This document shows positions 1 to 43,235 of a stretch of DNA of 43,235 nt, one piece after another. How positions within the stretch are numbered: position 1 is the first letter of the stretch; every line of letters starts with the position of its first letter. A program made the position numbers and the translations under genes. Origin of the DNA: Patescibacteria group bacterium (GTDB lineage Bacteria; Patescibacteriota; Minisyncoccia; UBA6257; 02-FULL-45-10c); NCBI GenBank assembly GCA_028865335.1, contig JAGWKK010000002.1, positions 1-43,235 on the forward strand, written 5' to 3'. A model generated the notes under the pieces. The model made no database searches and was not told the origin of the DNA. It worked only from the letters and a program-made list of their open reading frames with translations.

Positions 1-238
1 TCACAACGAGCTTTCTTTACCGTGGGGTCTGGTAGGGCGTTTCGTTTCCATTTCGGGTTCCTCGAGGGTCCGATCCGGCCGCAACGCTCCCCGCCAGGTT
101 ACTGTTTTGCGGGAAGCGAGATATGCGAAGGATCGGATCATCCCGCACATGTCTCGCCCCCGCAAATGATTTATTAACGAACTATAACAATATAGCATAG
201 TCGGCCCGATAAGTCAATACCCGGCCGATGCCCGAGGA

Positions 239-267
239 TTGACAGTCCTTAGGAAGTATAGTATTAT
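239..267 (+). promoter_or_regulatory. sigma70-like promoter for ORF 303..593
   Basis: TTGACA 239-244, 17-nt spacer, TATTAT 262-267; GGAGG 294-298 before ATG 303. Confidence 0.45.
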
Positions 268-302
268 TACAACCAGAACAAATTCGCACGCATGGAGGCG
301 GC

Positions 303-593
303 ATGGGAGATCTCATCACGGCTTCGCTGGGCAGCACGCGGATGCTGGCGGCGATCCGCCCGTACAGATCGCAGCTGGAATACTGCGTCGAGTTCAGCAA
401 GAAGGCGGACGGCACAGGCGTTGTCCTGGTGCAGTGCTTCGTGCGGAATGTCGAGGACTACGACGACACGAAGCCGTACGAACACCTCCGGCACTGGGAC
501 CGGGCGAAGCTCGACTCCTATCTGCCGCAACTCGAGACCGCGGCGCTGAAGTGGTTCGGGATCGCGCCGGCCCGGCAGCAGGCGACTCGATAA
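303..593 (+). CDS. hypothetical small protein (96 aa)
   Basis: ATG with GGAGG 4 nt upstream, own promoter and downstream hairpin terminator; no recognisable motif. Confidence 0.5.
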   Translation: MGDLITASLGSTRMLAAIRPYRSQLEYCVEFSKKADGTGVVLVQCFVRNVEDYDDTKPYEHLRHWDRAKLDSYLPQLETAALKWFGIAPARQQATR

Positions 594-610
594 GAACGCT
601 CCTGCCGTAA

Positions 611-638
611 CACCTTCCTTTCGGGGAGGGTGTTTTTT
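611..638 (+). terminator. intrinsic terminator
   Basis: CACCTTCC/GGAGGGTG 8-bp stem, 6-nt loop, then TTTTTT. Confidence 0.6.
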
Positions 639-2235
639 ATTGCGTTATGCCGAAGAATGAGCGGGGAATTTCGTATTGCCTGATGAGGTCCGCATTCTGC
701 GGAGTCCGCCGGACGAAGATGATGATATAGCCGTCGATATAGACAGGCGCCCAGTCCGCATCGTGCAGCCGCGCCGAAAGAAATTGCTGGCTCCACGGGG
801 TCAGGTCGTGATACCCGAAAACGATCGCATTGAAGTCATGCGCAGCGAGTTCTTTCTGCCAGAGCGCATCATTCTCCTGCATCGGAATATAGGTATCCGC
901 GAAAAACGAAGCGGGATATGCCTCGGGGCGGTTGTCCACAAAGACTTTCTCCGGCGCATTTTCATAAATGAGAAAGCCGCCGATGTCATAGTTGTTGAAG
1001 ATCGGTCCGGCGATATGATGCGCTTTCAGAAAATCCATACTGTATTCCACGTTGGGCTGAAGGCCGATGCCGAAATTCTGCCGGACCGCCTGCAGCTTTA
1101 CCGGATACGCATGATAGAGAAAGAAAAGTCCGCATGCCGCAGCGGTAGTGCCGATGAGAAATACCAACTCCGGGTCATGCAAGTATTTCTCCGGCAATGC
1201 CCGGTGCAGGGCGAACGAAAGCACGGGAAGCGCAAAAAGGCCGAAGAGCGTGATGTTCCGCAGCGCAAGAAATCCCGCGACGCCGAATCCGATGCCGAGA
1301 AAGGCGAAGAAGGCGAGTTCCGCAGAAGAATCAAAATCCCATGCGCGACGTCGATACCACGCGCCCGAAATCGCCAGAAGCATCAGCAGAGCGACGCCGG
1401 CATACAAGACGATATTCGGATCACCGAAACCGTAATTCCACAGGAACCAGAGCGTCTGGTTTTCGACCAAACGGTAGCCGTAATTATTGAAAATGGTGAA
1501 CGCGTAGGTGATGGCGCGATAGCCGAACGGATTGATCAGCGTTGCAAGCGATGTTCCAACAAATACGAACATGAGGTTGCGGATCTTCACACGCTCCTGC
1601 CGGCAGAAAAACAGCGCGCCGACCGCGACGATTCCCGCCAGCATCGGTCCGAGGAAAAAGTAGATGTGCATGTTGACCCAGAGGACCTGCAGCAGCGGAA
1701 GGGCGAAGAGCCAGCGGGCGCGGATGCGGTGGCGGTGATAATTCCACAGAACCCACAGGAAAATGGCCGCGAAGAGGTAGCTGAAACCTTCCGGGCGGAC
1801 TTCCACGCGCTCCGCGATGAGCGGGATGACCAGCGCAGCCACCGGAACCGCGATGCCGTAACCGCCTTCCCGCGCCGCGATCAGGAAAAATATCAGGAAT
1901 GTCGCCAAGGAAATCAGGATGAAGAGGATGGAGAGTGCGCCGAATCCGCCGAGCTGATGGACGGCATAGAATATGAGTCCGGTACCCCAGTGATGGTTGA
2001 CCGTGGTGAATCCGGGGTCGGTATATGAATAGAAGTTGGTGCCGAGAACGTCATGGAAGAGCGTCATGTCGCCGGTCGTGAGAGCGCTGTACTCCACGCT
2101 TCCGTTGGTGATGTGGCGGCCGAGATCGGATGTCGTCAGATCCACTTTCTGCACCAGAAAGAACCCGTACCAGCCGAGCAGGAGGAGAATCGCGATCCAG
2201 CGCGCGTTGCGCGTGAAATACTGATGGGTATCCAT
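637..2235 (-). CDS. polytopic integral membrane protein, possibly GT-C-fold glycosyltransferase-like (532 aa)
   Basis: About 12 hydrophobic segments followed by a soluble C-terminal domain; the function is a guess from architecture only. Confidence 0.7.
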   Translation of the reverse strand: MDTHQYFTRNARWIAILLLLGWYGFFLVQKVDLTTSDLGRHITNGSVEYSALTTGDMTLFHDVLGTNFYSYTDPGFTTVNHHWGTGLIFYAVHQLGGFGALSILFILISLATFLIFFLIAAREGGYGIAVPVAALVIPLIAERVEVRPEGFSYLFAAIFLWVLWNYHRHRIRARWLFALPLLQVLWVNMHIYFFLGPMLAGIVAVGALFFCRQERVKIRNLMFVFVGTSLATLINPFGYRAITYAFTIFNNYGYRLVENQTLWFLWNYGFGDPNIVLYAGVALLMLLAISGAWYRRRAWDFDSSAELAFFAFLGIGFGVAGFLALRNITLFGLFALPVLSFALHRALPEKYLHDPELVFLIGTTAAACGLFFLYHAYPVKLQAVRQNFGIGLQPNVEYSMDFLKAHHIAGPIFNNYDIGGFLIYENAPEKVFVDNRPEAYPASFFADTYIPMQENDALWQKELAAHDFNAIVFGYHDLTPWSQQFLSARLHDADWAPVYIDGYIIIFVRRTPQNADLIRQYEIPRSFFGITQ

Positions 2236-2240
2236 GGGCC

Positions 2241-3230
2241 CTACTTCCTTTTCGTCTTCGTCTTTGTCGTTTTCTCGGCGATGATCGTCTGCAGGATTTT
2301 CCGGACGTGTTCGATCGCGTCGGGATCATAGATGGAAAGCGGCGCCGCGGACGGATTGAGCTTTTTAAGCTGCGCCAGTTTCTTTTTCAGAGTCGGAGCG
2401 TCAATGACGTCGCTTTTGCTGAGGAAGAGATACTCCTTCTTTTTCAACATTGCCTTGTTATAGGAGCCGAGTTCGGCGCGGATGGTTTTGTAATCGTCCG
2501 CCGGATTTTCGGATTCCGCGGAAACGAGATGGAACAGGATGCGGGTACGTTCCACGTGGCGCAGGAATTTGACGCCGAGTCCGCGTCCGGCGGAAGCGCC
2601 CTCGATCAGTCCCGGAATATCGGCAAGGATCAGGTCATAAAAGACGCCGAGGCTCGGTTCCAGCGTGGTGAACGGATAGTTGGCCACTTTGCTCTTCGCG
2701 CCGGTGAGTTCGTTCAAGAGGCTCGATTTTCCGGCATTCGGCAAACCGATAAGGCCGATGTCGGCGATGAGCTTCAGCTCGAGCCGCACATTCCATTTTT
2801 CTCCTGGCAATCCGAACTGAAACCGTTTCGGGCTGGTATTTTTCGATGAGCGGAAGAGGTAGTTGCCCTTGCCGCCGTGCCCGCCTTTCGCCGCGAGAAT
2901 ACGCTCGCCGATGCGGGTGATTTCGGTATCGGTCCCGGTATCCAGATTGTGGATCACCGTGCCGACCGGGATCTTCAGCGTCAGGTCTTCGGCGGTCTTG
3001 CCGTCCACGAATTGCCCGCGGCCGTCCTCGCCGCGTTTCGCCGCCATGAGTTTCCTGTGGCGGAATTGGTGGAGCGCGCTCAGATCGGAGACGCCTTCAA
3101 AAAAGATGTCGCCGCCGTCGCCGCCGGTGCCGCCCGCAGGTCCGAGCGCCATTTTGTTCTTATCAAATGCCACCGCCCCGCGGCCGCCGTCGCCGGCATG
3201 GATTTCGATTGTCACGTCATCAATAAGCAT
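2241..3230 (-). CDS. obg: GTPase Obg/CgtA
   Basis: N-terminal glycine-rich Obg fold (GGRGAVAF, GGDGGDI), G1 GLPNAGKSSLL, DIPGLIEGAS. Confidence 0.95.
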   Translation of the reverse strand: MLIDDVTIEIHAGDGGRGAVAFDKNKMALGPAGGTGGDGGDIFFEGVSDLSALHQFRHRKLMAAKRGEDGRGQFVDGKTAEDLTLKIPVGTVIHNLDTGTDTEITRIGERILAAKGGHGGKGNYLFRSSKNTSPKRFQFGLPGEKWNVRLELKLIADIGLIGLPNAGKSSLLNELTGAKSKVANYPFTTLEPSLGVFYDLILADIPGLIEGASAGRGLGVKFLRHVERTRILFHLVSAESENPADDYKTIRAELGSYNKAMLKKKEYLFLSKSDVIDAPTLKKKLAQLKKLNPSAAPLSIYDPDAIEHVRKILQTIIAEKTTKTKTKRK

Positions 3231-3310
3231 AGAGGATGTATTTTCGCTTCCATTATAGTATACGGTACTTTCGGGTTGTTGTCTGCGGCCCTTTCCAGTA
3301 CACTGGGTCT

Positions 3311-4033
3311 ATGGCCACCGAAGAATTCCCGATGCGGATCAACAAATATCTCGCCTCTCAGAAGATCGCCAGCCGGCGCGGCGTTGACGACCTCATCCGC
3401 CAGAAGCTGGTGCGTATCAACGGACGCATCGCGATGCTGGGCGCGCAGGTCAATGAGGGCGACAAAGTGACCGTCGGCAAAGTCGTTCAGGAGCAGATCC
3501 AGAAGCACCGGACCTATCTCGCGTACAACAAGCCGCGCGGCGTCGTGTCGCATACTCCCGAAGAGGGACAGCAGCAGATCACCGATGTCGTCAATGTCGG
3601 TTTCCCGGTTTTTCCGATCGGGCGGCTGGACCGCGCGTCCCGCGGACTCATCATCCTGACCAACGACGGGCGGATCACCGGCAGATTGCTGGATCCGCAG
3701 TATGAACACGAAAAGGAATATGCGGTGACGGTTGACCGTCCGCTGGAGAAGCATTTTCTGCGCCATCTTGCCGCGGGCATGAAGATCGAAAGCGAAAAAA
3801 CCCGGCCGGCGGAAGTGAAGCAGACGGGGGAGAATCGCTTCACGATCATACTCAGCGAAGGCAAGCGGCATCAGATCCGCCGCATGTGCGCGGCATTCGG
3901 CTATCGGGTGACCGATCTCCGCCGCACCCGCATCATGAACATCAAACTGGGCGCGCTTGCCGAAGGAACCTGGCGGAAGATAGAAGGGGATGAATTGAAG
4001 ACGTTTTTGACCGCGCTTGGTTTTGAAGAATAG
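3311..4033 (+). CDS. pseudouridine synthase, RsuA/RluF family, with S4 domain
   Basis: MRINKYLA S4-type N-terminus and catalytic GRLDRASRGLIILTNDG. Start is ATG 3311 or 3332; the listed 3236 start is rejected. Confidence 0.9.
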   Translation: MATEEFPMRINKYLASQKIASRRGVDDLIRQKLVRINGRIAMLGAQVNEGDKVTVGKVVQEQIQKHRTYLAYNKPRGVVSHTPEEGQQQITDVVNVGFPVFPIGRLDRASRGLIILTNDGRITGRLLDPQYEHEKEYAVTVDRPLEKHFLRHLAAGMKIESEKTRPAEVKQTGENRFTIILSEGKRHQIRRMCAAFGYRVTDLRRTRIMNIKLGALAEGTWRKIEGDELKTFLTALGFEE

Positions 4034-4103
4034 GTTTTTAGATGATGCATGCCTGATCGGTGCATATCTCTTTTCCGTGACTGGGATATACTGAAGAGAG
4101 AAT

Positions 4104-4319
4104 ATGGAGCAATCCAATTTCAAAGTGTGGTATGCGATTTCCTTCGCGTTTCAGCTGGGTTTTTTGACGATCAGCGTCATCGTGGGTTTCGCATGGTTCG
4201 GCTTGTGGCTTGATTCGATCTTCCAGTTCGGAAACCTGTTTTTTCTGCTCGGCGTATTCTTCGGGATGGCGGTCGCCATCTACGAGGCGCACAGCATGGC
4301 GACTTTTATCGTGCAATAG
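4104..4319 (+). CDS. AtpZ/AtpI-like small membrane protein of the ATP synthase operon
   Basis: 71 aa with two TM helices, immediately upstream of atpB. Confidence 0.6.
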   Translation: MEQSNFKVWYAISFAFQLGFLTISVIVGFAWFGLWLDSIFQFGNLFFLLGVFFGMAVAIYEAHSMATFIVQ

Positions 4320-4324
4320 ATCCT

Positions 4325-5092
4325 ATGCTGACCATCTCCCTGCAACCCGAATATCTTTTCACGCTTTTCGGCCTGCCGATCACCAATACGTTCTTTACCG
4401 CGCTCGTGGTTGACCTGGTGCTCATCATTCCGGCGGCGGTGGGATATCTGCTGCGCCGCGACAATCTTTTCGCGAAGACGTTCCGGGTCTTCATCTATGA
4501 ACTGCTGCGCCTGGTTGACGAAGTGACCGGCGACCGCAGGCTGAGCCGGATGATCTTTCCGCTGATCGCGACCTTCTTCCTTTTCATCGTCACCTCCAAT
4601 CTTCTGGAAATCATCCCGGGCTTCCTCGGGTCGTTCTTCGTGGTCGTCGGCGGCAAGCAGGTCGCGCTGCTCCGTTCACCGAACAGCGATTTAACGACCA
4701 CGCTCGCATTGGCTATACTGTCAGTAGGGAGTACGCAGCTCTTTTCGCTGAGGATGCTGGGCATCGGAGGCTACGTTTCCCGTTTCATCAATCTTTCCAG
4801 CCTGCCGGGTTTCATCATGGGATTTTTTGAGGGGATATCGGAATTGATCAAGCTCTTCTCATTCTCGTTCAGGCTGTTCGGCAACATATTTGCCGGCGAG
4901 GTGCTTCTGCTGATCGTCGGGTTTCTCGTTCCGTATATCATACCGATGCCGTTCATGATCCTGGAAATATTCGTCGGCATCGTGCAGGCGTTCATCTTCA
5001 CCATTCTTTCATTGACATTCATCAAAGCGGGTACGCTGCGAATGGAAGCCGTCGGCAGCGCCCATCCAATTAATTCAAACGTATCATTATGA
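4325..5092 (+). CDS. atpB: F0 ATP synthase subunit a
   Basis: Conserved FSFRLFGNIFAGE arginine motif; multi-TM; operon context. Confidence 0.9.
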   Translation: MLTISLQPEYLFTLFGLPITNTFFTALVVDLVLIIPAAVGYLLRRDNLFAKTFRVFIYELLRLVDEVTGDRRLSRMIFPLIATFFLFIVTSNLLEIIPGFLGSFFVVVGGKQVALLRSPNSDLTTTLALAILSVGSTQLFSLRMLGIGGYVSRFINLSSLPGFIMGFFEGISELIKLFSFSFRLFGNIFAGEVLLLIVGFLVPYIIPMPFMILEIFVGIVQAFIFTILSLTFIKAGTLRMEAVGSAHPINSNVSL

Positions 5093-5298
5093 ATCCAACC
5101 GCATTAGTCATGAGCATCGGTACGATCACTCCGGCGCTTGCCATCGGAGCCATCGGAGCGGCCGGCCTGATCGCCATGGCGCGCAATCCGCAGGTCGCCG
5201 ATAAGATCCAGATTTCCATGATCGTCGCGATCGCGTTCGCTGAAGCCATCGCCATCTACGCGCTCGTGGTCGCATTGCTCCTCAAGTTTATCGCCTAG
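5089..5298 (+). CDS. atpE: F0 ATP synthase subunit c
   Basis: 69-aa hairpin proteolipid, ARNPQ loop, carboxylate in AFAEAIAIYALV; ATGA overlap with atpB. Confidence 0.9.
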   Translation: MNPTALVMSIGTITPALAIGAIGAAGLIAMARNPQVADKIQISMIVAIAFAEAIAIYALVVALLLKFIA

Positions 5299-5319
5299 CA
5301 TCGTCCGGCTTCCGCTCTT

Positions 5320-6195
5320 ATGAATTTTTTCAGCAGTTTTGGCGTTGATATCAGATTGCTTATCGCCCAGATCGTCAATTTCGGGATTCTTTTGTGGATT
5401 CTGAATCTGCTGCTGTATAAACCGGTCATCAGCCGCATTGAAAGCGATGAGAAGGAACTGAACGCGGCGCGCATCCAGAATGCGGAATTGGACCGTAAGA
5501 AAAAGGACTTCACCGCAAAAATGGCGAGCGACCTTACGCAATCTCGCGCGCAGTCAAAGGACATCATCACGGAAGCGAAGGCGGTCGCCGAACGGATCAC
5601 GCGCGAGGCGCAGAAGGAAGCCGACGAAGATCTGTCCCGCCAGATGGCATTCGCCAAAAAGCAGGCCCTGTCATTGGAGGAATCCAATACCGCGCTGGCG
5701 AAGCAGGCCGCAGTCCGCGCGGTGGCCGAAACGCTTGCCGCACACCTTGCCGAATCGCTGTCTCCCGACACGCGCCGGGCGCTGAATGACGCTTTCTTTG
5801 ACGAACTGCTGATGAAAATCAGGACGCTTCCGCCGGAGACATTCAGTCATGCGGCCGCCGGAGGGAAGAACGCCGCGGCGACTTTGACCTCTCGGCAGAA
5901 GAAATCAGTCCGGGGATTGGTGAAAGAGGAAAGCGAAAAGCTGCACGAAGGCTCCGAAGGATTCTCTGAACGCATGTATTTCGCCCATTCGGAAGCGCAG
6001 CTGACGTCGGCGATCCCGCTGACTGAAAAGCAGGTCGCGGATGCGGGGAAGGCGCTGAAGAAAGTCACCGGACTCAAGGAGTTGTCGGTGGTTCCGGCGG
6101 TTTCCGGAAATCTCGTCGCGGGATGCGTGCTGGAATTCCGGGGCGTCTCGCTCGAATCGAATCTATTATACGAAATAAACCATGCCGCAGACTAA
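5320..6195 (+). CDS. atpF: F0 subunit b fused to a delta(OSCP)-like C-terminal segment (291 aa)
   Basis: N-terminal TM plus long charged helix typical of b. The C-terminus (LVAGCVLEFRGVSLESNLLYEI) resembles the end of delta. No separate atpH lies between b and alpha. Confidence 0.75.
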   Translation: MNFFSSFGVDIRLLIAQIVNFGILLWILNLLLYKPVISRIESDEKELNAARIQNAELDRKKKDFTAKMASDLTQSRAQSKDIITEAKAVAERITREAQKEADEDLSRQMAFAKKQALSLEESNTALAKQAAVRAVAETLAAHLAESLSPDTRRALNDAFFDELLMKIRTLPPETFSHAAAGGKNAAATLTSRQKKSVRGLVKEESEKLHEGSEGFSERMYFAHSEAQLTSAIPLTEKQVADAGKALKKVTGLKELSVVPAVSGNLVAGCVLEFRGVSLESNLLYEINHAAD

Positions 6196-7711
6196 ACGAA
6201 CAAACCACGTCCGCGAAGTCGGATCCATAGTCTCTTTTTATGCCGGCATCGGGAAGATCGTCGGTCTGCCGCACGTCTTTTTGAATGAGCTGCTGGTCGA
6301 TGAGCGGGGAGAGCCGGCGGCGATCGTCATTGGCTTCAGCGAGGAATCGGTGGATTCCCGGCGGACGCAGGTTTTCAAGCCGGAAGCGATCGTGGTGGAA
6401 TTCAGCCAGGAAACCGTCGATGCGATATTTTTCAATGATCAGGTGGACATCAACAAACCGGTCTACCGCAGCGGGAAACTGTTTTCAGTACAGGTGTCCG
6501 ACGACCATCTCGGCCGTGTCGTCAACGGATTCGGTCTGCCGGCCGACGGCCTCGGGCCGATCACCGGAACTGACGCGCAGGTGTTCCGCCAGGCGCCTCA
6601 GATCATCGACCGCAAACCGGTCGCCACGCCGCTTTCCGCGGGTGTCAGCACCGTCGATACGATGCTTTCCATCGGCCGCGGCCAGCGCGAGCTTCTGATC
6701 GGAGACCGCAAACTCGGCAAAAGCACGCTAGCGGTGGATATGATCCTGAATCAGAAGAACGCGAAGCCGCCGGTCTATTGCGTCTATGTCCTGTGCGGGC
6801 AGCAGACGGCCCGCATCCGCGATATTGTCGCCACGTTCAAGGAACGGCACGCCATGGCGTACACGGTCGTCGTCGCCGCTCCGCCGGACAGCTCGTTCGC
6901 GGAGCAGTATCTCGCGCCGTTTGTCGGCTGCGCGATCGGCGAACACTTCCGCGACCAGGGCAAGGACGCGCTGGTGGTATATGACGATCTCACCAAGCAT
7001 GCGAAAATCTACCGCGACATTTCGCTGCTGCTCAACCGCGCTCCGGGCCGCGAAGCGTATCCGGGAGAAATCTTCTCGCTGCATGCCGGTCTTCTGGAAC
7101 GAGCCGCGCAGGTTTCCGATGAGCAGGGCGGCGGGTCGCTGACCGCGCTTCCGATCATCGAGACCGAGGAAGGGGATATCAGTTCGTATATTCCGACGAA
7201 CGTCATTTCCATCACCGACGGGCAGATCTATTTTGACAGCGATCTCTTTGAAAAAGGATTTCTTCCGGCGATCAACATCGGACTTTCGGTGTCGCGTCTG
7301 GGTTCCCAGGTGCAGCCGCCGCTCCTCAAGAAAATGACCGGCGCATTGCGTCTGACGCTCTCGCAGTACAAGGAGCTTCAGAAATTGGCGCAGCTCGAAA
7401 CATCCATGAACGATGAGACGACGAAGAAGCTCCGGCGCGGGGAACTGATTCTGGAACTGCTGAATCAGGACAAGCACGAACTCATCTCCTGGCAATCCCA
7501 GGTGGTGGTGTTCTTCGCCGCGCAGAACGGCGTTTTTGACGATCTCGCGAAGGAGCAATGGAAGAGCGTGCGGGATCTGCTGATCGATGTCCTGAACAGC
7601 CGGTATCCGGACATTCTCACTTCGATTTCAAAAGGAACCTGGCACGACGGCGTGGAGAAACAGGTGCGCGCGCTGGTCGAAGAAGTAAAGAAGGACTTCC
7701 TGTCCTCATAA
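6182..7711 (+). CDS. atpA: F1 ATP synthase alpha subunit
   Basis: Walker A GDRKLGKST, alpha-type core, operon position. Confidence 0.95.
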   Translation: MPQTKRTNHVREVGSIVSFYAGIGKIVGLPHVFLNELLVDERGEPAAIVIGFSEESVDSRRTQVFKPEAIVVEFSQETVDAIFFNDQVDINKPVYRSGKLFSVQVSDDHLGRVVNGFGLPADGLGPITGTDAQVFRQAPQIIDRKPVATPLSAGVSTVDTMLSIGRGQRELLIGDRKLGKSTLAVDMILNQKNAKPPVYCVYVLCGQQTARIRDIVATFKERHAMAYTVVVAAPPDSSFAEQYLAPFVGCAIGEHFRDQGKDALVVYDDLTKHAKIYRDISLLLNRAPGREAYPGEIFSLHAGLLERAAQVSDEQGGGSLTALPIIETEEGDISSYIPTNVISITDGQIYFDSDLFEKGFLPAINIGLSVSRLGSQVQPPLLKKMTGALRLTLSQYKELQKLAQLETSMNDETTKKLRRGELILELLNQDKHELISWQSQVVVFFAAQNGVFDDLAKEQWKSVRDLLIDVLNSRYPDILTSISKGTWHDGVEKQVRALVEEVKKDFLSS

Positions 7712-7715
7712 CCAT

Positions 7716-9925
<2,210 letters not shown>

Positions 9926-9929
9926 AAAT

Positions 9930-10163
9930 ATGCGCTGTACCGTCCTGACCGGCTCTGATACCAAAAATATCGCCGACGTCGCGCGCATCACGCTACCCGG
10001 CGTCAATGGCGAGCTTTCCATCCTGGAACATCATGCCGAGGCCTTCTTTCTGCTCGCGTCAGGAACGGCAGTGATCGAAAAGACCGATAAATCGGTGGAG
10101 CGGATTTCCGTCCAATCAGGTGGATGTCACGTGCGGGAGGACAGCGTCCTTATCGTCGCATAA
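9930..10163 (+). CDS. atpC: F1 ATP synthase epsilon subunit, beta-sandwich domain only (77 aa)
   Basis: Position after atpD; PGVNGELSILEHHAE motif; the C-terminal helical hairpin is absent. Confidence 0.75.
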   Translation: MRCTVLTGSDTKNIADVARITLPGVNGELSILEHHAEAFFLLASGTAVIEKTDKSVERISVQSGGCHVREDSVLIVA

Positions 10164-10165
10164 CG

Positions 10166-11677
10166 TCAGTCGATGACCGGTTCGTCGCTCTTTATTTCAT
10201 TGTCGATGCGGATCCAGAACGAGGTGACGGCGCCGATGACCAGCAGGACCGCGGCGATTTCAAACACGGTGGCATAGGCCGAAACCTGCGCTTTCAGGAT
10301 GATCAGGCCGATGAACTGCTTGTAGGTTTCCGGCGTCATGAGATTGAGCCGGCTGTTTTCCGCAAGCGTCATCACGTTCCGGCCGATGGTGCTCGTCAGG
10401 ATGGTGCTGAAAATGGCGATGCCGAAGGCGCCTGAAATATTCCGCACCAAGGCGAGGATCGCCGACGCGCTGCCGATCTCCTGCGGCGGAACGACGGACG
10501 CGATGATGTTGGTGCGCTGCGCCATGCCGAAACCGATGCCGAATGCCATGATCGCCAGCGGAACGATCAGGCTCAGCGCGCCGGAGCGCGGATCGATGTA
10601 TGAAAAAAGAAAGACGCCCAATGCCGCGACTGCCGTACTTCCCATGATCACCCAGCGCGCCTGGATTTTGCCGGTCAGGCTTCCGCCGAGCGGTGCGGCT
10701 ACCATGATGCAGAACGCCATCGGAATGAAAAGAAATCCGGTCTGCTGGGCGTTGTATCCCAGGAATGTTTCCGCAAAGATCGGCACAAGGAAAACACTGC
10801 CCATCATGCCCATGAAGACGATGAAGCTGTTCGTAAGCGTGTTGACGAACGCGCTGATTCTGAAGAATTTGAGATCGACGATCGGTTCGGCAACCGTCTG
10901 CTCGATCCACAGAAAGAGCGCCGAGAACACCAGCGTCGCGGCGTAGCAGAGCATGCTGCCCTGCGACATCCATCCCCAGATCGGACCCTGATCAAGCACC
11001 AATACCAATGCGCCGAGCGCCACGCCGAGCGAAATGGATCCCCACCAGTCGAATGACCGGGTTTTCTCATCCGAGGCGGATTCGTCGATGAATTTCAGCG
11101 CCATGAAAAGCCCGAGCAGACCGACCGGAATATTGATGAGAAAAATGGAGCGCCAGCCGAAATTATCGATCAGCGAGCCGCCGATCAGCGGTCCGAATAC
11201 CGACGCGGCGGCGAATGAGGACGACCAGAGTCCGAGGACCTGCGCCCGCTCTTTCATGTCGGTGAAGGTGACGGCAAGAATCGCCATGGCGGTAGGGTAG
11301 TCGGCCGATCCGGCGATGGCCTGGATGATGCGGAAGCCGATCATGGAAGTCAGGTTCCAGGCGAATCCGGCAAGCGCCGAGCCGATCAGGAATCCGACGA
11401 AGCCCATGACATACACCTTCTTCCGGCCGATGGTATCACCGAGTTTGCCCCATACCGGAACGAAAATGGCGTTCGCGAGAATATACGCCGTCGCGATCCA
11501 TCCGGCCGCGGAAACGGTGATTTTGAAATCAAGGATGATCTTCGGCAGCGCAAGGTTGACGATGGTCTGGTCCAGACGGCCCAGAAAAGTTCCCAGAATG
11601 ACGGTGATAAGCACCCACCAGCGCAAATTATCCGATTTCGGAATGGCGGAAGCAGCCGCCGGAGCGGTCTGTTCCAT
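10166..11677 (-). CDS. MFS transporter, DHA2 (EmrB/QacA-like, about 14 TMS) drug efflux family
   Basis: Motif A-like GKLGDTIGRKKV, about 14 hydrophobic segments, 503 aa. Confidence 0.9.
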   Translation of the reverse strand: MEQTAPAAASAIPKSDNLRWWVLITVILGTFLGRLDQTIVNLALPKIILDFKITVSAAGWIATAYILANAIFVPVWGKLGDTIGRKKVYVMGFVGFLIGSALAGFAWNLTSMIGFRIIQAIAGSADYPTAMAILAVTFTDMKERAQVLGLWSSSFAAASVFGPLIGGSLIDNFGWRSIFLINIPVGLLGLFMALKFIDESASDEKTRSFDWWGSISLGVALGALVLVLDQGPIWGWMSQGSMLCYAATLVFSALFLWIEQTVAEPIVDLKFFRISAFVNTLTNSFIVFMGMMGSVFLVPIFAETFLGYNAQQTGFLFIPMAFCIMVAAPLGGSLTGKIQARWVIMGSTAVAALGVFLFSYIDPRSGALSLIVPLAIMAFGIGFGMAQRTNIIASVVPPQEIGSASAILALVRNISGAFGIAIFSTILTSTIGRNVMTLAENSRLNLMTPETYKQFIGLIILKAQVSAYATVFEIAAVLLVIGAVTSFWIRIDNEIKSDEPVID

Positions 11678-11679
11678 GA

Positions 11680-12399
11680 TTATTTATAGATCCACAGCTT
11701 CGCGGACATGCCGTTTTTCAGCTCAGGGTATTGAGTGGTATCGAACCGGACTTTGATGTCGAACTGATTGGTCGGGCGCTGGTCGGAAATATTGAACACC
11801 ACGTCGCCTTGGCGCGATGACGGACTGACTTCGTCCACCACGCCGAAATATTCCTTCGATCCGAACGCATCCACGGTGAAGATCGCGGTCTGGCCCACGC
11901 GGACATACTGGAGTCCTTTGTCTTCCTCCAGATGGCCGACGACGCGGAGATCCGCCGGATTGATCATGGATACCACGGTTTCGCCGCGGTTGAAAAGCTT
12001 CCCAATCGCGTCGTTCACGGCAACCACCACGCCCGCTTCCTTGGCTTTGATGAGTTCATTATCCACGCGCGCCACGACGGTATTCGCGGGAACGCTGTCT
12101 CCTTCTTTGACGAACACTTCCTGAAGAATGCCCGCATTCTGCGGAGCGAGATCCGTCTGCGTCGCCGAGATTTGGGAGTTTTCGATATAGACGCGGCTCT
12201 GGACCACGTTCCAGTACACGAGGCCGCCGACGATCAACGCCAGCGCCGCCAGGATGACGCCGCCCATGACCCAGACGTTCCGCATAAGGCGCCGGAGCAT
12301 CTTTTCCTCCTTTTTAATTTCACCAAGTACTTCCTTCTCTTGGGCGAGGATTTTCCTTTCTTCGTTCAGAATATTCTTTTCCGCAGTGTTCTGTGCCAT
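11680..12399 (-). CDS. HlyD/EmrA-family membrane fusion protein (short)
   Basis: N-terminal TM, lipoyl/beta-barrel HlyD motifs (VKEGDSV..., GMSAKLWI). ATG 12399 preferred over TTG 12420. Confidence 0.8.
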   Translation of the reverse strand: MAQNTAEKNILNEERKILAQEKEVLGEIKKEEKMLRRLMRNVWVMGGVILAALALIVGGLVYWNVVQSRVYIENSQISATQTDLAPQNAGILQEVFVKEGDSVPANTVVARVDNELIKAKEAGVVVAVNDAIGKLFNRGETVVSMINPADLRVVGHLEEDKGLQYVRVGQTAIFTVDAFGSKEYFGVVDEVSPSSRQGDVVFNISDQRPTNQFDIKVRFDTTQYPELKNGMSAKLWIYK

Positions 12400-12403
12400 A
12401 TGA

Positions 12404-13849
12404 TTAGTATCCGCCGTCAAAGGCGATTATTTTTTCTCCCTCGCTCAGCCCCGAGAGAATTTCCACCTTTCCGTTTTCGCCGGTGACGCCGAGCGTGACC
12501 GTGCGCTCTTCAGGAGTGCCTGATCCGGTATCCACAAGAACGATATAGCCGCCGTCTTTGGTGATGACCGACGAGCGGGGGATCGCGATGACATTGCCGC
12601 GGGTTGCGGTAAGGATGTTCACGTTGCCGTTCATGCCCGCTTTAATGCGGCTGTCCGGATTCGTGAAGACGACGGTGACGGTGTATTGAGAGACGCCGTT
12701 CACGATGGTCGCCGCCGGGTCCACCTTGGAAACCGTTGCGTCAAAAACCACGCCGCTGCCGTAGGCGTCAAGGGTGATCTGAGCCGCATTGCCGACTTTC
12801 ACTTTCGCGACATCGGTTTCGGCGACCGGCACTTCGATCTGGAACGCGGAAGATGAAATGACCGATACGAGCGGGACATTCGGCGTCACGATCTGTCCGA
12901 CTTTCGCATCCTGGCGGGAAACGACGCCGTTGATCGGCGACCGGATGATCGTTTTGGCGATCTGTGCCTGGATGGTGGCGATATTCGCCGCATAGGAATC
13001 AACGGTCGATTGCTGGGAGGCGATCGCGGCTGTACCGGCATCGATTGAACGCTTCTGTCCGTCGAGCTCGCTCAACGCGGCGTTCACTTCAGTGGTCGCG
13101 GCGGAGATGAGTGTCTTGTCCGCATCCGCCTGTGCCTGGGTCAGGCCGTAGTATTTGTTCATCGCATCACTGAGCGCGCCGATGAAGTTCTGCACATTCA
13201 CGAGATGCTGGCGAGTAGGAGAAAGGGAAGCGTACAGCGTGCTAGTGCTTGCGTTGGCAAGTCCCGCGATGTCGGAACGCCAGGTACTCAGCTCGGTCTG
13301 CATGAGCAGCCGGCCGGTCTGGACTTCGTTCTGCGCCTGGAAATCACTGGTTTTGAAATTAAGCAGCGGCTGGTCCGATTCAGGATTCGTGAAAAGATTA
13401 TCTCCCTGGTTCCGCACCGCATCGTTCGCTTTCGCGAAGACGTCGTTCAGCGTGGTCAGAATCGTGTCGTATTGGTTCGCAAGATCCGTCCGGTCTTTTG
13501 CCAGGGTCGCCTGTTGCGCCTCAAGATCGGCGTTCGCCTTATCAAGCTGGGCGTTCAAATCGGAGCTGTCGAGCATCACCAGCCACTGACCGGCCGTTAC
13601 TGATGCGCCGACATCCTGCAATACCGAAACGACTCTGCCGCTGACCTGGAATGCGAGATCCGCATTCTTTACCGGCGTCACGACGCCGTTTGCCTGCACG
13701 ACCTCGGTCAGATCCGCCCGTCCGACAGTGAGCGTGCTCGCCGATGACTTACCGCCGGCGTTCAGATACCAAACAACGCCGCTGATGACTGCCAGCGCCG
13801 CAACCCCCGCGCCGGCGAGAAGCATCTTTTTTGAAGACAATATATTCAT
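12404..13849 (-). CDS. periplasmic adaptor / membrane fusion protein with long coiled coil (MacA/HlyD-like)
   Basis: TM anchor, long alpha-helical hairpin, beta-barrel C-terminus (VKVGNAAQITLDA...). Confidence 0.8.
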   Translation of the reverse strand: MNILSSKKMLLAGAGVAALAVISGVVWYLNAGGKSSASTLTVGRADLTEVVQANGVVTPVKNADLAFQVSGRVVSVLQDVGASVTAGQWLVMLDSSDLNAQLDKANADLEAQQATLAKDRTDLANQYDTILTTLNDVFAKANDAVRNQGDNLFTNPESDQPLLNFKTSDFQAQNEVQTGRLLMQTELSTWRSDIAGLANASTSTLYASLSPTRQHLVNVQNFIGALSDAMNKYYGLTQAQADADKTLISAATTEVNAALSELDGQKRSIDAGTAAIASQQSTVDSYAANIATIQAQIAKTIIRSPINGVVSRQDAKVGQIVTPNVPLVSVISSSAFQIEVPVAETDVAKVKVGNAAQITLDAYGSGVVFDATVSKVDPAATIVNGVSQYTVTVVFTNPDSRIKAGMNGNVNILTATRGNVIAIPRSSVITKDGGYIVLVDTGSGTPEERTVTLGVTGENGKVEILSGLSEGEKIIAFDGGY

Positions 13850-13895
13850 ACAATACTTTAGATTCTAACATAACGGGCGGCGAGAAATCAAATCC

Positions 13896-13917
13896 AAAAA
13901 AAGCCGCTTTAAGCGGC
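13896..13917 (-). terminator. intrinsic terminator for ORF 14028..14648
   Basis: GCCGC-TTTAA-GCGGC hairpin followed on the minus strand by a U-run (A-run 13896-13902 on plus). Confidence 0.5.
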
Positions 13918-14027
13918 GGCTTGTCGTTATGATCATAAAAAGTTCAACTCATTCAATTAGAATAAGATAACACCGACCAGCGGTATGTTGCGCTTTTGCG
14001 GTTCGCTTGGATTATGATGGAACCTTT

Positions 14028-14648
14028 TTAATCCCTTAAATCTGGTAATGCATTGACGATCTTATCCCAAACTTGCTTAATCTCATCTATAGAATACATT
14101 CTTTTAAATCTGATCCTTAAGTGATCCGGCTCTATAATAAGATTGATATCCTGTTCGCGAAGTTTATTTTTCAAATTTTCAAAATCAGCGGGATGCTGAA
14201 AATATTTCTCCATAAATCCGATCATTTGACCGGCGCCGGGATCAAACCCCGATTCATAGGTTTTATATCCTTTATCCTGTATTTTTACAATCGCATCTCT
14301 AACCTCCGGCTCAATCATTTCCATAAGCACTCCTAATTTTTGTTCTGCTGGAGTTTTAACAGGATTTTCTTGTCTACGCTTTTCAAGCGCCTTACTCATT
14401 TCGGCGAGGGTTGATTTGCGTAGCATAGCATATTGCGAATAAAGCTCTATTTGTTCTTTTGTGCAACCGGATAAGATTCGCAATCTTTCGAGCTCCTCAG
14501 GCAGATGGTTTTGCAAAACTTTTTCTATTGATTCCTCATCATATGTTTTATTATTTGGATTATATCCAAATAAAGCCCCGTCCTCGGGCGTCGGGATTTC
14601 TGGCGCGCTTTCCCTTGATCGCCTTGGTCCTTGTTTTTCTGGGTTCAT
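14028..14648 (-). CDS. hypothetical protein (206 aa), low-GC orphan
   Basis: Long ORF in a visibly AT-rich stretch next to the tRNA-Gln locus; no recognisable motif. Confidence 0.6.
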   Translation of the reverse strand: MNPEKQGPRRSRESAPEIPTPEDGALFGYNPNNKTYDEESIEKVLQNHLPEELERLRILSGCTKEQIELYSQYAMLRKSTLAEMSKALEKRRQENPVKTPAEQKLGVLMEMIEPEVRDAIVKIQDKGYKTYESGFDPGAGQMIGFMEKYFQHPADFENLKNKLREQDINLIIEPDHLRIRFKRMYSIDEIKQVWDKIVNALPDLRD

Positions 14649-14689
14649 GGATTACTAATAATTTATCACAAATACATTGATACGCACAT

Positions 14690-14880
14690 CACTTCTCGAC
14701 GGGGCGCAAGAATCAAGGCCCGCTCGCTGACTACCTGCAGGCACAGGCTCACTCGAACCGCGTCTGGGCACCCCTGCCTGCCGGCAGGCAGGTTCGGTTT
14801 CCCATCCCTTCCTGATGCGCCTGTCCCGCCAAAGCTTCAGCGGCGGAGGAGGGTGCTGCTGGTTCGAATCCCTTAGTCAC
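14690..14880. other. GC-rich structured non-coding segment with tRNA T-arm-like fragment
   Basis: Perfect 20-nt palindrome CCTGCCTGCCGGCAGGCAGG, hairpin CCCGCC-AAAGCTTCAGC-GGCGG, and GCTGGTTCGAATCC at 14858-14871 without a pairing T-stem. Confidence 0.3.
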
Positions 14881-14910
14881 AATATTTAAAAATTATATGT
14901 ATCGTAATTG

Positions 14911-14981
14911 TTCCGAGACAGGGATTCGAACCCCAATTTTCGCTTCCAGAGAGCGACGTCCTACCATTAGACGATCTCGGA
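14911..14981 (-). tRNA. tRNA-Gln (anticodon CUG)
   Basis: Hand-folded cloverleaf: acceptor TCCGAGA/TCTCGGA (U1-A72), U8, A14, GG in the D-loop, anticodon stem TCGCT/AGCGA, loop CUCUGGA, T-arm TGGGG-TTCGAAT-CCCTG. Confidence 0.9.
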
Positions 14982-15227
14982 ATATATCGTACCCAGCTTT
15001 CGCTTCAAAACCTTCTTTCCTTTGGCGCTTTTGTAGAACCTCTCCATCTCAAAAGCTTTATATAGATTCTCATACCCCTCCGAATAAATCAACGCTAAAG
15101 GTCGGCGACTTTTCGTAGATCGGACATAGCCATTATTATGATATTCCAATCGATCCTTAAGAGAAGCCGTGCATCCTATATATAGCTTCTTATCTTTCAA
15201 GCTTTTGAGAACGTACAGATACTGCAT
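14967..15227 (-). CDS. GIY-YIG nuclease superfamily protein (86 aa, UPF0213/YhbQ-like)
   Basis: YLYVLKS...KLYIGCT...RLEYHNNG...RRPL.LIY.E...E motif series. The last 5 codons and the TAA stop overlap tRNA-Gln nt 1-15. Confidence 0.85.
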   Translation of the reverse strand: MQYLYVLKSLKDKKLYIGCTASLKDRLEYHNNGYVRSTKSRRPLALIYSEGYENLYKAFEMERFYKSAKGKKVLKRKLGTIYSEIV

Positions 15228-15250
15228 GGTGATAGCTTGCTATCATTGCC

Positions 15251-15308
15251 GAGCGACGTCCTACCATTAGCCTCGCCCATAGGCTACGGCCGAGGGACGA
15301 TCTCGGAA
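15251..15308 (-). pseudogene. orphaned 5' half of tRNA-Gln (nt 1-32) interrupted by a 26-nt hairpin
   Basis: 15251-15270 and 15297-15308 are identical to 14951-14970 and 14971-14982; 15271-15296 is an inserted hairpin; identity stops in the anticodon loop. Confidence 0.7.
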
Positions 15309-15431
15309 TATCAAAAGACTACCTTGTATAGTGTACGTCACCTGCTGATAAAATTCAACGGCATGTGTACAACTCAATGATGGAATATGCTATGCTTATT
15401 CTTGTATCACAATTAACAACTATTTTCACAT

Positions 15432-16055
15432 ATGAACAGCAACAAGTTCATGGATGTAAATCCGCAAAAAAGAGGCGAGGGGATGATGGGTGATGAAATG
15501 CCGATGGAAGGAATGTCCCGGCCGTCGCGTTTGGGTAAATTAAAGGACATGTGCGCAAAATGCTATCCGCGCACGGCGTATGGCTGGCTTGCCACCCTGG
15601 TCGGCGCAGTATTGGTATGGTATCTGCTTGTTTCCTTGAGCATTCTGCCGTCACTGACGTTCCCGCTGGTTGATGGCGGAAAGTGGCAGGCGGTGTTCCT
15701 GTCCAACGGCCAGGTCTATTTCGGCCATCTGCACGAATTGAACAGCGACTACGTTGATCTTACGAACATCTATTATCTGAATGTCACCGGCCAGGCGCAG
15801 TCAACAAGTCCGAACGCCCAGCAGCAAATCAGCTTGGTAAAGATGGGCAATGAATTGTACGCACCGGAAGATATGATGAACATTCCGAAGTCGCAGATCG
15901 TCCACTGGGAGAACATGCAGGCGAATTCGCCGGTAGTGCAGGCGATTGCCGCCGCAGTCACCCAGGCACAGCAACGGGCCGCAGCTCCCGCAGCAAATGC
16001 TCCGACAGCTCAGCAACCGGCTGCAGCCCCGGCAGCGACCGCTCCCGCAAAATAG
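15432..16055 (+). CDS. hypothetical membrane-anchored protein with Ala/Gln/Pro-rich tail (207 aa)
   Basis: Single TM (WLATLVGAVLVWYLLVSLSIL) and low-complexity C-terminus. Confidence 0.65.
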   Translation: MNSNKFMDVNPQKRGEGMMGDEMPMEGMSRPSRLGKLKDMCAKCYPRTAYGWLATLVGAVLVWYLLVSLSILPSLTFPLVDGGKWQAVFLSNGQVYFGHLHELNSDYVDLTNIYYLNVTGQAQSTSPNAQQQISLVKMGNELYAPEDMMNIPKSQIVHWENMQANSPVVQAIAAAVTQAQQRAAAPAANAPTAQQPAAAPAATAPAK

Positions 16056-16065
16056 TGTCGCTATT

Positions 16066-16092
16066 CAAAAAACGCCCCTTCGGGCGTTTTTT
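16066..16092. terminator. bidirectional intrinsic terminator
   Basis: AAAAAACGCCC-CTTC-GGGCGTTTTTT between convergent genes. Confidence 0.7.
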
Positions 16093-16103
16093 GTTTTGAG
16101 CTG

Positions 16104-16880
16104 TTATCCGATCAGATCGCGGTAGCCGTTCATGAAATCCGCGTAGGTCATCGGCTTCTTTCCTTCGGGCTGCACTTTCTTCAGATCGAGCCTCCCGTCG
16201 GCAAGATCCGCCTCCAAAAGCTTCAGGCGCAGATCTTTTCCATTCTTCAGATGCAGTACCGTAAAAGCACCCGGCTCCGGATTGAGCGCGCGGATTTTCA
16301 GCCATGCTGACCGGGGATCGCCCGCCAGATCGACTTCGGCATCAGCGGTGACAAATTTGCGCGTAAACGTCGCCTTCGATTCGTCCTGGGGCACGGCGGT
16401 CAGGGAGTCGTCCAGCCAGGCCGGCATCGTCGCGATCAGCAGGTCGGCGCTCAGGCGAGCCAGTTTTTCAATCAGCGAAACATACGTGTCCTGATCGGTG
16501 ATGGCGAGTTTTTTTTCTGCAAGCACCGGTCCGTTGTCCACTTTTTCATCGATCAGGAACAACGCCGTCCCGGTTTCATTCTCATCATGCAACAGAACGC
16601 TCTGTACCGGCGACGCGCCGCGGTAGCGGGGGAGCAGCGACGGATGGATACCGATGGTGCCGCGCGGCGGAATGATAAGCAGATCCTTTTTGAGGATCTT
16701 CCCGAACGCGGCGACAACGAAGAAATCCGCATTGAGCGAACGCAGGTGGTCCAGGTCCAGCGGCTTTTTGGCATCGCGGACCGCCTCAACCGGCGGCATC
16801 CCGGCCGCAATCAGGGAATCCAGAATGATCTGAGCGAAGGCGGATTCGCGTCCGCCGAAGAAAATATAGCGAGGTATCAT
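16104..16880 (-). CDS. fmt: methionyl-tRNA formyltransferase (short, 258 aa)
   Basis: HPSLLPRYRGASPVQ motif; immediately downstream of def. Confidence 0.9.
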   Translation of the reverse strand: MIPRYIFFGGRESAFAQIILDSLIAAGMPPVEAVRDAKKPLDLDHLRSLNADFFVVAAFGKILKKDLLIIPPRGTIGIHPSLLPRYRGASPVQSVLLHDENETGTALFLIDEKVDNGPVLAEKKLAITDQDTYVSLIEKLARLSADLLIATMPAWLDDSLTAVPQDESKATFTRKFVTADAEVDLAGDPRSAWLKIRALNPEPGAFTVLHLKNGKDLRLKLLEADLADGRLDLKKVQPEGKKPMTYADFMNGYRDLIG

Positions 16881-16975
16881 GTGTCAAGTATCAAGTGTCA
16901 GGTTATGGAGTGTCAAGGATTCGTCTTTGTTGCGCGACCCTCCTTTATTCCTAATTCGTTATTCCCGATTCGTCA
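16881..16975. repeat. phased heptamer stutter tract (fmt-def spacer, running into the def 3' end)
   Basis: gtgtcaa|gtatcaa|gtgtcag ... tttattc|ctaattc|gttattc|ccgattc. Confidence 0.6.
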
Positions 16976-17453
16976 GTTCATAGGTATGCAGATCTTTCGC
17001 CTTATCAATGAAAACGGTGCCGTTCAGGTGGTCCGATTCGTGCTGGAAAATGCGCGCGAGCAGACCCCATGCCTTTATCTTGATCTTCTTCCCGTTGCGG
17101 TCGTACCCCTCAAGCACCACGCGCATGGGACGGGTCACCTCGCCGAAAATATTCGGTACGCTCAAGCATCCTTCTTCCAGCGTGCTTTTCTCGTCGGAAA
17201 CCTTGGTCAGCTTGGAATTGAAGATGGCGTAGAATTTTCCTTCCGCCTGCGCGACGAACACGTGCATGTCCAATCCGATCTGATTCGCGCTGAGTCCGAC
17301 GCCGTTGGCGTTTTTCATCGCTTCGCGCATCGTCTTCAGCAGGTCGCGGATCTCCTGTTTGGAATGCTTGGCGAAATCAAACGGCGCCATCTTTTTGCGC
17401 AGCAGCTTCGCCTCCTGTTTGTTGTCGATAAGCCAGATGCCGTATTCGGTCAT
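16959..17453 (-). CDS. def: peptide deformylase
   Basis: GLSANQIG, EGCLSVP and HESDHLNG motifs. Confidence 0.95.
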   Translation of the reverse strand: MTEYGIWLIDNKQEAKLLRKKMAPFDFAKHSKQEIRDLLKTMREAMKNANGVGLSANQIGLDMHVFVAQAEGKFYAIFNSKLTKVSDEKSTLEEGCLSVPNIFGEVTRPMRVVLEGYDRNGKKIKIKAWGLLARIFQHESDHLNGTVFIDKAKDLHTYELTNRE

Positions 17454-17481
17454 AGGAAAGTGAAAAGTTTAAAATTAAAAG

Positions 17482-17790
17482 TTAAAAAAGGGATGCTTTA
17501 GGTTTCGATTTCGGATCGTCGTTACGCCGGCGTTCCTGGAGCAGTTTCATGAAATAGGCACCCTTATTCTCCACCGATTTCCGTTCGGCGATGTCCTTCG
17601 CGATGCGGACCAGTTCGGCGCTGTTGTGGGTTTTTGCGAGGCGCATATAGAGCGATTTATGTTCCTTATCGCCCAGAATCTCCGCGAGAAGAAGTCCTGT
17701 GGACTGGTGCGGCTGGTAGACGTGGGATTTCTTCACCCGGTCTTTCAGGGTGTTCACGTAGCTTTTATTGAGGTCGCCGAGCTGATCCAT
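17482..17790 (-). CDS. hypothetical protein (102 aa)
   Basis: ORF heading the def-fmt transcription unit; no motif recognised. Confidence 0.55.
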   Translation of the reverse strand: MDQLGDLNKSYVNTLKDRVKKSHVYQPHQSTGLLLAEILGDKEHKSLYMRLAKTHNSAELVRIAKDIAERKSVENKGAYFMKLLQERRRNDDPKSKPKASLF

Positions 17791-17835
17791 AGGATGATTT
17801 TATTGTATGCTATTATTGAAATACGTTCTACTCCC

Positions 17836-18393
17836 ATGAAAAGGCGACTCTTTCTTTCCATCGCGATTCCCCGGCGGATCAATGACGCCATCGGGCGTGA
17901 AGTGGAGAAAATCCGCTACGGCTTCACCGACGAAGTCCGTTTCATTGATGACGCGGAACGGCACATCACGATCTCTTTTCTCGGTTCCCAGGCCGATGAA
18001 GCCATGGCGGACATCTCCGGCGCGATGGCGGTTGCGCGGACATTCCCGGCTCCGACGGTCAGCTTCGATATGATTACCTACGGTCCGCGGCGGGGGGAAC
18101 CGCGAATGATCTGGCTGAACGGCGACCTTGAGACCGATAAAACCCTCCATGAATTGAAAGAGGAAGTGGAAAATCGGCTTATCGACGGCGGCATCAGTTT
18201 CCAGCGGGAATATAAGCGTTTCCAGACACACGTCACGCTGGCGAAGATGAAAACGCATGAAGCGCTTCCGGAACTGTCCGTGCCGTTCCGGCATTCATTC
18301 GTCCCGGAGTCGCTGGACCTGATGGAATCGCACATGTCCCGCACCGGCGCGACGTACGAGCTTTTACAAAAAATGCCGTTTCAAGTATCATAA
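17836..18393 (+). CDS. thpR: RNA 2',3'-cyclic phosphodiesterase (2H phosphoesterase, LigT/ThpR-like)
   Basis: Two HxT/S motifs (HITISFLG, HVTLAK); ATG 17836 preferred over the listed 17626 start. Confidence 0.75.
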   Translation: MKRRLFLSIAIPRRINDAIGREVEKIRYGFTDEVRFIDDAERHITISFLGSQADEAMADISGAMAVARTFPAPTVSFDMITYGPRRGEPRMIWLNGDLETDKTLHELKEEVENRLIDGGISFQREYKRFQTHVTLAKMKTHEALPELSVPFRHSFVPESLDLMESHMSRTGATYELLQKMPFQVS

Positions 18394-19653
18394 ATGGATA
18401 TGCTGCAGCACTTCAGGGAGAAATACGGACATCGCATTCCATTGTATACGGCGGTTTTTATCGTGGCCGCTGCGGCGGGCATCGCGCTGTTCTACGGAGG
18501 ATATGAACTGGGCATCCGCCATCCGAAGGTGGTGACGCTGGACAATGTGACGAACACTGATGCCAAATCGGATATCACCGCGAATTTCGGCACGTTTTGG
18601 GAAGCCTGGGATGTCATGAAGAACGAATACCTGAAAGGAGCCGACCTGACGAATCAGAAGATGGTGTACGGCGCGATCACGGGCCTGGTCAATTCCGCCG
18701 GCGATCCGCACACGATATTCCTGCCTCCGCCTGATTCGGTGAAATTCCAGCAGGATGTATCCGGCAATTTCGGCGGCATCGGCGCGGAGATCGGCATCAA
18801 GAACAGCCAGCTTGTCATCATCGCTCCACTCAAGAACAATCCGGCCGAGCAGGCGGGTCTGAAAGCGGGGGATGCGATCGTCGCGATCGACGGTAAATCG
18901 ACCGACGGCATCGATGTGAACAGTGCGGTGGAGAAGATCCGCGGCGAAATCGGCACCACGGTGACGCTGACCATTTTCCGCGACGGCTGGGATCATACCA
19001 AGGACTTCAAACTGGTCCGCGCGAATATCCAGGTTCCGACGCTGGATACCGAAATGCTTCATATCAACGGCAAGACCATCGCGCACATCTCGCTGTACGC
19101 CTTCAACGAGAATGCTCCGCTCGGTTTCTATCAGGCTGCGCTGACGGCGCTCTTCAACAAGTCCGACGGCATCATCCTGGATCTTCGCGATAATCCGGGC
19201 GGCTATCTGGAGGTGGCGACCAATCTCGCCGGCTGGTTCGTGAACAAAGGAGCGGTCGTCGTCAAAGAACGTTATCGCACCGGTAACGAAGACACCTTCT
19301 ACGCGAACGGCAACGAAGCGCTGAAAGATGTGCCGATGGTGATCCTGGTGAATAAAGGTTCCGCATCCGCCTCTGAAATTCTCGCCGGCGCCCTCCGCGC
19401 GATCCGCGGCGTGAAACTGGTGGGTACGAACACGTATGGAAAGGGGACGGTGCAGGAACTCCGCACACTCAGTGACAACTCGCAGATCAAATTGACGATC
19501 GCCAACTGGGTATTGCCGGACGACACCATCATCAGCGAAGACGGCCTTGCGCCGGATGTGGAAGCGGACCTGTCCGATGCCGACATCGCAAATCACAACG
19601 ACAGCCAACTGAAAGCTGCTGAGGATACGCTGCTTAAGGAACTCGGCAAATAG
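18394..19653 (+). CDS. S41 carboxy-terminal processing protease with PDZ domain
   Basis: PDZ GLKAGDAIVAIDG; catalytic region NKGSASASEILAGAL. Confidence 0.9.
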   Translation: MDMLQHFREKYGHRIPLYTAVFIVAAAAGIALFYGGYELGIRHPKVVTLDNVTNTDAKSDITANFGTFWEAWDVMKNEYLKGADLTNQKMVYGAITGLVNSAGDPHTIFLPPPDSVKFQQDVSGNFGGIGAEIGIKNSQLVIIAPLKNNPAEQAGLKAGDAIVAIDGKSTDGIDVNSAVEKIRGEIGTTVTLTIFRDGWDHTKDFKLVRANIQVPTLDTEMLHINGKTIAHISLYAFNENAPLGFYQAALTALFNKSDGIILDLRDNPGGYLEVATNLAGWFVNKGAVVVKERYRTGNEDTFYANGNEALKDVPMVILVNKGSASASEILAGALRAIRGVKLVGTNTYGKGTVQELRTLSDNSQIKLTIANWVLPDDTIISEDGLAPDVEADLSDADIANHNDSQLKAAEDTLLKELGK

Positions 19654-19691
19654 TCCAGAGTCAAAGGTTGAAGGTCTATAAAGTGAGAAAT

Positions 19692-19820
19692 AAAAAAAGC
19701 CCCCGACCGAAGTCGGGGGGTACGAGAGCGGTCCTCCCACAGTACGAATACGAACAGCCGCAGGAGGCACACATGACCCCGAAGGGTCACCCCGGTTGCT
19801 TAAGCCGAGTAATTGTACGT
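19692..19820 (-). ncRNA. candidate small structured RNA (about 130 nt), promoter-to-terminator unit
   Basis: TTGACA (19855-19850), 17-nt spacer, TAGTAT (19832-19827). UUCG-capped hairpin GUGACCC/GGGUCAU. Terminator CCCCCGAC-UUCG-GUCGGGGG plus U-run. Shares a 41-nt module with 23214-23254. Confidence 0.5.
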
Positions 19821-19861
19821 GGTTTAATACTACCTCAATTCAAATAATTTGTCAATACCCT

Positions 19862-19887
19862 AAAAAACATCCCGCAAATGCGGGATG
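19862..19887 (-). terminator. rpmA terminator (bidirectional hairpin)
   Basis: CATCCCGC-AAAT-GCGGGATG flanked by A- and T-runs. Confidence 0.7.
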
Positions 19888-19892
19888 TTTTT

Positions 19893-20165
19893 TTAGAGAA
19901 CGCTGACGACGGTTATCTTTCTTCGTGATCCGTCGAAACGGGTCTTCTTGGAAGTGGTGAATTTCACTTTACCGTTCTTCATCGCGTAGATCGTGTCGTC
20001 GGCTCCCTGTTTGACGTTGGTGCCGAGCGAATACTTGCTGCCGCGCTGGCGGATGAGGATCTGTCCTGCCATCGCCATTTCGCCGTCCGCTTTCTTTACG
20101 CCGAGCCGTTTTGATTCTGATTCTCTATTATTATGGGCTGCGCCCACCGATTTAGTATGTGCCAT
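19893..20165 (-). CDS. rpmA: 50S ribosomal protein L27
   Basis: MAHTKSVGAAHNNRESESKRLGVK... canonical L27 N-terminus. Confidence 0.95.
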   Translation of the reverse strand: MAHTKSVGAAHNNRESESKRLGVKKADGEMAMAGQILIRQRGSKYSLGTNVKQGADDTIYAMKNGKVKFTTSKKTRFDGSRRKITVVSVL

Positions 20166-20319
20166 AATTTCCCGAGAGCGAAGCGATTGGCTGAAATTAT
20201 GAGCATCCCGCCGTAGCTTTAGCGGAGGCGGACGCCATTCATTTGCTTATCGCAGCACCCTCAATTAATTTACCTAATCTATAGTATACCATACTGACGG
20301 ATAATGCAAGAGGCGTGGG

Positions 20320-20386
20320 GTGGTCGAAGGTACAAAGTACAAAGTCAAAAGTCATAAAACTAAAAATCATAAAGTTGAATAAAAAA
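20320..20386. repeat. phased heptamer stutter tract
   Basis: ggtcgaa|ggtacaa|agtacaa|agtcaaa|agtcata|aaactaa|aaatcat|aaagttg. Confidence 0.55.
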
Positions 20387-20416
20387 TCCCCCGACCGAAG
20401 TCGGGGGGGGTGATGT

Positions 20417-20977
20417 CTAAATGGTGAGTGAAGATGACGAGATCAACCGGATCAAGTTTCGCATTTCGGATTCCTCGATCATAGACGGCTTTGCCGGCAT
20501 CGAAAGGTCGGGGCGGATCGGATCGACATACGGCGGTGCGCCGAAGGTCTGGAAACCAAGTTCATCGCTCACTTTACCGCCGCAAAGCGTTTCAACGGTT
20601 ACGGATATCTTTCGCAGTACAGACGCCTCGTGTTTCTTTTCCTCGGCTATTTGGTATTCCTCCCGAACATTATTATGCTCAAAATTGATGAACGCTCTCT
20701 CATACATCATTCCAAAACCTCTTTCTATCGCCTCTTCCGGCGATTCGCAAGAATCAGAAGGAACAGTCTGAACGAGTGATCCGCCGATAGAGATGACCAC
20801 TCCCTCGGGAAACGTGCGCAATTTCAACGTGAAACCGCCATGTCGCGTCTTGGTTCCTGGCTTATTGTTCCAATCCGGTTCCCATTCTTGGAAATAACTG
20901 GCAAGCGATTTAGAAGCACTCCGCTTGCTTTTCCAGAATACTTGTTTCAGCTGATTGAGGAGTAGTTCTTCGAGCAT
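20417..20977 (-). CDS. hypothetical protein (about 186 aa), lower-GC orphan
   Basis: Second ATG (20977) follows GGAGG; consensus promoter upstream; terminator CCCCCCCGAC-TTCG-GTCGGGGG downstream. Confidence 0.6.
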   Translation of the reverse strand: MLEELLLNQLKQVFWKSKRSASKSLASYFQEWEPDWNNKPGTKTRHGGFTLKLRTFPEGVVISIGGSLVQTVPSDSCESPEEAIERGFGMMYERAFINFEHNNVREEYQIAEEKKHEASVLRKISVTVETLCGGKVSDELGFQTFGAPPYVDPIRPDLSMPAKPSMIEESEMRNLIRLISSSSLTI

Positions 20978-21010
20978 CTTTCCTCCCATGTTATCAACGA
21001 AGCCGTTTCT

Positions 21011-21039
21011 ATAATAGCGATAAATGGAATAATTGTCAA
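21011..21039 (-). promoter_or_regulatory. consensus sigma70-like promoter for ORF 20417..20977
   Basis: Minus strand TTGACA (21039-21034), 17-nt spacer, TATTAT (21016-21011). Confidence 0.55.
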
Positions 21040-21054
21040 AGCCGTTCTGCAGTC

Positions 21055-21194
21055 ATTAGAAATTAGAAATTAGGAATTAAAACTCATGACGCATGACTCA
21101 TGACGCATGACTCGTGACTCTTGATTCATGACACTTGCCACCTGACACCTGAAACATGAAACCTTATGGACCTTATGGACCTTTGACTTTACAG
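21055..21194. repeat. 20 consecutive in-phase degenerate heptamers; left inverted arm
   Basis: attagaa|attagaa|attagga|attaaaa|ctcatga|cgcatga|ctcatga|cgcatga|ctcgtga|...|cacctga|cacctga|aacatga|... The reverse complement matches 26727-26830. Confidence 0.8.
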
Positions 21195-21195
21195 A

Positions 21196-21966
21196 CTACC
21201 CCAAGTATCCCACCTGTTTCAGCCATTTCTCATTTTCCCATTCCCAGAGTCTCTTCGCGCCGAGGAAGGCCTGGAAGTCGTGCTTCCAGTCGGGGAATTC
21301 CTGCAGTTCAGTGACGCCGGTGAGTTCGGACCATTCGTGCTGATCCTGCGGACACATCGTCTTTTTCCCGCGGCGGATTTTGTTGCGGCCGCCTTTCGGG
21401 CGCATCGTCGCGCCACACTTGAGACAAGTGCGGACCTGATCGATCCGGAGAATCCAGCGGGTCTGCAGCTTGGGCAATTCGTCCAACAGAGCTTCTATAT
21501 ATGCGGCAGTCTGGAGGTTGTAGTCGCGATAGATCGCCTGAGAGGTCTTGATATCCAGGACGCCGAACTTGCCGTCCACCAGCGCCAGCGTATCGATCGT
21601 GCCCGCATACCGGTGTTCCGGATGGAAGATGCGCTTTTCCACGAACTTCGGGTCCACGCGGATTTCGCGGGTCTTCACGAAATCAAGAAATCCCTGCACG
21701 GCCGGTGCGATGGAAGCGGGGATATGCGGATGCTCGCCGACCATCAGTTTTTCCACGGTTTCGTGGATCAGCGTCCCTTCCCGCGCGGAATTTTCGGTGA
21801 TCGCTTTTGCGGCATTGTAACTCGCGGCCTCGCCATAGAACCGGTAGAGCGCCGGTTTGGATTTTATCTCGACTATTTTCGTGACGCGCGGATACCACTT
21901 GCCGTCGATGGCATATCCGGCCTGATCCTTGAATTCCTCGACATTGGAATAATCGAAAAGCGACAT
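21196..21966 (-). CDS. PD-(D/E)XK nuclease, RecB/lambda-exonuclease-like, with C-terminal zinc ribbon (256 aa)
   Basis: GTIDTLALVDGKFGVLDIKTS (D...DxK) followed by QTAAY (QxxxY); CLKCG...CPQDQH. ATG 21966 preferred; the 143-aa N-terminal extension of the listed ORF is rejected. Confidence 0.75.
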   Translation of the reverse strand: MSLFDYSNVEEFKDQAGYAIDGKWYPRVTKIVEIKSKPALYRFYGEAASYNAAKAITENSAREGTLIHETVEKLMVGEHPHIPASIAPAVQGFLDFVKTREIRVDPKFVEKRIFHPEHRYAGTIDTLALVDGKFGVLDIKTSQAIYRDYNLQTAAYIEALLDELPKLQTRWILRIDQVRTCLKCGATMRPKGGRNKIRRGKKTMCPQDQHEWSELTGVTELQEFPDWKHDFQAFLGAKRLWEWENEKWLKQVGYLG

Positions 21967-22029
21967 AGATGGATATATTCTTGCATGGTATCGGTTTTTT
22001 GGATAGAGTGAAGAGCGGATAGTGCGAGC

Positions 22030-22407
22030 GTGGAGAATACCGTGCTGACGAAACCCGAGAAGTCCTTCGTCCGGCTGCTCCGGGATGGAACGGCCCGGCA
22101 ATATCTGCGGTGGCAGAGGATCTCGCCGACGCATATCCAGGTGCACATTGACGACGTATCGGTTTCGATGGATCGTGTCGGTGAGATGCCGACGCTTTCG
22201 GTGGGATTGGAAAATACCGCACGCCACGATGTCAGGGATATGAGCCTCCAGAAAGCGCTGTTCTGGATCCACTTCTGGTCTACGGTCGATTCCACGAGCG
22301 CCTTCTGGTATCCGGATGCCTTTCCTCTCCAAAAACCGCGGCGATGGCAGCGTGCGCGCGGACGATTTCTCGCGCGGCTCACCTCGGCCGCACAACGACT
22401 CTTCTGA
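22030..22407 (+). CDS. possible hypothetical protein (GTG start, 125 aa), or a non-coding transcript
   Basis: A plus-strand terminator sits exactly at the ORF end; the composition is not convincingly coding. Confidence 0.3.
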   Translation: MENTVLTKPEKSFVRLLRDGTARQYLRWQRISPTHIQVHIDDVSVSMDRVGEMPTLSVGLENTARHDVRDMSLQKALFWIHFWSTVDSTSAFWYPDAFPLQKPRRWQRARGRFLARLTSAAQRLF

Positions 22408-22417
22408 GTCGTTTTTT
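22395..22417 (+). terminator. intrinsic terminator
   Basis: ACGACTC-TTCT-GAGTCGT then TTTTTT. Confidence 0.6.
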
Positions 22418-22492
22418 CATGCACGTTTGCTTGACGGGAGGACTGTCTTTGCGTAGGGTGGAGAGGACTCGTGAATCCTTGAAAGGTGAAAA

Positions 22493-22966
22493 ATGAAGAA
22501 GATCGCACTCGGCGTGCTCGTACTCGGCCTTGCGGGATGCATGGCGGACGTCCGTCAGGACGCGCATACCTACATCCTCAAGGAAGTTCCGGTGGTGATG
22601 ACCGGCGCGATGGACGGAAATTCATCGGCCTCGGGAAATCAGCTTGGACCGACTGTCGAGATGGCTCTGCTGGACCAAAGCCGGCCCGGGACGAAGCAGC
22701 TGACCGATCCGGAGGAGGACGTCTCGCTGCTCGCCTGCGCTTCGACGGTGCGCATCGAGATCGACCCCGCGCTCAGCGAATGGTTCAGCAACTACCAGTA
22801 TTCCGAACTGTTCAGTGCCGAGCGGGTGACGACCGACGCCACCTGGCCCCGCCGCTATTTCGCATCGGGAGCCGTGGTCATCAAAGTGGATGACACTCCC
22901 CGTAAACGCGAGATCGAGGATGCGCTCCGCATTCTGCGCAACCACTCGTGTCCCGGAAAGAACTGA
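22493..22966 (+). CDS. lipoprotein (157 aa)
   Basis: Signal peptide with lipobox LGLAGC; TTGACG-17-TAGGGT promoter upstream. Confidence 0.75.
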   Translation: MKKIALGVLVLGLAGCMADVRQDAHTYILKEVPVVMTGAMDGNSSASGNQLGPTVEMALLDQSRPGTKQLTDPEEDVSLLACASTVRIEIDPALSEWFSNYQYSELFSAERVTTDATWPRRYFASGAVVIKVDDTPRKREIEDALRILRNHSCPGKN

Positions 22967-22988
22967 GCTGCAGCAATGCAGCTTTTTT
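22966..22988 (+). terminator. intrinsic terminator
   Basis: AGCTGCA-GCAA-TGCAGCT then TTTTTT. Confidence 0.7.
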
Positions 22989-23061
22989 ATTTGGCTCAAC
23001 CACTGCGCCCGTATTTTATAGGTATTGACAAATAAGCACTCGATATGCTAGATTATATTTA

Positions 23062-23324
23062 ATCCACAGGCGCAGTAGTCCTTCTCGCAACGGTCTCGAG
23101 GCCGTTGGACCCCGAGAAGAGCGCGCTCGTAATACGTGGAGCGAACGGATCCCGTGGGTCCGTGGCCCTGCGACCATGCTCTAGCGGAGGGTCTCTGCTA
23201 AAGCTAAGGACAAAGGGCTCCTTTTACTCGGCTTAGGCAACCGGGTCGACTCTTCGGAGTCGTGATCGGCTTTGGAACTCAATCCTCAGCTGTCAGCGCC
23301 TTCCCCCAAAGCTTCGGCTGCGGG
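23062..23324 (+). ncRNA. candidate structured RNA (about 260 nt), or a terminator-containing leader of the protease gene
   Basis: GGTATTGACAAAT promoter (TTGACA 23025-23030, TAGATT 23049-23054). Nested helices CTTCTCG/CGAGAAG around CAACGG/CCGTTG. UUCG hairpin CGACTC/GAGTCG. Terminator 23293-23324. No ORF. Confidence 0.5.
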
Positions 23325-23411
23325 GGATTTTTTTATATCAGTTTTAGCTCTGGATTTCTCTCAATAAATACCGTACAGTGAAAATATCCTTGAAAATCCG
23401 AAAGAGGACGA

Positions 23412-24011
23412 ATGCACGTAATCGTCGTCGTTGGGAAACCGAGTAACGAAGATTCACGCAAGGATCGGTTTGAAATCGCTGCGACCAATACGATCCTTAA
23501 CCTCCGTATAGATTTCGATATGGCTCGGAAAGACGATCTTTCTTACGTCTGGGGACCTGCTTCGCGGGTACAGAAGCGCCTTGAAGCTATCTTCCTGGAG
23601 AAGCGCGACGAAGACATCTGCCTTTTCTATTTCGGCCATGGGGCTGAGTACGGATGGGCGATGCTAGGCGATCGACGCCCCGGCTCCGTCCTCGCGTACG
23701 AAGACCTCCGGCTGACGCTTGCGCAGCATTCCGGAAATCTTCTCTTTATCAACGCTCCGTGCTACGCCGGCGCCGCATCCGATGCGCTGGAGGGACATGG
23801 CGGAGCGCATTGTCTGATCGCTCTGGTCCCTCGCGATAAATGCGGCTATCCCGAAAACTTCATCCATTCCATATTCGGATCTTGGCGCGCTCGCCGCTTT
23901 TTCAATCCGCGAGATCCCTGTTTTGGGAATGTAGAAGACAATGCCCCTGTCGTCGAAGGCGATATCGAGTTGCAGCAGCTGATGTTCCCGAAAAAGGAGG
24001 CATTCGTATGA
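23412..24011 (+). CDS. minimal clan-CD (caspase/legumain-like) cysteine protease fold, paralog 1 (199 aa)
   Basis: ICLFYFGHGAEYG (His76) and LLFINAPCYAGA (Cys117) with 41-residue spacing, as in the clan-CD His-Cys dyad. Confidence 0.65.
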   Translation: MHVIVVVGKPSNEDSRKDRFEIAATNTILNLRIDFDMARKDDLSYVWGPASRVQKRLEAIFLEKRDEDICLFYFGHGAEYGWAMLGDRRPGSVLAYEDLRLTLAQHSGNLLFINAPCYAGAASDALEGHGGAHCLIALVPRDKCGYPENFIHSIFGSWRARRFFNPRDPCFGNVEDNAPVVEGDIELQQLMFPKKEAFV

Positions 24012-24232
24012 ACCGGAAAGAGCGCAAGAGCTACGTCGAGCTGACGCGATACCTGATTCTCATTGCTGCGACGGTCGCGTTCGCCGTAGCGACTTATCCG
24101 CTGCTCTATTATTCCGGTGCGCTGAAATTGATGAATGACATTTCAGTGGCGTTGACGATTTCGCTGCGCAACCTGATTGAACACCAGAATCCTACGATCA
24201 CCGTCCCGTATCCGAAGCAGCCGCGCCGGTAG
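24008..24232 (+). CDS. small membrane protein (74 aa), translationally coupled to the protease
   Basis: ATGA start/stop overlap with the upstream CDS; one clear TM (YLILIAATVAFAVATYPLLYY) and a second amphipathic segment. Confidence 0.55.
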   Translation: MNRKERKSYVELTRYLILIAATVAFAVATYPLLYYSGALKLMNDISVALTISLRNLIEHQNPTITVPYPKQPRR

Positions 24233-24242
24233 AGTATCATCC

Positions 24243-24305
24243 CCCCGCCATTCCAGGTGGCGGGGACCCGCCCTCGCACCTTTGATAAGGTAGTGAGGGT
24301 TTTTT
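24243..24305 (+). terminator. tandem hairpins / terminator
   Basis: CCCCGCCA-TTCCAGG-TGGCGGGG, then CCCTCGC...GTGAGGG followed by TTTTT. Confidence 0.6.
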
Positions 24306-24335
24306 AATTTCCCCGCCACTGGTACAATAAGAGAC

Positions 24336-25385
24336 ATGGACCTGACCACGATCGCCATTTTCATACTGATCCTTATCGGCTTCGCCGTACTGTACGCCGC
24401 GATCAAGAATCAACCGCAGCCGGAGACAAAAAAAGATGAACAGTCGCTTCTGATGCTCCAACAACAGCTGCAGGATCTGCGCCGTACCTTGGATACGCAG
24501 CTCGGCGCCTCCACGCGCTCCATGCAGTCGCAGTTCAGCGAGAGCGCGAAAATCATCCGCGATGTCACCGAACGCCTCACGAAACTGGATGAGACCAACC
24601 GCCAGGTGGTCAGCTTCGCCGACCAGCTTCAGAATCTGCAGGACATCCTGAAGAATCCGAAACAGCGCGGCATCCTCGGCGAATATTATCTGGAGGAGAT
24701 CCTGAAGAACGTCCTGCCGCCGGGCCGCTATCAGATGCAATATCCGTTCAAGAACGGCGACATCGTAGATGCGGTCATTTTCGTGCAGGACAAAGTGATT
24801 CCGATCGATTCCAAGTTCAGCCTGGAAAATTACAACCGCCTTCTGGAAGCGCACGAAGAATCCGAACAGGCCGATCTGGAAAAAGCATTCAAGCAGGATC
24901 TCAAAAACCGCATCGATGAGACGGCGAAATATGTGAAGCCGGAAGAGGGGACGATGGACTTCGCGTTCATGTTCATCCCGGCGGAAGCGATTTACTACGA
25001 TCTGCTCGTCAACAAGATTGGCGCGGCGAAAACGAACACGCGCGACCTGATCCAGTACGCATTCAAGGACAAACATGTCATCATTGTTTCGCCGACGTCG
25101 TTCCTGGCGTATCTGCAGACCGTTCTCCAGGGATTGAAGGCGTTGCAGATTGAAGAATCCGCAAAGGAGATCCGTAAGCGGGTGGAGATGCTCGGCAAAC
25201 ACCTCGGCAGTTACGAGGATTACATGAAAAAGCTCGGCACCCACCTCGGCACTTCCATCAATATGTACAACAGCGCCTATAAGGAGCTCGGGAAGATCGA
25301 CAAGGACGTTCTGAAGATCACCGACTCGGCCATCGGCATCGAACCGGAATTGCTGGAACGACCTGAACTGACGGAAGTGGAATAG
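24336..25385 (+). CDS. rmuC: DNA recombination protein RmuC
   Basis: N-terminal TM, long coiled coil, and a RmuC C-terminal nuclease-like core (GILGEYYLEEIL..., FMFIPAEAIYYDLL). Confidence 0.88.
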   Translation: MDLTTIAIFILILIGFAVLYAAIKNQPQPETKKDEQSLLMLQQQLQDLRRTLDTQLGASTRSMQSQFSESAKIIRDVTERLTKLDETNRQVVSFADQLQNLQDILKNPKQRGILGEYYLEEILKNVLPPGRYQMQYPFKNGDIVDAVIFVQDKVIPIDSKFSLENYNRLLEAHEESEQADLEKAFKQDLKNRIDETAKYVKPEEGTMDFAFMFIPAEAIYYDLLVNKIGAAKTNTRDLIQYAFKDKHVIIVSPTSFLAYLQTVLQGLKALQIEESAKEIRKRVEMLGKHLGSYEDYMKKLGTHLGTSINMYNSAYKELGKIDKDVLKITDSAIGIEPELLERPELTEVE

Positions 25386-25410
25386 AAAAGAGCGCGTAGC
25401 TCTTTTTTAT
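25386..25410 (+). terminator. intrinsic terminator
   Basis: AAAAGAGC-GCGT-AGCTCTTTTTT. Confidence 0.65.
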
Positions 25411-25466
25411 TTGACCGGCGCCTTATTTTTATTTACAGTAGTATCAGTTCTCAAAAATGCGAGGTG

Positions 25467-26039
25467 ATGATGAGCGAGCTTGAAAAGCAATCCGGACCTC
25501 TGATGAGCAGTGAGATATACGGAATTCTCGAAGTCATCGGCAAGAAAATACAAGCGGGTGAATTCGACGGCCAACTCGGCGGAGGATCGCCCCACGACTG
25601 GCAGATCCGTATAAGCGGCACCAAGAAGATAAAGTTCTCTTTCTTCTCGTACGACCGGTCGAACAGCGCCCTCGTCTTTCCGGTGCTCATATGCGGGCCT
25701 CTGGTCCCGATGATCGGGATGCTGACCTATAGCATAGCGCTTTCCTTTCTCGCATTTGTTGTCGGCATGGCGATGATATGGCTCGTTATACACTGGCTGG
25801 GAAACATATTCGGGAAAGACAAGCGCTATATGACCGGACGACTCACTGTCGCCAATGAATCATTGGTGATGGAATCCCGGTGCGCCGTAGGGTCTGACGG
25901 GAGGGTTTGGACCGAAAGCGGATATGCCGATCTCGCGCAACTGCAGCAGATGGTGATCGAGCGGATCAAGATGATCCATTCCGGCAGAGGCAATCTGCCG
26001 AAGATGAAAAAGTACCTCAACGATTCAGAAGGAGCGTAA
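25467..26039 (+). CDS. hypothetical 2-TM membrane protein (about 190 aa)
   Basis: GAGGTG before ATG; central hydrophobic pair (LVFPVLICGPLVPMIGML..., FLAFVVGMAMIWLVIHWL). Confidence 0.6.
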   Translation: MMSELEKQSGPLMSSEIYGILEVIGKKIQAGEFDGQLGGGSPHDWQIRISGTKKIKFSFFSYDRSNSALVFPVLICGPLVPMIGMLTYSIALSFLAFVVGMAMIWLVIHWLGNIFGKDKRYMTGRLTVANESLVMESRCAVGSDGRVWTESGYADLAQLQQMVIERIKMIHSGRGNLPKMKKYLNDSEGA

Positions 26040-26051
26040 GCTCCTTTTTTG
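26031..26051 (+). terminator. intrinsic terminator (stop codon in the loop)
   Basis: GGAGC-GTAA-GCTCC then TTTTTT. Confidence 0.65.
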
Positions 26052-26066
26052 TTTTATACTGACCGT

Positions 26067-26726
26067 ATGGAAAAACATGACGAGCTTTACCGGAAAAAAT
26101 GGCGGAAATTCCAGCAGCGGGCGTGGCTGTTCCGGTTCATTCCGTTCGTGGATTTCGTATTCGCCGCGGGATCGCTCGCGACCGGTAACGTTCATGAAGC
26201 GTCCGACTTCGATGTGATTGTCGGCGCACGACAGGGGAGAATTTTCACTGTCCGCTTTTTCTGCTTTCTTGTTTTCAAGCCGCTTGGCCTCTGGGCGCGC
26301 CATCCCGATCACTCAAAAGATCGCATCTGCTTCAATCATTTCGTGACTCCGTACGGCTACCGCCTCCGTCCGCCGCATAACGCCTATTGGCAGAACTTGT
26401 ATGCGTCTTTGATTCCGGTCTACGGCAATCCGCGGATCATGCAGCGGTTCTGGCGCGCGAACCGGGGATGGATGAAGGGACCGAAACTCTATGAACCGAT
26501 GTCGGACAAACCGCTCGGCCGGAAATCATGGATTGCGAAACTGGGCGAGGCGATGCTTGCCGGCAGGTTTGGTACCTGGGTTGAGCTCAAGCTGAAAAAT
26601 CTGCAGTTGGAAACCATCGCTTCCGATCGGAATCATCAGGAAGAATACAAACCGCGGATCATCATCAGCGATGACGAATTGGAGTTCCATCCGCATACGA
26701 AACGAATTGAGGAATACAGCGCGTAG
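26067..26726 (+). CDS. nucleotidyltransferase-fold (Pol-beta superfamily-like) protein (219 aa)
   Basis: AAGSLATGNVHEASDFDVIV fits the GS-x(n)-DxD minimal NTase motif; ATG 26067 preferred over TTG 26049. Confidence 0.6.
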   Translation: MEKHDELYRKKWRKFQQRAWLFRFIPFVDFVFAAGSLATGNVHEASDFDVIVGARQGRIFTVRFFCFLVFKPLGLWARHPDHSKDRICFNHFVTPYGYRLRPPHNAYWQNLYASLIPVYGNPRIMQRFWRANRGWMKGPKLYEPMSDKPLGRKSWIAKLGEAMLAGRFGTWVELKLKNLQLETIASDRNHQEEYKPRIIISDDELEFHPHTKRIEEYSA

Positions 26727-26978
26727 TCCAAAGTCCATAAGGTCGAAGGTCCATAAGGTCCGTCAGATTTCATGTTTCAGGTGTCAGGTGGCAAGTGTCA
26801 TGAGTTTTAATTCCTAATTCCTAATTCCTAATTCCTAATTCCTGCATTTATTCGTGGTGTTCGTATAACCCATGCATTCTGTTCGTATTAGACTGTTCGT
26901 AGTGTTCGTGTGGCCATTCTTATTCGCATTAAACCCAATTACTAATGACCAATGCCTGATGACTGATTGCGTAATCTT
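26727..26978. repeat. about 36 in-phase degenerate heptamers; right inverted arm
   Basis: ttcatgt|ttcaggt|gtcaggt|ggcaagt|gtcatga|gttttaa|ttcctaa x4|...|gttcgta|ttagact|gttcgta|...|aatgacc|aatgcct|gatgact. Confidence 0.8.
26808..26842. repeat. perfect tandem repeat (TAATTCC)x5
   Basis: Five exact 7-nt units counted directly. Confidence 0.95.
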
Positions 26979-26981
26979 TCC

Positions 26982-27010
26982 TTGACTAATTCTACTTATT
27001 GCAGTAAGAT
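26982..27010 (+). promoter_or_regulatory. sigma70-like promoter for ORF 27065..27415
   Basis: TTGACT 26982-26987, 17-nt spacer, TAAGAT 27005-27010. Confidence 0.5.
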
Positions 27011-27064
27011 ATCATCGACACACCAAAAGGCGTTTCGCGGAAAATCCACGAGGAGGATGGTTGT

Positions 27065-27415
27065 ATGTGGAGCGCAATACTCGCTCTTCTGACTACGGTC
27101 GCGATCACGATGCTTGCAACTCTTTATATCAATGAAGGCGAGGTCTTTCTCGGAGTTCTGTACGCCGCTTTCGCCGTCACCGTTGGATGCAGTGCGCTTA
27201 CCATAGCGCGACGCGCAGGAGCCGGCCATCCCGACACCGACTTGCTGCCTCCGGGCATCTACTCCGTCCTCTCGTCGGTGAAAACAAAAAACGGGTACGC
27301 CGTTGTCACCCGCATGGATTCCGGCAACGGAAGCGTGCACATGTACCTGCTCAAGACGGATCCACCGAAGCACCTCAAGTCCACCGAGTACGGATTGATC
27401 CGGCCGTATCCGTGA
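27065..27415 (+). CDS. small 2-TM membrane protein (116 aa)
   Basis: GAGGAGG before ATG; two N-terminal TM helices; own terminator. Confidence 0.65.
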   Translation: MWSAILALLTTVAITMLATLYINEGEVFLGVLYAAFAVTVGCSALTIARRAGAGHPDTDLLPPGIYSVLSSVKTKNGYAVVTRMDSGNGSVHMYLLKTDPPKHLKSTEYGLIRPYP

Positions 27416-27426
27416 AGCGGCACACG

Positions 27427-27461
27427 TCCCCCGACAGATCGTATCGTCGGGGGATTTTTTT
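27427..27461 (+). terminator. intrinsic terminator
   Basis: TCCCCCGAC...GTCGGGGGA then TTTTTTT. Confidence 0.7.
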
Positions 27462-27538
27462 ATTGAATCAACTTCTGTCGCCTTGTGATAAATACCGACC
27501 TTCTCTATACTGAAGACAGATCCGTGAAATGAGGTTCC

Positions 27539-27889
27539 GTGGCGAAACAGGCGAACCCGTGGGAAGATCTCGCGGAAGAGGCACTGGTGGAGCTCGTTGC
27601 CGAGGGTGCACTCAAGGGATTTCTGCGCAACAGGCAGAGCGACTGGCTCGACTGCGAAGGAATCGATTTTCTCCTTTTTCTGAACAACGGGTCCTCGCTC
27701 ACCATCCAGGTGAAAAGCGCGCACGGCAATCTGAAACACAAGATAAAGGAACACCTCCGCAAGCATCCGTTTGTCAGATCGATCCTGTTCGTCCTCCTTC
27801 CGGAACAACCTGAAAACTCAGTCGAGCGGCAGAAGGCCATCGCACTGGTCAAGAAAGACATTTCGCGCCTCATCGCTCCTTACCGCTAA
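27539..27889 (+). CDS. small Mrr-cat-like PD-(D/E)XK-fold protein (116 aa, GTG start)
   Basis: DCEGIDFLLFLNNGSSLTIQVKS resembles the Mrr-type GIDG...IQ(A/C)K core; own promoter and terminator. Confidence 0.5.
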   Translation: MAKQANPWEDLAEEALVELVAEGALKGFLRNRQSDWLDCEGIDFLLFLNNGSSLTIQVKSAHGNLKHKIKEHLRKHPFVRSILFVLLPEQPENSVERQKAIALVKKDISRLIAPYR

Positions 27890-27901
27890 GGAGCTTTTTT
27901 A
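27875..27901 (+). terminator. intrinsic terminator
   Basis: GCTCCTTA-CCGC-TAAGGAGC then TTTTTT. Confidence 0.7.
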
Positions 27902-27973
27902 TTTGCTTTTATCTTTGACTGAGAAGGCGCTGCTGGTGTAGGCTCAGAACAGATCACCGACAAGAGGAAACCG

Positions 27974-28753
27974 ATGAAAGCGATCCTGCTGCTATACGAC
28001 GAGGCCGAATCCCGCATCGCCGTTGAGGCAGTGCGCGGACAGAAGGAAAAGCAGAAAGTCGATTACCGATGCACCTGCGTCCGCAATGCCACGCTGGAAA
28101 AAGCGCGGCGGTTGCTTCGCTACCTCCGTGTGCCGTGTCGGATGAAACCGGACGAGACCGCCATTCTGACCTCCACGCATTTCGTCGCGGGCTCGGACAT
28201 CCAGCGGGCGATTCACGACGCGATCAGGCGTTTCGCCGATGACGACATTCTTCTGTTCTACTCAGGCCACGGCGGAGAACAAAGTTGGGATCTGGGTGAA
28301 CGGATGAACACTCGGAAATTCGTGCTCTTCAAGGAGCTCGCAGGCATGATCGCGATGAGTGCCCGGAAGCATGTCGGAATCATCGCCGATTGCTGTCACA
28401 CACTTGCCCTTGACCGCTATCTTGCCGATCTGAGAAAACTGGACGGCCGGTATCTCCTGATCGGATCAAGCCAGGCGGATCGTGTCGGCAGCGAGAACGT
28501 CTCCCTGGCCCATCCGATATGCGACGCGTGGGAGTTCCGGCAGATGGCGGATATCCGCGTCGGGAAGATCGAGAAACTCCAACACGGAACCGTCATGGAC
28601 ATTCCGTTCAATGCTCCGTACATATCCGGCGGAAATCCCGACTGCAAATGCGGAGAGGAGATCGTCGGCGGACTGACGTATCTTCCGTATGAACGCCCTC
28701 CGCTCCGCCGCGGAAGCAACCTCGATCATCTGTTCTTTCCTCCCGAGCCCTAA
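27974..28753 (+). CDS. minimal clan-CD (caspase/legumain-like) cysteine protease fold, paralog 2 (259 aa)
   Basis: ILLFYSGHGGEQ (His99) and VGIIADCCHT (Cys140/141) with the same spacing as paralog 1; shared C-terminal L..L(M/F)FP motif. Confidence 0.65.
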   Translation: MKAILLLYDEAESRIAVEAVRGQKEKQKVDYRCTCVRNATLEKARRLLRYLRVPCRMKPDETAILTSTHFVAGSDIQRAIHDAIRRFADDDILLFYSGHGGEQSWDLGERMNTRKFVLFKELAGMIAMSARKHVGIIADCCHTLALDRYLADLRKLDGRYLLIGSSQADRVGSENVSLAHPICDAWEFRQMADIRVGKIEKLQHGTVMDIPFNAPYISGGNPDCKCGEEIVGGLTYLPYERPPLRRGSNLDHLFFPPEP

Positions 28754-28765
28754 GGGGCTCTTTTT
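28745..28765 (+). terminator. intrinsic terminator
   Basis: GAGCCC-TAAG-GGGCTC then TTTTT. Confidence 0.6.
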
Positions 28766-28832
28766 GTTTTCTTCCCGGCGCCGGTAGGCAGAGCTATGGA
28801 GAATATTATCGAAGTCCGACTTCACTATTCAG

Positions 28833-28854
28833 GTGCTATTCCATGGGATAGCAC
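28833..28854. promoter_or_regulatory. palindromic operator-like site upstream of the groES promoter
   Basis: GTGCTAT-N8-ATAGCAC; the arms resemble CIRCE half-sites but in swapped order. Confidence 0.3.
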
Positions 28855-28881
28855 ATAATCGATCATAAAAAACGTACGGCA

Positions 28882-28910
28882 TTGACGGCGTCGGACTCGT
28901 GACTTAAAAT
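28882..28910 (+). promoter_or_regulatory. groESL promoter
   Basis: TTGACG 28882-28887, 17-nt spacer, TAAAAT 28905-28910. Confidence 0.5.
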
Positions 28911-28941
28911 AACAAGGAATAAGTTACACTTAAAAAGTCAT

Positions 28942-29232
28942 ATGAACTTACAACCATTAAACGATCATATTTTTCTTGAGCCGGTCGAGGAAGTGAAAAC
29001 AACCAAGTCGGGCATCGTCCTGCCGGAAACCTCCGAAAAGGAGAAGCCGATGACGGGCATGGTCGTCGCCGTCGGTCCGGGCAAACTGGATGACGCCGGC
29101 AAACGCGTTCCGATGTCGGTGAAAGTCGGCGACAAGGTCCTGTTCAAAAAATACGGTCCTGACGAAATCGAAATGGACGGCAAGAAATATCTGGTCGGCG
29201 AAGAAAGCGACATATTGGCAATCATTCAGTAG
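28942..29232 (+). CDS. groES: co-chaperonin GroES
   Basis: LQPLNDHIFLEPVEE...GIVLPETS...GKLDDAG typical GroES. Confidence 0.97.
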   Translation: MNLQPLNDHIFLEPVEEVKTTKSGIVLPETSEKEKPMTGMVVAVGPGKLDDAGKRVPMSVKVGDKVLFKKYGPDEIEMDGKKYLVGEESDILAIIQ

Positions 29233-29322
29233 CGTTCGAGCTTTTTCAAGTTCAAATTGTTCTAGCTGAACAAGCGGTGCGATTGAACAACTACAACATT
29301 TATCATTAGAACATTTTATCTT
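29233..29322. repeat. groES-groEL spacer built from gttcta/tagaac-type words (forward half then reverse half)
   Basis: Shares tagcgttc, ttgttctagc, caactacaaca and atcattagaaca with the 37261-37332 and 37714-37777 tracts. Confidence 0.55.
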
Positions 29323-30969
<1,647 letters not shown>

Positions 30970-31046
30970 TTCACGCATCCCCGAAGCCGCGTTCTTGCGC
31001 CAATTTTCTGCGCGAAGTAGAATGTGTAATATACCTGCGCGCTTCT

Positions 31047-32525
31047 ATGCCCCGTCAAAACCCCGAATTTCTCCACAAGAAATACAGCGACCTCTCCGGA
31101 TCCAAACCGGTGGAAAAAGCCGTTCAAAAAGCCCGTCGTGAAGGAGAACCCATTCCCGACAAGAAGCTCGCCCGCATCCAGACCTATCTGGACCGCATGG
31201 AAAAGATCGTGGACAGCGAACGGGGCGGGGAACTGCTCAAACACAAACTGCGGAAAGAATTTGCATGGGATACTTCCGACCCCGACGCGATGGAGCGGGT
31301 TTCCCGCGCCCTGTACGCCTCCGAGCGGAAAATCATGCGCGAACGGGGTCAATCGGAAGAACTGCGGGAGCTGGAACGGAGAGTCTCCGAGCAGGAGCGG
31401 CTTGATTTCCTGAAGCCAGAGATTGAAGAAAAGAGCAGGGTGCAACTCAGAACCCTTGATATCTGGCTTGAGTATCTCCGCGAGAACGATGCGGAGTATG
31501 AAATGTGGTTCCGCTATTATGTCGCCCGCAATCTCCAAAAGATGGGCGCGTTCAATAAAGAAAAAGGGGAATATGCCAAGCGGACGAAAGAAACCCTCGC
31601 TCCTTTCCCCGAACTGAATGCCGAAGCGCTGGGAGATGTGAAGCGCTGGCTCACCAGCGGCATCGGCGACCAGGAATTCACCGGACCCGAAGGCCTGAAG
31701 AAAAAAGAAAAGCTCCAAAAACTCATCGCAAACGCCGACTTCGGAGGACTCTATGCGCTCGCGCAAATAGAGTCCGCGGGCAAGCTGAACCGCGAGTCCA
31801 TTGAGGGCCAATGGATCAAATATGACCAGGGATCCGATCCCCATATTCTTGAGAATGCCCTCAAAGGCAAGGGGACGGAGTGGTGCACCGCTTCAGGCGC
31901 CGCGCCCGCCCATCTCAAAGGAGGCGACTTCTATGTCTATTTCACCAAAGGACTCAAGGGGACATATACTGAACCCCGCATTGCCATCCGCATGGAGAAT
32001 GACCACGTTGCGGAAGTCCGCGGCGTCCGTCCCGGCACAACCCAGGAGCTGGAACCCGAACTGATTGATATCGCCCGTGAAAAATACCACCCTCTTCCCG
32101 GCGGAGACAACTATGACCGGAAAGCGGATGATATGAAGCGATTGACTGAGATTGAGCGAAAAAATCAAAAAGGGGAACCGCCCTCCAAAGAAGATCTCCG
32201 ATTCCTCTATGAGATTGACGGAAAGATACAAGGCTTCGGATATGGACATGACCCGAGAATCGAAGAACTCAAAAAGGGGCGAAATATCAAAAAAGACCTT
32301 TCTTTTGCGCTTGATATTCCCGAGGGGAAGATAAGCACCACGCAAGAAGAAGCCCTGAAAGGAGGCATACTCTATCACTATGGTTCCCTTAACCTTTCCA
32401 AACTCACCTCCGCCGAAGGCCTCACGCTTCCGCAGTCTGTTGGCGGCCATCTTAACCTTTCCGGCCTCACCTCCGCCGAAAAAAATACGTTAAAGAAAAA
32501 ATACCCTCATTTCAGCATCATTTAA
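31047..32525 (+). CDS. hypothetical protein (492 aa) with C-terminal LTSAEGL-type leucine-rich repeats
   Basis: Long charged helical N-terminal half, GTEWCTASG central motif, and LNLSKLTSAEGLTLPQSVGGHLNLSGLTSAE repeats. Confidence 0.7.
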   Translation: MPRQNPEFLHKKYSDLSGSKPVEKAVQKARREGEPIPDKKLARIQTYLDRMEKIVDSERGGELLKHKLRKEFAWDTSDPDAMERVSRALYASERKIMRERGQSEELRELERRVSEQERLDFLKPEIEEKSRVQLRTLDIWLEYLRENDAEYEMWFRYYVARNLQKMGAFNKEKGEYAKRTKETLAPFPELNAEALGDVKRWLTSGIGDQEFTGPEGLKKKEKLQKLIANADFGGLYALAQIESAGKLNRESIEGQWIKYDQGSDPHILENALKGKGTEWCTASGAAPAHLKGGDFYVYFTKGLKGTYTEPRIAIRMENDHVAEVRGVRPGTTQELEPELIDIAREKYHPLPGGDNYDRKADDMKRLTEIERKNQKGEPPSKEDLRFLYEIDGKIQGFGYGHDPRIEELKKGRNIKKDLSFALDIPEGKISTTQEEALKGGILYHYGSLNLSKLTSAEGLTLPQSVGGHLNLSGLTSAEKNTLKKKYPHFSII

Positions 32526-32635
32526 ATTAAGGGAATTAGTTCTTGACACAGTGGAAGAGATCTCCACGGGTTATTTGCGGAAAAAGACAAGGCCGCTCTC
32601 AAAGAGTTATACAATGGTGAAAATAAGAAGGTCTT

Positions 32636-32666
32636 AAAAATCCGCTTGCCTAGCGCGGATTTTTTA
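32636..32666 (+). terminator. intrinsic terminator
   Basis: ATCCGC-TTGCCTAG-CGCGGAT then TTTTT. Confidence 0.6.
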
Positions 32667-32720
32667 TTTTAAAATGGATGAAGTTCAAAAAATGGGGGTC
32701 ATACGACTGAAAACGAAAGA

Positions 32721-33062
32721 ATGCTCGTCGTCTTTACCCCGTTCTTAACGCTTGCTTTCGCCGGAGTCTATTTCAGTAATAAAGAGGATGAGAAAAAGCG
32801 CAATCAATGGCGGGTGATCGCTAAAGGAATCTATGACTACGCCGTATATGGCGAATACGATTATACCGTGAAGCATCGGAGCGGCGCGATGGTCCATCAC
32901 ACCAGCACAACTGTGCACGTGATGAAGGTGGCCGCGGTATATTTCTGCGATGGGCGAACCTGCGTCATGGAAGGCCGGCGCGACATGCCATTTCCGCAGG
33001 GAACCGTCGTCCACATTCTGGAAAACGGCCTCAACGAACTGAGAATTGAAGGAGCGGAATAA
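32721..33062 (+). CDS. hypothetical protein with N-terminal TM (113 aa)
   Basis: ORF followed by a strong terminator; no motif recognised. Confidence 0.55.
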   Translation: MLVVFTPFLTLAFAGVYFSNKEDEKKRNQWRVIAKGIYDYAVYGEYDYTVKHRSGAMVHHTSTTVHVMKVAAVYFCDGRTCVMEGRRDMPFPQGTVVHILENGLNELRIEGAE

Positions 33063-33066
33063 TTTA

Positions 33067-33094
33067 TTCCCGACTTGCGAGTCGGGAATTTTTA
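33067..33094 (+). terminator. intrinsic terminator
   Basis: TTCCCGACT-TGCG-AGTCGGGAA then TTTTT. Confidence 0.75.
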
Positions 33095-33111
33095 TTCTAA
33101 TTTTATAAGTA

Positions 33112-33654
33112 ATGTCCGCCAATCAAAATAAAGTTTCTAAGCGCCTGACGAAAGAAGAGTACGGCCTCTGGCTTGCGTTCTCGGCTTCCTGCCGGGCTAC
33201 CTGCCCGCGCGCGCGCGTCGGCTGCGTCCTGATCGACAAGAACGGCAACGTGGTCGCGACCGGATATAATGGATCTCTCCCGGGTGATCCGCACTGCGAT
33301 GAAGTCGGCTGTAAGATCGAAAACGGCCACTGTGTTCGCGTCAAGAATCACGCGGAGAAGAACGCGCTGAACCGCGCAAAGAGCAACGGCACCTATGACC
33401 ATCTCAAAGGCGGATCCGCATATGTCACCATCCGGCCCTGCAACAGCAGCGGGTGCTTTGACGGACTCGCCGATGCCGGCATCAAAAAAATCGTCTACCT
33501 GAAGGAATACAACGCCGATACCGTCGCCGATCATCAGAACAAGGTCTGTCTGGACATGGACATCGCCATGAAGCGATTCGATTCCGATGTGCAAAATCTG
33601 ATGGAAAAAGTAGTTGAATTTCACCAAGGCCCGGGCGGGATTCTTAGTAAGTAA
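33112..33654 (+). CDS. dCMP deaminase (CMP/dCMP-type zinc deaminase)
   Basis: HAEKNAL zinc/catalytic motif; second zinc motif present as PCNSSGC (unusual spacing). Confidence 0.8.
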   Translation: MSANQNKVSKRLTKEEYGLWLAFSASCRATCPRARVGCVLIDKNGNVVATGYNGSLPGDPHCDEVGCKIENGHCVRVKNHAEKNALNRAKSNGTYDHLKGGSAYVTIRPCNSSGCFDGLADAGIKKIVYLKEYNADTVADHQNKVCLDMDIAMKRFDSDVQNLMEKVVEFHQGPGGILSK

Positions 33655-33799
33655 TTTACGAAGTCCGACCTCGTAAAAATACCTCCACCGCTGACCTTAT
33701 AGACTTTCGTCTCTATGACCTTTGACCATCTCCATCTTATCCACACGTGGGGATAAATCATCCTTGTTCTTTGCGTACGCGGAATCTATAGTAAAGAAC

Positions 33800-35479
33800 A
33801 TGGATAAAAAAACACTGGGGTACAAGCCGGATTTTTCCGGAGAGAGTTGGACTGCGGAGGAATTGGCGATCATTGAACCGTTCGCATCCGATCCGAAAGG
33901 ACTGGTATCGGTGCTGACAAATCTGCCGCCGGAAATCACCGGTGCGCTCTGTTCGCGTGCCAGCCGCGCATCGGGCTCGCTTTTGAAGGTACTCCTGAAG
34001 GAATATCTGGATCCGATTCTGGAAGGAGAGGACCGGAAACTCGCCGGCGAACTCCGCGACACGATCGCGTTTCTGAAAAACGGAGGATTCAAGAACATCC
34101 TGAACAACCAGCGCGCACAGGCGTTCTATGCAAAGTGGCTCTCGCAGTACGGCGATGACTCCATCGCGCAGATGACCGGCACCCACATCGTGTTCTGGGG
34201 TATTTCGCAGGTGGCGATGAAATTCCTGGAAGACCGCCGCATCGGCCTGGAACCGATCGAGAAATCCACGCGCTACGTCAACTTCGGCAACAAGATCGGC
34301 GGCCGCTATCTGTATTACATCCCGAAACCCGATCTGGAAAAGCACGGCTTACTGAAGGAATACACGGAGACGATGGATCATCTGTTCGATACCTATGTGA
34401 AACTGCTACCCCCGCTCGTGGAATGGCTCAAGGCGAATTTTGATGACAAGGAATCGGTGCTGGAAAAGAAAGCATTCGATACGCTCCGCGGCCTGTTGCC
34501 GATGGCGACGCTCGGCCAGGTGGCATTCCGCGGCAACGCCCAGGCGCTGGAATATGTGATCAGTCGGACACTCAAAAGTCCAATCGGCGAACTCCGCTGG
34601 ATCGCGAACGCCATGAAGACGGAACTGGATAAGGAAATCCCGTCCCTGCTGCTGCGTCTCAACGAAGAACGCTCGCAGGAATATCAGGACTACCTCGTCA
34701 GCCGCCCGGCGCGCGTGCGCGAAGCGCTGAACGAACTGGAGAGCAAGGTCGATATCTACCGCAACGAAAAACCGGAGGTCCGCCTGGTTGATTTCGATCC
34801 GCAGGCCGAAGACAAGATCCTGACCGCCATCCTGTTCCCGGAAAGCCATGCCTCATGGGAATCAGTCGCCCGGACCGTCGCGAAGCTTTCCAACGAGGAG
34901 AAGGACAACGTATTTGAGGCCTATCTCGGCGGACGCAAAGGACGCTGGTACAAGACCGGCCGGGCGCTGGAAAATTCTTTCCTGCGGTTTGAAGTCACGA
35001 TGAACATCGGCGCCTACCGCGACCTGCAGCGTCACCGCATGATGACGCAGGAACGCCAGCGCTTCTCGACGCATCACGGCTTCGATCTGCCGCCGGAAAT
35101 CAAAGAAGCGGGGATGGAAAAGGAATTTTCCGAAGCATTGGAACGCACGCACGATCTTTTCGTGAAACTGGAAGCGCTTGATCCGGATCTCGCGCAGTAT
35201 GTCGTTCCGCTCGCATACCGCATGCGCTTCTATCAATATCAGAATATCCGCCAGGCTTTCTGGGAAAGCGAACTCCGCACTATTTCGCAAGGCCATCCCG
35301 ACTACCGCTTCATCGAGCAGGAGAAATACAAACTCGTGAAGGAGCAGTTCCCGCGCATCGCGAAATACATGCTCGTCGATATGCAGAACTACGCCATCGC
35401 CCGCCGCAACACCGAAGAGCGCATCGCGGCGAAGGAAAGGGATCTCGTCGAGAAACTGAAGAAACGCAACCAATCCTAG
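33800..35479 (+). CDS. thyX: FAD-dependent thymidylate synthase ThyX, long form (559 aa)
   Basis: ThyX signature region LQRHRMMTQERQRFS; context with dCMP deaminase and glyA; ATG 33800 preferred. Confidence 0.75.
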   Translation: MDKKTLGYKPDFSGESWTAEELAIIEPFASDPKGLVSVLTNLPPEITGALCSRASRASGSLLKVLLKEYLDPILEGEDRKLAGELRDTIAFLKNGGFKNILNNQRAQAFYAKWLSQYGDDSIAQMTGTHIVFWGISQVAMKFLEDRRIGLEPIEKSTRYVNFGNKIGGRYLYYIPKPDLEKHGLLKEYTETMDHLFDTYVKLLPPLVEWLKANFDDKESVLEKKAFDTLRGLLPMATLGQVAFRGNAQALEYVISRTLKSPIGELRWIANAMKTELDKEIPSLLLRLNEERSQEYQDYLVSRPARVREALNELESKVDIYRNEKPEVRLVDFDPQAEDKILTAILFPESHASWESVARTVAKLSNEEKDNVFEAYLGGRKGRWYKTGRALENSFLRFEVTMNIGAYRDLQRHRMMTQERQRFSTHHGFDLPPEIKEAGMEKEFSEALERTHDLFVKLEALDPDLAQYVVPLAYRMRFYQYQNIRQAFWESELRTISQGHPDYRFIEQEKYKLVKEQFPRIAKYMLVDMQNYAIARRNTEERIAAKERDLVEKLKKRNQS

Positions 35480-35480
35480 T

Positions 35481-36653
35481 ATGAAAGACGCCCAGATCAA
35501 AAAATTCATCGCCGAGGAAAAAGCGCGGCAGAAGAAAGTCATCAACCTGATCGCTTCGGAGAATTTCGTTTCTCCGGATGTGCTGGAAGCGCTCGGTTCC
35601 GAACTGACGAACAAATACGCGGAAGGATATCCGGGCAAGCGGTATTACGGCGGAAACACGGTCACGGACAAAGTGGAAACCCTGTGCCGCGAACGCGCGC
35701 TCAAACTCTTCGGCCTGTCGCCTGAGAAGTGGCATGTGAACGTCCAGCCGCTGTCCGGCTCTCCGGCAAACGTCGCAGTCTACACCGCGCTCGTTCCGCA
35801 GGGCGGGAAAATCATGGGCATGTCGCTCGATCAGGGCGGTCACCTGACGCACGGCCACAAAGTTTCCGCAACCGGCAGATTCTGGCAGCAAGTTCCGTAT
35901 GGCGTGGACCGCAAGACCGAAACACTCAATTACGCGACGCTCAAAGCGCTCGCCGCAAAAGAGAAGCCGAATATCATCGTCGCCGGCTTTACCGCCTATC
36001 CGCGCGTCATCGACTTCAAGAAATTCCGCGACATCGCCGATGCGGCGGGAGCGTACCTGATGGTGGACATGTCCCACATCGCCGGACTCGTCGCCGGCAA
36101 AGCGTATCCGTCGCCGTTTCCGTATGCCGACATCGTCACCAGCACCGTGCATAAAACGCTCCGCGGGCCGCGCAGCGCGATGATTTTCGTCCGCAAAGAC
36201 GAACGGGGATTGGATAAGCTGATTGACAAAGCCGTATTCCCGGGACTGCAGGGCGGCCCCCACATGAATCAGATTGCGGCCGTCGCCGTCGCGCTGAAAG
36301 AAGCGGCAACTCCGGCTTTCCGAAAATATGCCGCGCAAGTGGTAAAGAACGCGCACGCTTTCGCCGATGAACTCACCAAGCTCGGCTGGCGCATCATTTC
36401 AGGCGGTACCGACAGCCATCTGATCCTGATGGACACCTGGATGAACGGCAAAGGCATTCCCGGAAAGGAGGCGAGTGACCGGCTGGAAAAAGCGGGGATC
36501 ATCGTCAATAAGAATGCGATTCCGTTTGATACGCGCTCACCGTTCGATCCGTCAGGCATCCGAATCGGCACCGCAGCGGAAACAACCCACAGCTTCAAAG
36601 AAAAGGATTTCCGTAAACTCGCGCACCGCATGGACTCGGTCCTGCGAAAATAA
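35481..36653 (+). CDS. glyA: serine hydroxymethyltransferase
   Basis: PLP-lysine motif TSTVHKTLRGPR; NLIASENF; GYPGKRYYGG. Confidence 0.97.
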   Translation: MKDAQIKKFIAEEKARQKKVINLIASENFVSPDVLEALGSELTNKYAEGYPGKRYYGGNTVTDKVETLCRERALKLFGLSPEKWHVNVQPLSGSPANVAVYTALVPQGGKIMGMSLDQGGHLTHGHKVSATGRFWQQVPYGVDRKTETLNYATLKALAAKEKPNIIVAGFTAYPRVIDFKKFRDIADAAGAYLMVDMSHIAGLVAGKAYPSPFPYADIVTSTVHKTLRGPRSAMIFVRKDERGLDKLIDKAVFPGLQGGPHMNQIAAVAVALKEAATPAFRKYAAQVVKNAHAFADELTKLGWRIISGGTDSHLILMDTWMNGKGIPGKEASDRLEKAGIIVNKNAIPFDTRSPFDPSGIRIGTAAETTHSFKEKDFRKLAHRMDSVLRK

Positions 36654-36705
36654 CAGCCTTGGTGCTGCAACTTTTCAAACGCCGGGAGCGTAGTATACTA
36701 GTGAT

Positions 36706-37263
36706 ATGACTACTTTATATATCGTGCTGGGAGCATTGGCAGTGTTGGTTCTGTGGGTTATCGCCGCATATAACGGCTTGGTCCGGTTGCGCAATCGGGC
36801 TCAGGAAGCGCTTTCCGACATTGATGTACAATTGAAGCGCCGCTATGACCTGATCCCGAACCTCGTGGAATCGGTGAAAGGATATATGGCGCACGAGCGG
36901 GGAGTCCTGGAGAATGTGACCAAGGCGCGTACGGCCGCCATGCAGGCAGGCGGAGATCCGCTGCAGCGCGACAAGGCCGAATCGCAGCTTTCCAATACGT
37001 TGAAAACGCTGTTCGCGGTTTCTGAAAATTATCCGGACCTCAAAGCGAACGCGAACTTTCTGGACCTCCAGCGCGAACTCGCCGACACCGAAAACAAGAT
37101 CCAGGCGTCCCGCCGGTTCTACAACACGATGGTGATGGATCTGAACACGCGCATCCAGACATTCCCGACCAACTTCATCGCATCATCATTCGGCTTCGCC
37201 GCGCAAAAATTCTTCGAGACCACCAACGCGAACGAACGCGAAGCAGTCAAGGTGCAGTTCTAA
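36706..37263 (+). CDS. lemA: LemA family protein
   Basis: N-terminal TM, YNGLVRLRN...DVQLKRRYDLIPNLVE, FYNT motif. Confidence 0.9.
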   Translation: MTTLYIVLGALAVLVLWVIAAYNGLVRLRNRAQEALSDIDVQLKRRYDLIPNLVESVKGYMAHERGVLENVTKARTAAMQAGGDPLQRDKAESQLSNTLKTLFAVSENYPDLKANANFLDLQRELADTENKIQASRRFYNTMVMDLNTRIQTFPTNFIASSFGFAAQKFFETTNANEREAVKVQF

Positions 37264-37332
37264 ATGTTCTAAATGTTCTAGATGCTCTAGATGTTCTAGC
37301 GTTCATGGTGTTCTAGTGTTAGAGTAATATCC
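37261..37332. repeat. 9-nt/7-nt stutter tract (taaatgttc x2, tagatgctc, tagatgttc ...), left flank of the four-helix-bundle gene
   Basis: Read directly; inverted relative to 37714-37777. Confidence 0.75.
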
Positions 37333-37713
37333 ATGAATCAGTACGCTGATTATAGCTTCCGAAAGCTCGAGGTTTGGAAAATGGGGATGACTCTTGTGAA
37401 TCGGATTTATGATCTAACGAGAAAGTTCCCCTCTGATGAGAAATTCTCCTTAACCTCACAAATTCGCAGGGCGGCAATCTCGATTCCATTAAATATCGCA
37501 GAGGGAAGCAACCGGAGAACAAAAAAGGATTTTGCATCCTTCGTGCGGATTGCAATCGGATCGCTTATGGAAGTTATGACTTGTCTGGAAATAGGTCTTA
37601 ACCAACACTATCTCGATAACCAAACCTACCAAACATTTGAACAATCGATCGGGGTGCTTTATTTCAAATTGATCGCCCTTGATAAATACCTGACCAAGAA
37701 AACAAACGATTAG
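37333..37713 (+). CDS. four-helix-bundle protein (23S rRNA intervening-sequence protein / Avd-like family)
   Basis: FRKLEVWK...LTRKFPSDEKFSLTSQIRRAAISIPLNIAEGS...F...A.GSL.E family signature; AT-rich. Confidence 0.85.
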   Translation: MNQYADYSFRKLEVWKMGMTLVNRIYDLTRKFPSDEKFSLTSQIRRAAISIPLNIAEGSNRRTKKDFASFVRIAIGSLMEVMTCLEIGLNQHYLDNQTYQTFEQSIGVLYFKLIALDKYLTKKTND

Positions 37714-37777
37714 AAACCCTCAGACGCTTTCAATCATTAGAACAGCTACAACAACTAGAACATTAGAACGTATCCAT
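37714..37777. repeat. stutter tract, right flank (tagaac words)
   Basis: cattagaacagctacaacaactagaacattagaacg is the inverse orientation of the left-flank gttcta words. Confidence 0.7.
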
Positions 37778-38677
37778 ATGCCTAATTTGTATACCAACAA
37801 GGAATCCAATATCCATAAGACGTGGCTGCTGTTCGCGGTCTTTCTCATGGCGGTCATCGGCATCGGCTGGGTCTTCACGCAGATCTACGGCAATCCTTCC
37901 ATTCTCATTTTCGCCGTCATCTTCAGCATCGGCATGAGCATCACCAGCTATTGGTTCTCGGATCAGATCGTCCTCCGCATGGCGAACGCCGAACCGGTCA
38001 GCCGGGAGAATGCCCGCGAGCTCTATAACGTCGTGGAAAACCTTGCGATCACCGCCGGACTTCCGACGCCGAAAATCTACATCATCAATGAAGCCGCACC
38101 GAATGCGTTTGCCACCGGGCGCGACCCGCAGCATGCGGTTGTCGCGGTGACTACCGGCCTTCTGGAGCGTTTGGACCGCTCCGAGCTGGAAGGCGTCATC
38201 GCGCACGAACTTTCGCACGTCGGCAATCGCGATATGCTTGTGTCCACCGTGGCCGTGGTGCTGATCGGCTTTCTATCCATCGCCTCCAACTTTTTCATGC
38301 GTTCGCTGTGGTGGGGCGGGGGACGGCGCGACGACCGGAACGGCGACAACGGAATTCTGCTTCTCATCGGCATCGCCTTCGCCATCCTCGCGCCGATTGT
38401 CGGAACCCTCATGCAGCTCGCCATTTCCCGCAAACGGGAATTTCTTGCCGACTCATCCGGCGCCTTGCTGACTCGCTATCCGGATGCACTCATCAGCGCA
38501 TTGGAAAAAATCTCGTCCGACCCGACGCCGCTTCCTGTCGCCAACAACACCACCGCGCACCTGTGGTTCGAAGACCCGTTCAAGGACGGTCCGCGCACCT
38601 CGTGGCTGCACAAGCTGTTCATGACGCATCCGCCGGTAGAAGAAAGAATTGCGGCACTGAAGGGGTTGAAGGTTTGA
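37778..38677 (+). CDS. htpX: zinc metalloprotease HtpX (M48)
   Basis: HELSHVGNRD (HExxH), 4 TM, C-terminal HPPVEERI. Confidence 0.92.
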   Translation: MPNLYTNKESNIHKTWLLFAVFLMAVIGIGWVFTQIYGNPSILIFAVIFSIGMSITSYWFSDQIVLRMANAEPVSRENARELYNVVENLAITAGLPTPKIYIINEAAPNAFATGRDPQHAVVAVTTGLLERLDRSELEGVIAHELSHVGNRDMLVSTVAVVLIGFLSIASNFFMRSLWWGGGRRDDRNGDNGILLLIGIAFAILAPIVGTLMQLAISRKREFLADSSGALLTRYPDALISALEKISSDPTPLPVANNTTAHLWFEDPFKDGPRTSWLHKLFMTHPPVEERIAALKGLKV

Positions 38678-38729
38678 CGAATCAAAGATAATATAGTATA
38701 CTACTCTTAGTACTAAGGAGGTGATTGTC

Positions 38730-39116
38730 ATGGCGCAAAACTCAACGAAGGCCCTTCTTAATGCGTTCGTGACGGCGACGTTCGGGCGCGGGAAAGGAGG
38801 AAACGCCTACATCCAGGTGCATATCCCGGGGGTTGGGGAGCGGTTTCTGTACAGCCCCGCTTCAACGATGCTGGAGTGCGCCAAGAGCCTCAGCAACGCG
38901 GAGCTCAGGATAGCGCTCATGCATTGTCGGGATCAGTTCAAGAAGTTCCAGACCAAGGGTCACGAAGACGACCTTCCGCCGATCTACTGCGACCTCATGA
39001 ACCAACTCGAGGAGATCGCAAAGATCAGGAACCTCGGCTGGGTCCCGACGATGGAAGAGCACAAGCGGCTCGCCAATCTCACGTGGGATCTCCCGGCGCC
39101 GAAACCGAAGCCATAG
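38730..39116 (+). CDS. hypothetical protein (128 aa)
   Basis: AAGGAGG 8 nt before ATG 38730; strong terminator downstream. Confidence 0.6.
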   Translation: MAQNSTKALLNAFVTATFGRGKGGNAYIQVHIPGVGERFLYSPASTMLECAKSLSNAELRIALMHCRDQFKKFQTKGHEDDLPPIYCDLMNQLEEIAKIRNLGWVPTMEEHKRLANLTWDLPAPKPKP

Positions 39117-39135
39117 CGCGGCGTCAGCCGCACAG

Positions 39136-39167
39136 GCCCGACTCGAAAGAGTCGGGCTTTTCTTTTT
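39136..39167 (+). terminator. intrinsic terminator
   Basis: GCCCGACTC-GAAA-GAGTCGGGC then a T-rich run. Confidence 0.75.
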
Positions 39168-39189
39168 CATCTCAGTTGCGGGAACGATA

Positions 39190-39330
39190 AAAACGATATA
39201 AACTAAGTCCTAAGCGTTCTAAGTGTTCCACTTGTTATACTTGTTCTAACGATAAACAAGTGAGCGAATGCGAGCGATAGAGCACTAGAACGAGCGCAGC
39301 GATAGAACAATTTGAACAGTGAGCACCAAA
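39190..39330. repeat. stutter tract with forward gttcta words followed by reverse tagaac words
   Basis: ctaagtc|ctaagcg|ttctaag|...|agtgagc|gaatgcg|agcgata|gagcact|agaacga|gcgcagc|gatagaa. Confidence 0.6.
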
Positions 39331-39417
39331 GGAGGGGTCGCATAGTGGCCTAGTGCACCATCTTGGAAAGGTGGCATGCCCGAAAGGGCATCGAGAGTTC
39401 GAATCTCTCCCCCTCCG
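39331..39417 (+). tRNA. tRNA-Ser (anticodon GGA), class II
   Basis: Acceptor GGAGGGG/CCCCTCC, 3-bp D-stem, anticodon stem CCATC/GGTGG with loop UUGGAAA, long variable arm ATGCCC-GAAA-GGGCAT, T-arm GAGAG-TTCGAAT-CTCTC, G73. Confidence 0.9.
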
Positions 39418-39457
39418 CAAAATTTGCAACGGCTTTATGCCGTACCAAATTTTTCTG

Positions 39458-39546
39458 GTAGGGGAGGATTCGAACCAGCCGCGAGTGAAACTTAAGTCTC
39501 TCCCCCTCCGCCTTCGCCTCGCCATAGCTCGGCTTCGGCGTGACGC
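39458..39546. other. tRNA-derived debris: T-arm-like fragment, 15-nt repeat of the tRNA-Ser 3' end, and a C/G hairpin
   Basis: GGATTCGAACCAGC at 39466-39479; TCTCTCCCCCTCCGC at 39497-39511 equals 39404-39418; hairpin CGCC-ATAGCTCGGCTTC-GGCG. Confidence 0.5.
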
Positions 39547-39706
39547 AGTCCGCCAAAGACCAGGGAGTTTTATCAAGTGACCGAGATTCAGGTTACTTAG
39601 GGTTATAACGGAAATCTTTGGCTTTTTTAGATGCCGGCTTTACACTCATCCCCAATCAGAGTACTATGACTTATAGATTAGTTCTTTGAAGCGAGGATTG
39701 AGTCCC

Positions 39707-40162
39707 ATGAAAAGAACTGAGCCATACGAATACCGGATGCAAGGGAGGCATTTGCCTTGGGAGACGGAAACTCTTTTGCAGTTGCTATTGATGGACTTGG
39801 TTGAATGCTGTGACGCGGAAACGACTGTGTGCAGAGAGCATTGGTCGGCCGATGATGCCACACACGGACAAGGCGCCGTTTTTGCATTAATAGTCCAGGA
39901 TTATTTCGGCGGCGATTTGATGAAAACAGAACTTACCGCTTTGCCGAAATACGCGCATTTGCGGAGCCACTATTTTAATCGGATCACGCATGACACAGAA
40001 GTAGATCTGGCGAGCGACCAATTTGATGAGGGAAGGGACAGGGAATTGGTGCCATGTGGGAAAGTGGCGACTCGAGAAGGCGTTTTATCGGACCCGGATA
40101 CGCGGCGAAAGTATGAAATGCTAAAGAGAAAATTGTGCCAGAAATTTAACGTGTGGGATTAA
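39707..40162 (+). CDS. YunG-like family protein
   Basis: HWS....HGQGAVFALIVQDYFGGDL ... HYFNRI...EVDLASDQF resembles B. subtilis YunG motifs (recalled from memory). Confidence 0.6.
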   Translation: MKRTEPYEYRMQGRHLPWETETLLQLLLMDLVECCDAETTVCREHWSADDATHGQGAVFALIVQDYFGGDLMKTELTALPKYAHLRSHYFNRITHDTEVDLASDQFDEGRDRELVPCGKVATREGVLSDPDTRRKYEMLKRKLCQKFNVWD

Positions 40163-40175
40163 CCTATTATAAGCA

Positions 40176-40199
40176 AGGGGCGAACGATCGCCCTTTTTT
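40176..40199 (+). terminator. intrinsic terminator
   Basis: GGGGCGA-ACGA-TCGCCCT then TTTTT. Confidence 0.7.
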
Positions 40200-40291
40200 A
40201 ATACACCGCACTCCGTTGTCCAGCAGAAGAAAACGCACATGGTATACTTTAGGTATAAAAGCCCTTTCTATTAATTAGATATATTTCATTT

Positions 40292-40543
40292 GTGCCCTCC
40301 AAAATAATCTCCTCCAGCACCGTCCACAAATTACCGGCCGACCTGCGGAAGGCGATTCTTGCGACGCCGAAAGCGCTGGCAATTTGGAACGACGTCACGC
40401 CGCTCGCGCGCAGCGAGTGGATCTGCTGGGTCACGTCAGGCAAGAAAGCCGAGACGCGGGGAATCCGCATCAAAAAAGCGCTTTCAAAAATGAAAGGCGG
40501 CATGCGCCGTCCGTGCTGCTGGGCCGGCTGTCCGCATCGGTAA
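40292..40543 (+). CDS. YdeI/OmpD-associated (OmdA-like) small protein (GTG start, 83 aa)
   Basis: LPADLRKAILATPKALAIWNDVTPLARSEWICWV...KKAETR..RI.KA family pattern; C-terminal CCWAGCPH. Confidence 0.6.
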   Translation: MPSKIISSSTVHKLPADLRKAILATPKALAIWNDVTPLARSEWICWVTSGKKAETRGIRIKKALSKMKGGMRRPCCWAGCPHR

Positions 40544-40574
40544 CCTTTTCGCAGAATCAGTGTCCGACAAAAAA

Positions 40575-41111
40575 TCACCTTTGAGGGTGATTTTGCTTTT
40601 CATGGCGCCTATAGTCGATTTCCCAGCAATGGAAATCTTCAGAAGGCGGGAAGGCGAGGATATCGGTGCGCCGGATCGGGATTTTGCCCGTAAAAGTTAT
40701 TTCAATCAGCTGGGCTCCGATAACCGAACGGAAGACGGTTCTCTTCACTTCCGGGAGGAGCGAATCGTCCGGACCGGAATACTGCGGCTCCTGCGGATGC
40801 GGATATCCGGTGATCGCGTAGTGCTGTCGACCATCCCGATATTCCCGGTAATAGGCGATAGTCCAACGGATATCGAACAGATCGCTGTCGTACTTATGCA
40901 ATACAGCCGCCGCTTTTCCGTCGATGATGACACGCATGCCGCGGGCGACGAATTTTAGGGAAAGCTTCTTTCCCCTCATATTTTCATTCACGTGCACTGA
41001 CCCGCCGCTTGATCCCTTGTCGCGGATATAGATGTATTCCAGAGGGAAATTCCTGATTGCCCACGCCAGCATCCCGCGATATTTTTTCGGAGGAAGTTCG
41101 TATTGTTCCAT
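40575..41111 (-). CDS. hypothetical protein (178 aa)
   Basis: GGGAGAG before ATG 41111; more protein-like than the overlapping plus-strand ORF; function unknown. Confidence 0.45.
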   Translation of the reverse strand: MEQYELPPKKYRGMLAWAIRNFPLEYIYIRDKGSSGGSVHVNENMRGKKLSLKFVARGMRVIIDGKAAAVLHKYDSDLFDIRWTIAYYREYRDGRQHYAITGYPHPQEPQYSGPDDSLLPEVKRTVFRSVIGAQLIEITFTGKIPIRRTDILAFPPSEDFHCWEIDYRRHEKQNHPQR

Positions 41112-41265
41112 GACTCTCCCTGCCGCTATGTTCTTTTTCCACGATAGCACGGCCGCAACAAAAAACAACTTGTGCTGAAATTTCCACGGGAAAGATGCTC
41201 CGTTGTGAACTTGCCGAAGCCCCTGCTTCGCGCTAAAATGAGTGTAATTAATACCCATAATCCCT

Positions 41266-41838
41266 ATGCCGAAATTTGAACACATGGGCAGGCAAGCGCC
41301 GAAAGAGGAGCAGGTGAAGAGGTTGGATGCGGAAGAAGCGCACAAAGAGGCGAATATGCTTCGCGCGAGCATGAAGATGGATCCGGAAACCGGAAAAATC
41401 CTGAAGGAAAAGCCGGGACGGGAATATGGCGAGCCGCGGAAATGGATTGAAAAACGGGCGACTGCCAAAGATTACCGCGTTGCGGAAAAAGCGCTGAATG
41501 ACCTCGAAGAGCTGGCGGAAAAGGATCCGGAATTGTTGGTCAAGCTGTCCCAATACGCCCAATCTTCGGCACTCGGAGTCATTGCTCCGTTCGTCGTGTT
41601 GGATAGCGTTCTCGGCGGACCGATGTCCCATTTGGAAAAAACCCTCGAGCAATGGAGGGGCGAAAAGCCCGATCAGGAAAAACCGGAAGAGGGGTCGTTT
41701 GCCGAAGCCGTCTTCCGTCTTAAGAAAATGAAGGATCAGATATTCTCCGATGCGCGCAGCCAACTTGAACGCTTGGAAGAAGCGGGCGAAAAATTCGGTG
41801 AACAGGAATCTGAGCAGGAAAAAGTCGAAACAAATTAA
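41266..41838 (+). CDS. hypothetical acidic/coiled protein (190 aa)
   Basis: Clean ORF divergent from 41111; no motif recognised. Confidence 0.55.
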   Translation: MPKFEHMGRQAPKEEQVKRLDAEEAHKEANMLRASMKMDPETGKILKEKPGREYGEPRKWIEKRATAKDYRVAEKALNDLEELAEKDPELLVKLSQYAQSSALGVIAPFVVLDSVLGGPMSHLEKTLEQWRGEKPDQEKPEEGSFAEAVFRLKKMKDQIFSDARSQLERLEEAGEKFGEQESEQEKVETN

Positions 41839-41849
41839 TTTTCATCCCT

Positions 41850-42080
41850 ATGCCCTCATTCATTACTCATCCGTCAGTGCTGGTCGTCGCCCTCATCGTG
41901 CTTTGGACACTGCCGTGGAAAGGAGTCGCGCTCTGGAAGGCCGCCCGCAAGAATGACCAGTGGTGGTTCATTGCCCTGCTGATCATCAATACGCTCGCCG
42001 CACTGGAAATCCTGTATATCTTCATCTTCAGCGAACGGAAATCGCTGAACCAGCCGAAAGACGGAACGCCGACAGCGTAA
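41850..42080 (+). CDS. DUF5652-like small membrane protein
   Basis: LPWKGVALWKAARKNDQWWFIALLIINTLAALEILYIF pattern, common in CPR genomes (recalled). Confidence 0.65.
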   Translation: MPSFITHPSVLVVALIVLWTLPWKGVALWKAARKNDQWWFIALLIINTLAALEILYIFIFSERKSLNQPKDGTPTA

Positions 42081-42083
42081 GAA

Positions 42084-42106
42084 AATCCCCCCAACGGGGG
42101 ATTTTT
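42084..42106 (+). terminator. intrinsic terminator
   Basis: AATCCCC-CCAA-CGGGGGATT then TTTT. Confidence 0.7.
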
Positions 42107-42198
42107 GTTTCTACGTCCCGAATGCCGTAAAGAAAGGCGGAGTTCCTCAACAACCCCCCGTTTTATACTTTTGGTTTTTAGCTTTATACTTATGGAAT

Positions 42199-43173
42199 AT
42201 GGCAAATCTCATGTACGACTCGCTGAAGAATTTCTATCAGCAGTTCACCTATGTGCCGACCGTCGAAGGCGGCAAGAAGCTGAAGAAATATCCGACGTAT
42301 ATCGTTGTCGGCATGGGCGGGTCCAACCTGACTCCCGGCCTTCTGGCGCTCGCGAAACCCGAACTGCAGATCTATTCCCATCGGAACTACGGACTTCCGG
42401 CGCTTCCGAAGAAAACATTGTCGCAGAGCCTGGTCATCGCAAGCTCCTATTCCGGGAATACCGAAGAAACCATCGATGCGTTCCAGAAAGCCGTGAAGGC
42501 GAAAATTCCGGTCGTGGCGGTCACTACCGGCGGCAAGCTTCTGGATCTCGCGCACAAGTTCAAAAAACCGTTCGTGCAGATGCCGCGGGGCATCCAGCCG
42601 CGCACCGCGATGGGATACAGTCTTCTCGCAATTGCAAAAGTGATGGGCGAACAGAGCATCTTGCGCGAAGCTTCCGCACTGGCGACCAGCCTGAAATCCA
42701 GCGAGTTCGAGCGTGCGGGGAAGACCCTTGCGCGCAAACTCAAAGGCAACGTCCCGGTCATCTATGCTTCCCAACGGAACGGTGCGCTCGCGTATAACTG
42801 GAAAATCCGCATGAATGAGACCGGCAAAATTCCGGCGTTCTCTTCGGTATTCCCGGAGCTCAATCATAGTGAAATGACTGGTTTCGACGTGAAGGAAACG
42901 ACCCGCGACCTGTCCCAGAAATTCTTCTTCGTTTTCCTGAAGGATCCGAGCGACAACCCGCGCATCCTGAAGCGCATGAATGTCACCGAGCGCCTGTATC
43001 GGGAACGGGGATTATCTTGCGACGTGGTGATTGTCAACGGCAAATCGCCGCTTCAAAAAGCATTTTCTTCCATTCACATTGCCGACTGGACCGCCTACTA
43101 CCTCGCCAAAGAATACGGCGTGGATCCGGAAAACGTCCCGCTTGTGGAGGAATTCAAGAAGCTGATCAAATAG
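42199..43173 (+). CDS. pgi: bifunctional phosphoglucose/phosphomannose isomerase (SIS domain)
   Basis: VVGMGGSNL and ASSYSGNTEETI SIS motifs; 324 aa, as in the archaeal/bacterial PGI/PMI family. Confidence 0.8.
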   Translation: MANLMYDSLKNFYQQFTYVPTVEGGKKLKKYPTYIVVGMGGSNLTPGLLALAKPELQIYSHRNYGLPALPKKTLSQSLVIASSYSGNTEETIDAFQKAVKAKIPVVAVTTGGKLLDLAHKFKKPFVQMPRGIQPRTAMGYSLLAIAKVMGEQSILREASALATSLKSSEFERAGKTLARKLKGNVPVIYASQRNGALAYNWKIRMNETGKIPAFSSVFPELNHSEMTGFDVKETTRDLSQKFFFVFLKDPSDNPRILKRMNVTERLYRERGLSCDVVIVNGKSPLQKAFSSIHIADWTAYYLAKEYGVDPENVPLVEEFKKLIK

Positions 43174-43197
43174 ATCGCCTTCCCTGGTCTTCATTTA

Positions 43198-43235
43198 TCT
43201 CCTATTATCCGTGCATATGCACGGATAATAGGAGA
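43198..43235. repeat. perfect 38-nt palindrome at the window edge
   Basis: TCTCCTATTATCCGTGCAT|ATGCACGGATAATAGGAGA, 19-bp arms, no mismatch; may extend past the window. Confidence 0.9.

Follow-up and report, generated by a model that had tools for sequence, protein, structure and literature searches.

How can a nuclease gene settle inside a tRNA gene and leave a complete tRNA behind? The locus that raises this question lies in a stretch of 43,235 nt from a member of the Patescibacteria (the whole of it is called here the window). On its minus strand one finds, in this order, the ATAT flank and nucleotides 1-12 of a tRNA-Gln gene, a 25-nt hairpin, tRNA nucleotides 12-32, a leader, an ORF encoding a GIY-YIG protein, and a tRNA-Gln(CUG) gene (Table 1). 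We examine the anatomy of the locus, its occurrence in other genomes, the hairpin, the nuclease, and the gains and losses at orthologous sites, and we weigh the explanations that these data allow.

Anatomy of the locus

The gene and the tRNA that the first-pass annotation had named are both well supported. ARAGORN and the Rfam tRNA model (60.9 bits at 14911-14981) recognise the downstream tRNA, whose acceptor stem forms 7/7 pairs and which retains a standard D-arm (ATCGTCTAATGGTAGGAC); the ORF matches Pfam PF01541 (GIY-YIG) with an E-value of 9.6e-13 and 48.7 bits, for a cutoff of 22.6. The layout described in that annotation, with the insert between a tRNA 5' fragment and a complete tRNA, also stands, with positions corrected by about 1 nt (the repeat starts at 15311, not 15312) and a leader of 23 nt instead of 22.

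Table 1. Elements of the tRNA-Gln locus, listed in minus-strand order
Feature	Position	Strand	Basis or remark
Copy of the 4-nt 5' flank (ATAT) of tRNA-Gln	15308..15311	-	part of exact 16-nt repeat
Block A, copy of tRNA-Gln nt 1-12, TCCGAGATCGTC	15296..15307	-	exact repeat
Conserved imperfect hairpin, CCTCGGCCGTAGCCTATGGGCGAGG	15271..15295	-	motif match and fold; putative nuclease recognition site
Block B, tRNA-Gln nt 12 to canonical C32	15251..15270	-	exact 20-nt repeat
Leader, 23 nt, from block B to ATG	15228..15250	-	sequence reading
86-aa single-domain GIY-YIG ORF	14967..15227	-	ORF list and Pfam PF01541
Intact tRNA-Gln(CUG)	14910..14981	-	ARAGORN

The upstream copy of the tRNA is made of two exact direct repeats, one of 16 nt (15296-15311 = 14970-14985, four nucleotides of flank and tRNA nt 1-12) and one of 20 nt (15251-15270 = 14951-14970, tRNA nt 12 to canonical C32). 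By our own arithmetic, repeats of this length are expected by chance within 1.3 kb with frequencies of about 2e-4 and 1e-6. The last four bases of block A, CGTC, abut the 5' side of the hairpin, and block B carries the D-loop, the 3' strand of the D-stem, the 5' strand of the anticodon stem and the first base of the loop. The net insert in the D-arm is 26 nt, as had been proposed, because C12 is present on both sides of the 25-nt hairpin. A new reading of the sequence likewise agrees that identity with the intact tRNA ends after C32. The hairpin aside, the upstream copy is free of substitutions and 100% identical to the tRNA.

The 36-nt direct repeat brackets an insert of 264 nt that contains the GIY-YIG ORF only, with no tyrosine or serine recombinase. 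The ORF lies outside any intron or intein and abuts the complete tRNA. A group I intron in the anticodon loop was considered and rejected, as there was no ribozyme match and the downstream tRNA is complete by itself; a Rfam search of 14000-16200 for this or another RNA family returned tRNAs only at E <= 1, and at the gathering score the whole window yields only two tRNAs. A tmRNA or intron-containing tRNA in the GC-rich segment 14655-14885 was also discarded, since ARAGORN (tmRNA, intron and relaxed settings) gave nothing credible there.

The 3' end of the ORF, TCC GAG ATC GTC TAA, is tRNA nt 1-15. This overlap had been noticed before, with a miscount: it comprises four sense codons and the stop, not five codons and TAA. 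Between the ORF and the tRNA the sole consensus-like promoter is TTGAAG-16-TATATT (15008-14981), which ends on tRNA nt 1, so that transcription would start inside the tRNA. As the sequence ahead of the tRNA fragment gave no consensus promoter either, co-transcription of ORF and tRNA is something that we infer. No obvious Shine-Dalgarno sequence is found on reading the 23-nt leader. The AGGA of the D-arm was rejected for this role in the window, where it is 31 nt from the ATG; it is a plausible Shine-Dalgarno sequence in most relatives, where it is 1-10 nt before the ATG.

Recurrence across Patescibacteria

More than 45 independent genomes of Patescibacteria share this layout, in which the tRNA gene is one for tRNA-Gln or tRNA-Glu. 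Of the 48 closest genome loci, about 36 have a tRNA-Gln gene (CUG or UUG) after the ORF and on its strand, and 6 have a tRNA-Glu gene (CUC or UUC) there, with an ORF-to-tRNA spacing of -43 to +10 nt (mostly -21 to +10); the stop codon falls inside the tRNA in 25/46 related loci. More distant relatives adjoin tRNA-Asn, Tyr, Trp, Arg, Asp and Leu. The upstream neighbours of the closest relative, L001, are unrelated to those of the window. The sources are genomes assembled from metagenomes, and short-read assemblers can be misled by repeated tRNA sequences, which would favour an assembly or binning artefact from reads mis-joined at the repeat. We give this a negligible probability: the order is the same in all these independent assemblies, produced by differing pipelines and including a closed 808-kb chromosome (L037) and contigs of more than 100 kb; all 24 contigs (24/24) that encode one protein, P0014, from one population in many samples, have the same context; and the ORF is intact and conserved.

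Nearly all loci have a fragment of the cognate tRNA's 5' portion upstream of the ORF. In 33 type-1 loci an equivalent of block A stands ahead of the ORF, and in 20/33 it agrees exactly with the local tRNA; the fragment tracks the acceptor stem of the local tRNA, with 16/27 exact matches vs 2.2 expected. The equivalents of block B match the local tRNA over 12-18 nt and usually end 1-10 nt before the ATG. Together with the perfect identity in the window, this tracking contradicts the proposal that the upstream half is a decayed relic. As to which copy of the tRNA is the original, the evidence conflicts between loci. Where fragment and tRNA differ, the two acceptor strands of the tRNA match one another, and it is the fragment that deviates. 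Five loci have an upstream fragment that misfits the 3' acceptor strand of the resident tRNA, an observation that complicates any one answer to the question of the original copy, under the cassette reading favoured below as well. The mirror geometry, with the tRNA first, then the ORF and then a 3' fragment, is also found in the protein family (L149, L079).

A conserved and directional hairpin

If the upstream half were decaying, the hairpin would be damage. It is instead a near-invariant directional motif, CCTCGGCCGTAG…CTAYGGGCGAGG, preceded by TC and followed by C, with 59 instances in 54 sources and more than 50 genomes. The arms are near-invariant, and so are the flanks: both -1 and +1 are C in 100% of the 59 instances and -2 is T in 93%, with the D-loop-type context reading CGTC, hairpin, C. 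The window's copy (CCTCGGCCGTAGCCTATGGGCGAGG) forms two 5-bp stems separated by a G·G mismatch and capped by a 3-nt loop, with a predicted DNA fold of -8.8 kcal/mol. It interrupts the upstream fragment at tRNA nt 12/13, a junction shared by 38/38 D-loop instances. The exact motif match (15282-15295, minus strand) is the sole good copy in the 43-kb window, and no copy was found outside tRNA/ORF loci in about 215 kb of flanks. In the window and most relatives 23-70 nt separate the hairpin from the ATG downstream of it.

The hairpin has also been inserted alone, at TC sites. It is found without the ORF in the D-loop and in the T-loop of extra full-length tRNA-Gln copies, and nested within other hairpins; the hairpin-only and nested insertions have no flanking homology. 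Most loci have it on one side of the ORF only; L025, L029 and L044 have it on both, and in L025 direct copies of tRNA nt 1-6, hairpin and nt 7-15 bracket the ORF. Ssn nucleases, a family of single-domain GIY-YIG enzymes, cut single-stranded DNA (ssDNA) beside cognate hairpin repeats called NTS or SRM (Chenal et al., Nat Commun 2025, PMC11893778), and by analogy the cassette's hairpin would most likely serve as the recognition site of the nuclease.

These observations leave little room for the model drawn from the window alone, in which about 300 nt entered the anticodon loop with a replacement 5' half, the old half is decaying and the hairpin is incidental damage. The 36-nt repeat around a 264-nt insert and the end of identity at C32 would suit it. 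It is very improbable given an upstream copy free of substitutions outside the hairpin, a hairpin whose conserved motif recurs at one position in 38 instances, and a layout common to more than 45 genomes whose ORFs diverged anciently.

They also bear on a different alternative, hairpin-guided single-strand transposition of the IS200/IS605 kind with the GIY-YIG protein as transposase. What moves would comprise the hairpin, block B, the ORF and tRNA nt 1-12. Each end would be cut just after …ATCGTC, and insertion would take place 3' of an identical ATCGTC in a tRNA D-arm; the native nt 1-12 would stay upstream, the tRNA would be rebuilt with the element's nt 1-12, and hairpin-only units would be non-autonomous derivatives. 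The fixed nt 12/13 junction, the position of the hairpin always 3' of TC, the insertions without flanking homology and the bracketed ORF of L025 would all follow from such a process. We judge it improbable for four reasons. First, to our knowledge GIY-YIG enzymes act only as hydrolytic nucleases, with no strand transfer or covalent intermediate known for them. Second, most loci have the hairpin on one side only. Third, where fragment and tRNA differ, the mutual fit of the tRNA strands is the opposite of the prediction. Fourth, block B is left without a role. The authors of the Ssn study did liken the arrangement NTS–ssnA–NTS to an insertion sequence, which speaks for the transposition model (PMC11893778).

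The nuclease and its evolution

The ORF product has 86 aa (MQYLYVLKSL…GTIYSEIV*), of which residues 2-78 are the GIY-YIG domain and the remainder a disordered tail encoded by the tRNA; there is no separate DNA-binding domain. An exact-protein look-up shows that the 86-aa product is not on record in the database, whose entry is a 77-aa call with a later start. Sixty homologues have 77-145 aa. Across 22 of them Y16, G18, R26, H30 and E62 are invariant and Y5 is nearly so (90% or more). The AlphaFold model (pLDDT 89.6) has a GIY-YIG fold of topology β-β-α-α-β-α-α, for which Foldseek matches UPF0213 BH0048, Slx1, I-TevI and the N-domains of UvrC; the closest solved relatives are UPF0213 proteins (E 7e-10 and 4e-9) and also Slx1. 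A dN/dS of 0.06-0.25 among relatives (about 0.1) indicates that the ORFs are under purifying selection. With its catalytic residues kept, the ORF is conserved, a point on which the first-pass annotation had made its reading depend. Even the closest ORFs show saturation at synonymous sites (pS 0.4-0.8). A tblastn search found no match to the ORF in 72,556 plasmids, and viral contigs gave weak, distant matches only, without the hairpin.

Strong purifying selection alongside saturated synonymous sites raises the possibility that the protein serves its host. The gene would then be a domesticated, long-resident Ssn-like ssDNA nuclease, co-transcribed with tRNA-Gln, that for example restricts or shapes transforming DNA; fragment and hairpin would be a fixed 5' UTR or operator left by one ancient insertion, and the patchy distribution would reflect repeated loss. 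The stable context in the 24 contigs of one population and the upstream fragment, which is kept and not decayed, agree with this, as does the host-level role of SsnA in transformation in Neisseria (PMC11893778). We consider domestication unlikely, while giving it real weight, because the cassette is found at several tRNA species, each time with a fragment of its own tRNA, because other tRNA copies and hairpins have received the hairpin independently, and because this hairpin, unlike NTS, is not scattered over the genome (43-kb window and about 215 kb of flanks). The distribution at orthologous sites adds two further objections.

Gain, loss and an unrelated counterpart

The alleles of related tRNA-Gln loci, which the first-pass annotation had proposed to compare, include both empty and occupied ones. 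Among 55 ftsX–tRNA-Gln(CUG) loci, which belong to relatives and not to the window's own lineage, about 45 are empty, 3 have the GIY-YIG gene, 3 have a LAGLIDADG gene and 2 have remnants. The GIY-YIG gene is thus an insertion relative to an ancestral tRNA-Gln gene, as had been supposed. One remnant, L118, is a fragment and hairpin without ORF; L092 has a footprint and the near-identical L091 is clean. The sites targeted by the GIY-YIG cassette are dnaX–tRNA-Gln(UUG), ftsX–tRNA-Gln(CUG) and tRNA-Glu. That a nuclease gene of any kind is found at only about 11% of the orthologous ftsX–tRNA-Gln sites, and that footprints exist, counts against a domesticated function.

The other objection comes from the unrelated LAGLIDADG homing-endonuclease genes, which take the identical geometry: in L094, L106 and L114, downstream of ftsX, tRNA-Gln nt 1 to about 23 is followed by the ORF and by a complete tRNA-Gln. 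Their proteins differ from ours in size (236-260 aa) and fold, and their loci have no hairpin. In 2/3 of them the D-arm of the downstream tRNA is altered, as expected for a cleavage-resistant allele.

How the cassette may persist and spread

We lean towards reading the locus as a tRNA-Gln gene colonised by a compact selfish cassette that belongs with the free-standing homing-endonuclease genes. Its parts would be a minimal GIY-YIG gene, a directional hairpin, a retained tRNA 5' fragment upstream and a complete tRNA downstream. The nuclease probably recognises the hairpin on ssDNA, like Ssn nucleases. Insertion would be cheap for the host, which always keeps a full tRNA. Whatever drives the tRNA probably drives transcription of the nuclease gene too, and RNase P would release the tRNA from the 3' end of the ORF transcript. 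Where the stop codon is in the D-loop, as in the window, this cut could yield a non-stop mRNA, which may hold nuclease levels low. Spread would consist of nuclease-initiated copying (homing) into empty tRNA-Gln or tRNA-Glu genes, with the tRNA sequence as homology; the repeated tRNA segments around the ORF would be the product of this copying and would also permit later deletion. In favour of this view stand the recurrence of the layout at several tRNA loci, the conserved hairpin and its autonomous insertions, the empty sites and footprints, a nuclease kept by selection, the LAGLIDADG counterpart, and the precedents of Ssn enzymes and phage T4 SegB; the route of copying, the site of cleavage, co-transcription with the tRNA, its release by RNase P and recognition of the hairpin on ssDNA are inferred.

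Several observations weigh against homing. An enzyme that cut the standard D-arm would also cut its own allele, in which the D-arm is broken by the hairpin in the upstream fragment and intact in the downstream tRNA. With saturated synonymous sites recent transfer is not visible, and a long vertical residence is possible. The context of P0014 is uniform across its 24 contigs. The 86-aa protein lacks a DNA-binding domain of the type found in classical homing endonucleases. Finally, viral contigs and plasmids, the possible vectors, gave no relatives.

A broader proposal, which we entertain tentatively and with more doubt than belief, is that Ssn-type nucleases and their hairpins form an unrecognised class of minimal mobile elements. 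They would move by ssDNA cut-and-paste or copying at TC sites and would be specialised on tRNA genes, the invaded tRNA being rebuilt from a carried or duplicated segment, and hairpin-only insertions would be non-autonomous derivatives. If true, our data would be the first comparative evidence for mobile Ssn–hairpin pairs and would explain the proliferation of hairpin repeats.

Implications

Ssn-type nucleases were described only in 2025, and their origin and role outside Neisseria are an open question. The present finding would tie them to tRNA-embedded cassettes that have their own hairpin. The geometry is in itself a route into an essential RNA gene that does not destroy it, and the arrangement of a 5' or 3' tRNA fragment, a nuclease gene and an intact tRNA is used by two unrelated nuclease families. 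There are consequences for annotation: 1) the ORF is truncated by gene callers; 2) hairpin-interrupted tRNA copies are missed by tRNA finders; and 3) tRNA fragments can be mistaken for pseudogenes. The stop codon inside the tRNA points to a possible form of regulation, in which RNase P could leave behind a non-stop mRNA. Hairpin–nuclease pairs are also candidate sequence-specific ssDNA cutters, a use for which Ssn enzymes are being developed.

Comparison with known systems

The first-pass annotation knew of nothing similar. This appears to hold for the cassette as such, since the literature yielded no account of a GIY-YIG or hairpin cassette inside a tRNA gene, although earlier accounts are not fully excluded; it does not hold for the components, given the hairpin-linked GIY-YIG nucleases of the Ssn family (PMC11893778) and SegB of phage T4 (PMC2330249).

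The closest known system is the Ssn family (cd10448). SsnA, of 94 aa, binds an ssDNA hairpin, cuts a few nucleotides upstream of it and depends on the C that follows the palindrome and on the three nucleotides ahead of it; NTS begins with CGTC and has a C after the palindrome (PMC11893778). The two systems share 1) a bare GIY-YIG domain of about 80-95 aa without a DNA-binding domain; 2) catalytic residues, as Y5, Y16 and E62 of the 86-aa protein align with Y6, Y17 and E64 of SsnA; 3) a gene that adjoins a conserved, directional, imperfect hairpin; and 4) CGTC before and C after this hairpin. They differ in that the cassette's hairpin has longer arms and a sequence unrelated to NTS, is confined to tRNA genes and fragments (window and about 215 kb of flanks) where NTS is dispersed in hundreds of copies, and goes with a gene that lies inside a tRNA gene, part of which is duplicated. 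The text of the Ssn paper contains 0 occurrences of tRNA (PMC11893778). The published SRM pattern, HGTCWYN(0-2)YYVSBRHN(0-5)WNVSBRGN(0-2)RNCYNB, matches neither the hairpin nor the window nor L001-L048, and it does match the NTS controls; we therefore do not class the hairpin as an SRM, and membership of the 86-aa protein in the Ssn family is unproven. This mismatch, and a hairpin that is not many-copy like NTS, also count against the cassette reading.

T4 SegB is a free-standing GIY-YIG homing enzyme that recognises a motif of the tRNA T-arm (PMC2330249). In both cases a GIY-YIG gene lies near tRNA genes and outside introns; SegB has a site built on a conserved tRNA motif, spreads with neighbouring tRNA sequence and is present or absent between relatives. 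In contrast to the cassette, which is chromosomal in Patescibacteria and whose bare 86-aa domain is tied to a hairpin, SegB is a phage enzyme that cuts dsDNA at a 27-bp site centred on the T-arm, with neither hairpin nor partial tRNA duplication.

IS200/IS605 elements and REP/RAYT systems resemble the cassette in a small imperfect hairpin, for the cassette probably recognised on one strand, perhaps in insertion directly 3' of a short fixed sequence (the cassette's hairpin always lies 3' of TC) and in hairpin-only derivatives, some of them nested. The cassette's sole ORF encodes a GIY-YIG protein where these systems have an HUH/Y1 transposase, a single hairpin is usual in place of two different ends, and target tRNA sequence is duplicated.

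Tyrosine-integrase islands and prophages, finally, are also bounded by a direct repeat of partial tRNA sequence and regenerate one intact tRNA. The cassette departs from them in its size (about 300 nt) and in carrying a nuclease gene only, with no integrase. In the window the repeat is the 5' portion of the tRNA (nt 1-32) with the intact tRNA downstream, the mirror of the usual case. The parallel with integrase-type tRNA replacement, drawn in the first-pass annotation, is apt because the classical polarity, tRNA followed by insert and 3' fragment, occurs within the same protein family in L149 and L079.

A nuclease ORF with a conserved place in tRNA genes

The first-pass annotation had placed a GIY-YIG ORF in the tRNA-Gln(CUG) locus, downstream of a second copy of the tRNA 5' half, and this layout is borne out by ARAGORN, Rfam, exact repeats and Pfam, with coordinates correct within 1 nt (see the table). 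By every test, the product is a GIY-YIG nuclease. As read from the window, the ORF ends in TCC GAG ATC GTC TAA, which is tRNA-Gln nt 1-15. Its 86-aa reading, with the ATG at 15227, agrees with the N-termini of all homologues; the public call of the same ORF (database protein P0001) has 77 aa from an internal start (MKDKK…) that drops the first β-strand bearing the GIY tyrosine.

Features of the window and of loci fetched from other genomes or contigs (L handles)
Feature	Position	Strand	Basis or remark
tRNA-Gln(CUG), intact	14910/11-14981	minus	ARAGORN + Rfam
Upstream repeat 1 (4 nt flank + tRNA nt 1-12)	15296-15311	minus	exact match to 14970-14985
Hairpin (25 nt) separating both repeat blocks	15271-15295	minus	fold
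Upstream repeat 2 (tRNA nt 12 to canonical C32)	15251-15270	minus	exact match to 14951-14970
Leader (23 nt) between repeat 2 and ORF		minus	
GIY-YIG ORF, 86 aa	15227-14967	minus	Pfam E 9.6e-13
GC-rich stretch 3' of tRNA-Gln	14655-14885		
Palindrome, 20 nt	14773-14792		perfect
Inverted copy, tRNA-Gln	14861-14888 vs 14905-14932		28 nt, 75% complementary
Inverted copy, second tRNA gene	39397-39433 vs 39439-39475		37 nt, 73% complementary
tRNA-Ser(GGA), last 15 nt and repeat	39404-39418 and 39497-39511		exact, 93 nt downstream
L092 footprint	3412-3466		
L091 clean site	2375-2382		
LAGLIDADG genes between ftsX and tRNA-Gln	L094 3464-4246; L106 3466-4176; L114 3468-4178		236-260 aa
Small GIY-YIG genes directly 3' of the same tRNA-Gln	L091 2557-2826; L146 3986-4228; L147 ~4045-4293		other subfamilies

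The ORF has 60 database homologues (77-145 aa, most 78-99), mainly from Patescibacteria, many of which end in SGIV, CGIV, WGIV or WEIV, residues encoded by the tRNA-Gln 5' end. A scan for relatives with one genome per species gave 136 loci, and 80 of these were taken for analysis. In the 48 closest, a tRNA-Gln (CUG/UUG) or tRNA-Glu (CUC/UUC) lies 3' of the ORF on the same strand, mostly at -21 to +10 nt; the stop codon falls within the tRNA at 25 of 46 Gln/Glu loci and 2-10 nt upstream of it at 17. ORFs of more distant relatives adjoin tRNA-Asn, Tyr, Trp, Arg, Asp or Leu. Almost all loci carry a copy of the 5' part of the cognate tRNA upstream of the ORF; between nt 12 and 13 of this copy, the relatives have the hairpin seen in the window. 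Four loci (L149, L079, L049, L044) show the mirror geometry tRNA–ORF–3' fragment. The window locus shares an architecture that is both widespread and conserved.

Small GIY-YIG genes of other subfamilies, including UPF0213-like and REKQIKGW-motif proteins, lie downstream of tRNA-Gln at three loci (L091, L146, L147). Since several minimal GIY-YIG lineages occur there, tRNA-Gln seems to be a hotspot for them. In the 1390-aa database protein P0061, residues 1-26 of the GIY-YIG profile match at 20 separate places, which may mean a repeat protein or the translation of a repeat array.

The hairpin and the upstream fragment

We collected 59 instances of the hairpin from 54 sources. Its arms, CCTCGGCCGTAG and CTAYGGGCGAGG, are conserved at 71-100% depending on the position, mostly at 93% or more, the G·G mismatch is constant and the loop variable; C always stands at -1 and +1, and T at -2 in 93%. 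In 38 instances the motif splits a fragment of tRNA-Gln or tRNA-Glu at nt 12/13 (…ATCGTC|hairpin|CTAAYGG), and in 15 it is inverted at acceptor-stem nt 6/7, nine of these 15 being samples of one population. Hairpins without an ORF interrupt the D-loop in extra full-length tRNA-Gln copies (L019, L043, L044) and in a truncated one (L029); they also lie in T-loops (L043, L044), in tandem, and nested within other hairpins (L013, L019, L023, L033, L047). No copies away from ORF or tRNA loci were seen in the window or ~215 kb of flanks. The hairpin is a conserved directional motif and not incidental damage to a decaying half. Other tRNA-linked GIY-YIG subfamilies are accompanied by GC-rich hairpins that differ from this one and sit elsewhere in the tRNA (L099, L137, L046, L048, L053, L070, L075).

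Nor has the upstream 5' half decayed; it is maintained. The fragment equals nt 1-12 of the local tRNA in 20 of 33 type-1 loci, and its nt 1-8 match the own tRNA in 16 of 27, against 2.2 expected and a maximum of 9 over 10,000 shuffles. The ORF itself is functional and old: catalytic residues are invariant among homologues, and the closest pairs have dN/dS of 0.06-0.25 with near-saturated synonymous sites. The AlphaFold model (pLDDT 89.6) has a GIY-YIG fold, closest to UPF0213 proteins, Slx1 and I-TevI, with a disordered tRNA-encoded tail. A neutral relic of such age should have drifted, and the fragment must therefore be constrained, homogenised or repeatedly regenerated. At L002, L006, L017, L021 and L038 it resembles another tRNA-Gln variant, unpaired with the resident 3' acceptor strand, and no one model of the original tRNA copy covers all loci.

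Gain and loss

Two host contexts are conserved, dnaX then tRNA-Gln(UUG) and ftsX then tRNA-Gln(CUG). In an FtsX-based metagenome scan (80 loci), 55 had tRNA-Gln within 900 nt downstream. About 45 of these sites are empty, with a gap of 6-150 nt and no ORF, fragment or hairpin; three carry the GIY-YIG cassette, three a LAGLIDADG endonuclease gene (PF14528) in the same 5' fragment–ORF–tRNA layout, one (L118) a fragment–hairpin remnant lacking the ORF and one (L092) a footprint. The claim of insertion in tRNA-Gln is upheld, in relatives, by empty and occupied orthologous sites. The L092 footprint is made up of TGCG (four tRNA bases), half of the hairpin in inverted orientation and six codons typical of the end of the GIY-YIG ORF; 47 nt between ftsX and tRNA-Gln, it is absent from the near-identical, clean contig L091, which is direct evidence of cassette loss by internal deletion. 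As an insertion, the cassette undergoes both gain and loss.

The LAGLIDADG gene at L106 and L114 lies downstream of a 5' piece of tRNA-Gln (nt 1 to ~23), and at L094 and L106 the D-arm of the downstream tRNA is unusual, so that this allele may resist cleavage. The tRNA-Gln(CUG) D-stem at ftsX sites (L090-L169) is unusually polymorphic, with compensated changes (CGTC 33, CATC 11, CTGC 7, AGTG/GGTG 5), and this could reflect escape from D-arm-targeting nucleases.

Other tRNA-linked repeats in the window

The highly structured GC-rich stretch directly 3' of tRNA-Gln has no Rfam, tmRNA or tRNA call and may be debris of another hairpin/nuclease element. Its palindrome, CCTGCCTGCCGGCAGGCAGG, recurs in the unrelated loci L147 and L154 and closely resembles hairpins adjoining tRNA-linked GIY-YIG ORFs in L075 and L070. 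Downstream of each of the window's two tRNA genes, its own T-loop and 3' acceptor strand recur in inverted and diverged form; the copies have the 14-mer GCTGGTTCGAATCC in common and might act like terminators or be tRNA debris. The repeated end of tRNA-Ser(GGA), TCTCTCCCCCTCCGC, is followed by a GC-rich stretch partly like the hairpin arm (CCTCGCCATAGCTCGGC), and looks like a remnant of the mirror type, in which tRNA and 3' fragment have lost the insert between them.

Mechanism and known systems

The best-supported reading is a homing-type selfish cassette, whose nuclease would recognise, on ssDNA, its own hairpin and perhaps the D-arm of the tRNA too. We infer that empty tRNA genes receive the cassette by copying, with the tRNA sequence as homology, and the point where synthesis re-anneals would decide between a full cassette and a hairpin-only tRNA. 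From the geometry and established tRNA biology, we propose that the ORF is co-transcribed with the tRNA, which RNase P would release.

Our literature searches turned up no account of GIY-YIG or hairpin cassettes embedded in tRNA genes, which does not fully exclude prior art; the system should be of solid interest to researchers of mobile elements and tRNA genes. Integrase islands have the logic of a regenerated tRNA in common with the cassette, but differ in enzyme, size and, in the window, polarity. SegB of phage T4 is a GIY-YIG homing enzyme able to target a tRNA motif (PMC2330249), but it is a phage enzyme that cuts dsDNA, without a hairpin. The closest functional precedent is the Ssn family, single-domain GIY-YIG proteins (the characterised SsnA has 94 aa) that bind a directional hairpin repeat on ssDNA only. 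Their cut falls a few nt upstream of the repeat and depends on the three bases before the palindrome, while binding depends on the C after it (PMC11893778). The ORF product is a plausible but unproven member of this family: the cassette hairpin does not match the published SRM pattern and, unlike Ssn repeats, is not dispersed. Both the Ssn repeat NTS and the window hairpin read CGTC–palindrome–C, with CGTC in the window coming from the tRNA D-stem.

Follow-up and report, generated by a model that had tools for sequence, protein, structure and literature searches.

Two inverted arrays of mostly 7-nt units at the ends of a 5.5-kb gene block in a Patescibacteria group genome

Genes and array arms at the locus

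The window analysed here, that is, the whole stretch of 43,235 nt from contig JAGWKK010000002.1 of a Patescibacteria group bacterium that resembles Parcubacteria/Harrisonbacteria, contains a 5.5-kb block with an outward-facing gene at either end. The left gene (21196-21966, minus strand) encodes a PD-(D/E)XK / Cas4-like nuclease of 256 aa, recognised by weak Cas4 matches and widely conserved in Parcubacteria; its start is the internal ATG, and the 399-aa TTG ORF is an over-extension (more than 2000 homologues have about 253 aa). The right gene (26049-26726, plus strand) is a nucleotidyltransferase (NTase)-fold gene, assigned by a weak PF01909 match and by synteny. Both genes end in TAG (21196-21198, minus; 26724-26726, plus) directly before an array, as the initial annotation had described.

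Outside each array there is a sigma-70-like promoter and a lineage-specific orphan gene with matches in the same population only. Directly after the left array, TTGACA-17-TATTAT (21011-21039, minus strand; 11/12 matches) would drive an orphan gene of 190 aa (20417-20989, minus strand), and after the right spacer TTGACT-17-TAAGAT (26982-27010, plus strand) would drive one of 116 aa (27065-27415, plus strand). Neither has a family match, and no tblastn match to the second was found in 80 rmuC loci. The first occupies the place of a conserved 48-aa membrane-protein gene, which adjoins the nuclease gene in at least 35 relatives and is absent from the window; on either side of this orphan gene lie inverted AAGTC-type arrays (21055-21195 and 20306-20379) with a complementarity (duplex) z of -4.2. 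That the arms border such orphan genes hints at a link with gene gain. Intrinsic terminators are absent at both arms and present in most co-directional spacers of the window; therefore, the arrays occupy positions at which one would expect a termination signal.

In an inverted-repeat search, 21126-21197 and 26732-26803 were 90% complementary over 72 ungapped nt, and weaker out-of-register inverted matches extend the arms to 21048 and 26846. Exact matching reaches at most 36 nt (21126-21161 against 26768-26803). This confirms the inverted homology, which exceeds what was originally claimed: the 29-nt exact match reported earlier lies inside the 36-nt match, and its left position must be shifted by one, from 21132-21160 to 21133-21161. 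Among the other inverted pairs listed for 20000-28000, all except a self-palindrome at the window end are imperfect, at most 27 nt long and fully complementary over at most 15 nt. Gapped alignment of the arms in gene sense gave about 101 aligned positions and one 42-nt gap, which bears out the six extra heptamers previously noticed in the left arm. This in-register surplus (21084-21132, minus strand; ATCAAGA GTCACGA GTCATGC GTCATGA GTCATGC GTCATGA) can be placed at 21084-21125 or, one unit further, at 21091-21132, and has an internal 14-nt period (TRF period-14 row 21082-21132).

In 42-nt autocorrelation, period 7 with its multiple 14 is dominant, period 9 is much weaker and the remaining periods from 3 to 15 fall below period 9. 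The 7-nt-period part of the left arm (21047-21160, minus strand; about 16 units) is supported by TRF rows at 21055-21164, the period-7 profile and the inverted match to the right arm, and reads in nuclease-gene sense TTTCATG TTTCAGG TGTCAGG TGGCAAG TGTCATG ... GTCATGC/GTCATGA x4 ... TAATTCC TAATTTC TAATTTC. Between it and the nuclease stop codon lies a 'head' of 9-/7-nt AAGTC/AGGTC units (21152-21195, minus strand; TCTGTAA AGTCAAA GGTCCATAA GGTCCATAA GG), which is 9-periodic over 21152-21185 (ACCTTATGG x2.6), with a TRF period-9 row at 100% for 21161-21183. The right arm begins, directly after the NTase-fold stop codon, with a head of AAGTC/AGGTC units (26727-26761, plus strand; TCCAAAG TCCATAAGG TCGAAGG TCCATAAGG TCC), 9-periodic over 26733-26761, followed by a 7-periodic part (26762-26846, plus strand) that holds the 36-nt exact match and (TAATTCC)x5. 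The rest of the right spacer (26847-26981, plus strand) is without a left-arm counterpart; the period profile of 26847-26929 showed no period, with GTTCGTA scattered through it, and 26930-26965 (plus strand; TTACTAA TGACCAA TGCCTGA TGACTGA TTGCGTA) is a short tract that is again 7-periodic.

The initial reading of phased heptamers therefore stands as regards the dominance of period 7, but '20 heptamers in one unbroken register' over-parses a left arm that is 9-periodic at 21152-21185. Likewise, the right tract is not one continuous phased array to 26978, because 26847-26929 is aperiodic between periodic stretches. Runs of near-identical adjacent units carry a signature of slippage, for example GTCATGC/GTCATGA with its 14-nt period, (TAATTCC)x5 in one arm against TAATTCC TAATTTC TAATTTC in the other, and ATTAGAA x3. 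No significant RNA fold of the arms was found in gene sense (z-scores -1.4, -0.1 and +1.9). Sequence identity is 100% over 20193-21609 in MAG REEB161 (L081), of the same population, and over 26822-27732 in Logan SRR32006850 (L088); L081, the one independent contig reaching across a junction, has the arrangement of the window.

Related arrays in the window, in relatives and across phyla

Several other spacers of the window hold related arrays. The similar sequence mentioned earlier after the ctpA stop is indeed a short related array (19654-19690, plus strand; TCCAGAG TCAAAGG TTGAAGG TCTATAA AGTGAGA), abutting a minus-strand terminator at 19700-19719. This terminator-plus-array module is about 88% similar to that at 20306-20407, in which an AAGTC-type array (20306-20379, plus strand; GGTCGAA GGTACAA AGTACAA AGTCAAA AGTCATA ...), antisense to both neighbour genes, follows the terminator (20388-20407) of the orphan gene at 20417-20989; the hairpin terminator common to the two modules also occurs at unrelated sites. 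The def-fmt spacer (16874-16973, plus strand) has GTGTCA-type and TAATTCC-type units in the order and orientation of the right arm, antisense to def and fmt, and AAGTC/AGGTC-type units at 33655-33724 (minus strand; AAAGTCTATAAGGTC ...) are antisense to the flanking plus-strand genes. Overall, the six related window arrays divide evenly with respect to the local genes, three sense and three antisense, and a gene-sense 3'-UTR role, the alternative put forward in the initial annotation, is therefore not supported; nor do the arms have a significant RNA fold.

As a separate observation, two accessory genes of the window are each flanked by inverted arrays. A PF05635 gene (37333-37713), between LemA and an M48 peptidase, has inverted 9-mer arrays on its sides, and in two relatives (L083 and L213) PF05635 genes likewise lie within inverted TATAAGTC-type arrays.

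Gene order across both arms is conserved. The nuclease-rpmA-ctpA-def-fmt linkage across the left arm is kept in five relatives (L004, L083, L084/85, L086), and the rmuC-NTase-groES-groEL order across the right arm is kept in L004. The NTase gene follows rmuC in L004, L014, L005 and L012; L014 and L005 have both the NTase gene and groES.

Although the proteins have diverged by about 25%, the closest relatives still have an array at the nuclease 3' site. In L004 and L212 it is an AAGTC-type array with the vocabulary of the left-arm head, in L084/85 an unrelated CTA-type array, and in L086 no array follows the nuclease stop. Among nuclease orthologues overall, 4/78 (5%) have a strong array after the stop, near the general rate of 3.7%. 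Since relatives have an AAGTC-type array at this site and none of 11 has an array after the NTase stop, the array at the nuclease site is probably the older one. The AAGTC / TAAGGTC unit vocabulary is conserved across the window, L004, L212, L083, L213 and L084; such conservation is not needed under purely neutral slippage and might point to a sequence-specific factor.

Period 7 is specifically in excess, more than 10-fold above every other period in 2.1 Mb of related loci. In 1.31 Mb of Patescibacteria loci it has 23 tracts and each other period 0-6; in 0.83 Mb it has 64 against at most 5, with none in block shuffles. Arrays of the form (NNARGTC)x4 were found in more than 120 genomes of many phyla, against an estimated chance expectation of about 17. 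The arrays adjoin the upstream ORF at its 3' end and are rare in divergent spacers (3 tracts, against 7 in convergent spacers with equal backgrounds, in the related loci). They show no strand bias in the co-directional spacers of 160 related loci (16 vs 15), and the strand counts across phyla are 23 vs 27. Essentially, the same kind of motif occurs unpaired at many unrelated genes, which the initial annotation had held would make the arms a generic element rather than cassette ends; this view is closer to the evidence, but not in the gene-sense 3'-UTR form in which it was put.

Dispersed arrays with common multi-unit strings, direct or inverted and kilobases apart, are frequent in single genomes (L262, L251, L284, L005 and L265). 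Inverted array pairs with nothing between them occur, for example, in murC loops and in the L084 spacer. In 26/43 relatives, in-frame heptamer arrays encode a loop of murC.

Comparison with known repeats

The heptanucleotide SSR class itself is already known from cyanobacteria, Xanthomonas and Beggiatoaceae; to our knowledge, and from a search of the literature, heptanucleotide SSRs of this kind have not been described previously for Patescibacteria/CPR. Like the cyanobacterial STRR sequences, reportedly described by Mazel et al. in 1990, the arms are tandem heptamers in non-coding DNA, with a lineage-conserved unit vocabulary at many dispersed loci and no known function, whereas their phylum and consensus units are different. 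The only STRR-like unit is an isolated TGACCAA at about 26943, which we take to be the complement of STRR2 (TTGGTCA).

An excess of heptanucleotides among long SSRs of prokaryotes was reported by Mrazek et al. (2007, as summarised in PMC4679880 and PMC4692102). As far as these summaries go, the arms resemble such SSRs in their head-to-tail, mostly intergenic 7-nt units, the over-representation of period 7 against other periods and the proposed origin by replication slippage, and differ in being strongly heterogeneous, with several unit types in fixed order, and in that two dispersed copies have one unit order in common. The period-7 excess found here fits that heptanucleotide excess as summarised in PMC4679880.

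The position of the arrays is consistent with the pattern published for Xanthomonas GGGAATC repeats, described together with the GGGGA(C/T)T repeats of Nostoc (Rehm et al. 2015, PMC4692102). Those repeats are likewise intergenic, much nearer the upstream ORF end than the next ORF, use both strands equally, are rare between divergent genes, and recur at the same gene pairs in relatives with varying length and sequence, inverted pairs being frequent. However, the arm units are not G-rich and cannot form G-quadruplexes, they vary within an array, and the inverted partners are 5.5 kb apart instead of adjacent. The TAACTGA direct repeats of marine Beggiatoaceae (MacGregor 2015, PMC4679880), for which a binding protein is suspected, are also intergenic heptamers of scattered phylogenetic distribution. 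They consist of one fixed unit in forward orientation shortly before start codons, a placement suggestive of translational control, whereas the arms follow stop codons, precede promoters, mix their units and have no consistent strand.

Interpretation of the arms

With transposon/MITE ends and invertible switches the arms share two inverted homologous sequences that bracket a segment, and this formal homology at both block ends is the one point in favour of the earlier proposal that they are terminal inverted repeats of a transposon-like, mobilisable or invertible cassette running from the nuclease through the NTase gene. That reading is already contradicted and highly improbable: in relatives the genes at the block ends keep their synteny with genes outside it, family searches detected no transposase, integrase or invertase in or beside the 5.5-kb block, the outer ends show no target-site duplication, the tandem arrays that make up the arms belong to a generic, phylum-wide kind, and no copy occurs in viral contigs. 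A match of 36 nt exact and 72 nt at 90%, inverted and 5.5 kb apart, is near the minimal length for homologous recombination by RecA, and through the arms RecA might now and then invert the segment, a side effect and not a dedicated switch. Such inversion is nevertheless unlikely, since L081 and all relatives examined show the same orientation as the window, there is no invertase, and no promoter-gene relationship would change, the two end genes being directed outward and terminating at the arms.

It is also conceivable, though improbable, that each arm with its outer unit of promoter, orphan gene and terminator marks, as scar or landing site, the insertion of an accessory gene, in which case inverted array pairs would bracket single inserted genes and not the 5.5-kb block. 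The replacement of the conserved 48-aa gene by an orphan gene between complementary arrays, the second orphan gene next to the right arm, and the inverted arrays around the PF05635 genes of the window, L083 and L213 all point this way; on the other side, the two orphan proteins are unrelated to each other, no inverted partner array follows 27065-27415, array pairs also enclose nothing, the hairpin terminator of the modules recurs at unrelated sites, and an integrase was not found. Unlikely, finally, is functional punctuation at transcription-unit ends, where the arrays would be an unstructured DNA/RNA platform for a lineage-specific nucleic-acid-binding protein, acting as an insulator, roadblock, factor-dependent terminator or 3'-UTR stability element. 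It would suit arms that replace the usual intrinsic terminator with a strong promoter directly after each, arrays that, in L004 and L212 as in the window, begin at the stop codon (TAG TC...), the AAGTC-type vocabulary conserved in several related genomes, and the avoidance of divergent (promoter) spacers. It is opposed by the mixed orientation to transcription in the window, in related loci and across phyla, entirely different unit sequences at the same site between genomes, the lack of both RNA structure and the C-over-G bias typical of Rho-utilisation sites, and an array frequency after nuclease orthologues close to the general rate.

The arms are probably intergenic SSR arrays made by slippage, one of them partly copied onto the other by ectopic recombination. 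They are best read as two dispersed copies of a composite short-period array, mostly of 7-nt units with a 9-/7-nt 'AAGTC' head, each filling a spacer that follows the stop codon of one gene and precedes the promoter of the next co-directional one. Judging from their anatomy, such arrays would grow, shrink and alter their units by 7 or 14 nt at a time through replication slippage. Each genome has its own unit vocabulary, common to arrays at many sites in either orientation. Points against this reading are the unit vocabulary conserved in several related genomes, the persistence of an array at the nuclease 3' site, the missing intrinsic terminators and the orphan genes beside both arms. The shared module of about 100 nt, 36 nt of it exact, most likely arose by partial copying through ectopic homologous recombination or gene conversion. 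On this best reading the inverted orientation of the arms is incidental, the arms delimit no mobile or invertible unit, and by default they are taken to be spacer DNA at transcription-unit ends under weak selection or none. On the same reading they are the Patescibacterial counterpart of the heptanucleotide SSRs of cyanobacteria (STRR), Xanthomonas and Beggiatoaceae.

Structure of the arms and their surroundings

Both arms are present as the initial annotation described them. The left tract (21047-21195) and the right tract (26727-26846) start immediately 3' of the TAG stop codons of the nuclease gene (21196-21198, minus strand) and of the nucleotidyltransferase (NTase)-fold gene (26049-26726; stop at 26724-26726, plus strand). 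Both consist of tandem, head-to-tail 7-nt units, reported by TRF at 21055-21164 and 26762-26843. In a 42-nt autocorrelation across the window, period 7 and its multiple 14 were strongest; at a lower threshold, 108 windows had period 7 vs 19 with period 9, and the other periods from 3 to 15 were below period 9. The inverted homology was recovered by a repeat search, which paired 21126-21197 with 26732-26803 (72 nt, 90% complementary, spacing 5534 nt), and weaker, out-of-register complementary matches extend from this pair as far as 21048 and 26846. Aligned in gene sense, the arms have approximately 101 aligned positions and one 42-nt gap. The 29-nt exact match reported earlier is real, but it is shorter than the true match of 36 nt (21126-21161 vs 26768-26803) and its left coordinate was off by one. 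The surplus of 42 nt in the left arm was correctly described; its six units (ATCAAGA, GTCACGA, GTCATGC, GTCATGA, GTCATGC, and GTCATGA) resemble the adjoining GTCATGA unit, with a sub-period of 14 nt.

The arrays are less regular than had been proposed. The left tract does not form a single unbroken heptamer register, since its gene-proximal head (21152-21195) has a 9-/7-nt AAGTC/AGGTC pattern; this head and that of the right arm (26727-26761) are made of CCATAAGGT units, out of the heptamer register. Nor does the right tract run unbroken to 26978, since 26847-26929 is without period and a separate heptamer tract of five units lies at 26930-26965 in the same spacer. Only two independent assemblies of the same population were found, both identical to the window where they overlap it: L081/L087 (MAG REEB161, GCA_028865305.1) is 100% identical to 20193-21609, and L088 (a Logan contig, SRR32006850) is 100% identical to 26822-27732 and breaks off within (TAATTCC)n, as heptamer arrays interrupt short-read assemblies.

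The block between the arms is approximately 5.5 kb long. Patescibacteria MAGs contain the best relatives of its rmuC gene (24336-25385, PF02646). The nuclease has a true length of 256 aa (21196-21966) and weak Cas4/PD-(D/E)XK matches; its homologues in Harrisonbacteria and other Parcubacteria, about 253 aa long, number more than 2000. The block is flanked by def, a LigT-like phosphoesterase gene, ctpA, and rpmA on the left, and by a caspase-like gene, groES, and groEL on the right. Two paralogous caspase-like genes (Peptidase_C14/EACC1-type, weak matches), one within the block (23412-24011) and one outside (27974-28753), both match one common gene of the related locus L004. The stretch of ~520 nt from the true start of the nuclease gene to the lipoprotein gene (21970-22492) has a terminator at its end (22394-22413) and contains a 125-aa GTG ORF (22030-22407) of doubtful coding status, either protein or RNA. 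Positions 14001-15500, which surround tRNA-Gln (14910-14981), have a GC content of 0.38-0.49 vs ~0.55 elsewhere, and this DNA may be of foreign origin or atypical in some other way. The perfect 38-nt palindrome at the end of the window (43198-43235) could be either a terminator or an artefact of the assembly end.

Possible roles as cassette ends, 3' elements, and transcriptional punctuation

The initial annotation suggested that the arms may be terminal inverted repeats of a mobilisable or invertible cassette. Of the properties of such an element, the block has a single one, inverted repeats at both ends. A mobile cassette is contradicted by the linkage of the end genes to the genes outside the arms and by the search of all block and flanking ORFs with Pfam, NCBIfam, and PADLOC, in which no transposase, integrase, or invertase was found. 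In L004 (RmuC 83-86% identical), the order def - ctpA - rpmA - nuclease - caspase-like - rmuC - NTase is that of the window and continues to the right of the NTase gene, again as in the window, with caspase-like - groES - groEL; the rmuC - NTase - groES - groEL order of the right junction is thus conserved, and relative gene orientations match across both junctions. Two other loci (L014 and L005) likewise contain both the NTase gene and groES. At the left junction, the nuclease gene is followed by rpmA, ctpA, def, and fmt in the related loci L083, L084/85, and L086. In L083 and L084/85, iPGM adjoins the nuclease gene on its other side; therefore, the rearrangement fell inside the block and not at the arms. 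No target-site duplication was seen, the outer flanks ...TTCTGCAGTC (21045-21054) and GCATTTATTC (26845-26854) being unrelated, which is a weak test given the fuzzy array ends, and a scan of viral contigs with a 22-mer arm core gave no match. As for an invertible switch, Pfam, NCBIfam, and PADLOC revealed no site-specific invertase beside the inverted repeats. Since the genes at both ends are directed outward, with their stop codons at the arms, and the promoters lie outside the arms, inversion would alter no promoter-gene or gene-fusion relation; in L081, the left junction is in the reference orientation. The CCCCCGAC-UUCG-GUCGGGGG terminators were also considered as cassette ends and rejected; this hairpin also terminates two putative ncRNAs and is therefore a common terminator. 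Overall, annotation of Patescibacteria should not treat inverted heptamer arrays as mobile-element ends, since such arrays are a generic spacer feature.

The other proposal, a gene-sense 3'-UTR element, does not hold, because the orientation of the six related sites in the window is evenly divided: the two arms and the ctpA tail (19654-19690) are sense to the local genes, whereas the def-fmt spacer (16874-16973) and the arrays at 20306-20379 and 33655-33724 are antisense. A module of a minus-strand terminator plus an array is repeated, the ctpA tail and the array at 20306-20379 each being part of one copy. The idea of a generic element is nearer the truth than that of a cassette, although the element is not strand-specific. 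Both arms were folded on both strands, and a structured RNA or terminator was rejected, since no stable fold was significant in gene sense (z = -1.42, -0.11, and +1.88 vs shuffles). Rfam at gathering thresholds found two tRNAs only in the whole window, none of them in the arms, and at E<=1 gave spurious leader matches only in 19600-23500, a region that covers the left arm only. A Rho-utilisation site was rejected as unsupported, the arms having no C-over-G excess in composition. Stop codons occur in every frame on both strands of the arms, as AT-rich units predict, and are uninformative for the idea of a three-frame stop. It is possible that the arrays have a punctuation role at the ends of transcription units: the arms occupy the position of the intrinsic terminator seen in other co-directional spacers of the window, and a promoter rated good follows directly beyond each (21039-21011, minus; 26982-27010, plus). 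A phylum-wide rule of an array at the 3' end of the nuclease gene was rejected, since a strong array occurs in 4 of 78 orthologues (5%) vs a background of 3.7%; the array at this site persists only in the closest relatives.

Two units at ~23060-23335 (plus) and ~19716-19825 (minus), each running from a promoter to a terminator and lacking an ORF, have in common TACTCGGCTTA(A/G)GCAACCGGG with a CTTCGG hairpin after it. The pair may be paralogous small RNAs, and no credible Rfam match was obtained for them.

Heptamer arrays in Patescibacteria and other bacteria

The arms are heptanucleotide simple-sequence repeat (SSR) arrays, similar to short tandemly repeated repetitive (STRR) sequences, a known class found here in Patescibacteria. 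An excess of heptanucleotides in prokaryotes is attributed to Mrazek et al. in the summary given in PMC4679880. For such repeats in Xanthomonas and Nostoc, the mean distance is 28 nt to the upstream ORF and 160 nt to the next one. Neither strand is favoured, divergent ORFs seldom have a repeat between them, and relatives carry repeats between the same pairs of genes, with differences in length and sequence; 70-75 inverted pairs are included (PMC4692102). The arrays described here share with this class an intergenic location, abutment on the end of the upstream ORF, lack of strand preference, and rarity in divergent spacers. They are not cyanobacterial STRR sequences in the strict sense, since the host is a Patescibacterium and the units differ from the STRR1-3 consensus. 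A literature search on Patescibacteria heptamers and on simple sequence repeats of the candidate phyla radiation found no relevant paper in the library searched.

The period-7 excess was measured in the window and in related loci. Eighty rmuC loci (1.31 Mb) contained 23 period-7 tracts vs 0-6 for the other periods from 5 to 11, and 80 nuclease loci (0.83 Mb) contained 64 vs at most 5 for the other periods from 4 to 12, with none left after block shuffling. Arrays are enriched approximately 7-fold over background, both 3' of stop codons and 5' of start codons. Co-directional spacers showed no bias in the A/T strand relative to transcription (16 vs 15), and divergent spacers were under-used, with 3 tracts vs 7 in convergent spacers of equal background. 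At the orthologous nuclease 3' site, length and units vary among L004, L212, L084/85, L083, and L086. A pan-bacterial scan for (NNARGTC)x4 gave more than 120 loci among the matches listed, against a chance expectation that we estimate at ~17; hosts among these matches include Bacteroidota, Cyanobacteria, Verrucomicrobiota, Acidobacteriota, Planctomycetota, and Xanthomonas. The arrays in the matches listed (L089-L208) frequently abut gene ends and are sense in 23 cases vs antisense in 27; a crude gene call places about one third of them inside long ORFs.

A 22-mer from the arms had one match among genome contigs, from the same population, and one among metagenome contigs (L082). In the latter, a heptamer array at 300-420 (… ACTTGCC ACCTGAC ACCTGAA ACCTGAC …) has 22 nt identical to the arms. 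The contig is GC-rich and otherwise dissimilar to the window. Judged by inspection, its ORFs resemble those of an SNF2-type helicase and of a DNA methyltransferase, which suggests an unrelated organism with a heptamer array of its own. We read the identity as an apparent convergence within low-complexity arrays and not as homology. A different unit, (TTTCTAY)n, forms arrays at the start of one 417-460-aa ORF in at least six genomes (L224:3330-3373, L236:2812-2860, L247:4061-4147, L251:2954-3006, L258:1555-1598, and L270:1058-1108), where it may encode a hydrophobic N-terminus (FLFSIFY...) or sit in a 5' leader; in L262, the TTTCTAY unit is found 5' of the start codons of the nuclease gene and rpmA.

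Origin of the arms and arrays beyond spacers

Within one genome, arrays share a unit vocabulary, often as multi-unit strings, over kilobases and in either orientation. Common strings occur as direct copies 4.4 kb apart in L262, as inverted copies 1 kb apart in L251 and 3.8 kb apart in L284, and also in L005 and L265; the arms are a strong example of such sharing. An AAGTC-type array follows the nuclease stop codon in L004 and L212, and an unrelated heptamer array does so in L084/85, whereas none follows the NTase stop codon in 11 relatives. The simplest history that we infer has three steps: an old array would already have been at the nuclease site; approximately 100 nt would then have been copied into the NTase spacer via ectopic recombination or gene conversion, or both sites may have been copied from a third array; and the copies would have diverged by slippage, leading to the 42-nt expansion and to five TAATTCC units vs one plus two TAATTTC.

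The outer side of each arm adjoins a lineage-specific orphan gene, 20417-20989 (minus strand, 190 aa) on the left and 27065-27415 (plus strand, 116 aa) on the right; the two proteins were compared and are unrelated. The left orphan, which has its own promoter and terminator, takes the site at which at least 35 relatives have a conserved 48-aa membrane-protein gene beside the nuclease gene. The window lacks this small gene, and the orphan is bracketed by complementary AAGTC-type arrays (span 20306-21195, duplex z = -4.2). Likewise, a PF05635 gene (23S rRNA intervening-sequence protein/bAvd-like, 37333-37713) has the gene of LemA (36706-37263) on one side and that of an M48 peptidase (37778-38677) on the other, with inverted 9-mer arrays at its two flanks, GTTCTAGAT... 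and ...TAGAAC (37257-37325 and 37730-37768, duplex z = -5.6). Inverted TATAAGTC-type arrays surround the PF05635 genes of L083 (~15590-16263) and L213 (~8645-9226) as well. The gene immediately upstream of the nuclease gene in relatives is murC. In Parcubacteria murC (domains Mur_ligase, Mur_ligase_M, and Mur_ligase_C), the loop from RRMEYRG to (V/I)(Y/F)DDYAHHP consists of ~5 in-frame heptamers in 26 of 43 genomes, L223, L228, L256 (4864-4929), L266, and L270 among them. The units vary by genome (CATGTCG, GGTGTCA, AAAATTG, GATGTCA, and others); the shortest loops (11 aa) are without an array, the longest contain two in inverted orientation, and the ORF is open in every case. These observations show array persistence with unit turnover, a tendency to inverted pairing, and tolerance in coding DNA.

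That the Parcubacteria arrays are the product of an active, lineage-wide process, and not passive slippage debris, seems unlikely. Such a process may be reflected in a genome-specific unit vocabulary held homogeneous over dispersed sites in both orientations, in fixed sites at which the units turn over, in the in-frame arrays tolerated in an essential gene (the murC loop), and in the inverted array pairs that flank accessory genes acquired recently (those of the 190-aa orphan and PF05635). If it did exist, the arms would be two nodes in a recombination-prone network shaping gene gain and protein loops in minimal genomes.

Patescibacteria genomes are streamlined, roughly 1 Mb in size, and therefore the density of ~77 period-7 tracts per Mb around the conserved nuclease locus is unexpected. 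The unexplained excess of heptanucleotide repeats in bacteria now reaches a new, very large phylum, in which the arrays supply homology for ectopic recombination and, as in murC, can write protein loops.

Follow-up and report, generated by a model that had tools for sequence, protein, structure and literature searches.

Two predicted paralogous small non-coding RNA genes suggest a plausible new RNA family in an uncultured Patescibacteria lineage

Two loci in a 43-kb stretch of Patescibacteria DNA (the window) are best read as paralogous, independently transcribed genes for small non-coding RNAs, RNA1 on the forward strand and RNA2 on the reverse strand (Table 1), a reading to which we assign a probability of about 0.6. 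The predicted ~270-nt RNA1 and its sister plausibly represent a new small-RNA (sRNA) family in an uncultured Patescibacteria lineage, and the comparison of the two sequences makes this a reasonably well-supported candidate that is probably genuine. In silico, each RNA has its own promoter and terminator and is insulated from its neighbors, and neither carries a conserved protein-coding frame. Homologs of the CtpA protein place the window in Patescibacteria near Candidatus Harrisonbacteria; the best non-self CtpA matches are only 66–72% identical, and thus no close relative is present in the databases.

Table 1 Coordinates of RNA1, RNA2 and the associated features (window positions unless a relative is named).
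Feature	Position	Strand	Description
Upstream lipoprotein gene	22493-22966		signal peptide with LAGC lipobox
Intrinsic terminator of lipoprotein gene	22965-22990	+	8-bp stem at 22965-22984, then T-run; -12.1 kcal/mol
RNA1 promoter	23014-23054	+	shared upstream/-35 block TTTTATAGGTATTGACAAAT (repeat I3, 20 nt, 85% match to RNA2 promoter); TTGACA 23025-23030, 18-nt spacer, TG 23046-23047, -10 TAGATT 23049-23054
RNA1 predicted transcript	23061-23334	+	~270 nt; start placed 7 nt after -10, end in U7 run
RNA1 closing helix P1	23068-23073 / 23296-23301	+	AGGCGC / GCGCCU; minimum-energy folds
RNA1-specific 5′ extension	23074-23221	+	148 nt, four helices; absent from RNA2
Four helices of the extension	23081-23119, 23124-23143, 23145-23163, 23164-23219	+	
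Extension helix	23081-23087 / 23113-23119	+	CUUCUCG / CGAGAAG, enclosing CAACGGUC / GGCCGUUG; minimum-energy fold
Extension helix	23124-23128 / 23139-23143	+	CGCUC / GAGCG; minimum-energy fold
Extension helix	23145-23152 / 23156-23163	+	ACGGAUCC / GGGUCCGU; minimum-energy fold
Shared module in RNA1	23224-23264	+	hairpins A and B; repeat I1, 41 nt, 85%
RNA1 hairpin A	23226-23246	+	ACUCGG, loop CUUAGGCAA, CCGGGU
RNA1 hairpin B	23247-23262	+	CGACUC-UUCG-GAGUCG
RNA1 hairpin C	23263-23295	+	position and topology kept relative to RNA2, sequence not
RNA1 intrinsic terminator	23302-23334	+	interrupted CCCCC/GGGGG stem with UUCG loop (UCCCCC..AGC-UUCG-GCU..GGGGGA, 23302-23327), U7 23328-23334; -16.4 kcal/mol for 23293-23335 folded
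Conserved proximal control block of caspase-like operon	23350-23399	+	three-genome alignment; outside RNA1
RNA2 promoter	19827-19866	-	-35 block GGTATTGACAAAT; TTGACA 19855-19850, 17-nt spacer, -10 TAGTAT 19832-19827
RNA2 predicted transcript	19692-19820	-	~128 nt; ~3.3 kb from RNA1
RNA2 P1	19818-19815 / 19723-19720	-	GUAC / GUAC, 4 bp only
RNA2 hairpin A	19809-19791	-	loop CUUAAGCAA
RNA2 hairpin B	19790-19773	-	
RNA2 hairpin C	19772-19728	-	
RNA2 terminator	19719-19700, U7 to 19692	-	CCCCCGAC-UUCG-GUCGGGGG
Caspase-like/peptide/RmuC trio, window	23412-25385		
Trio in relative L138	13339-15258		
Trio in relative L145	5875-7823		

RNA1 lies in a 445-nt gap (22967–23411) between the lipoprotein gene and an ATG at 23412, which the original prediction described as free of credible open reading frames and as holding a near-consensus promoter, a set of nested helices and a hairpin-plus-U-run terminator. 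Each part of this description was borne out. The open reading frames of the gap are confined to one of 43 aa (TTG start), one of 39 aa (GTG start) and one of 53 aa that runs on the minus strand across the promoter. None has a counterpart in RNA2. In both RNAs the frames are short and start at codons other than ATG or lack a Shine-Dalgarno sequence, no conserved frame is found, and the frames that cross the shared module yield unrelated peptides in RNA1 and RNA2 on inspection. The promoter matches 10 of 12 consensus positions, on a consensus that assumes E. coli-like sigma-70 recognition in a host that is a CPR bacterium, and is among only five sites in the window that combine an exact TTGACA with a score of at least 10/12. 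The terminator of the lipoprotein gene would insulate RNA1 from transcription coming from upstream. Every helix that the original prediction named is present in the minimum-energy fold of RNA1, in which the 3′ strand of the closing helix P1 directly abuts the terminator. The 148-nt extension enclosed by P1 resembles nothing else in the window and nothing in the L138–L142 loci of relatives.

The original prediction had also noted that the 3′ module recurs in a second RNA at 19692–19820 but left its strand unstated; the recurrence holds, and the second RNA is encoded on the minus strand. RNA2 is flanked by ctpA (S41 protease, 18394–19653) and rpmA (L27, 20165–19893), two genes that converge; RNA2 has no gene downstream on its own strand and itself converges on ctpA. 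A perfect inverted repeat at 19862–19893 (repeat I4), with a loop too short for the terminator scan, is read as the bidirectional terminator of rpmA, which would insulate RNA2. The 13-nt −35 block is identical in the two RNAs, and the exact 20-mer ACTCGGCTTARGCAACCGGG occurs twice in the window where 0 occurrences are expected by chance. The 41-nt module is 85% identical, with six differing positions, and comprises hairpin A, whose stem CUCGG/CCGGG and 9-nt loop CUUARGCAA are conserved, and hairpin B, a 6–7-bp stem capped by a UUCG loop in both RNAs. The terminator ends are likewise common to the pair (repeat I2), whereas P1, hairpin C and the spacers of the two promoters are too different to align. 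Although P1 differs wholly in sequence, it occupies an equivalent position in each RNA, its 5′ strand near the 5′ end and upstream of hairpin A and its 3′ strand abutting the terminator. When 23074–23221 is removed in silico, RNA1 folds by itself into the topology predicted for RNA2 (P1, A, B, C and terminator), which argues that RNA1 is a four-way junction like that of RNA2, lengthened on its 5′ side by a 148-nt segment with four helices. The retention of the −35 block, the module and the terminator end in an otherwise diverged background points to an old duplication under selection rather than a recent copy, and on this comparison RNA1 and RNA2 are best regarded as paralogs.

The full RNA1 transcript, terminator and closing helix included, folds with z = −4.4; the RNA1 body alone (23061–23292) gives z = −2.2 (4/200 shuffles fold as well), and the reverse complement folds at least equally well (z = −3.4). 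The RNA2 body gives z = −1.1. The body folding energies are weakly or not significant and are not strand-specific, and constitute weak evidence. Since the energy signal is modest, the case that these RNAs are more than chance structures rests on the promoter and terminator that bracket each of them and on the comparison of the paralogs. Four of the six differences in the module fall in hairpin B as two compensatory exchanges (one C-G to U-A, the other U-A to C-G), such that two of its six pairs differ on both strands and every pair stays intact (n = 2 sequences). When six substitutions were placed at random in simulation, the probability of at least two compensatory pairs was 0.0014; the column shuffle of the covariation tool, which is without power at n = 2 sequences, returned 127/500. 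As a comparison of two sequences, this pattern indicates probable selection for pairing in hairpin B. P1 covaries completely between RNA1 and RNA2 (n = 2 sequences).

Neither RNA matched a known family, in agreement with the original prediction, which had found no likeness of RNA1 to RNase P, tmRNA, SRP, 6S, T-box or a familiar riboswitch core. At the gathering threshold, Rfam 15 returned only two tRNAs over the window. A permissive search of RNA1 (E ≤ 10) reached at best 15.2 bits against cut-offs of 45–50, RNA2 gave only sub-threshold, weak matches driven by its terminator, and no tmRNA was found by ARAGORN. Scans for exact patterns of the module, the first of which demanded the UUCG loop and was in hindsight overly strict, yielded nine matches in 185,579 species-representative genomes and six in JGI metagenomes, none with the module flanks; the two genome matches that were inspected both lie in coding DNA. 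All 120 matches listed for IMG/VR viral contigs proved on inspection to be chance 14-mers, and a BLAST search of RNA1 against phage genomes gave no match. A covariance model of the 46-nt module (R1), run over the window and ten loci from relatives, gave each of the two window copies 68 bits and no other site more than 14 bits. With blastn-short, RNA1, RNA2 and the RNA1 5′ domain found only terminator tails and the module in the window and the L138–L142 loci. A homolog search with the protein encoded at 23412 for closer relatives returned only itself, and nothing relevant was found in the literature on sRNAs or structured RNAs of CPR bacteria or Parcubacteria. As far as can be seen, the family would be specific to this lineage, with both of its members so far on one 43-kb contig. 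A CsrB/Rsm-type sponge was considered and rejected, with seven GGA motifs in RNA1 against ~4.5 expected and few ANGGA in loops. Complements of the hairpin-A loop, sought as targets across the 43 kb, number 14 against an expectation of 10.9, which is at chance level.

As far as the contigs of relatives extend, they keep the gene order fmt-def-x-LigT-CtpA, and ctpA is followed by rpmA in four of them (L011, L138, L143 and L145). The ctpA–rpmA spacer measures 32 nt in L011, 12 nt in L138 and 30 nt in L145; in L143 it measures 169 nt and is filled by a palindromic element unrelated to RNA2, and in the window it measures 239 nt and contains RNA2. Neither RNA1 nor RNA2 was found at the syntenic sites of relatives reached via CtpA homologs. 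The L143 element, which lies within 3511–3679, is ~115 nt long with terminal inverted repeats GTCATTCCGGGC...GCCGGGATGAC, and in this lineage the spacer seems prone to small insertions. In the window (20166–20290, minus strand), rpmA has its own promoter (TTGCAT-17-TATACT) and a ~120-nt 5′ UTR that holds a GC-rich hairpin, GCGUCCGCC...GGCGGGAUGC, with none in the region upstream of L138 rpmA. A likeness between 20211–20228 of this UTR hairpin and RNA1 23193–23209 (15/17 nt, repeat I5) was set aside as about chance level in 3.8 kb.

Other elements of the window are recorded here in their own right. Ahead of a tRNA-Gln gene (14910–14981, in the region 14910–15315 of the minus strand) stands an incomplete copy of the 5′ half of that gene (~15313–15255) with a ~25-nt insert, and an ORF of ~85 aa starting MQYLYVLKSLKDKKLYIGCT, GIY-YIG-like in appearance, lies between the two; the arrangement looks like a mobile GIY-YIG insertion by which part of the tRNA was duplicated. 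Exactly two copies of the motif GGATTCGAACCAGC are present in the window (14858–14871, minus strand, and 39466–39512, plus strand; 0 expected), each ~40–50 nt downstream of a tRNA gene. At 39480–39512 a copy of the tRNA 3′ end comes after the motif, and a relative (L010, ~4818–4975) has the motif in the same arrangement after a tRNA; a small element targeted to tRNAs, or the scar of an integration, may account for it. Tandem repeats at 21055–21183 (ACTCATG ×7, ATTAGAA ×3.6 and ACCTTATGG ×2.6) fill the divergent promoter region between a 190-aa gene (minus strand) and a 243-aa ORF (plus strand). At 60–221 (minus strand), a promoter-like TTGACT-17-TATATT with TG, whose −35 context GGTATTGACTTAT resembles that of the RNA promoters, precedes a long leader with a hairpin, UUGCGGGGGCGAG...CUCGCUUCCCGCAA, which lies ahead of an ATG at ~51; the RNA1/RNA2 module is absent there.

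The gene at 23412 encodes a 199-aa protein with an HG...C motif (FGHG, NAPCYAG). Its earlier designation as a protease is plausible from that motif only, with no sequence match in Pfam, NCBIfam, PHROG, PADLOC or PDB to back it. The gene is followed by one for a 75-aa transmembrane (TM) peptide (24005–24232) and by RmuC (24336–25385), and this trio of a caspase-like protein (~200 aa), a single-TM peptide of 58–75 aa and RmuC is kept in three Harrisonbacteria-like genomes: in L138 a caspase-like homolog of 214 aa (39% identity, E 1e-35) precedes a 58-aa peptide and RmuC, and in L145 the homolog has 211 aa (35% identity, E 3e-39). Among the neighboring hypothetical genes, PHROGs revealed no phage context, and the single PADLOC defense-library match was a weak one to caspase in the gene at 27974–28753, a second weak caspase-domain gene (PF00656, E 4.5e-4).

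The original prediction had offered two options, a free-standing RNA or a terminator-type cis-regulator of the genes downstream. As a cis-acting 5′ leader, a riboswitch or attenuator, RNA1 would use 23074–23221 as a sensor and P1 to control the terminator, with read-through into the caspase-like/peptide/RmuC operon. RNA1 does resemble terminating riboswitches and attenuators in being structured and on the same strand, in the short spacer of 77 nt from its U-run to the ATG, and in having the 3′ strand of its closing helix beside the terminator, a layout shared with many expression platforms of the OFF-switch type; the large structured domain is moreover found in RNA1 only, and no canonical −35/−10 pair was recognized between the terminator and the ATG. 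RNA2, however, has the same arrangement of P1 and terminator with no gene downstream, and RNA1, unlike riboswitches, is not tied to the orthologous operon: the upstream regions of the trio in L138 (131 nt) and L145 (~83 nt) contain no such RNA, the search with model R1 included. RNA1 further differs from riboswitches in its own consensus promoter, and no Rfam aptamer was matched even at E ≤ 10. By inspection there is no convincing antiterminator pairing, the alternative being a weak GGAGGG/CCUUCC without comparative support. The downstream gene also has a separate control block, CTGGxTTT ... GTAxA ... CCTTGAAAAT, which is common to the three genomes within ~60 nt before the ATG and which in the window lies between the RNA1 terminator and the ATG. 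In L145 this block is all that separates an upstream terminator from the ATG, and it should therefore hold the control signals of the operon itself. The earlier claim that the gene at 23412 has no promoter of its own is weakened to this extent, although the block shows no recognizable canonical −35/−10 pair. The operons of L138 and L145 that lack RNA1, the block beyond the terminator and the paralog without a downstream gene together favor a free-standing RNA gene over a cis-regulator of the caspase-like operon, and the promoter and terminator of RNA1 and the terminator upstream of it support the same option. We consider the cis-acting leader unlikely; partial read-through of the RNA1 terminator, or a contribution of its promoter to transcription of the downstream operon, is possible.

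The cassettes could instead have spread by mobility or recombination as small elements of promoter-out or MITE-like DNA, whose RNA would serve no purpose in itself and whose hairpins would belong to the DNA level or to terminators. Both copies occupy intergenic spots that are minimal in relatives, the same spacer in L143 carries a different palindromic insertion, the two copies are inverted relative to each other, each cassette is T-rich at both ends, and the RNA2 terminator hairpin (CCCCCGACTTCGGTCGGGGG plus T-run, 19693–19720) recurs at 27/28 nt after an unrelated 190-aa gene (20381–20408, repeat D1). Yet no terminal inverted repeats lie within the cassette and no clear target duplication is seen, the copies number only two, both diverged, in 43 kb, with none in ~90 kb of relatives' DNA, and the divergence of the interiors alongside functional blocks that are kept and changes that are compensatory argues for selection on RNA hairpins and not for recent transposition; we hold this account to be quite improbable. 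Still less credence is due to chance, that is, to a spacer with promoter-like and terminator-like strings that gives no RNA product of consequence. The weak z-scores of the bodies would agree with it, as would the promoter-like sites, which are not above expectation (3 in 6 kb, with 4.0 expected from shuffles), but the repeated 20-mer, the identical −35 block, the common architecture and the compensatory pairs make it very improbable. The idea that RNA1 is a highly diverged universal RNA (RNase P, 6S, SRP or tmRNA) missed by the Rfam models in CPR bacteria draws on its compatible size of ~270 nt, its strong promoter and the motif CGGCUUA of hairpin A, which resembles the 3′ strand of RNase P helix P4. 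The permissive search and ARAGORN speak against it, and inspection showed neither a P4 partner strand of the GGAAAGUCC type nor the long, centrally bubbled rod of 6S nor the domain-IV motif of SRP. CGGCUUA is also present in RNA2, and a 128-nt paralog with a shared motif does not fit a single-copy housekeeping RNA, nor does absence from the syntenic sites of relatives; we regard this proposal as barely tenable.

Under the preferred reading of two independent sRNA genes, each gene would be a compact cassette in which a strong sigma-70-type promoter with the common −35 block drives a folded body that ends in an intrinsic terminator. The common body would be a four-way junction formed by P1 abutting the terminator, hairpin A with its CUUARGCAA loop, the UUCG-capped hairpin B and the variable hairpin C, and the extra 148-nt, four-helix domain of RNA1 would be placed between P1 and hairpin A. 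Both RNAs would be transcribed in abundance as discrete species and would act in trans. The shared module, and chiefly the exposed hairpin-A loop, may provide the interaction surface for an RNA or protein partner, with hairpin B likely serving as a structural buttress and the RNA1-specific domain adding a function specific to that member. RNA1 would not primarily regulate the caspase-like operon, and some terminator read-through could add transcription there. The hairpin-A loops CUUAAG and CUUAGG are self- and cross-complementary when G-U pairs are allowed, and loop-loop pairing is a speculation that the sequences permit. A composite RNA1, in which a lineage-specific sRNA scaffold of P1 and hairpins A, B and C acquired the 148-nt, four-helix domain as a sensor or catalytic domain and so became a new riboswitch-like or ribozyme-like RNA responsive to a ligand or protein in a CPR bacterium of reduced genome, with paralogs that possibly pair through their loops, seems to us a decidedly long shot.

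RNA2 may in addition act in cis as an antisense RNA to the ctpA 3′ UTR. It lies between the ctpA stop and the inverted repeat at 19862–19893, the only U-tract terminator able to serve ctpA; with no other on the plus strand in between, the whole length of RNA2 would be complementary to the ctpA 3′ UTR. In being transcribed towards ctpA, RNA2, but not RNA1, resembles the cis-antisense RNAs found at convergent gene ends. Unlike in those, the overlap with ctpA is one that we infer, and RNA1 has no antisense partner, so that antisense action cannot be the function of the whole family.

The nearest analogs in kind are pairs of paralogous bacterial sRNAs that have promoters and scaffolds in common, such as GlmY/GlmZ, OmrA/OmrB and 6S-1/6S-2. 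Like these, RNA1 and RNA2 are two unlinked or loosely linked, ORF-less promoter-to-terminator units that share promoter elements and a structured module while the remainder has diverged. Unlike these, they show no sequence or model similarity to any such pair, RNA1 carries a 148-nt extra domain, and the host belongs to Patescibacteria, in which we know of no characterized sRNA system.

Patescibacteria of the CPR have tiny genomes and few classical regulators; to our knowledge almost nothing is known of their regulatory or structural RNAs, and we know of no genetic tools for them. The practical value of the pair is limited, with the family confined so far to a single contig and the host genetically intractable. 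For the biology of the group, RNA1 and RNA2 would be among the few concrete sRNA candidates in CPR bacteria, and they would show that such genes can arise as lineage-specific cassettes in otherwise minimal intergenic spacers.

Follow-up and report, generated by a model that had tools for sequence, protein, structure and literature searches.

Two overlapping genes in the window (the whole 43,235-nt stretch of contig JAGWKK010000002.1, from a Patescibacteria group bacterium, that was analysed) probably encode a cytoplasm-facing clan-CD cysteine protease and a co-translated membrane-anchoring peptide, which together would form a lineage-restricted accessory unit; a probability of roughly 0.55 was assigned to this reading. 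The first product is predicted to be an active-type clan-CD cysteine peptidase that retains nothing but the six-stranded catalytic domain, and the second, a 74-aa putative bitopic membrane protein translated together with it, would serve as the anchoring subunit. The features referred to below were as follows, with the basis of each assignment in parentheses where applicable.

21196 to 21960, minus strand: gene for a Cas4-like PD-(D/E)XK nuclease (family matches)
23025 to 23337, plus strand: upstream unit with a promoter, a terminator and, between them, a structured RNA (about 265 nt) (promoter, fold and terminator)
23412 to 24011, plus strand: protease gene with ATG start and TGA stop, 199 aa (ORF list, homologues, AF2 and Foldseek)
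24008 to 24232, plus strand: gene for the small membrane protein, 74 aa with a basic N-terminus (ORF list, hydropathy and leave-one-out HMM)
24243 to 24306, plus strand: intrinsic terminator, composed of GC-rich hairpins at 24243-24265 and 24270-24300 and a U6 run at 24301-24306
24336 to 25385, plus strand: rmuC, encoding a 349-aa protein with an N-terminal transmembrane (TM) helix (Pfam RmuC, 5.7e-57)
27974 to 28753, plus strand: second, divergent paralogue from the same caspase-like superfamily, 259 aa (family HMM, E=1.7e-27)

The protease gene was preceded by a ribosome-binding site (GAGGA, 23404-23408). Both hallmark segments of clan CD that the original prediction had noted, about 41 residues apart, were read in its ORF: ICLFYFGHG containing His76 (codon 23637-23639) and LLFINAPCYAG containing Cys117 (codon 23760-23762), with a spacing of 41 residues. 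An AF2 model calculated from a 32-sequence alignment had a pLDDT of 94.6 and a pTM of 0.91, whereas that from the single protease sequence (pLDDT 33) was unusable. The elements of the model were in the order beta1 (2-7), alpha1, beta2 (43-47), alpha2, beta3 (69-74), alpha3, beta4 (110-114), alpha4, beta5 (133-137), alpha5 and beta6 (180-183); DSSP showed a small three-stranded sheet (76-78, 81-83 and 93-95) preceding alpha3, and placed His76 two residues past beta3 and Cys117 three residues past beta4. In clan CD, beta3 carries the catalytic His at its C-terminal end and beta4 the Cys, and caspases and clan CD members have been described with a small three-stranded sheet before alpha3, as in the model (PMC4357240).

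The top PDB matches of the model in Foldseek were caspase-4, -1 and -11, the caspase-like domain of Raptor, metacaspase 9 and legumain, with a probability of 1.00 for the caspases, metacaspase and legumain, E values down to 1.8e-6 and TM scores of 0.5-0.62; those in BFVD were caspase and metacaspase domains of giant viruses. The structure search thus returned caspases, metacaspase 9 and legumain rather than a non-protease fold. Sub-threshold sequence matches were likewise all to clan CD (gingipain R, Raptor, metacaspase-4, CHAT, GPI transamidase and PorU), and Pfam matches among the 32 family members were to C25 in 16, C14 in 6, Raptor_N in 6 and C13 in 1. The sole result of phmmer against PDB sequences, Bd1971 (an EAL enzyme with a cNMP-like match), was regarded as spurious; hhalign of the family profile with a human caspase-3 sequence gave a probability of 0.75% and no meaningful alignment, and was discarded. 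According to the model, the protease has the caspase/haemoglobinase (clan CD) fold with the dyad at canonical, conserved positions, and the proposal that the 199-aa ORF is a relative of clan-CD proteases holds both by fold and by conservation of His76 and Cys117.

The model also bore out the earlier view that the protein lacks sensor and repeat domains, consisting of one stand-alone domain of about 200 residues. No TPR, LRR, WD40 or NACHT domain was found in it, nor any prodomain, p20/p10 linker or accessory domain; no signal peptide was detected either, and the protease is therefore predicted to be cytoplasmic.

An exhaustive HMMER search of 1.84 billion representative proteins yielded 33 matches at E <= 1e-3, of which about 31 were considered true and 18 were close relatives (E = 5e-12 to 7e-34), indicating that the ORF is a real gene and not a chance reading frame. 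Residues Y73, G75, H76, G77, G86, Y96, H106, N114 and C117 were invariant in the homologues; the His/Cys dyad was present in 19/19 close homologues and, with the distant subfamily included, in 31 of the 32 aligned sequences, the sole exception being P0032, which had lost both residues and was fused to a multi-TM domain. Less exhaustive searches retrieved few relatives: a word-indexed search with the 199-aa protein alone returned only itself, one with a profile of the family alignment returned only the distant subfamily, and in JGI metagenome contigs no close relative was found with the single protein as query, while a 7-sequence alignment recovered six loci. No model in Pfam, NCBIfam, PADLOC or PHROGs matched the protease above threshold, in agreement with the earlier impression of an undescribed module, one not represented among curated families or defence models. 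As judged from these searches, the family is unannotated, rare (about 31 cluster representatives in the 1.84 billion proteins) and apparently restricted to Patescibacteria. Paralogues occurred in tandem in one locus, L011, which carried three, and the second copy in the window (27974 to 28753), located just 5' of groES, possessed the motifs YSGHG and ADCCH together with CxC...CxC cysteines.

The dyad bears on a different reading of the protein, as a non-proteolytic caspase-fold scaffold or pseudo-enzyme, or as a transpeptidase or ligase (like GPI8, PorU and the peptide asparaginyl ligases) acting on membrane or envelope proteins. Transamidases, ligases and inactive scaffolds do occur in clan CD; the matches of the protease included GPI transamidase, PorU, the VyPAL2 ligase and Raptor, and P0032 illustrates loss of both catalytic residues. 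However, the dyad and its flanking Gly were invariant in the family of the window protein, which argues against a pseudo-enzyme, and the lack of a signal peptide makes sorting of external envelope proteins unlikely. Ligase and protease chemistry cannot be told apart from sequence alone, and this reading as a whole was considered very improbable.

The start codon of the small ORF (24008-24010) overlapped the TGA of the protease gene (24009-24011) in an ATGA at 24008-24011, and a Shine-Dalgarno sequence, AAGGAGG (23994-24000), was located 7 nt 5' of the ATG. Its product had one strong hydrophobic segment, residues 16-34 (nt 24053-24109), with a Kyte-Doolittle 19-residue mean of 2.04, predicted to form a TM helix. 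A leave-one-out profile built from the other small peptides recovered the 74-aa peptide among 17,051 ORFs (E = 4e-5); since the profile was built without it, the small ORF is taken to be a real gene rather than a chance one. A 56-aa TM ORF in L008, tried as a further homologue, was rejected after the leave-one-out profile failed to recover it. The 74-aa peptide had no match in Pfam or PADLOC, and a search with the peptide-family profile matched only the window peptide and that of L017.

A homologous small membrane ORF was found 3' of the protease gene in 7 of 12 independent related loci. In five of these it overlapped the protease stop, by an ATGA in the window, L002, L097 and L100 (L100/101) and by 11 nt in L017; in one (L004-6) it was 130 nt downstream, and in one (L001) it was fused to the C-terminus of the protease (P0013). 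Thus, the ATGA-overlapped pairing with a 74-aa hydrophobic protein that had been read from the window is conserved and includes one fusion; linkage of the small ORF in relatives was nevertheless incomplete, since L003, L094 and the distant subfamily (L007, L011 and L012) had no homologous peptide. L003 and L094 encoded an intact protease with an amphipathic C-terminal helix (muH 0.59-0.67; only 2-3% of shuffled sequences reached such values) and no TM peptide, whereas in two of the distant-subfamily loci the protease was followed by multi-TM proteins. Only unproven TM ORFs were present in L008 and L098, and the overlapping ORF in L009 was unrelated to the peptide. Stop/start overlap, conserved adjacency and a Rosetta-stone fusion, by which we operationally define a translationally coupled two-subunit system, were all found for the pair.

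In the arrangement proposed here, the N-terminus of the peptide would lie inside the cell beside the C-terminus of the protease, so that the enzyme would act at the cytoplasmic face of the membrane. The separate peptide, the fused peptide and the amphipathic tail can be regarded as three alternative routes to the membrane, and the occurrence of the seemingly obligatory partner as a separate gene, as a fused tail or with an amphipathic tail in its place suggests a membrane-tethered architecture, which our searches linked to no described clan CD enzyme. The fusion in L001 would be explained just as well if the peptide were a substrate or an effector that is released by autoprocessing.

Release of the peptide also figures in the reading of the pair as a two-gene suicide or abortive-infection module, which the original prediction put forward by analogy with gasdermin systems; in such a module, a triggered protease would cleave or release the peptide and this mini-effector would oligomerise and permeabilise the membrane. 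A caspase-like protease beside a pore-former is an established defence design, and in bacterial gasdermin operons, as in the present pair, the gene for a clan-CD protease adjoins that for a membrane-active protein; cleavage of the bacterial gasdermin of Runella after Leu247 removes its last 21 residues (10.1101/2021.06.07.447441). The repeated, tight pairing of the protease with a small membrane peptide, including the fusion, is consistent with this reading, as are the expansion of paralogues (three in tandem in L011 and the second copy in the window) and the patchy, lineage-restricted distribution of the protease, which was found in 1 of 80 RmuC loci of species representatives. So is its rate of evolution: between loci the protease shared 33-44% identity, versus 56-83% for RmuC and 67-81% for the Cas4-like protein, a pattern that conflict genes also show.

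However, the partner, with 74 aa and one TM helix, does not appear from its sequence to have a gasdermin fold, and the peptides of the relatives were 55-61 aa long with the TM helix starting from near residue 10, which leaves no inhibitory, cleavable pro-segment comparable to the gasdermin tail of about 20 aa. The protease lacks the TPR, LRR, WD40 or NACHT sensor of the gasdermin systems; L003 and L094 retained an intact protease without any TM peptide; and neither protease nor peptide matched a family of PADLOC-DB v2 at E<=1. The pair had no phage or plasmid homologues by tblastn and no match in PHROGs, and an origin from phage or plasmid was rejected on these empty searches. In every locus the neighbours were housekeeping or backbone genes, those for the Cas4-like nuclease, RmuC, an NTase-like protein, GroES/EL, L27 and pyrE/pyrF, and no defence island or mobile element was present at any of them. 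With no defence context, a negative PADLOC result and nothing obvious to cleave off the peptides of the relatives, the abortive-infection proposal is not supported, and we consider it unlikely. In its strongest form, the proposal would make the pair the smallest self-contained suicide or immunity module of protease and effector known so far, native to ultra-small Patescibacteria: a membrane-disrupting peptide of some 60 aa would be kept under the control of a bare caspase domain, and in this genome the module would additionally be controlled through a structured read-through leader RNA. This form is quite unlikely; if true, it would extend caspase-controlled membrane attack to an effector far simpler than gasdermin, but the present evidence is unfavourable.

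In relatives the Cas4-like gene kept its place upstream of the protease gene and its divergent orientation, its product being 67-81% identical in L001, L009, L017 and L094, and the genes upstream of it varied among loci. On the other side, rmuC was located 0-2 genes 3' of the protease in every close-family locus with enough sequence (the window, L001-L006, L008, L017, L094, L095, L097, L098 and L100/101). The constancy of this neighbour and the variation upstream of the Cas4-like gene are consistent with a functional tie between the protease and RmuC, a membrane-anchored coiled-coil nuclease, for example one in which the protease processes or releases RmuC with the peptide as adaptor, and the N-terminal TM helix of RmuC would place both proteins at the membrane. 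However, RmuC was found in 80 Patescibacteria species representatives, with 60-83% identity, and just one of these loci (L017) had the protease nearby, by which a general functional pairing of the two was rejected. In addition, the window has an intrinsic terminator between the pair and rmuC, other genes lie between protease and rmuC in L001 and L008, and the distant subfamily is not near rmuC. A tie to RmuC was hence judged very unlikely. As rmuC is conserved mostly without the protease, the adjacency is most simply explained if the protease gene was inserted once into a conserved backbone and then inherited vertically. Comparison of the loci thus places the pair in what appears to be vertically inherited chromosomal backbone, and the membrane-tethered protease would be a fast-evolving accessory unit, inserted between the Cas4-like nuclease gene and rmuC and restricted to a narrow Patescibacteria clade (Parcubacteria/Paceibacteria-like).

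The terminator ahead of rmuC (24243 to 24306; -38.3 kcal/mol, z = -5.0) closes the two-gene unit, and the pair is flanked by terminators on both sides. The upstream one, an intrinsic terminator (23302-23327) with a U-run after it, ends the structured RNA (fold z-score -4.6), which is preceded by a sigma70-like promoter at 23025-23054 (10/12 matches, TG-extended). No Rfam family matched this RNA, either with gathering thresholds or with E<=10 as the limit, and no tmRNA was identified by ARAGORN; a known RNA family was therefore rejected. The structured RNA with its terminator is as real as originally predicted (its region, once given as 23062-24324, is 23062-23324, the former being a typing error), but it does not belong to the module: it was absent from all syntenic relatives, among them L001, L009, L017, L094 and L100, in which the genes for the Cas4-like nuclease and the protease directly adjoin. 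The RNA is specific to this genome and represents either a separate sRNA or the leader of a read-through transcript.

Among described families, the C14 caspases, metacaspases and orthocaspases (PF00656) share the fold and the dyad positions of the 199-aa protease, and the family motifs, Y-x-GHG and N/D-x-C-C-(H/Y)-A-G, resemble what we take to be those of metacaspases, YSGHG and DxCHSG. Metacaspases have an Asp two residues before the catalytic Cys, whereas the present family has an invariant Asn three residues ahead of it; the protease further differs from C14 in having no prodomain, p20/p10 linker or accessory domains and in its dedicated small membrane partner. The protein itself gave no match to PF00656 (cut-off 21.4 bits), while the scores of P0026 (21.3 bits) and of the paralogue at 27974 to 28753 (20.4 bits) fell just under the cut-off.

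The most frequent weak Pfam match of the family was C25 (gingipain/PorU), found in 16 of the 32 members as listed above. Gingipain R was the best PDB sequence match (E=0.11), with the YTGHG...W motif aligned; the aligned His is position 211 of 1cvr_A, presumably the catalytic His211. By residue count, this weak alignment paired the family Cys with Cys255 and not with Cys244, which we take to be the catalytic Cys of gingipain R. Against C25 (PF01364) the 199-aa protein scored 10.6 bits (E=0.32), below the 23-bit cut-off, and the best family member (E=4e-4) was still sub-threshold. Gingipains are large, secreted and multidomain, unlike the 199-aa protease. The C80 domains of MARTX and large clostridial toxins resemble the protease in size, their caspase-fold core comprising some 200 aa, and likewise have His and Cys following the equivalents of beta3 and beta4 (PMC4357240); they are, however, InsP6-activated internal autoprocessing modules of giant secreted toxins, whereas the 199-aa protein is free-standing and predicted to be cytoplasmic. 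No C80 structure was among the top Foldseek matches of the model.

These findings define an unannotated caspase-fold peptidase family that appears to be restricted to Patescibacteria. With 199 aa, the protease is among the shortest complete caspase-type domains and would be useful for the question of the minimal clan-CD catalytic unit. It also offers a candidate, open to testing, for regulated proteolysis in organisms whose genomes are tiny and of whose proteases hardly any have been characterised.

The protease gene, the peptide gene and the surrounding features of the window were as follows.

21196–21960, minus strand: Cas4-like PD-(D/E)XK nuclease gene, with a C-terminal CxxC...C cluster
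22493–22966, plus strand: lipoprotein gene, 157 aa, lipobox LGLAGC
23025–23337, plus strand: structured RNA unit with its own promoter, a transcript of ~265 nt and an intrinsic terminator
23404–23408, plus strand: GAGGA, ribosome-binding sequence of the protease gene
23412–24011, plus strand: protease gene, ATG start, 199 aa, with ICLFYFGHG (His76) and LLFINAPCYAG (Cys117)
23994–24000, plus strand: AAGGAGG, ribosome-binding sequence of the small ORF
24008–24232, plus strand: peptide gene, 74 aa, its ATG overlapping the protease TGA as ATGA
24243–24306, plus strand: terminator of the pair, 5′ of rmuC, two hairpins and a U6 run
25464–26039, plus strand: 191-aa ORF between rmuC and the NTase-like gene, with a hydrophobic stretch and a weak Pfam Yip1/Adipogenin match (residues ~79–123)
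26049–26726, plus strand: NTase-like gene, 225 aa, recurring 3′ of rmuC in 14 of 80 species-representative loci
27539–27889, plus strand: small PD-(D/E)XK-like gene, 116 aa, recurring 3′ of rmuC in 3 of the 80 loci
27974–28753, plus strand: paralogue B, a divergent member of the same caspase-like superfamily, 259 aa (family HMM E = 1.7e-27; Pfam C14 20.4 bits versus a cut-off of 21.4)

Re-reading of the ORFs, His76, Cys117 and the ATGA overlap bore out every sequence-level statement of the original prediction, which had also proposed a caspase/legumain-like protease. An AF2 model of the protease from the single sequence had a pLDDT of 33, and that built with a 32-sequence alignment had a pLDDT of 94.6 and a pTM of 0.91. 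The predicted order was beta1, alpha1, beta2, alpha2, beta3 (69–74), a small three-stranded sheet (76–78, 81–83, 93–95), alpha3, beta4 (110–114), alpha4, beta5, alpha5 and beta6. In the caspase/clan CD layout of McLuskey and Mottram (PMC4357240), the His follows beta3 and the Cys follows beta4, and these positions were taken in the model by His76 and Cys117. Foldseek matched the model in the PDB to caspase-4, procaspase-1, caspase-11, the Raptor caspase-like domain, metacaspase 9, legumain and peptide asparaginyl ligases (E down to 1.8e-6, probability 1.00, TM 0.5–0.62), and in BFVD to giant-virus caspase and metacaspase domains. Sequence-profile matches, all sub-threshold, pointed the same way: gingipain R, Raptor, metacaspase-4, a CHAT protein, GPI transamidase and PorU in the PDB, and C25 (16 of 32 sequences), C14 (6), Raptor_N (6) and C13 (1) in Pfam, the top C14 scores in the superfamily (21.3 and 20.4 bits) both falling below the cut-off. 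Since model, Foldseek and profiles agree, the protease has, as modelled, the clan-CD peptidase fold and an intact dyad; it is nearest C14 yet outside all curated families.

A word-indexed homologue search with the protease matched only the query itself; run exhaustively over 1.84 billion representative proteins, HMMER gave 33 further matches. Eighteen were close relatives of ~200 aa (33% to 44% identity, E down to 7e-34), and 13 formed a distant subfamily (~190–290 aa, plus one 360-aa homologue with an extra N-terminal multi-TM domain); P0020 and P0034 were discarded as spurious repeat proteins. Y73, G75, H76, G77, G86, Y96, H106, N114 and C117 were invariant across the close family, and with the distant subfamily included the proposed His/Cys dyad was kept in 31 of 32 sequences. 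The sole exception, P0032 (360 aa, from a Logan contig), had lost both catalytic residues (GPG, ITHFAG), and its fused N-terminal domain contained several hydrophobic, TM-like segments; it is likely a directly membrane-embedded pseudo-protease. Within shared loci, the protease was the fastest-evolving gene (33% to 44% identity, versus 56% to 83% for RmuC, 67% to 81% for the Cas4-like protein, 80% to 85% for GroES and 50% to 65% for the NTase-like protein), yet its active site was fixed. The family had no curated model in Pfam, NCBIfam, PADLOC or PHROGs, its database members were all unnamed or "hypothetical protein", and literature searches found no published description. Phage and plasmid collections contained no homologues, and a single-protein query of JGI metagenome contigs gave no close relative.

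The peptide possessed a basic N-terminus (MNRKERK...) and a single strong hydrophobic helix at residues 16–34 (Kyte-Doolittle 19-residue mean 2.04). Across the 12 independent loci at which the close family was sampled, its pairing with the protease held in seven. A homologous small TM ORF lay 3′ of the protease gene in the window and in the related loci L002, L017, L097 and L100/101, overlapping its stop codon in all five (ATGA in four, 11 nt in one), with Shine-Dalgarno-like sequences 5′ of most (AAGGAGG in the window, GGAGG in L017). The homologous ORF of L004-6/L095-96 lay 130 nt 3′ of the protease gene, and in L001 the peptide was fused in frame onto the protease C-terminus (P0013, 256 aa). 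The peptide family shared the pattern E-x-L, TM helix, YP(L/F)L-x-L-x-G and L-x3-S-x2-C(S/A)K(A/V)IF-x3-G; leave-one-out profiles searched against 17,051 ORFs recovered the window peptide at E = 4e-5, that of L017 at 1e-8, that of L002 at 4e-10 and the L001 tail at 4e-14, and the L100 peptide, outside every training set, scored 46.9 bits. TM ORFs were present in L008 and L098, unproven as peptide homologues, and L009 and L010 were uninformative. A separate peptide gene was absent from L003 (protease at 174–803) and L094 (452–1099), where rmuC began ~50 nt after the protease gene. The protease C-termini there, ...NLKIW(G/E)I(I/M)KKMI(K/M)KLF(N/S)Q, formed a strongly amphipathic helix (KIWGIIKKMIKKLF, muH 0.67); muH of the two tails was 0.59–0.67, reached by just 2% to 3% of shuffles, and this helix may serve for in-plane membrane targeting in place of the TM subunit.

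TM subunit, fused TM tail and amphipathic tail would be three routes placing the catalytic domain on the membrane. This domain should face the cytoplasm, because the protease lacked a signal peptide and, in the fusion, the N-terminus of the peptide is attached to the protease C-terminus. The best-supported reading of the pair is a two-subunit, membrane-tethered, cytoplasm-facing, predicted clan-CD cysteine endopeptidase, a non-proteolytic or transpeptidase role for the protease being a minor alternative.

The gasdermin-like abortive-infection scheme of the original prediction is compatible with the tight protease-peptide pairing, the patchy distribution, the fast evolution and the expansion of paralogues, but we consider it improbable. 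In bacteria, gasdermins are pore-forming proteins of full length whose tail of ~20 aa is cleaved off (after Leu247 in the Runella gasdermin); as a rule a protease accompanies them, in some cases one with repeat or NACHT domains (10.1101/2021.06.07.447441), whereas the partner here is a small peptide without a pro-segment. The protease, as originally noted, had no sensor domain, two lineages retained it without the peptide, and no defence neighbours or PADLOC matches were observed, leaving the scheme without positive contextual support.

The window order was Cas4-like nuclease gene, lipoprotein gene, structured RNA, protease, peptide, rmuC, 191-aa TM protein, NTase-like gene, PD-(D/E)XK-like gene, paralogue B, groES and groEL, with the same backbone in L017 and L100. 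Among 80 RmuC loci from GTDB species representatives (RmuC 60% to 83% identical to that of the window; almost all carried Patescibacteria lineage labels, and a minority had another phylum label or none), the NTase-like gene was downstream in 14, groES was nearby in seven, and protease, Cas4-like gene and paralogue B were present only in L017. From these counts, rmuC, the NTase-like gene and groESL make up an old backbone, to which the caspase-like genes are lineage-specific additions; the NTase-like and PD-(D/E)XK-like genes, the latter also counted in the backbone, recur 3′ of rmuC in many Parcubacteria. A dedicated RmuC-processing role for the protease is a minor alternative to the membrane-tethered endopeptidase: vertical inheritance is the simplest account of the unvarying rmuC adjacency in the close family, and a terminator stands between the pair and rmuC in the window. 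The distant subfamily (L007, L011 and L012 type) adjoined pyrimidine-synthesis and other housekeeping genes with no rmuC nearby, and its tandem paralogues, three in L011 (560–2701) and two in L012 (557–1890), hint at hetero-oligomeric caspase-like assemblies. The L012 pair had overlapping stop/start codons and was followed by a 125-aa multi-TM protein.

Paralogue B, directly upstream of groES/groEL as in L017 (7231–8052), possessed YSGHG and ADCCH motifs and two CxC pairs, which suggest a Zn site. The Cas4-like protein was 67% to 81% identical in L001, L009, L017 and L094, its gene always divergent and upstream of the protease gene; no CRISPR array or further cas genes were seen nearby. The 191-aa ORF had no homologue in relatives, and an unrelated 191-aa ORF occupied the same position in L017, which marks this position as variable within a backbone that is conserved otherwise.

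The upstream RNA was correctly predicted as a structured, terminator-ended element (fold z = -4.6; terminator at 23302–23327, then a U-run), with a strong sigma70-like promoter at 23025–23054 (TTGACA, 18 nt, TG-TAGATT). It is nevertheless outside the module, because RNA and lipoprotein gene were missing from every syntenic relative, where the Cas4-like and protease genes face each other directly. No Rfam family matched the RNA, a tmRNA search of the window with ARAGORN was negative, and the lipoprotein gene had no homologues in fetched relatives or family libraries; the two look like a genome-specific insertion between the Cas4-like and protease genes. The 77 nt from the RNA terminator to the protease ATG contained no recognisable promoter, so the pair may be expressed in this genome by read-through from the RNA unit. 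The RNA may be a new sRNA or, alternatively, a leader read through into the protease operon.

The clan itself is well known; what the protease family adds is a new and very small variant at family level, whose small membrane subunit is unusual. It is of moderate interest to protease evolution and Patescibacteria biology, but is no categorically new system.

Follow-up and report, generated by a model that had tools for sequence, protein, structure and literature searches.

Paralogous minimal clan CD peptidases predicted in the groESL region of a Patescibacteria contig

The gene at 27974..28753, here called p2, probably encodes an independently transcribed, fast-evolving paralog of the protein encoded at 23412 (p1), both belonging to a minimal single-domain clan CD family, with the 116-aa gene upstream of p2 being independent of it and the nearby gene for a protein with two transmembrane (TM) segments being an ORFan. 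As far as the evidence goes, we have here a new family of a known superfamily, set in a conserved syntenic block, and not a demonstrated new system. The window, by which we mean the whole stretch of 43,235 nucleotides that was analysed, carries the following features in this region:

22493-22966 and 25464-26039: membrane or lipoprotein ORFans of the same block, found in the window only
23412..24011, + strand: p1, 199-aa paralog of p2 (H76/C117); orthologs kept in related genomes
24008..24232, + strand: p1 TM partner, 74-aa single-pass TM protein; 4-bp overlap with the p1 stop codon; conserved beside p1
24336..25385, + strand: RmuC, conserved downstream neighbour of p1-like genes; N-terminal hydrophobic, TM-like segment by eye
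26049..26726, + strand: Pol-beta-type nucleotidyltransferase-like (NTase-like) protein, 225 aa, GS...DFD; conserved upstream neighbour of the 116-aa gene
27065..27415, + strand: 2-TM gene, 116 aa, two TM segments; contig-specific ORFan; GGAGGA ribosome-binding site; own terminator
27428..27461, + strand: terminator of the 2-TM gene, hairpin (CCCCCGAC...GTCGGGGG) and T-run
27539..27889, + strand: 116-aa gene, GTG start; putative minimal PD-(D/E)XK (DUF4365/Mrr-like) protein
27875..27904, + strand: terminator of the 116-aa gene, hairpin and T-run
27915..27944, + strand: weak promoter-like site of p2 (TTGACT, 18-nt spacer, TAGGCT), seen by eye and absent from the scan list
27974..28753, + strand: p2, predicted 259-aa minimal clan CD (caspase-fold) cysteine peptidase; groES-proximal 'b' clade
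28745..28770, + strand: terminator of p2, hairpin and T-run, between p2 and the groES promoter-like site
28882-28910: promoter-like site of groES
28942..30969, + strand: groES-groEL, conserved downstream boundary of the p2 slot

The three reading frames drawn by the first-pass annotation (27065-27415, 27539-27889 and 27974-28753) are correct in coordinates and + strand, and its impression that the small genes are monocistronic agrees with the promoter-like sites that precede the 2-TM and 116-aa genes and with the hairpin and T-run terminators found after all three genes. In the p2 region, terminators separate all genes in all loci, and the flanking genes are housekeeping genes (groESL, RmuC, thyX, L27). 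Co-transcription of p2 with groES was considered and rejected, given the terminator 3' of p2 and the separate promoter-like site for groES.

Fold, motifs and paralogy of the two peptidases

The catalytic motifs first read from p2, ILLFYSGHG with His99 and VGIIADCCHT with Cys140/141, are borne out by an alignment of 16 p2-like members, in which D9, E12, C33, H99, G100, C141, W186, G247 and D251 are invariant. Since C140 varies in this alignment, C141 is assigned as the nucleophile. The equivalents in p1 are H76 and C117, a dyad that is invariant in 15 p1-like sequences, and His and Cys lie 42 residues apart in p2 against 41 in p1. In the AF2 model of p2 (pLDDT 93.4, pTM 0.90), H99-G100 follows the strand 92-97 and C141 follows the strand 134-139; the protein has no TM segments. 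Foldseek scores of this model against the PDB are modest (E ~1e-4; TM 0.40-0.45, about 0.42; probability 1.00), and the top 50 matches all belong to clan CD, namely metacaspase 9, PIGK, legumain, Raptor, SAVED-CHAT and caspases. Its best matches in BFVD, at ranks 1-10, are giant-virus caspases or metacaspases and a clostripain. Both p1 and p2 are predicted to have the clan CD (caspase/hemoglobinase) fold with an intact His/Cys dyad, the model of p2 showing an alpha/beta/alpha sandwich in the strand order of caspases.

Sequence profiles give weak matches to the same superfamily. Sub-threshold Pfam matches among the 16 p2-like members are to Peptidase_C14 (9/16, best E=4.7e-5), Raptor_N (7/16) and Peptidase_C13 (5/16), and those of the p1-like set to C25, C14, C13 and Raptor_N, all below threshold. 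For Peptidase_C14 (PF00656), p2 reaches 20.4 bits against a gathering cut-off of 21.4 and p1 gives no match; every Pfam and NCBIfam match to the family lies below the curated cut-off. In a profile search PDB metacaspases match p2 at E=0.002, and there is a weak match to NCBIfam caspase_w_EACC1 (E=6e-5). The PADLOC defence models return only a weak generic 'caspase' match for p2 (E=2e-4) and leave p1 and the 2-TM and NTase-like proteins without a match.

The suggestion that p1 and p2 are paralogs has gained considerably. Pairwise BLASTP aligns them at E=1e-7, with 25% identity over 150 aa, and comparing the two subfamily alignments with hhalign yields a probability of 99.9% and E=4.7e-36 over 198 columns; this alignment runs end to end, well beyond the short motifs, and covers the shared C-terminal motif G..L(D/Q)xLxFP, which in p2 reads PLRRGSNLDHLFFP. 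Judged from these alignments, p2 and p1 are true paralogs, far beyond chance. The 80-residue N-terminal extension ascribed to p2 does not exist, as the two proteins align from residue 1, strand beta1 included; p2 owes its greater length to a hairpin insert of ~20 residues after beta1 (His99 versus His76) and a C-terminal insert of ~35 residues. The PDCKCGEE insert, on the other hand, is real, and its CxC is conserved within the subfamily; p2 carries two CxC pairs, C33/C35 (N-terminal, conserved) and C224/C226. The window holds no third copy of the protease.

Word-indexed searches turned up a single homolog of p2, two of the 116-aa protein and none of p1; the family surfaced only in an exhaustive profile search, which returned 291 cluster representatives at E<=1e-3 (18 of them at E<=1e-30), a family of 291 or more clusters at 50% identity. 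Its members are single-domain proteins of 190-290 aa, the smallest caspase-fold proteins seen so far. To judge from these searches the family is undescribed, without a Pfam or NCBIfam model, and it appears to be concentrated in groundwater Patescibacteria-type genomes; our literature search turned up nothing on caspase homologs in CPR/Patescibacteria.

The best sequence and structure matches of p2 are the metacaspases and orthocaspases (MEROPS C14), with which it shares the caspase-hemoglobinase fold, the His-Gly after beta3, the Cys after beta4, and acidic residues after beta1 that may point to a basic P1 specificity. However, the p1/p2 family is much smaller, lacks accessory domains and stays below the Pfam gathering cut-off, while the p2 subfamily is marked by its CxC...CxC cysteine pairs and, C-terminally, by a conserved (R/W)GxxLDxLxFP tail. 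Legumain/PIGK (C13) and the caspase-like domain of Raptor are comparable in Foldseek (E ~1e-4, TM 0.42-0.45) and account for several of the sub-threshold Pfam matches, but p2 differs from legumain in having no prodomain, LSAM domain or TM segment, and from Raptor in its intact dyad. The CHAT/SAVED-CHAT and EACC1-associated caspases have the caspase fold as well, SAVED-CHAT being among the fold matches and the EACC1-associated and PADLOC 'caspase' conflict-system models among the weak ones; as in such conflict systems, p2 adjoins a nuclease-like gene. In contrast to them, it has no sensor domain (SAVED, TPR, NTPase or EACC1), the genes form separate transcription units, and the flanks are housekeeping genes.

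The slot upstream of groES and the 116-aa gene

Between the 116-aa gene and groES, the number of protease copies in relatives is 0, 1 or 2, and two p2 clades ('a' and 'b') correspond to where the gene sits in the locus. Compared with the window, GroEL is 78-85% identical and RmuC 78-87%, against 34-40% for p1 and 29-39% for p2 (29-40% for the proteases overall); by this measure the proteases appear to outpace their neighbour genes three- to fourfold. The 'a' and 'b' copies go back to an old tandem duplication, and their subsequent differential loss accounts for the 0, 1 or 2 copies in relatives; the window has retained the 'b' copy only, p2, in the variable slot between the 116-aa gene and groES. 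Reduced genomes have little space for accessory genes, yet these proteases duplicate in tandem and are repeatedly lost, and the combination of fast evolution, duplication and loss is a pattern typical of genes in conflict or host interaction. This makes the p1/p2 proteases candidates for studying the control of proteolysis or cell death in episymbiotic bacteria. An origin from mobile elements was rejected, as tblastn gave no match in phages or plasmids and IMG/VR held no relatives.

What does the 116-aa gene encode? The first-pass annotation had compared its product to the Mrr/PD-(D/E)XK core, a reading with which sub-threshold DUF4365 matches, an E..D..QxK arrangement and the modelled topology are weakly consistent, and which fails to obtain a profile match above threshold. 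DUF4365 is the sole recurrent Pfam match, in 5/7 members of the family and always sub-threshold, with E=0.059 for the window protein and E=3e-4 for the best relative (21.3 bits against a cut-off of 24.3). In five sequences of 43-71% identity, E9, E13, E14, D38, E40, D43, Q57 and K59 are invariant, Q57 and K59 being so in 7/7 members; K68 and H72 are also conserved. The acidic residues and the (E/Q)xK motif of PD-(D/E)XK nucleases are thus both present, the latter as Q57-V-K59. The structural model, built from three input sequences, is of low confidence (pLDDT 60.6); its elements (H7-21, E27-31, E44-49, E54-59, H65-75, E81-86) follow an alpha-beta-beta-beta-alpha-beta order. With this low-confidence model Foldseek gave nothing at E<=1e-3 and noise only, such as D-Ala-D-Ala ligase and CutA. 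A PDB-sequence profile search with the family returned nothing relevant, and PADLOC and NCBIfam nothing informative, the PADLOC matches being isolated and at chance level (E=0.014 and 0.02, one member each).

Likeness to DUF4365 (the DREN domain of SPARDA) and Mrr_cat lies in the GIDF...QVK signature, with Q57/K59 nearly aligned to Q62/K64 of TmuRE (PMC10810196), in an acidic residue in helix 1, and in the order of elements of the low-confidence model. The 116-aa family differs in that its members (112-116 aa) stand alone, without APAZ or another partner domain, score below the cut-off and have no significant structural match. The protein is most likely a putative minimal DUF4365/Mrr-type PD-(D/E)XK protein, the resemblances being weak. 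No second DUF4365-like gene was found in the window, and a profile search of genome contigs with the 116-aa profile added no genome to the one already found.

A gene of this type lies directly upstream of the p2-like gene in the window and in 8/8 related loci that keep the upstream sequence (L001, L004, L005/L013, L007, L011, L015, L017 and probably L036). The constancy of this adjacency, which extends to L015 with its different downstream DNA, could mean functional coupling. All of these loci come from one clade, so the adjacency may be merely inherited.

Such a coupling is the core of an alternative that we regard as unlikely: the DUF4365-like nuclease and p2, possibly with the NTase-like gene, would form a two- or three-gene conflict module, whether in defence, abortive infection or a toxin-antitoxin-like arrangement, and the protease would switch the nuclease on or hold it in check. 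In SPARDA, DUF4365 serves as the collateral nuclease effector and has a QxK active site (PMC10810196), and the pairing in all these loci, kept in L015 where the downstream gene is not groES, would fit a module, as would the much faster evolution and variable copy number of the proteases and the weak 'caspase' (E=2e-4) and caspase_w_EACC1 (E=6e-5) matches. However, in every locus examined the 116-aa gene is separated from the p2-like gene by a GC hairpin with T-run and by a promoter-like site, which speaks against co-transcription or translational coupling of the two; TTTACA...TATTAT sites equivalent to the promoter-like site of p2 lie 5' of the p2-like genes in L005, L007 and L011. Two relatives, moreover, have the 116-aa gene without any p2, at 61-70% identity and with all motif residues kept, and its terminator is also present in relatives without p2. 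The 116-aa gene is a core gene of the clade that does not require p2. At 78-85% GroEL identity within a single clade, adjacency is expected by descent; more distant family members have no 116-aa neighbour, the flanks are housekeeping genes, the 116-aa family has no meaningful PADLOC match, and phages, plasmids and IMG/VR yielded no homologs.

A broader version seems to us rather improbable: p2 and the stand-alone DUF4365-type nuclease would constitute an unrecognised miniature conflict or cell-death module beside groESL, either protein gating the other, with p1 paired in parallel with the membrane-anchored, PD-(D/E)XK-family RmuC. If true, ultra-small Patescibacteria would possess a previously unrecognised protease-nuclease module, and the recurrence of PD-(D/E)XK-type neighbours (the 116-aa gene for p2, RmuC for p1) does offer a concrete hypothesis.

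Catalytic role of the dyad

Returning to p2 as an independently transcribed peptidase, we predict that it is active as a cytoplasmic endopeptidase, with H99/C141 as its catalytic pair. D9/E12, directly after beta1, would lie where metacaspases place their S1-pocket residues, and because these invariant residues are acidic, cleavage would be expected after Arg/Lys. The two distant CxC pairs (33/35 and 224/226) may form a structural metal (Zn) site.

There is only a slim chance that p1 and p2 are not hydrolytic and act instead as transpeptidases or ligases, like PIGK/GPI-transamidase and the plant asparaginyl ligases, or as scaffolds, like the Raptor N-terminal domain and pseudo-orthocaspases. 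The best structural matches include PIGK, Raptor and peptide asparaginyl ligases, Raptor_N occurs in 7/16 members, and the partner of p1 tethers it to the membrane in a manner reminiscent of GPI-transamidase. Against this, a pseudo-enzyme would not be expected to keep His-Gly and Cys invariant, the neighbourhood showed no candidate genes for an acceptor or substrate, and metacaspases score equally in Foldseek, which leaves ligase and protease inseparable by that measure.

Small membrane-protein genes

The product of the gene at 27065 does have two TM segments, as had been proposed (hydrophobic residues 4-22 and 27-45). The further claim, that both loci combine a protease with a small membrane protein, stands for p1, with its conserved overlapping TM gene, and falls for p2, where the 2-TM gene occurs in the window only. 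The protein is a singleton cluster, and its homologs are absent from every related locus; there, the NTase-like gene runs into the 116-aa gene with a gap of 36-60 bp and no 2-TM gene between them. Accordingly, the neighbourhood comparison contradicts the idea that a small TM gene always accompanies p2-like genes. Nor is the 2-TM protein similar to the TM partner of p1: it has two segments, lies upstream of p2 (~560 bp away) and has its own terminator, whereas the partner has one segment and overlaps p1 at its downstream end.

That both proteases have a small membrane protein as their working partner and that the whole module was duplicated and then diverged, as first suggested, is barely credible, since the conserved and translationally coupled TM partner of p1 (fused to the protease in the homolog P0030) and a 2-TM gene upstream of p2 are set against a singleton that lacks homologs in related loci and differs from that partner in segment number, side and terminator, in a block with two further window-only membrane or lipoprotein ORFans, which makes a small TM gene near p2 unsurprising. 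The duplicated unit is the protease gene alone, and the 2-TM gene represents the insertion of an unrelated ORFan, outside any conserved module. A genuine membrane partner, overlapping and translationally coupled, exists only for p1, which is also linked to RmuC.

The two proteases and their family

All three open reading frames described in the first-pass annotation were borne out. With the first protease (p1) for comparison, the layout is as follows, every terminator being a GC-rich hairpin with a T-run:

23412-24011 (+), p1, 199 aa
26982-27010, promoter-like site 5' of the 2-TM gene
27065-27415 (+), 2-TM gene, 116 aa
27428-27461, terminator of the 2-TM gene
27483-27511, promoter-like site 5' of the Mrr-like gene
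27539-27889 (+), Mrr-like gene ("116-aa gene"), 116 aa, GTG start
27875-27904, terminator of the 116-aa gene
27974-28753 (+), second protease (p2), 259 aa
28745-28770, terminator of p2
28882-28910, promoter-like site 5' of groES

By a Kyte-Doolittle scan, the 27065 product has two hydrophobic stretches, at residues 4-22 and 27-45, in keeping with its 2-TM description; p1, p2 and the 27539 product show no such stretch. Since the small genes have their own terminators and promoter-like sites, it is reasonable to regard them as separate transcription units, as had been proposed.

The similarity between p1 and p2 reaches past short motifs, and the two are true paralogs within an unmodelled clan CD family. 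BLASTP aligns them at E=1e-7 (25% identity across 150 residues), and hhalign of the p2-like against the p1-like subfamily alignment gives a probability of 99.9% (E=4.7e-36, 198 columns), running from residue 1 through the C-terminal G..L(D/Q)xLxFP motif that both were said to share. Strand beta1 of p2 aligns with p1 from residue 1, and the 80 extra N-terminal residues ascribed to p2 were an error; its additional length consists of a hairpin inserted after beta1, ending in C33-x-C35, and of the Cys-rich C-terminal insert already noted, which carries C224-x-C226. Word-indexed homolog searches returned next to nothing. When 1.84 billion representatives were searched exhaustively with a profile, 291 proteins were recovered at E<=1e-3 (18 of them at E<=1e-30), among which we distinguish p2-like proteins of 243-287 aa and a larger p1-like set of ~200 aa. 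No third protease copy was found in the window.

The catalytic motifs of p2 are present as annotated, with His99 within ILLFYSGHG and Cys140/141 within VGIIADCCHT. Across 16 p2-like sequences D9, E12, C33, H99, G100, C141, W186, G247 and D251 are invariant and C224 nearly so; C140 varies, which identifies C141 as the nucleophile. In 15 p1-like sequences, H76, G77 and C117 are invariant. None of the curated family models captures the family: Peptidase_C14 scores p2 at 20.4 bits against a cut-off of 21.4 and does not match p1, and weak matches across members are to clan CD models only (C14, Raptor_N, C13, C25). AF2 models p2 with confidence (pLDDT 93.4, pTM 0.90). In the PDB the model is most similar to metacaspase 9, PIGK, legumain, Raptor, SAVED-CHAT and caspases (E ~1e-4, TM 0.40-0.45), and among viral proteins to giant-virus caspases. 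Together, the invariant residues, the clan CD-only matches and the structural comparisons establish the clan CD fold and the His/Cys dyad, so that the original assignment stands, with C14 membership itself not established.

Judging from sequence and model, p2 is probably an active cytoplasmic cysteine endopeptidase. Its D9 and E12 lead, by analogy with metacaspases, to a predicted Arg/Lys specificity. The co-conservation of two CxC pairs (C33/C35 and C224/C226) in p2-like sequences suggests a four-ligand metal site. The most fitting description of p2 is that of a rapidly evolving gene, transcribed on its own, from a new family of minimal caspase-fold proteins within a known superfamily.

The Mrr-like neighbour and the p2 position

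The Mrr-like reading of the 116-aa protein is retained as likely. Its family conserves E9, E13, E14, D38, E40, D43, Q57, K59, K68 and H72, and the sole recurrent Pfam match, in 5 of 7 members and always below cut-off (best E=3e-4), is DUF4365 of the PD-(D/E)XK family. In SPARDA systems DUF4365 acts as the collateral nuclease, and Q57/K59 match the proposed active site Q62/K64 of the TmuRE DUF4365 (PMC10810196). The AF2 model, with a pLDDT of only 60.6, has the alpha-beta-beta-beta-alpha-beta order expected for PD-(D/E)XK proteins and no significant structural neighbour. Overall, a minimal DUF4365/Mrr-like PD-(D/E)XK protein is the likely reading. In two related loci (L004 563-1219, L015 175-804), a ~200-aa variant of this family precedes the p2-like genes, keeping the GKDF...IQ(I/V)K core and adding a ~90-residue helical insert.

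Two proteins are close homologs of the 116-aa protein, at 71% and 61% identity; one of them comes from a MAG titled "Patescibacteria group bacterium". In that MAG and in a second one the block consists, in order, of a Cas4-like PD-(D/E)XK gene (- strand), a p1 ortholog, a 58-61-aa TM gene, RmuC, an NTase-like gene, the 116-aa gene, groES-groEL, and then a dCMP deaminase gene and thyX; p2 is absent from both. Loci that bear p2-like genes run from the NTase-like gene through the 116-aa gene and then one or two p2-like genes to groES-groEL. In the window, and in all related loci that extend far enough upstream, the p2-like gene is directly preceded by a 116-aa-type gene (L001, L005/L013, L007/L008, L011, L017; L004 and L015 with the ~200-aa variant; L036 probable). 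In a neighbour-joining tree without bootstrap, nuclease-proximal copies form an 'a' clade and groES-proximal copies a 'b' clade, the latter including p2 of the window.

Distribution of p2-like copies
a and b copies: L004, L005
a copy only: L011
b copy only: window, L007
no p2-like copy: L002, L003

These clades and this copy pattern fit an old tandem duplication, after which the copies were lost differentially. In L016 (276-1000), a p2-like gene is apparently split across two frames, a possible frameshift, pseudogene or assembly error.

Could p2 and the 116-aa protein form a system? The adjacency is constant, even in L015, where the gene downstream of the p2-like gene is not groES; DUF4365 has known defence roles, and the proteases are fast-evolving, with a variable copy number. 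However, all loci belong to one clade, so that adjacency is expected by common descent; identity to the window is 78-85% for GroEL and 78-87% for RmuC, whereas the proteases reach 29-40%. Every locus has a strong terminator and a promoter-like site between the two genes, the 116-aa gene is kept without p2 at 61-70% identity, the flanking genes are housekeeping genes, and comparison with defence-system models, phages, plasmids and viral contigs gave no matches. We consider such a system unlikely. In this Patescibacteria-type clade p2 occupies a variable slot, with a core mini-nuclease-like gene on one side and groES on the other. More distant family members have neither neighbour type (116-aa or TM/RmuC), but again occur as tandem pairs.

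Membrane genes and other elements of the block

Of the original interpretation, the clan CD paralogy and the Mrr-like neighbour hold up, but the proposed duplication of a protease/small-membrane-protein module does not. The 2-TM protein is a singleton cluster with no homolog in any of the related loci compared, and in relatives the gap between the NTase-like and 116-aa genes is 36-60 bp. Two further window-only ORFans, each with its own terminator and no homolog in related loci, interrupt the otherwise conserved block: a 157-aa lipoprotein-like ORFan (22493-22966) and a 191-aa ORFan with two TM segments (25464-26039). We therefore regard the 2-TM gene as an insertion specific to this contig and reject it as a partner of p2. 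Upstream of it, intergenic positions 26733-26843 hold three adjoining tandem arrays (GTCCATAAG x3.4, GTCAGGT x5.6 and TAATTCC x5.1, the last one perfect), and several TGTTCGTA-like repeats come after them; since relatives lack this region, it may mark the insertion that brought the 2-TM gene.

Only for p1 is there a genuine membrane partner: a single-pass TM gene (24008-24232, 74 aa) whose start lies 4 bp inside the end of p1, across its stop codon. L002 and L003 keep this gene beside p1, and in the family homolog P0030 it is fused to the protease. Genes of the p1 type are also linked to RmuC in L031 and L032. In L031, an insertion (2039-2755) encoding a 238-aa lipoprotein-like protein with a zincin-type HEVCH motif separates the p1-TM fusion gene from RmuC, and the upstream Cas4-like gene is broken by a run of N.

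The window's own Cas4-like PD-(D/E)XK gene (21196-22395, - strand), divergent from p1, encodes a protein that ends in a Zn-ribbon-like CxxC...C segment; it shares 73% identity with the same-position gene in L002, is present in L031 too, and matches PADLOC Cas4 at E=7e-4, with no CRISPR context seen around it. The gene at 26049-26726 encodes a conserved Pol-beta-type nucleotidyltransferase-like protein (225-238 aa, GS...DFD; NTP_transf_2 E=0.004), always between RmuC and the 116-aa gene, and could belong with the latter given the 36-60 bp gap in relatives. CIRCE-like inverted repeats overlap the groES -35 box in relatives (for example TAGCACTCTTGACAGGAGACTGCTAA in L014, ~1020-1050; GTCACTCTTGACGAAAGAGTGAC in L005, ~2805-2830, and L011, ~1095-1120), and the window carries a different palindrome, GTGCTATTCCATGGGATAGCAC (28833-28854), ~30 bp upstream of the groES promoter-like site.
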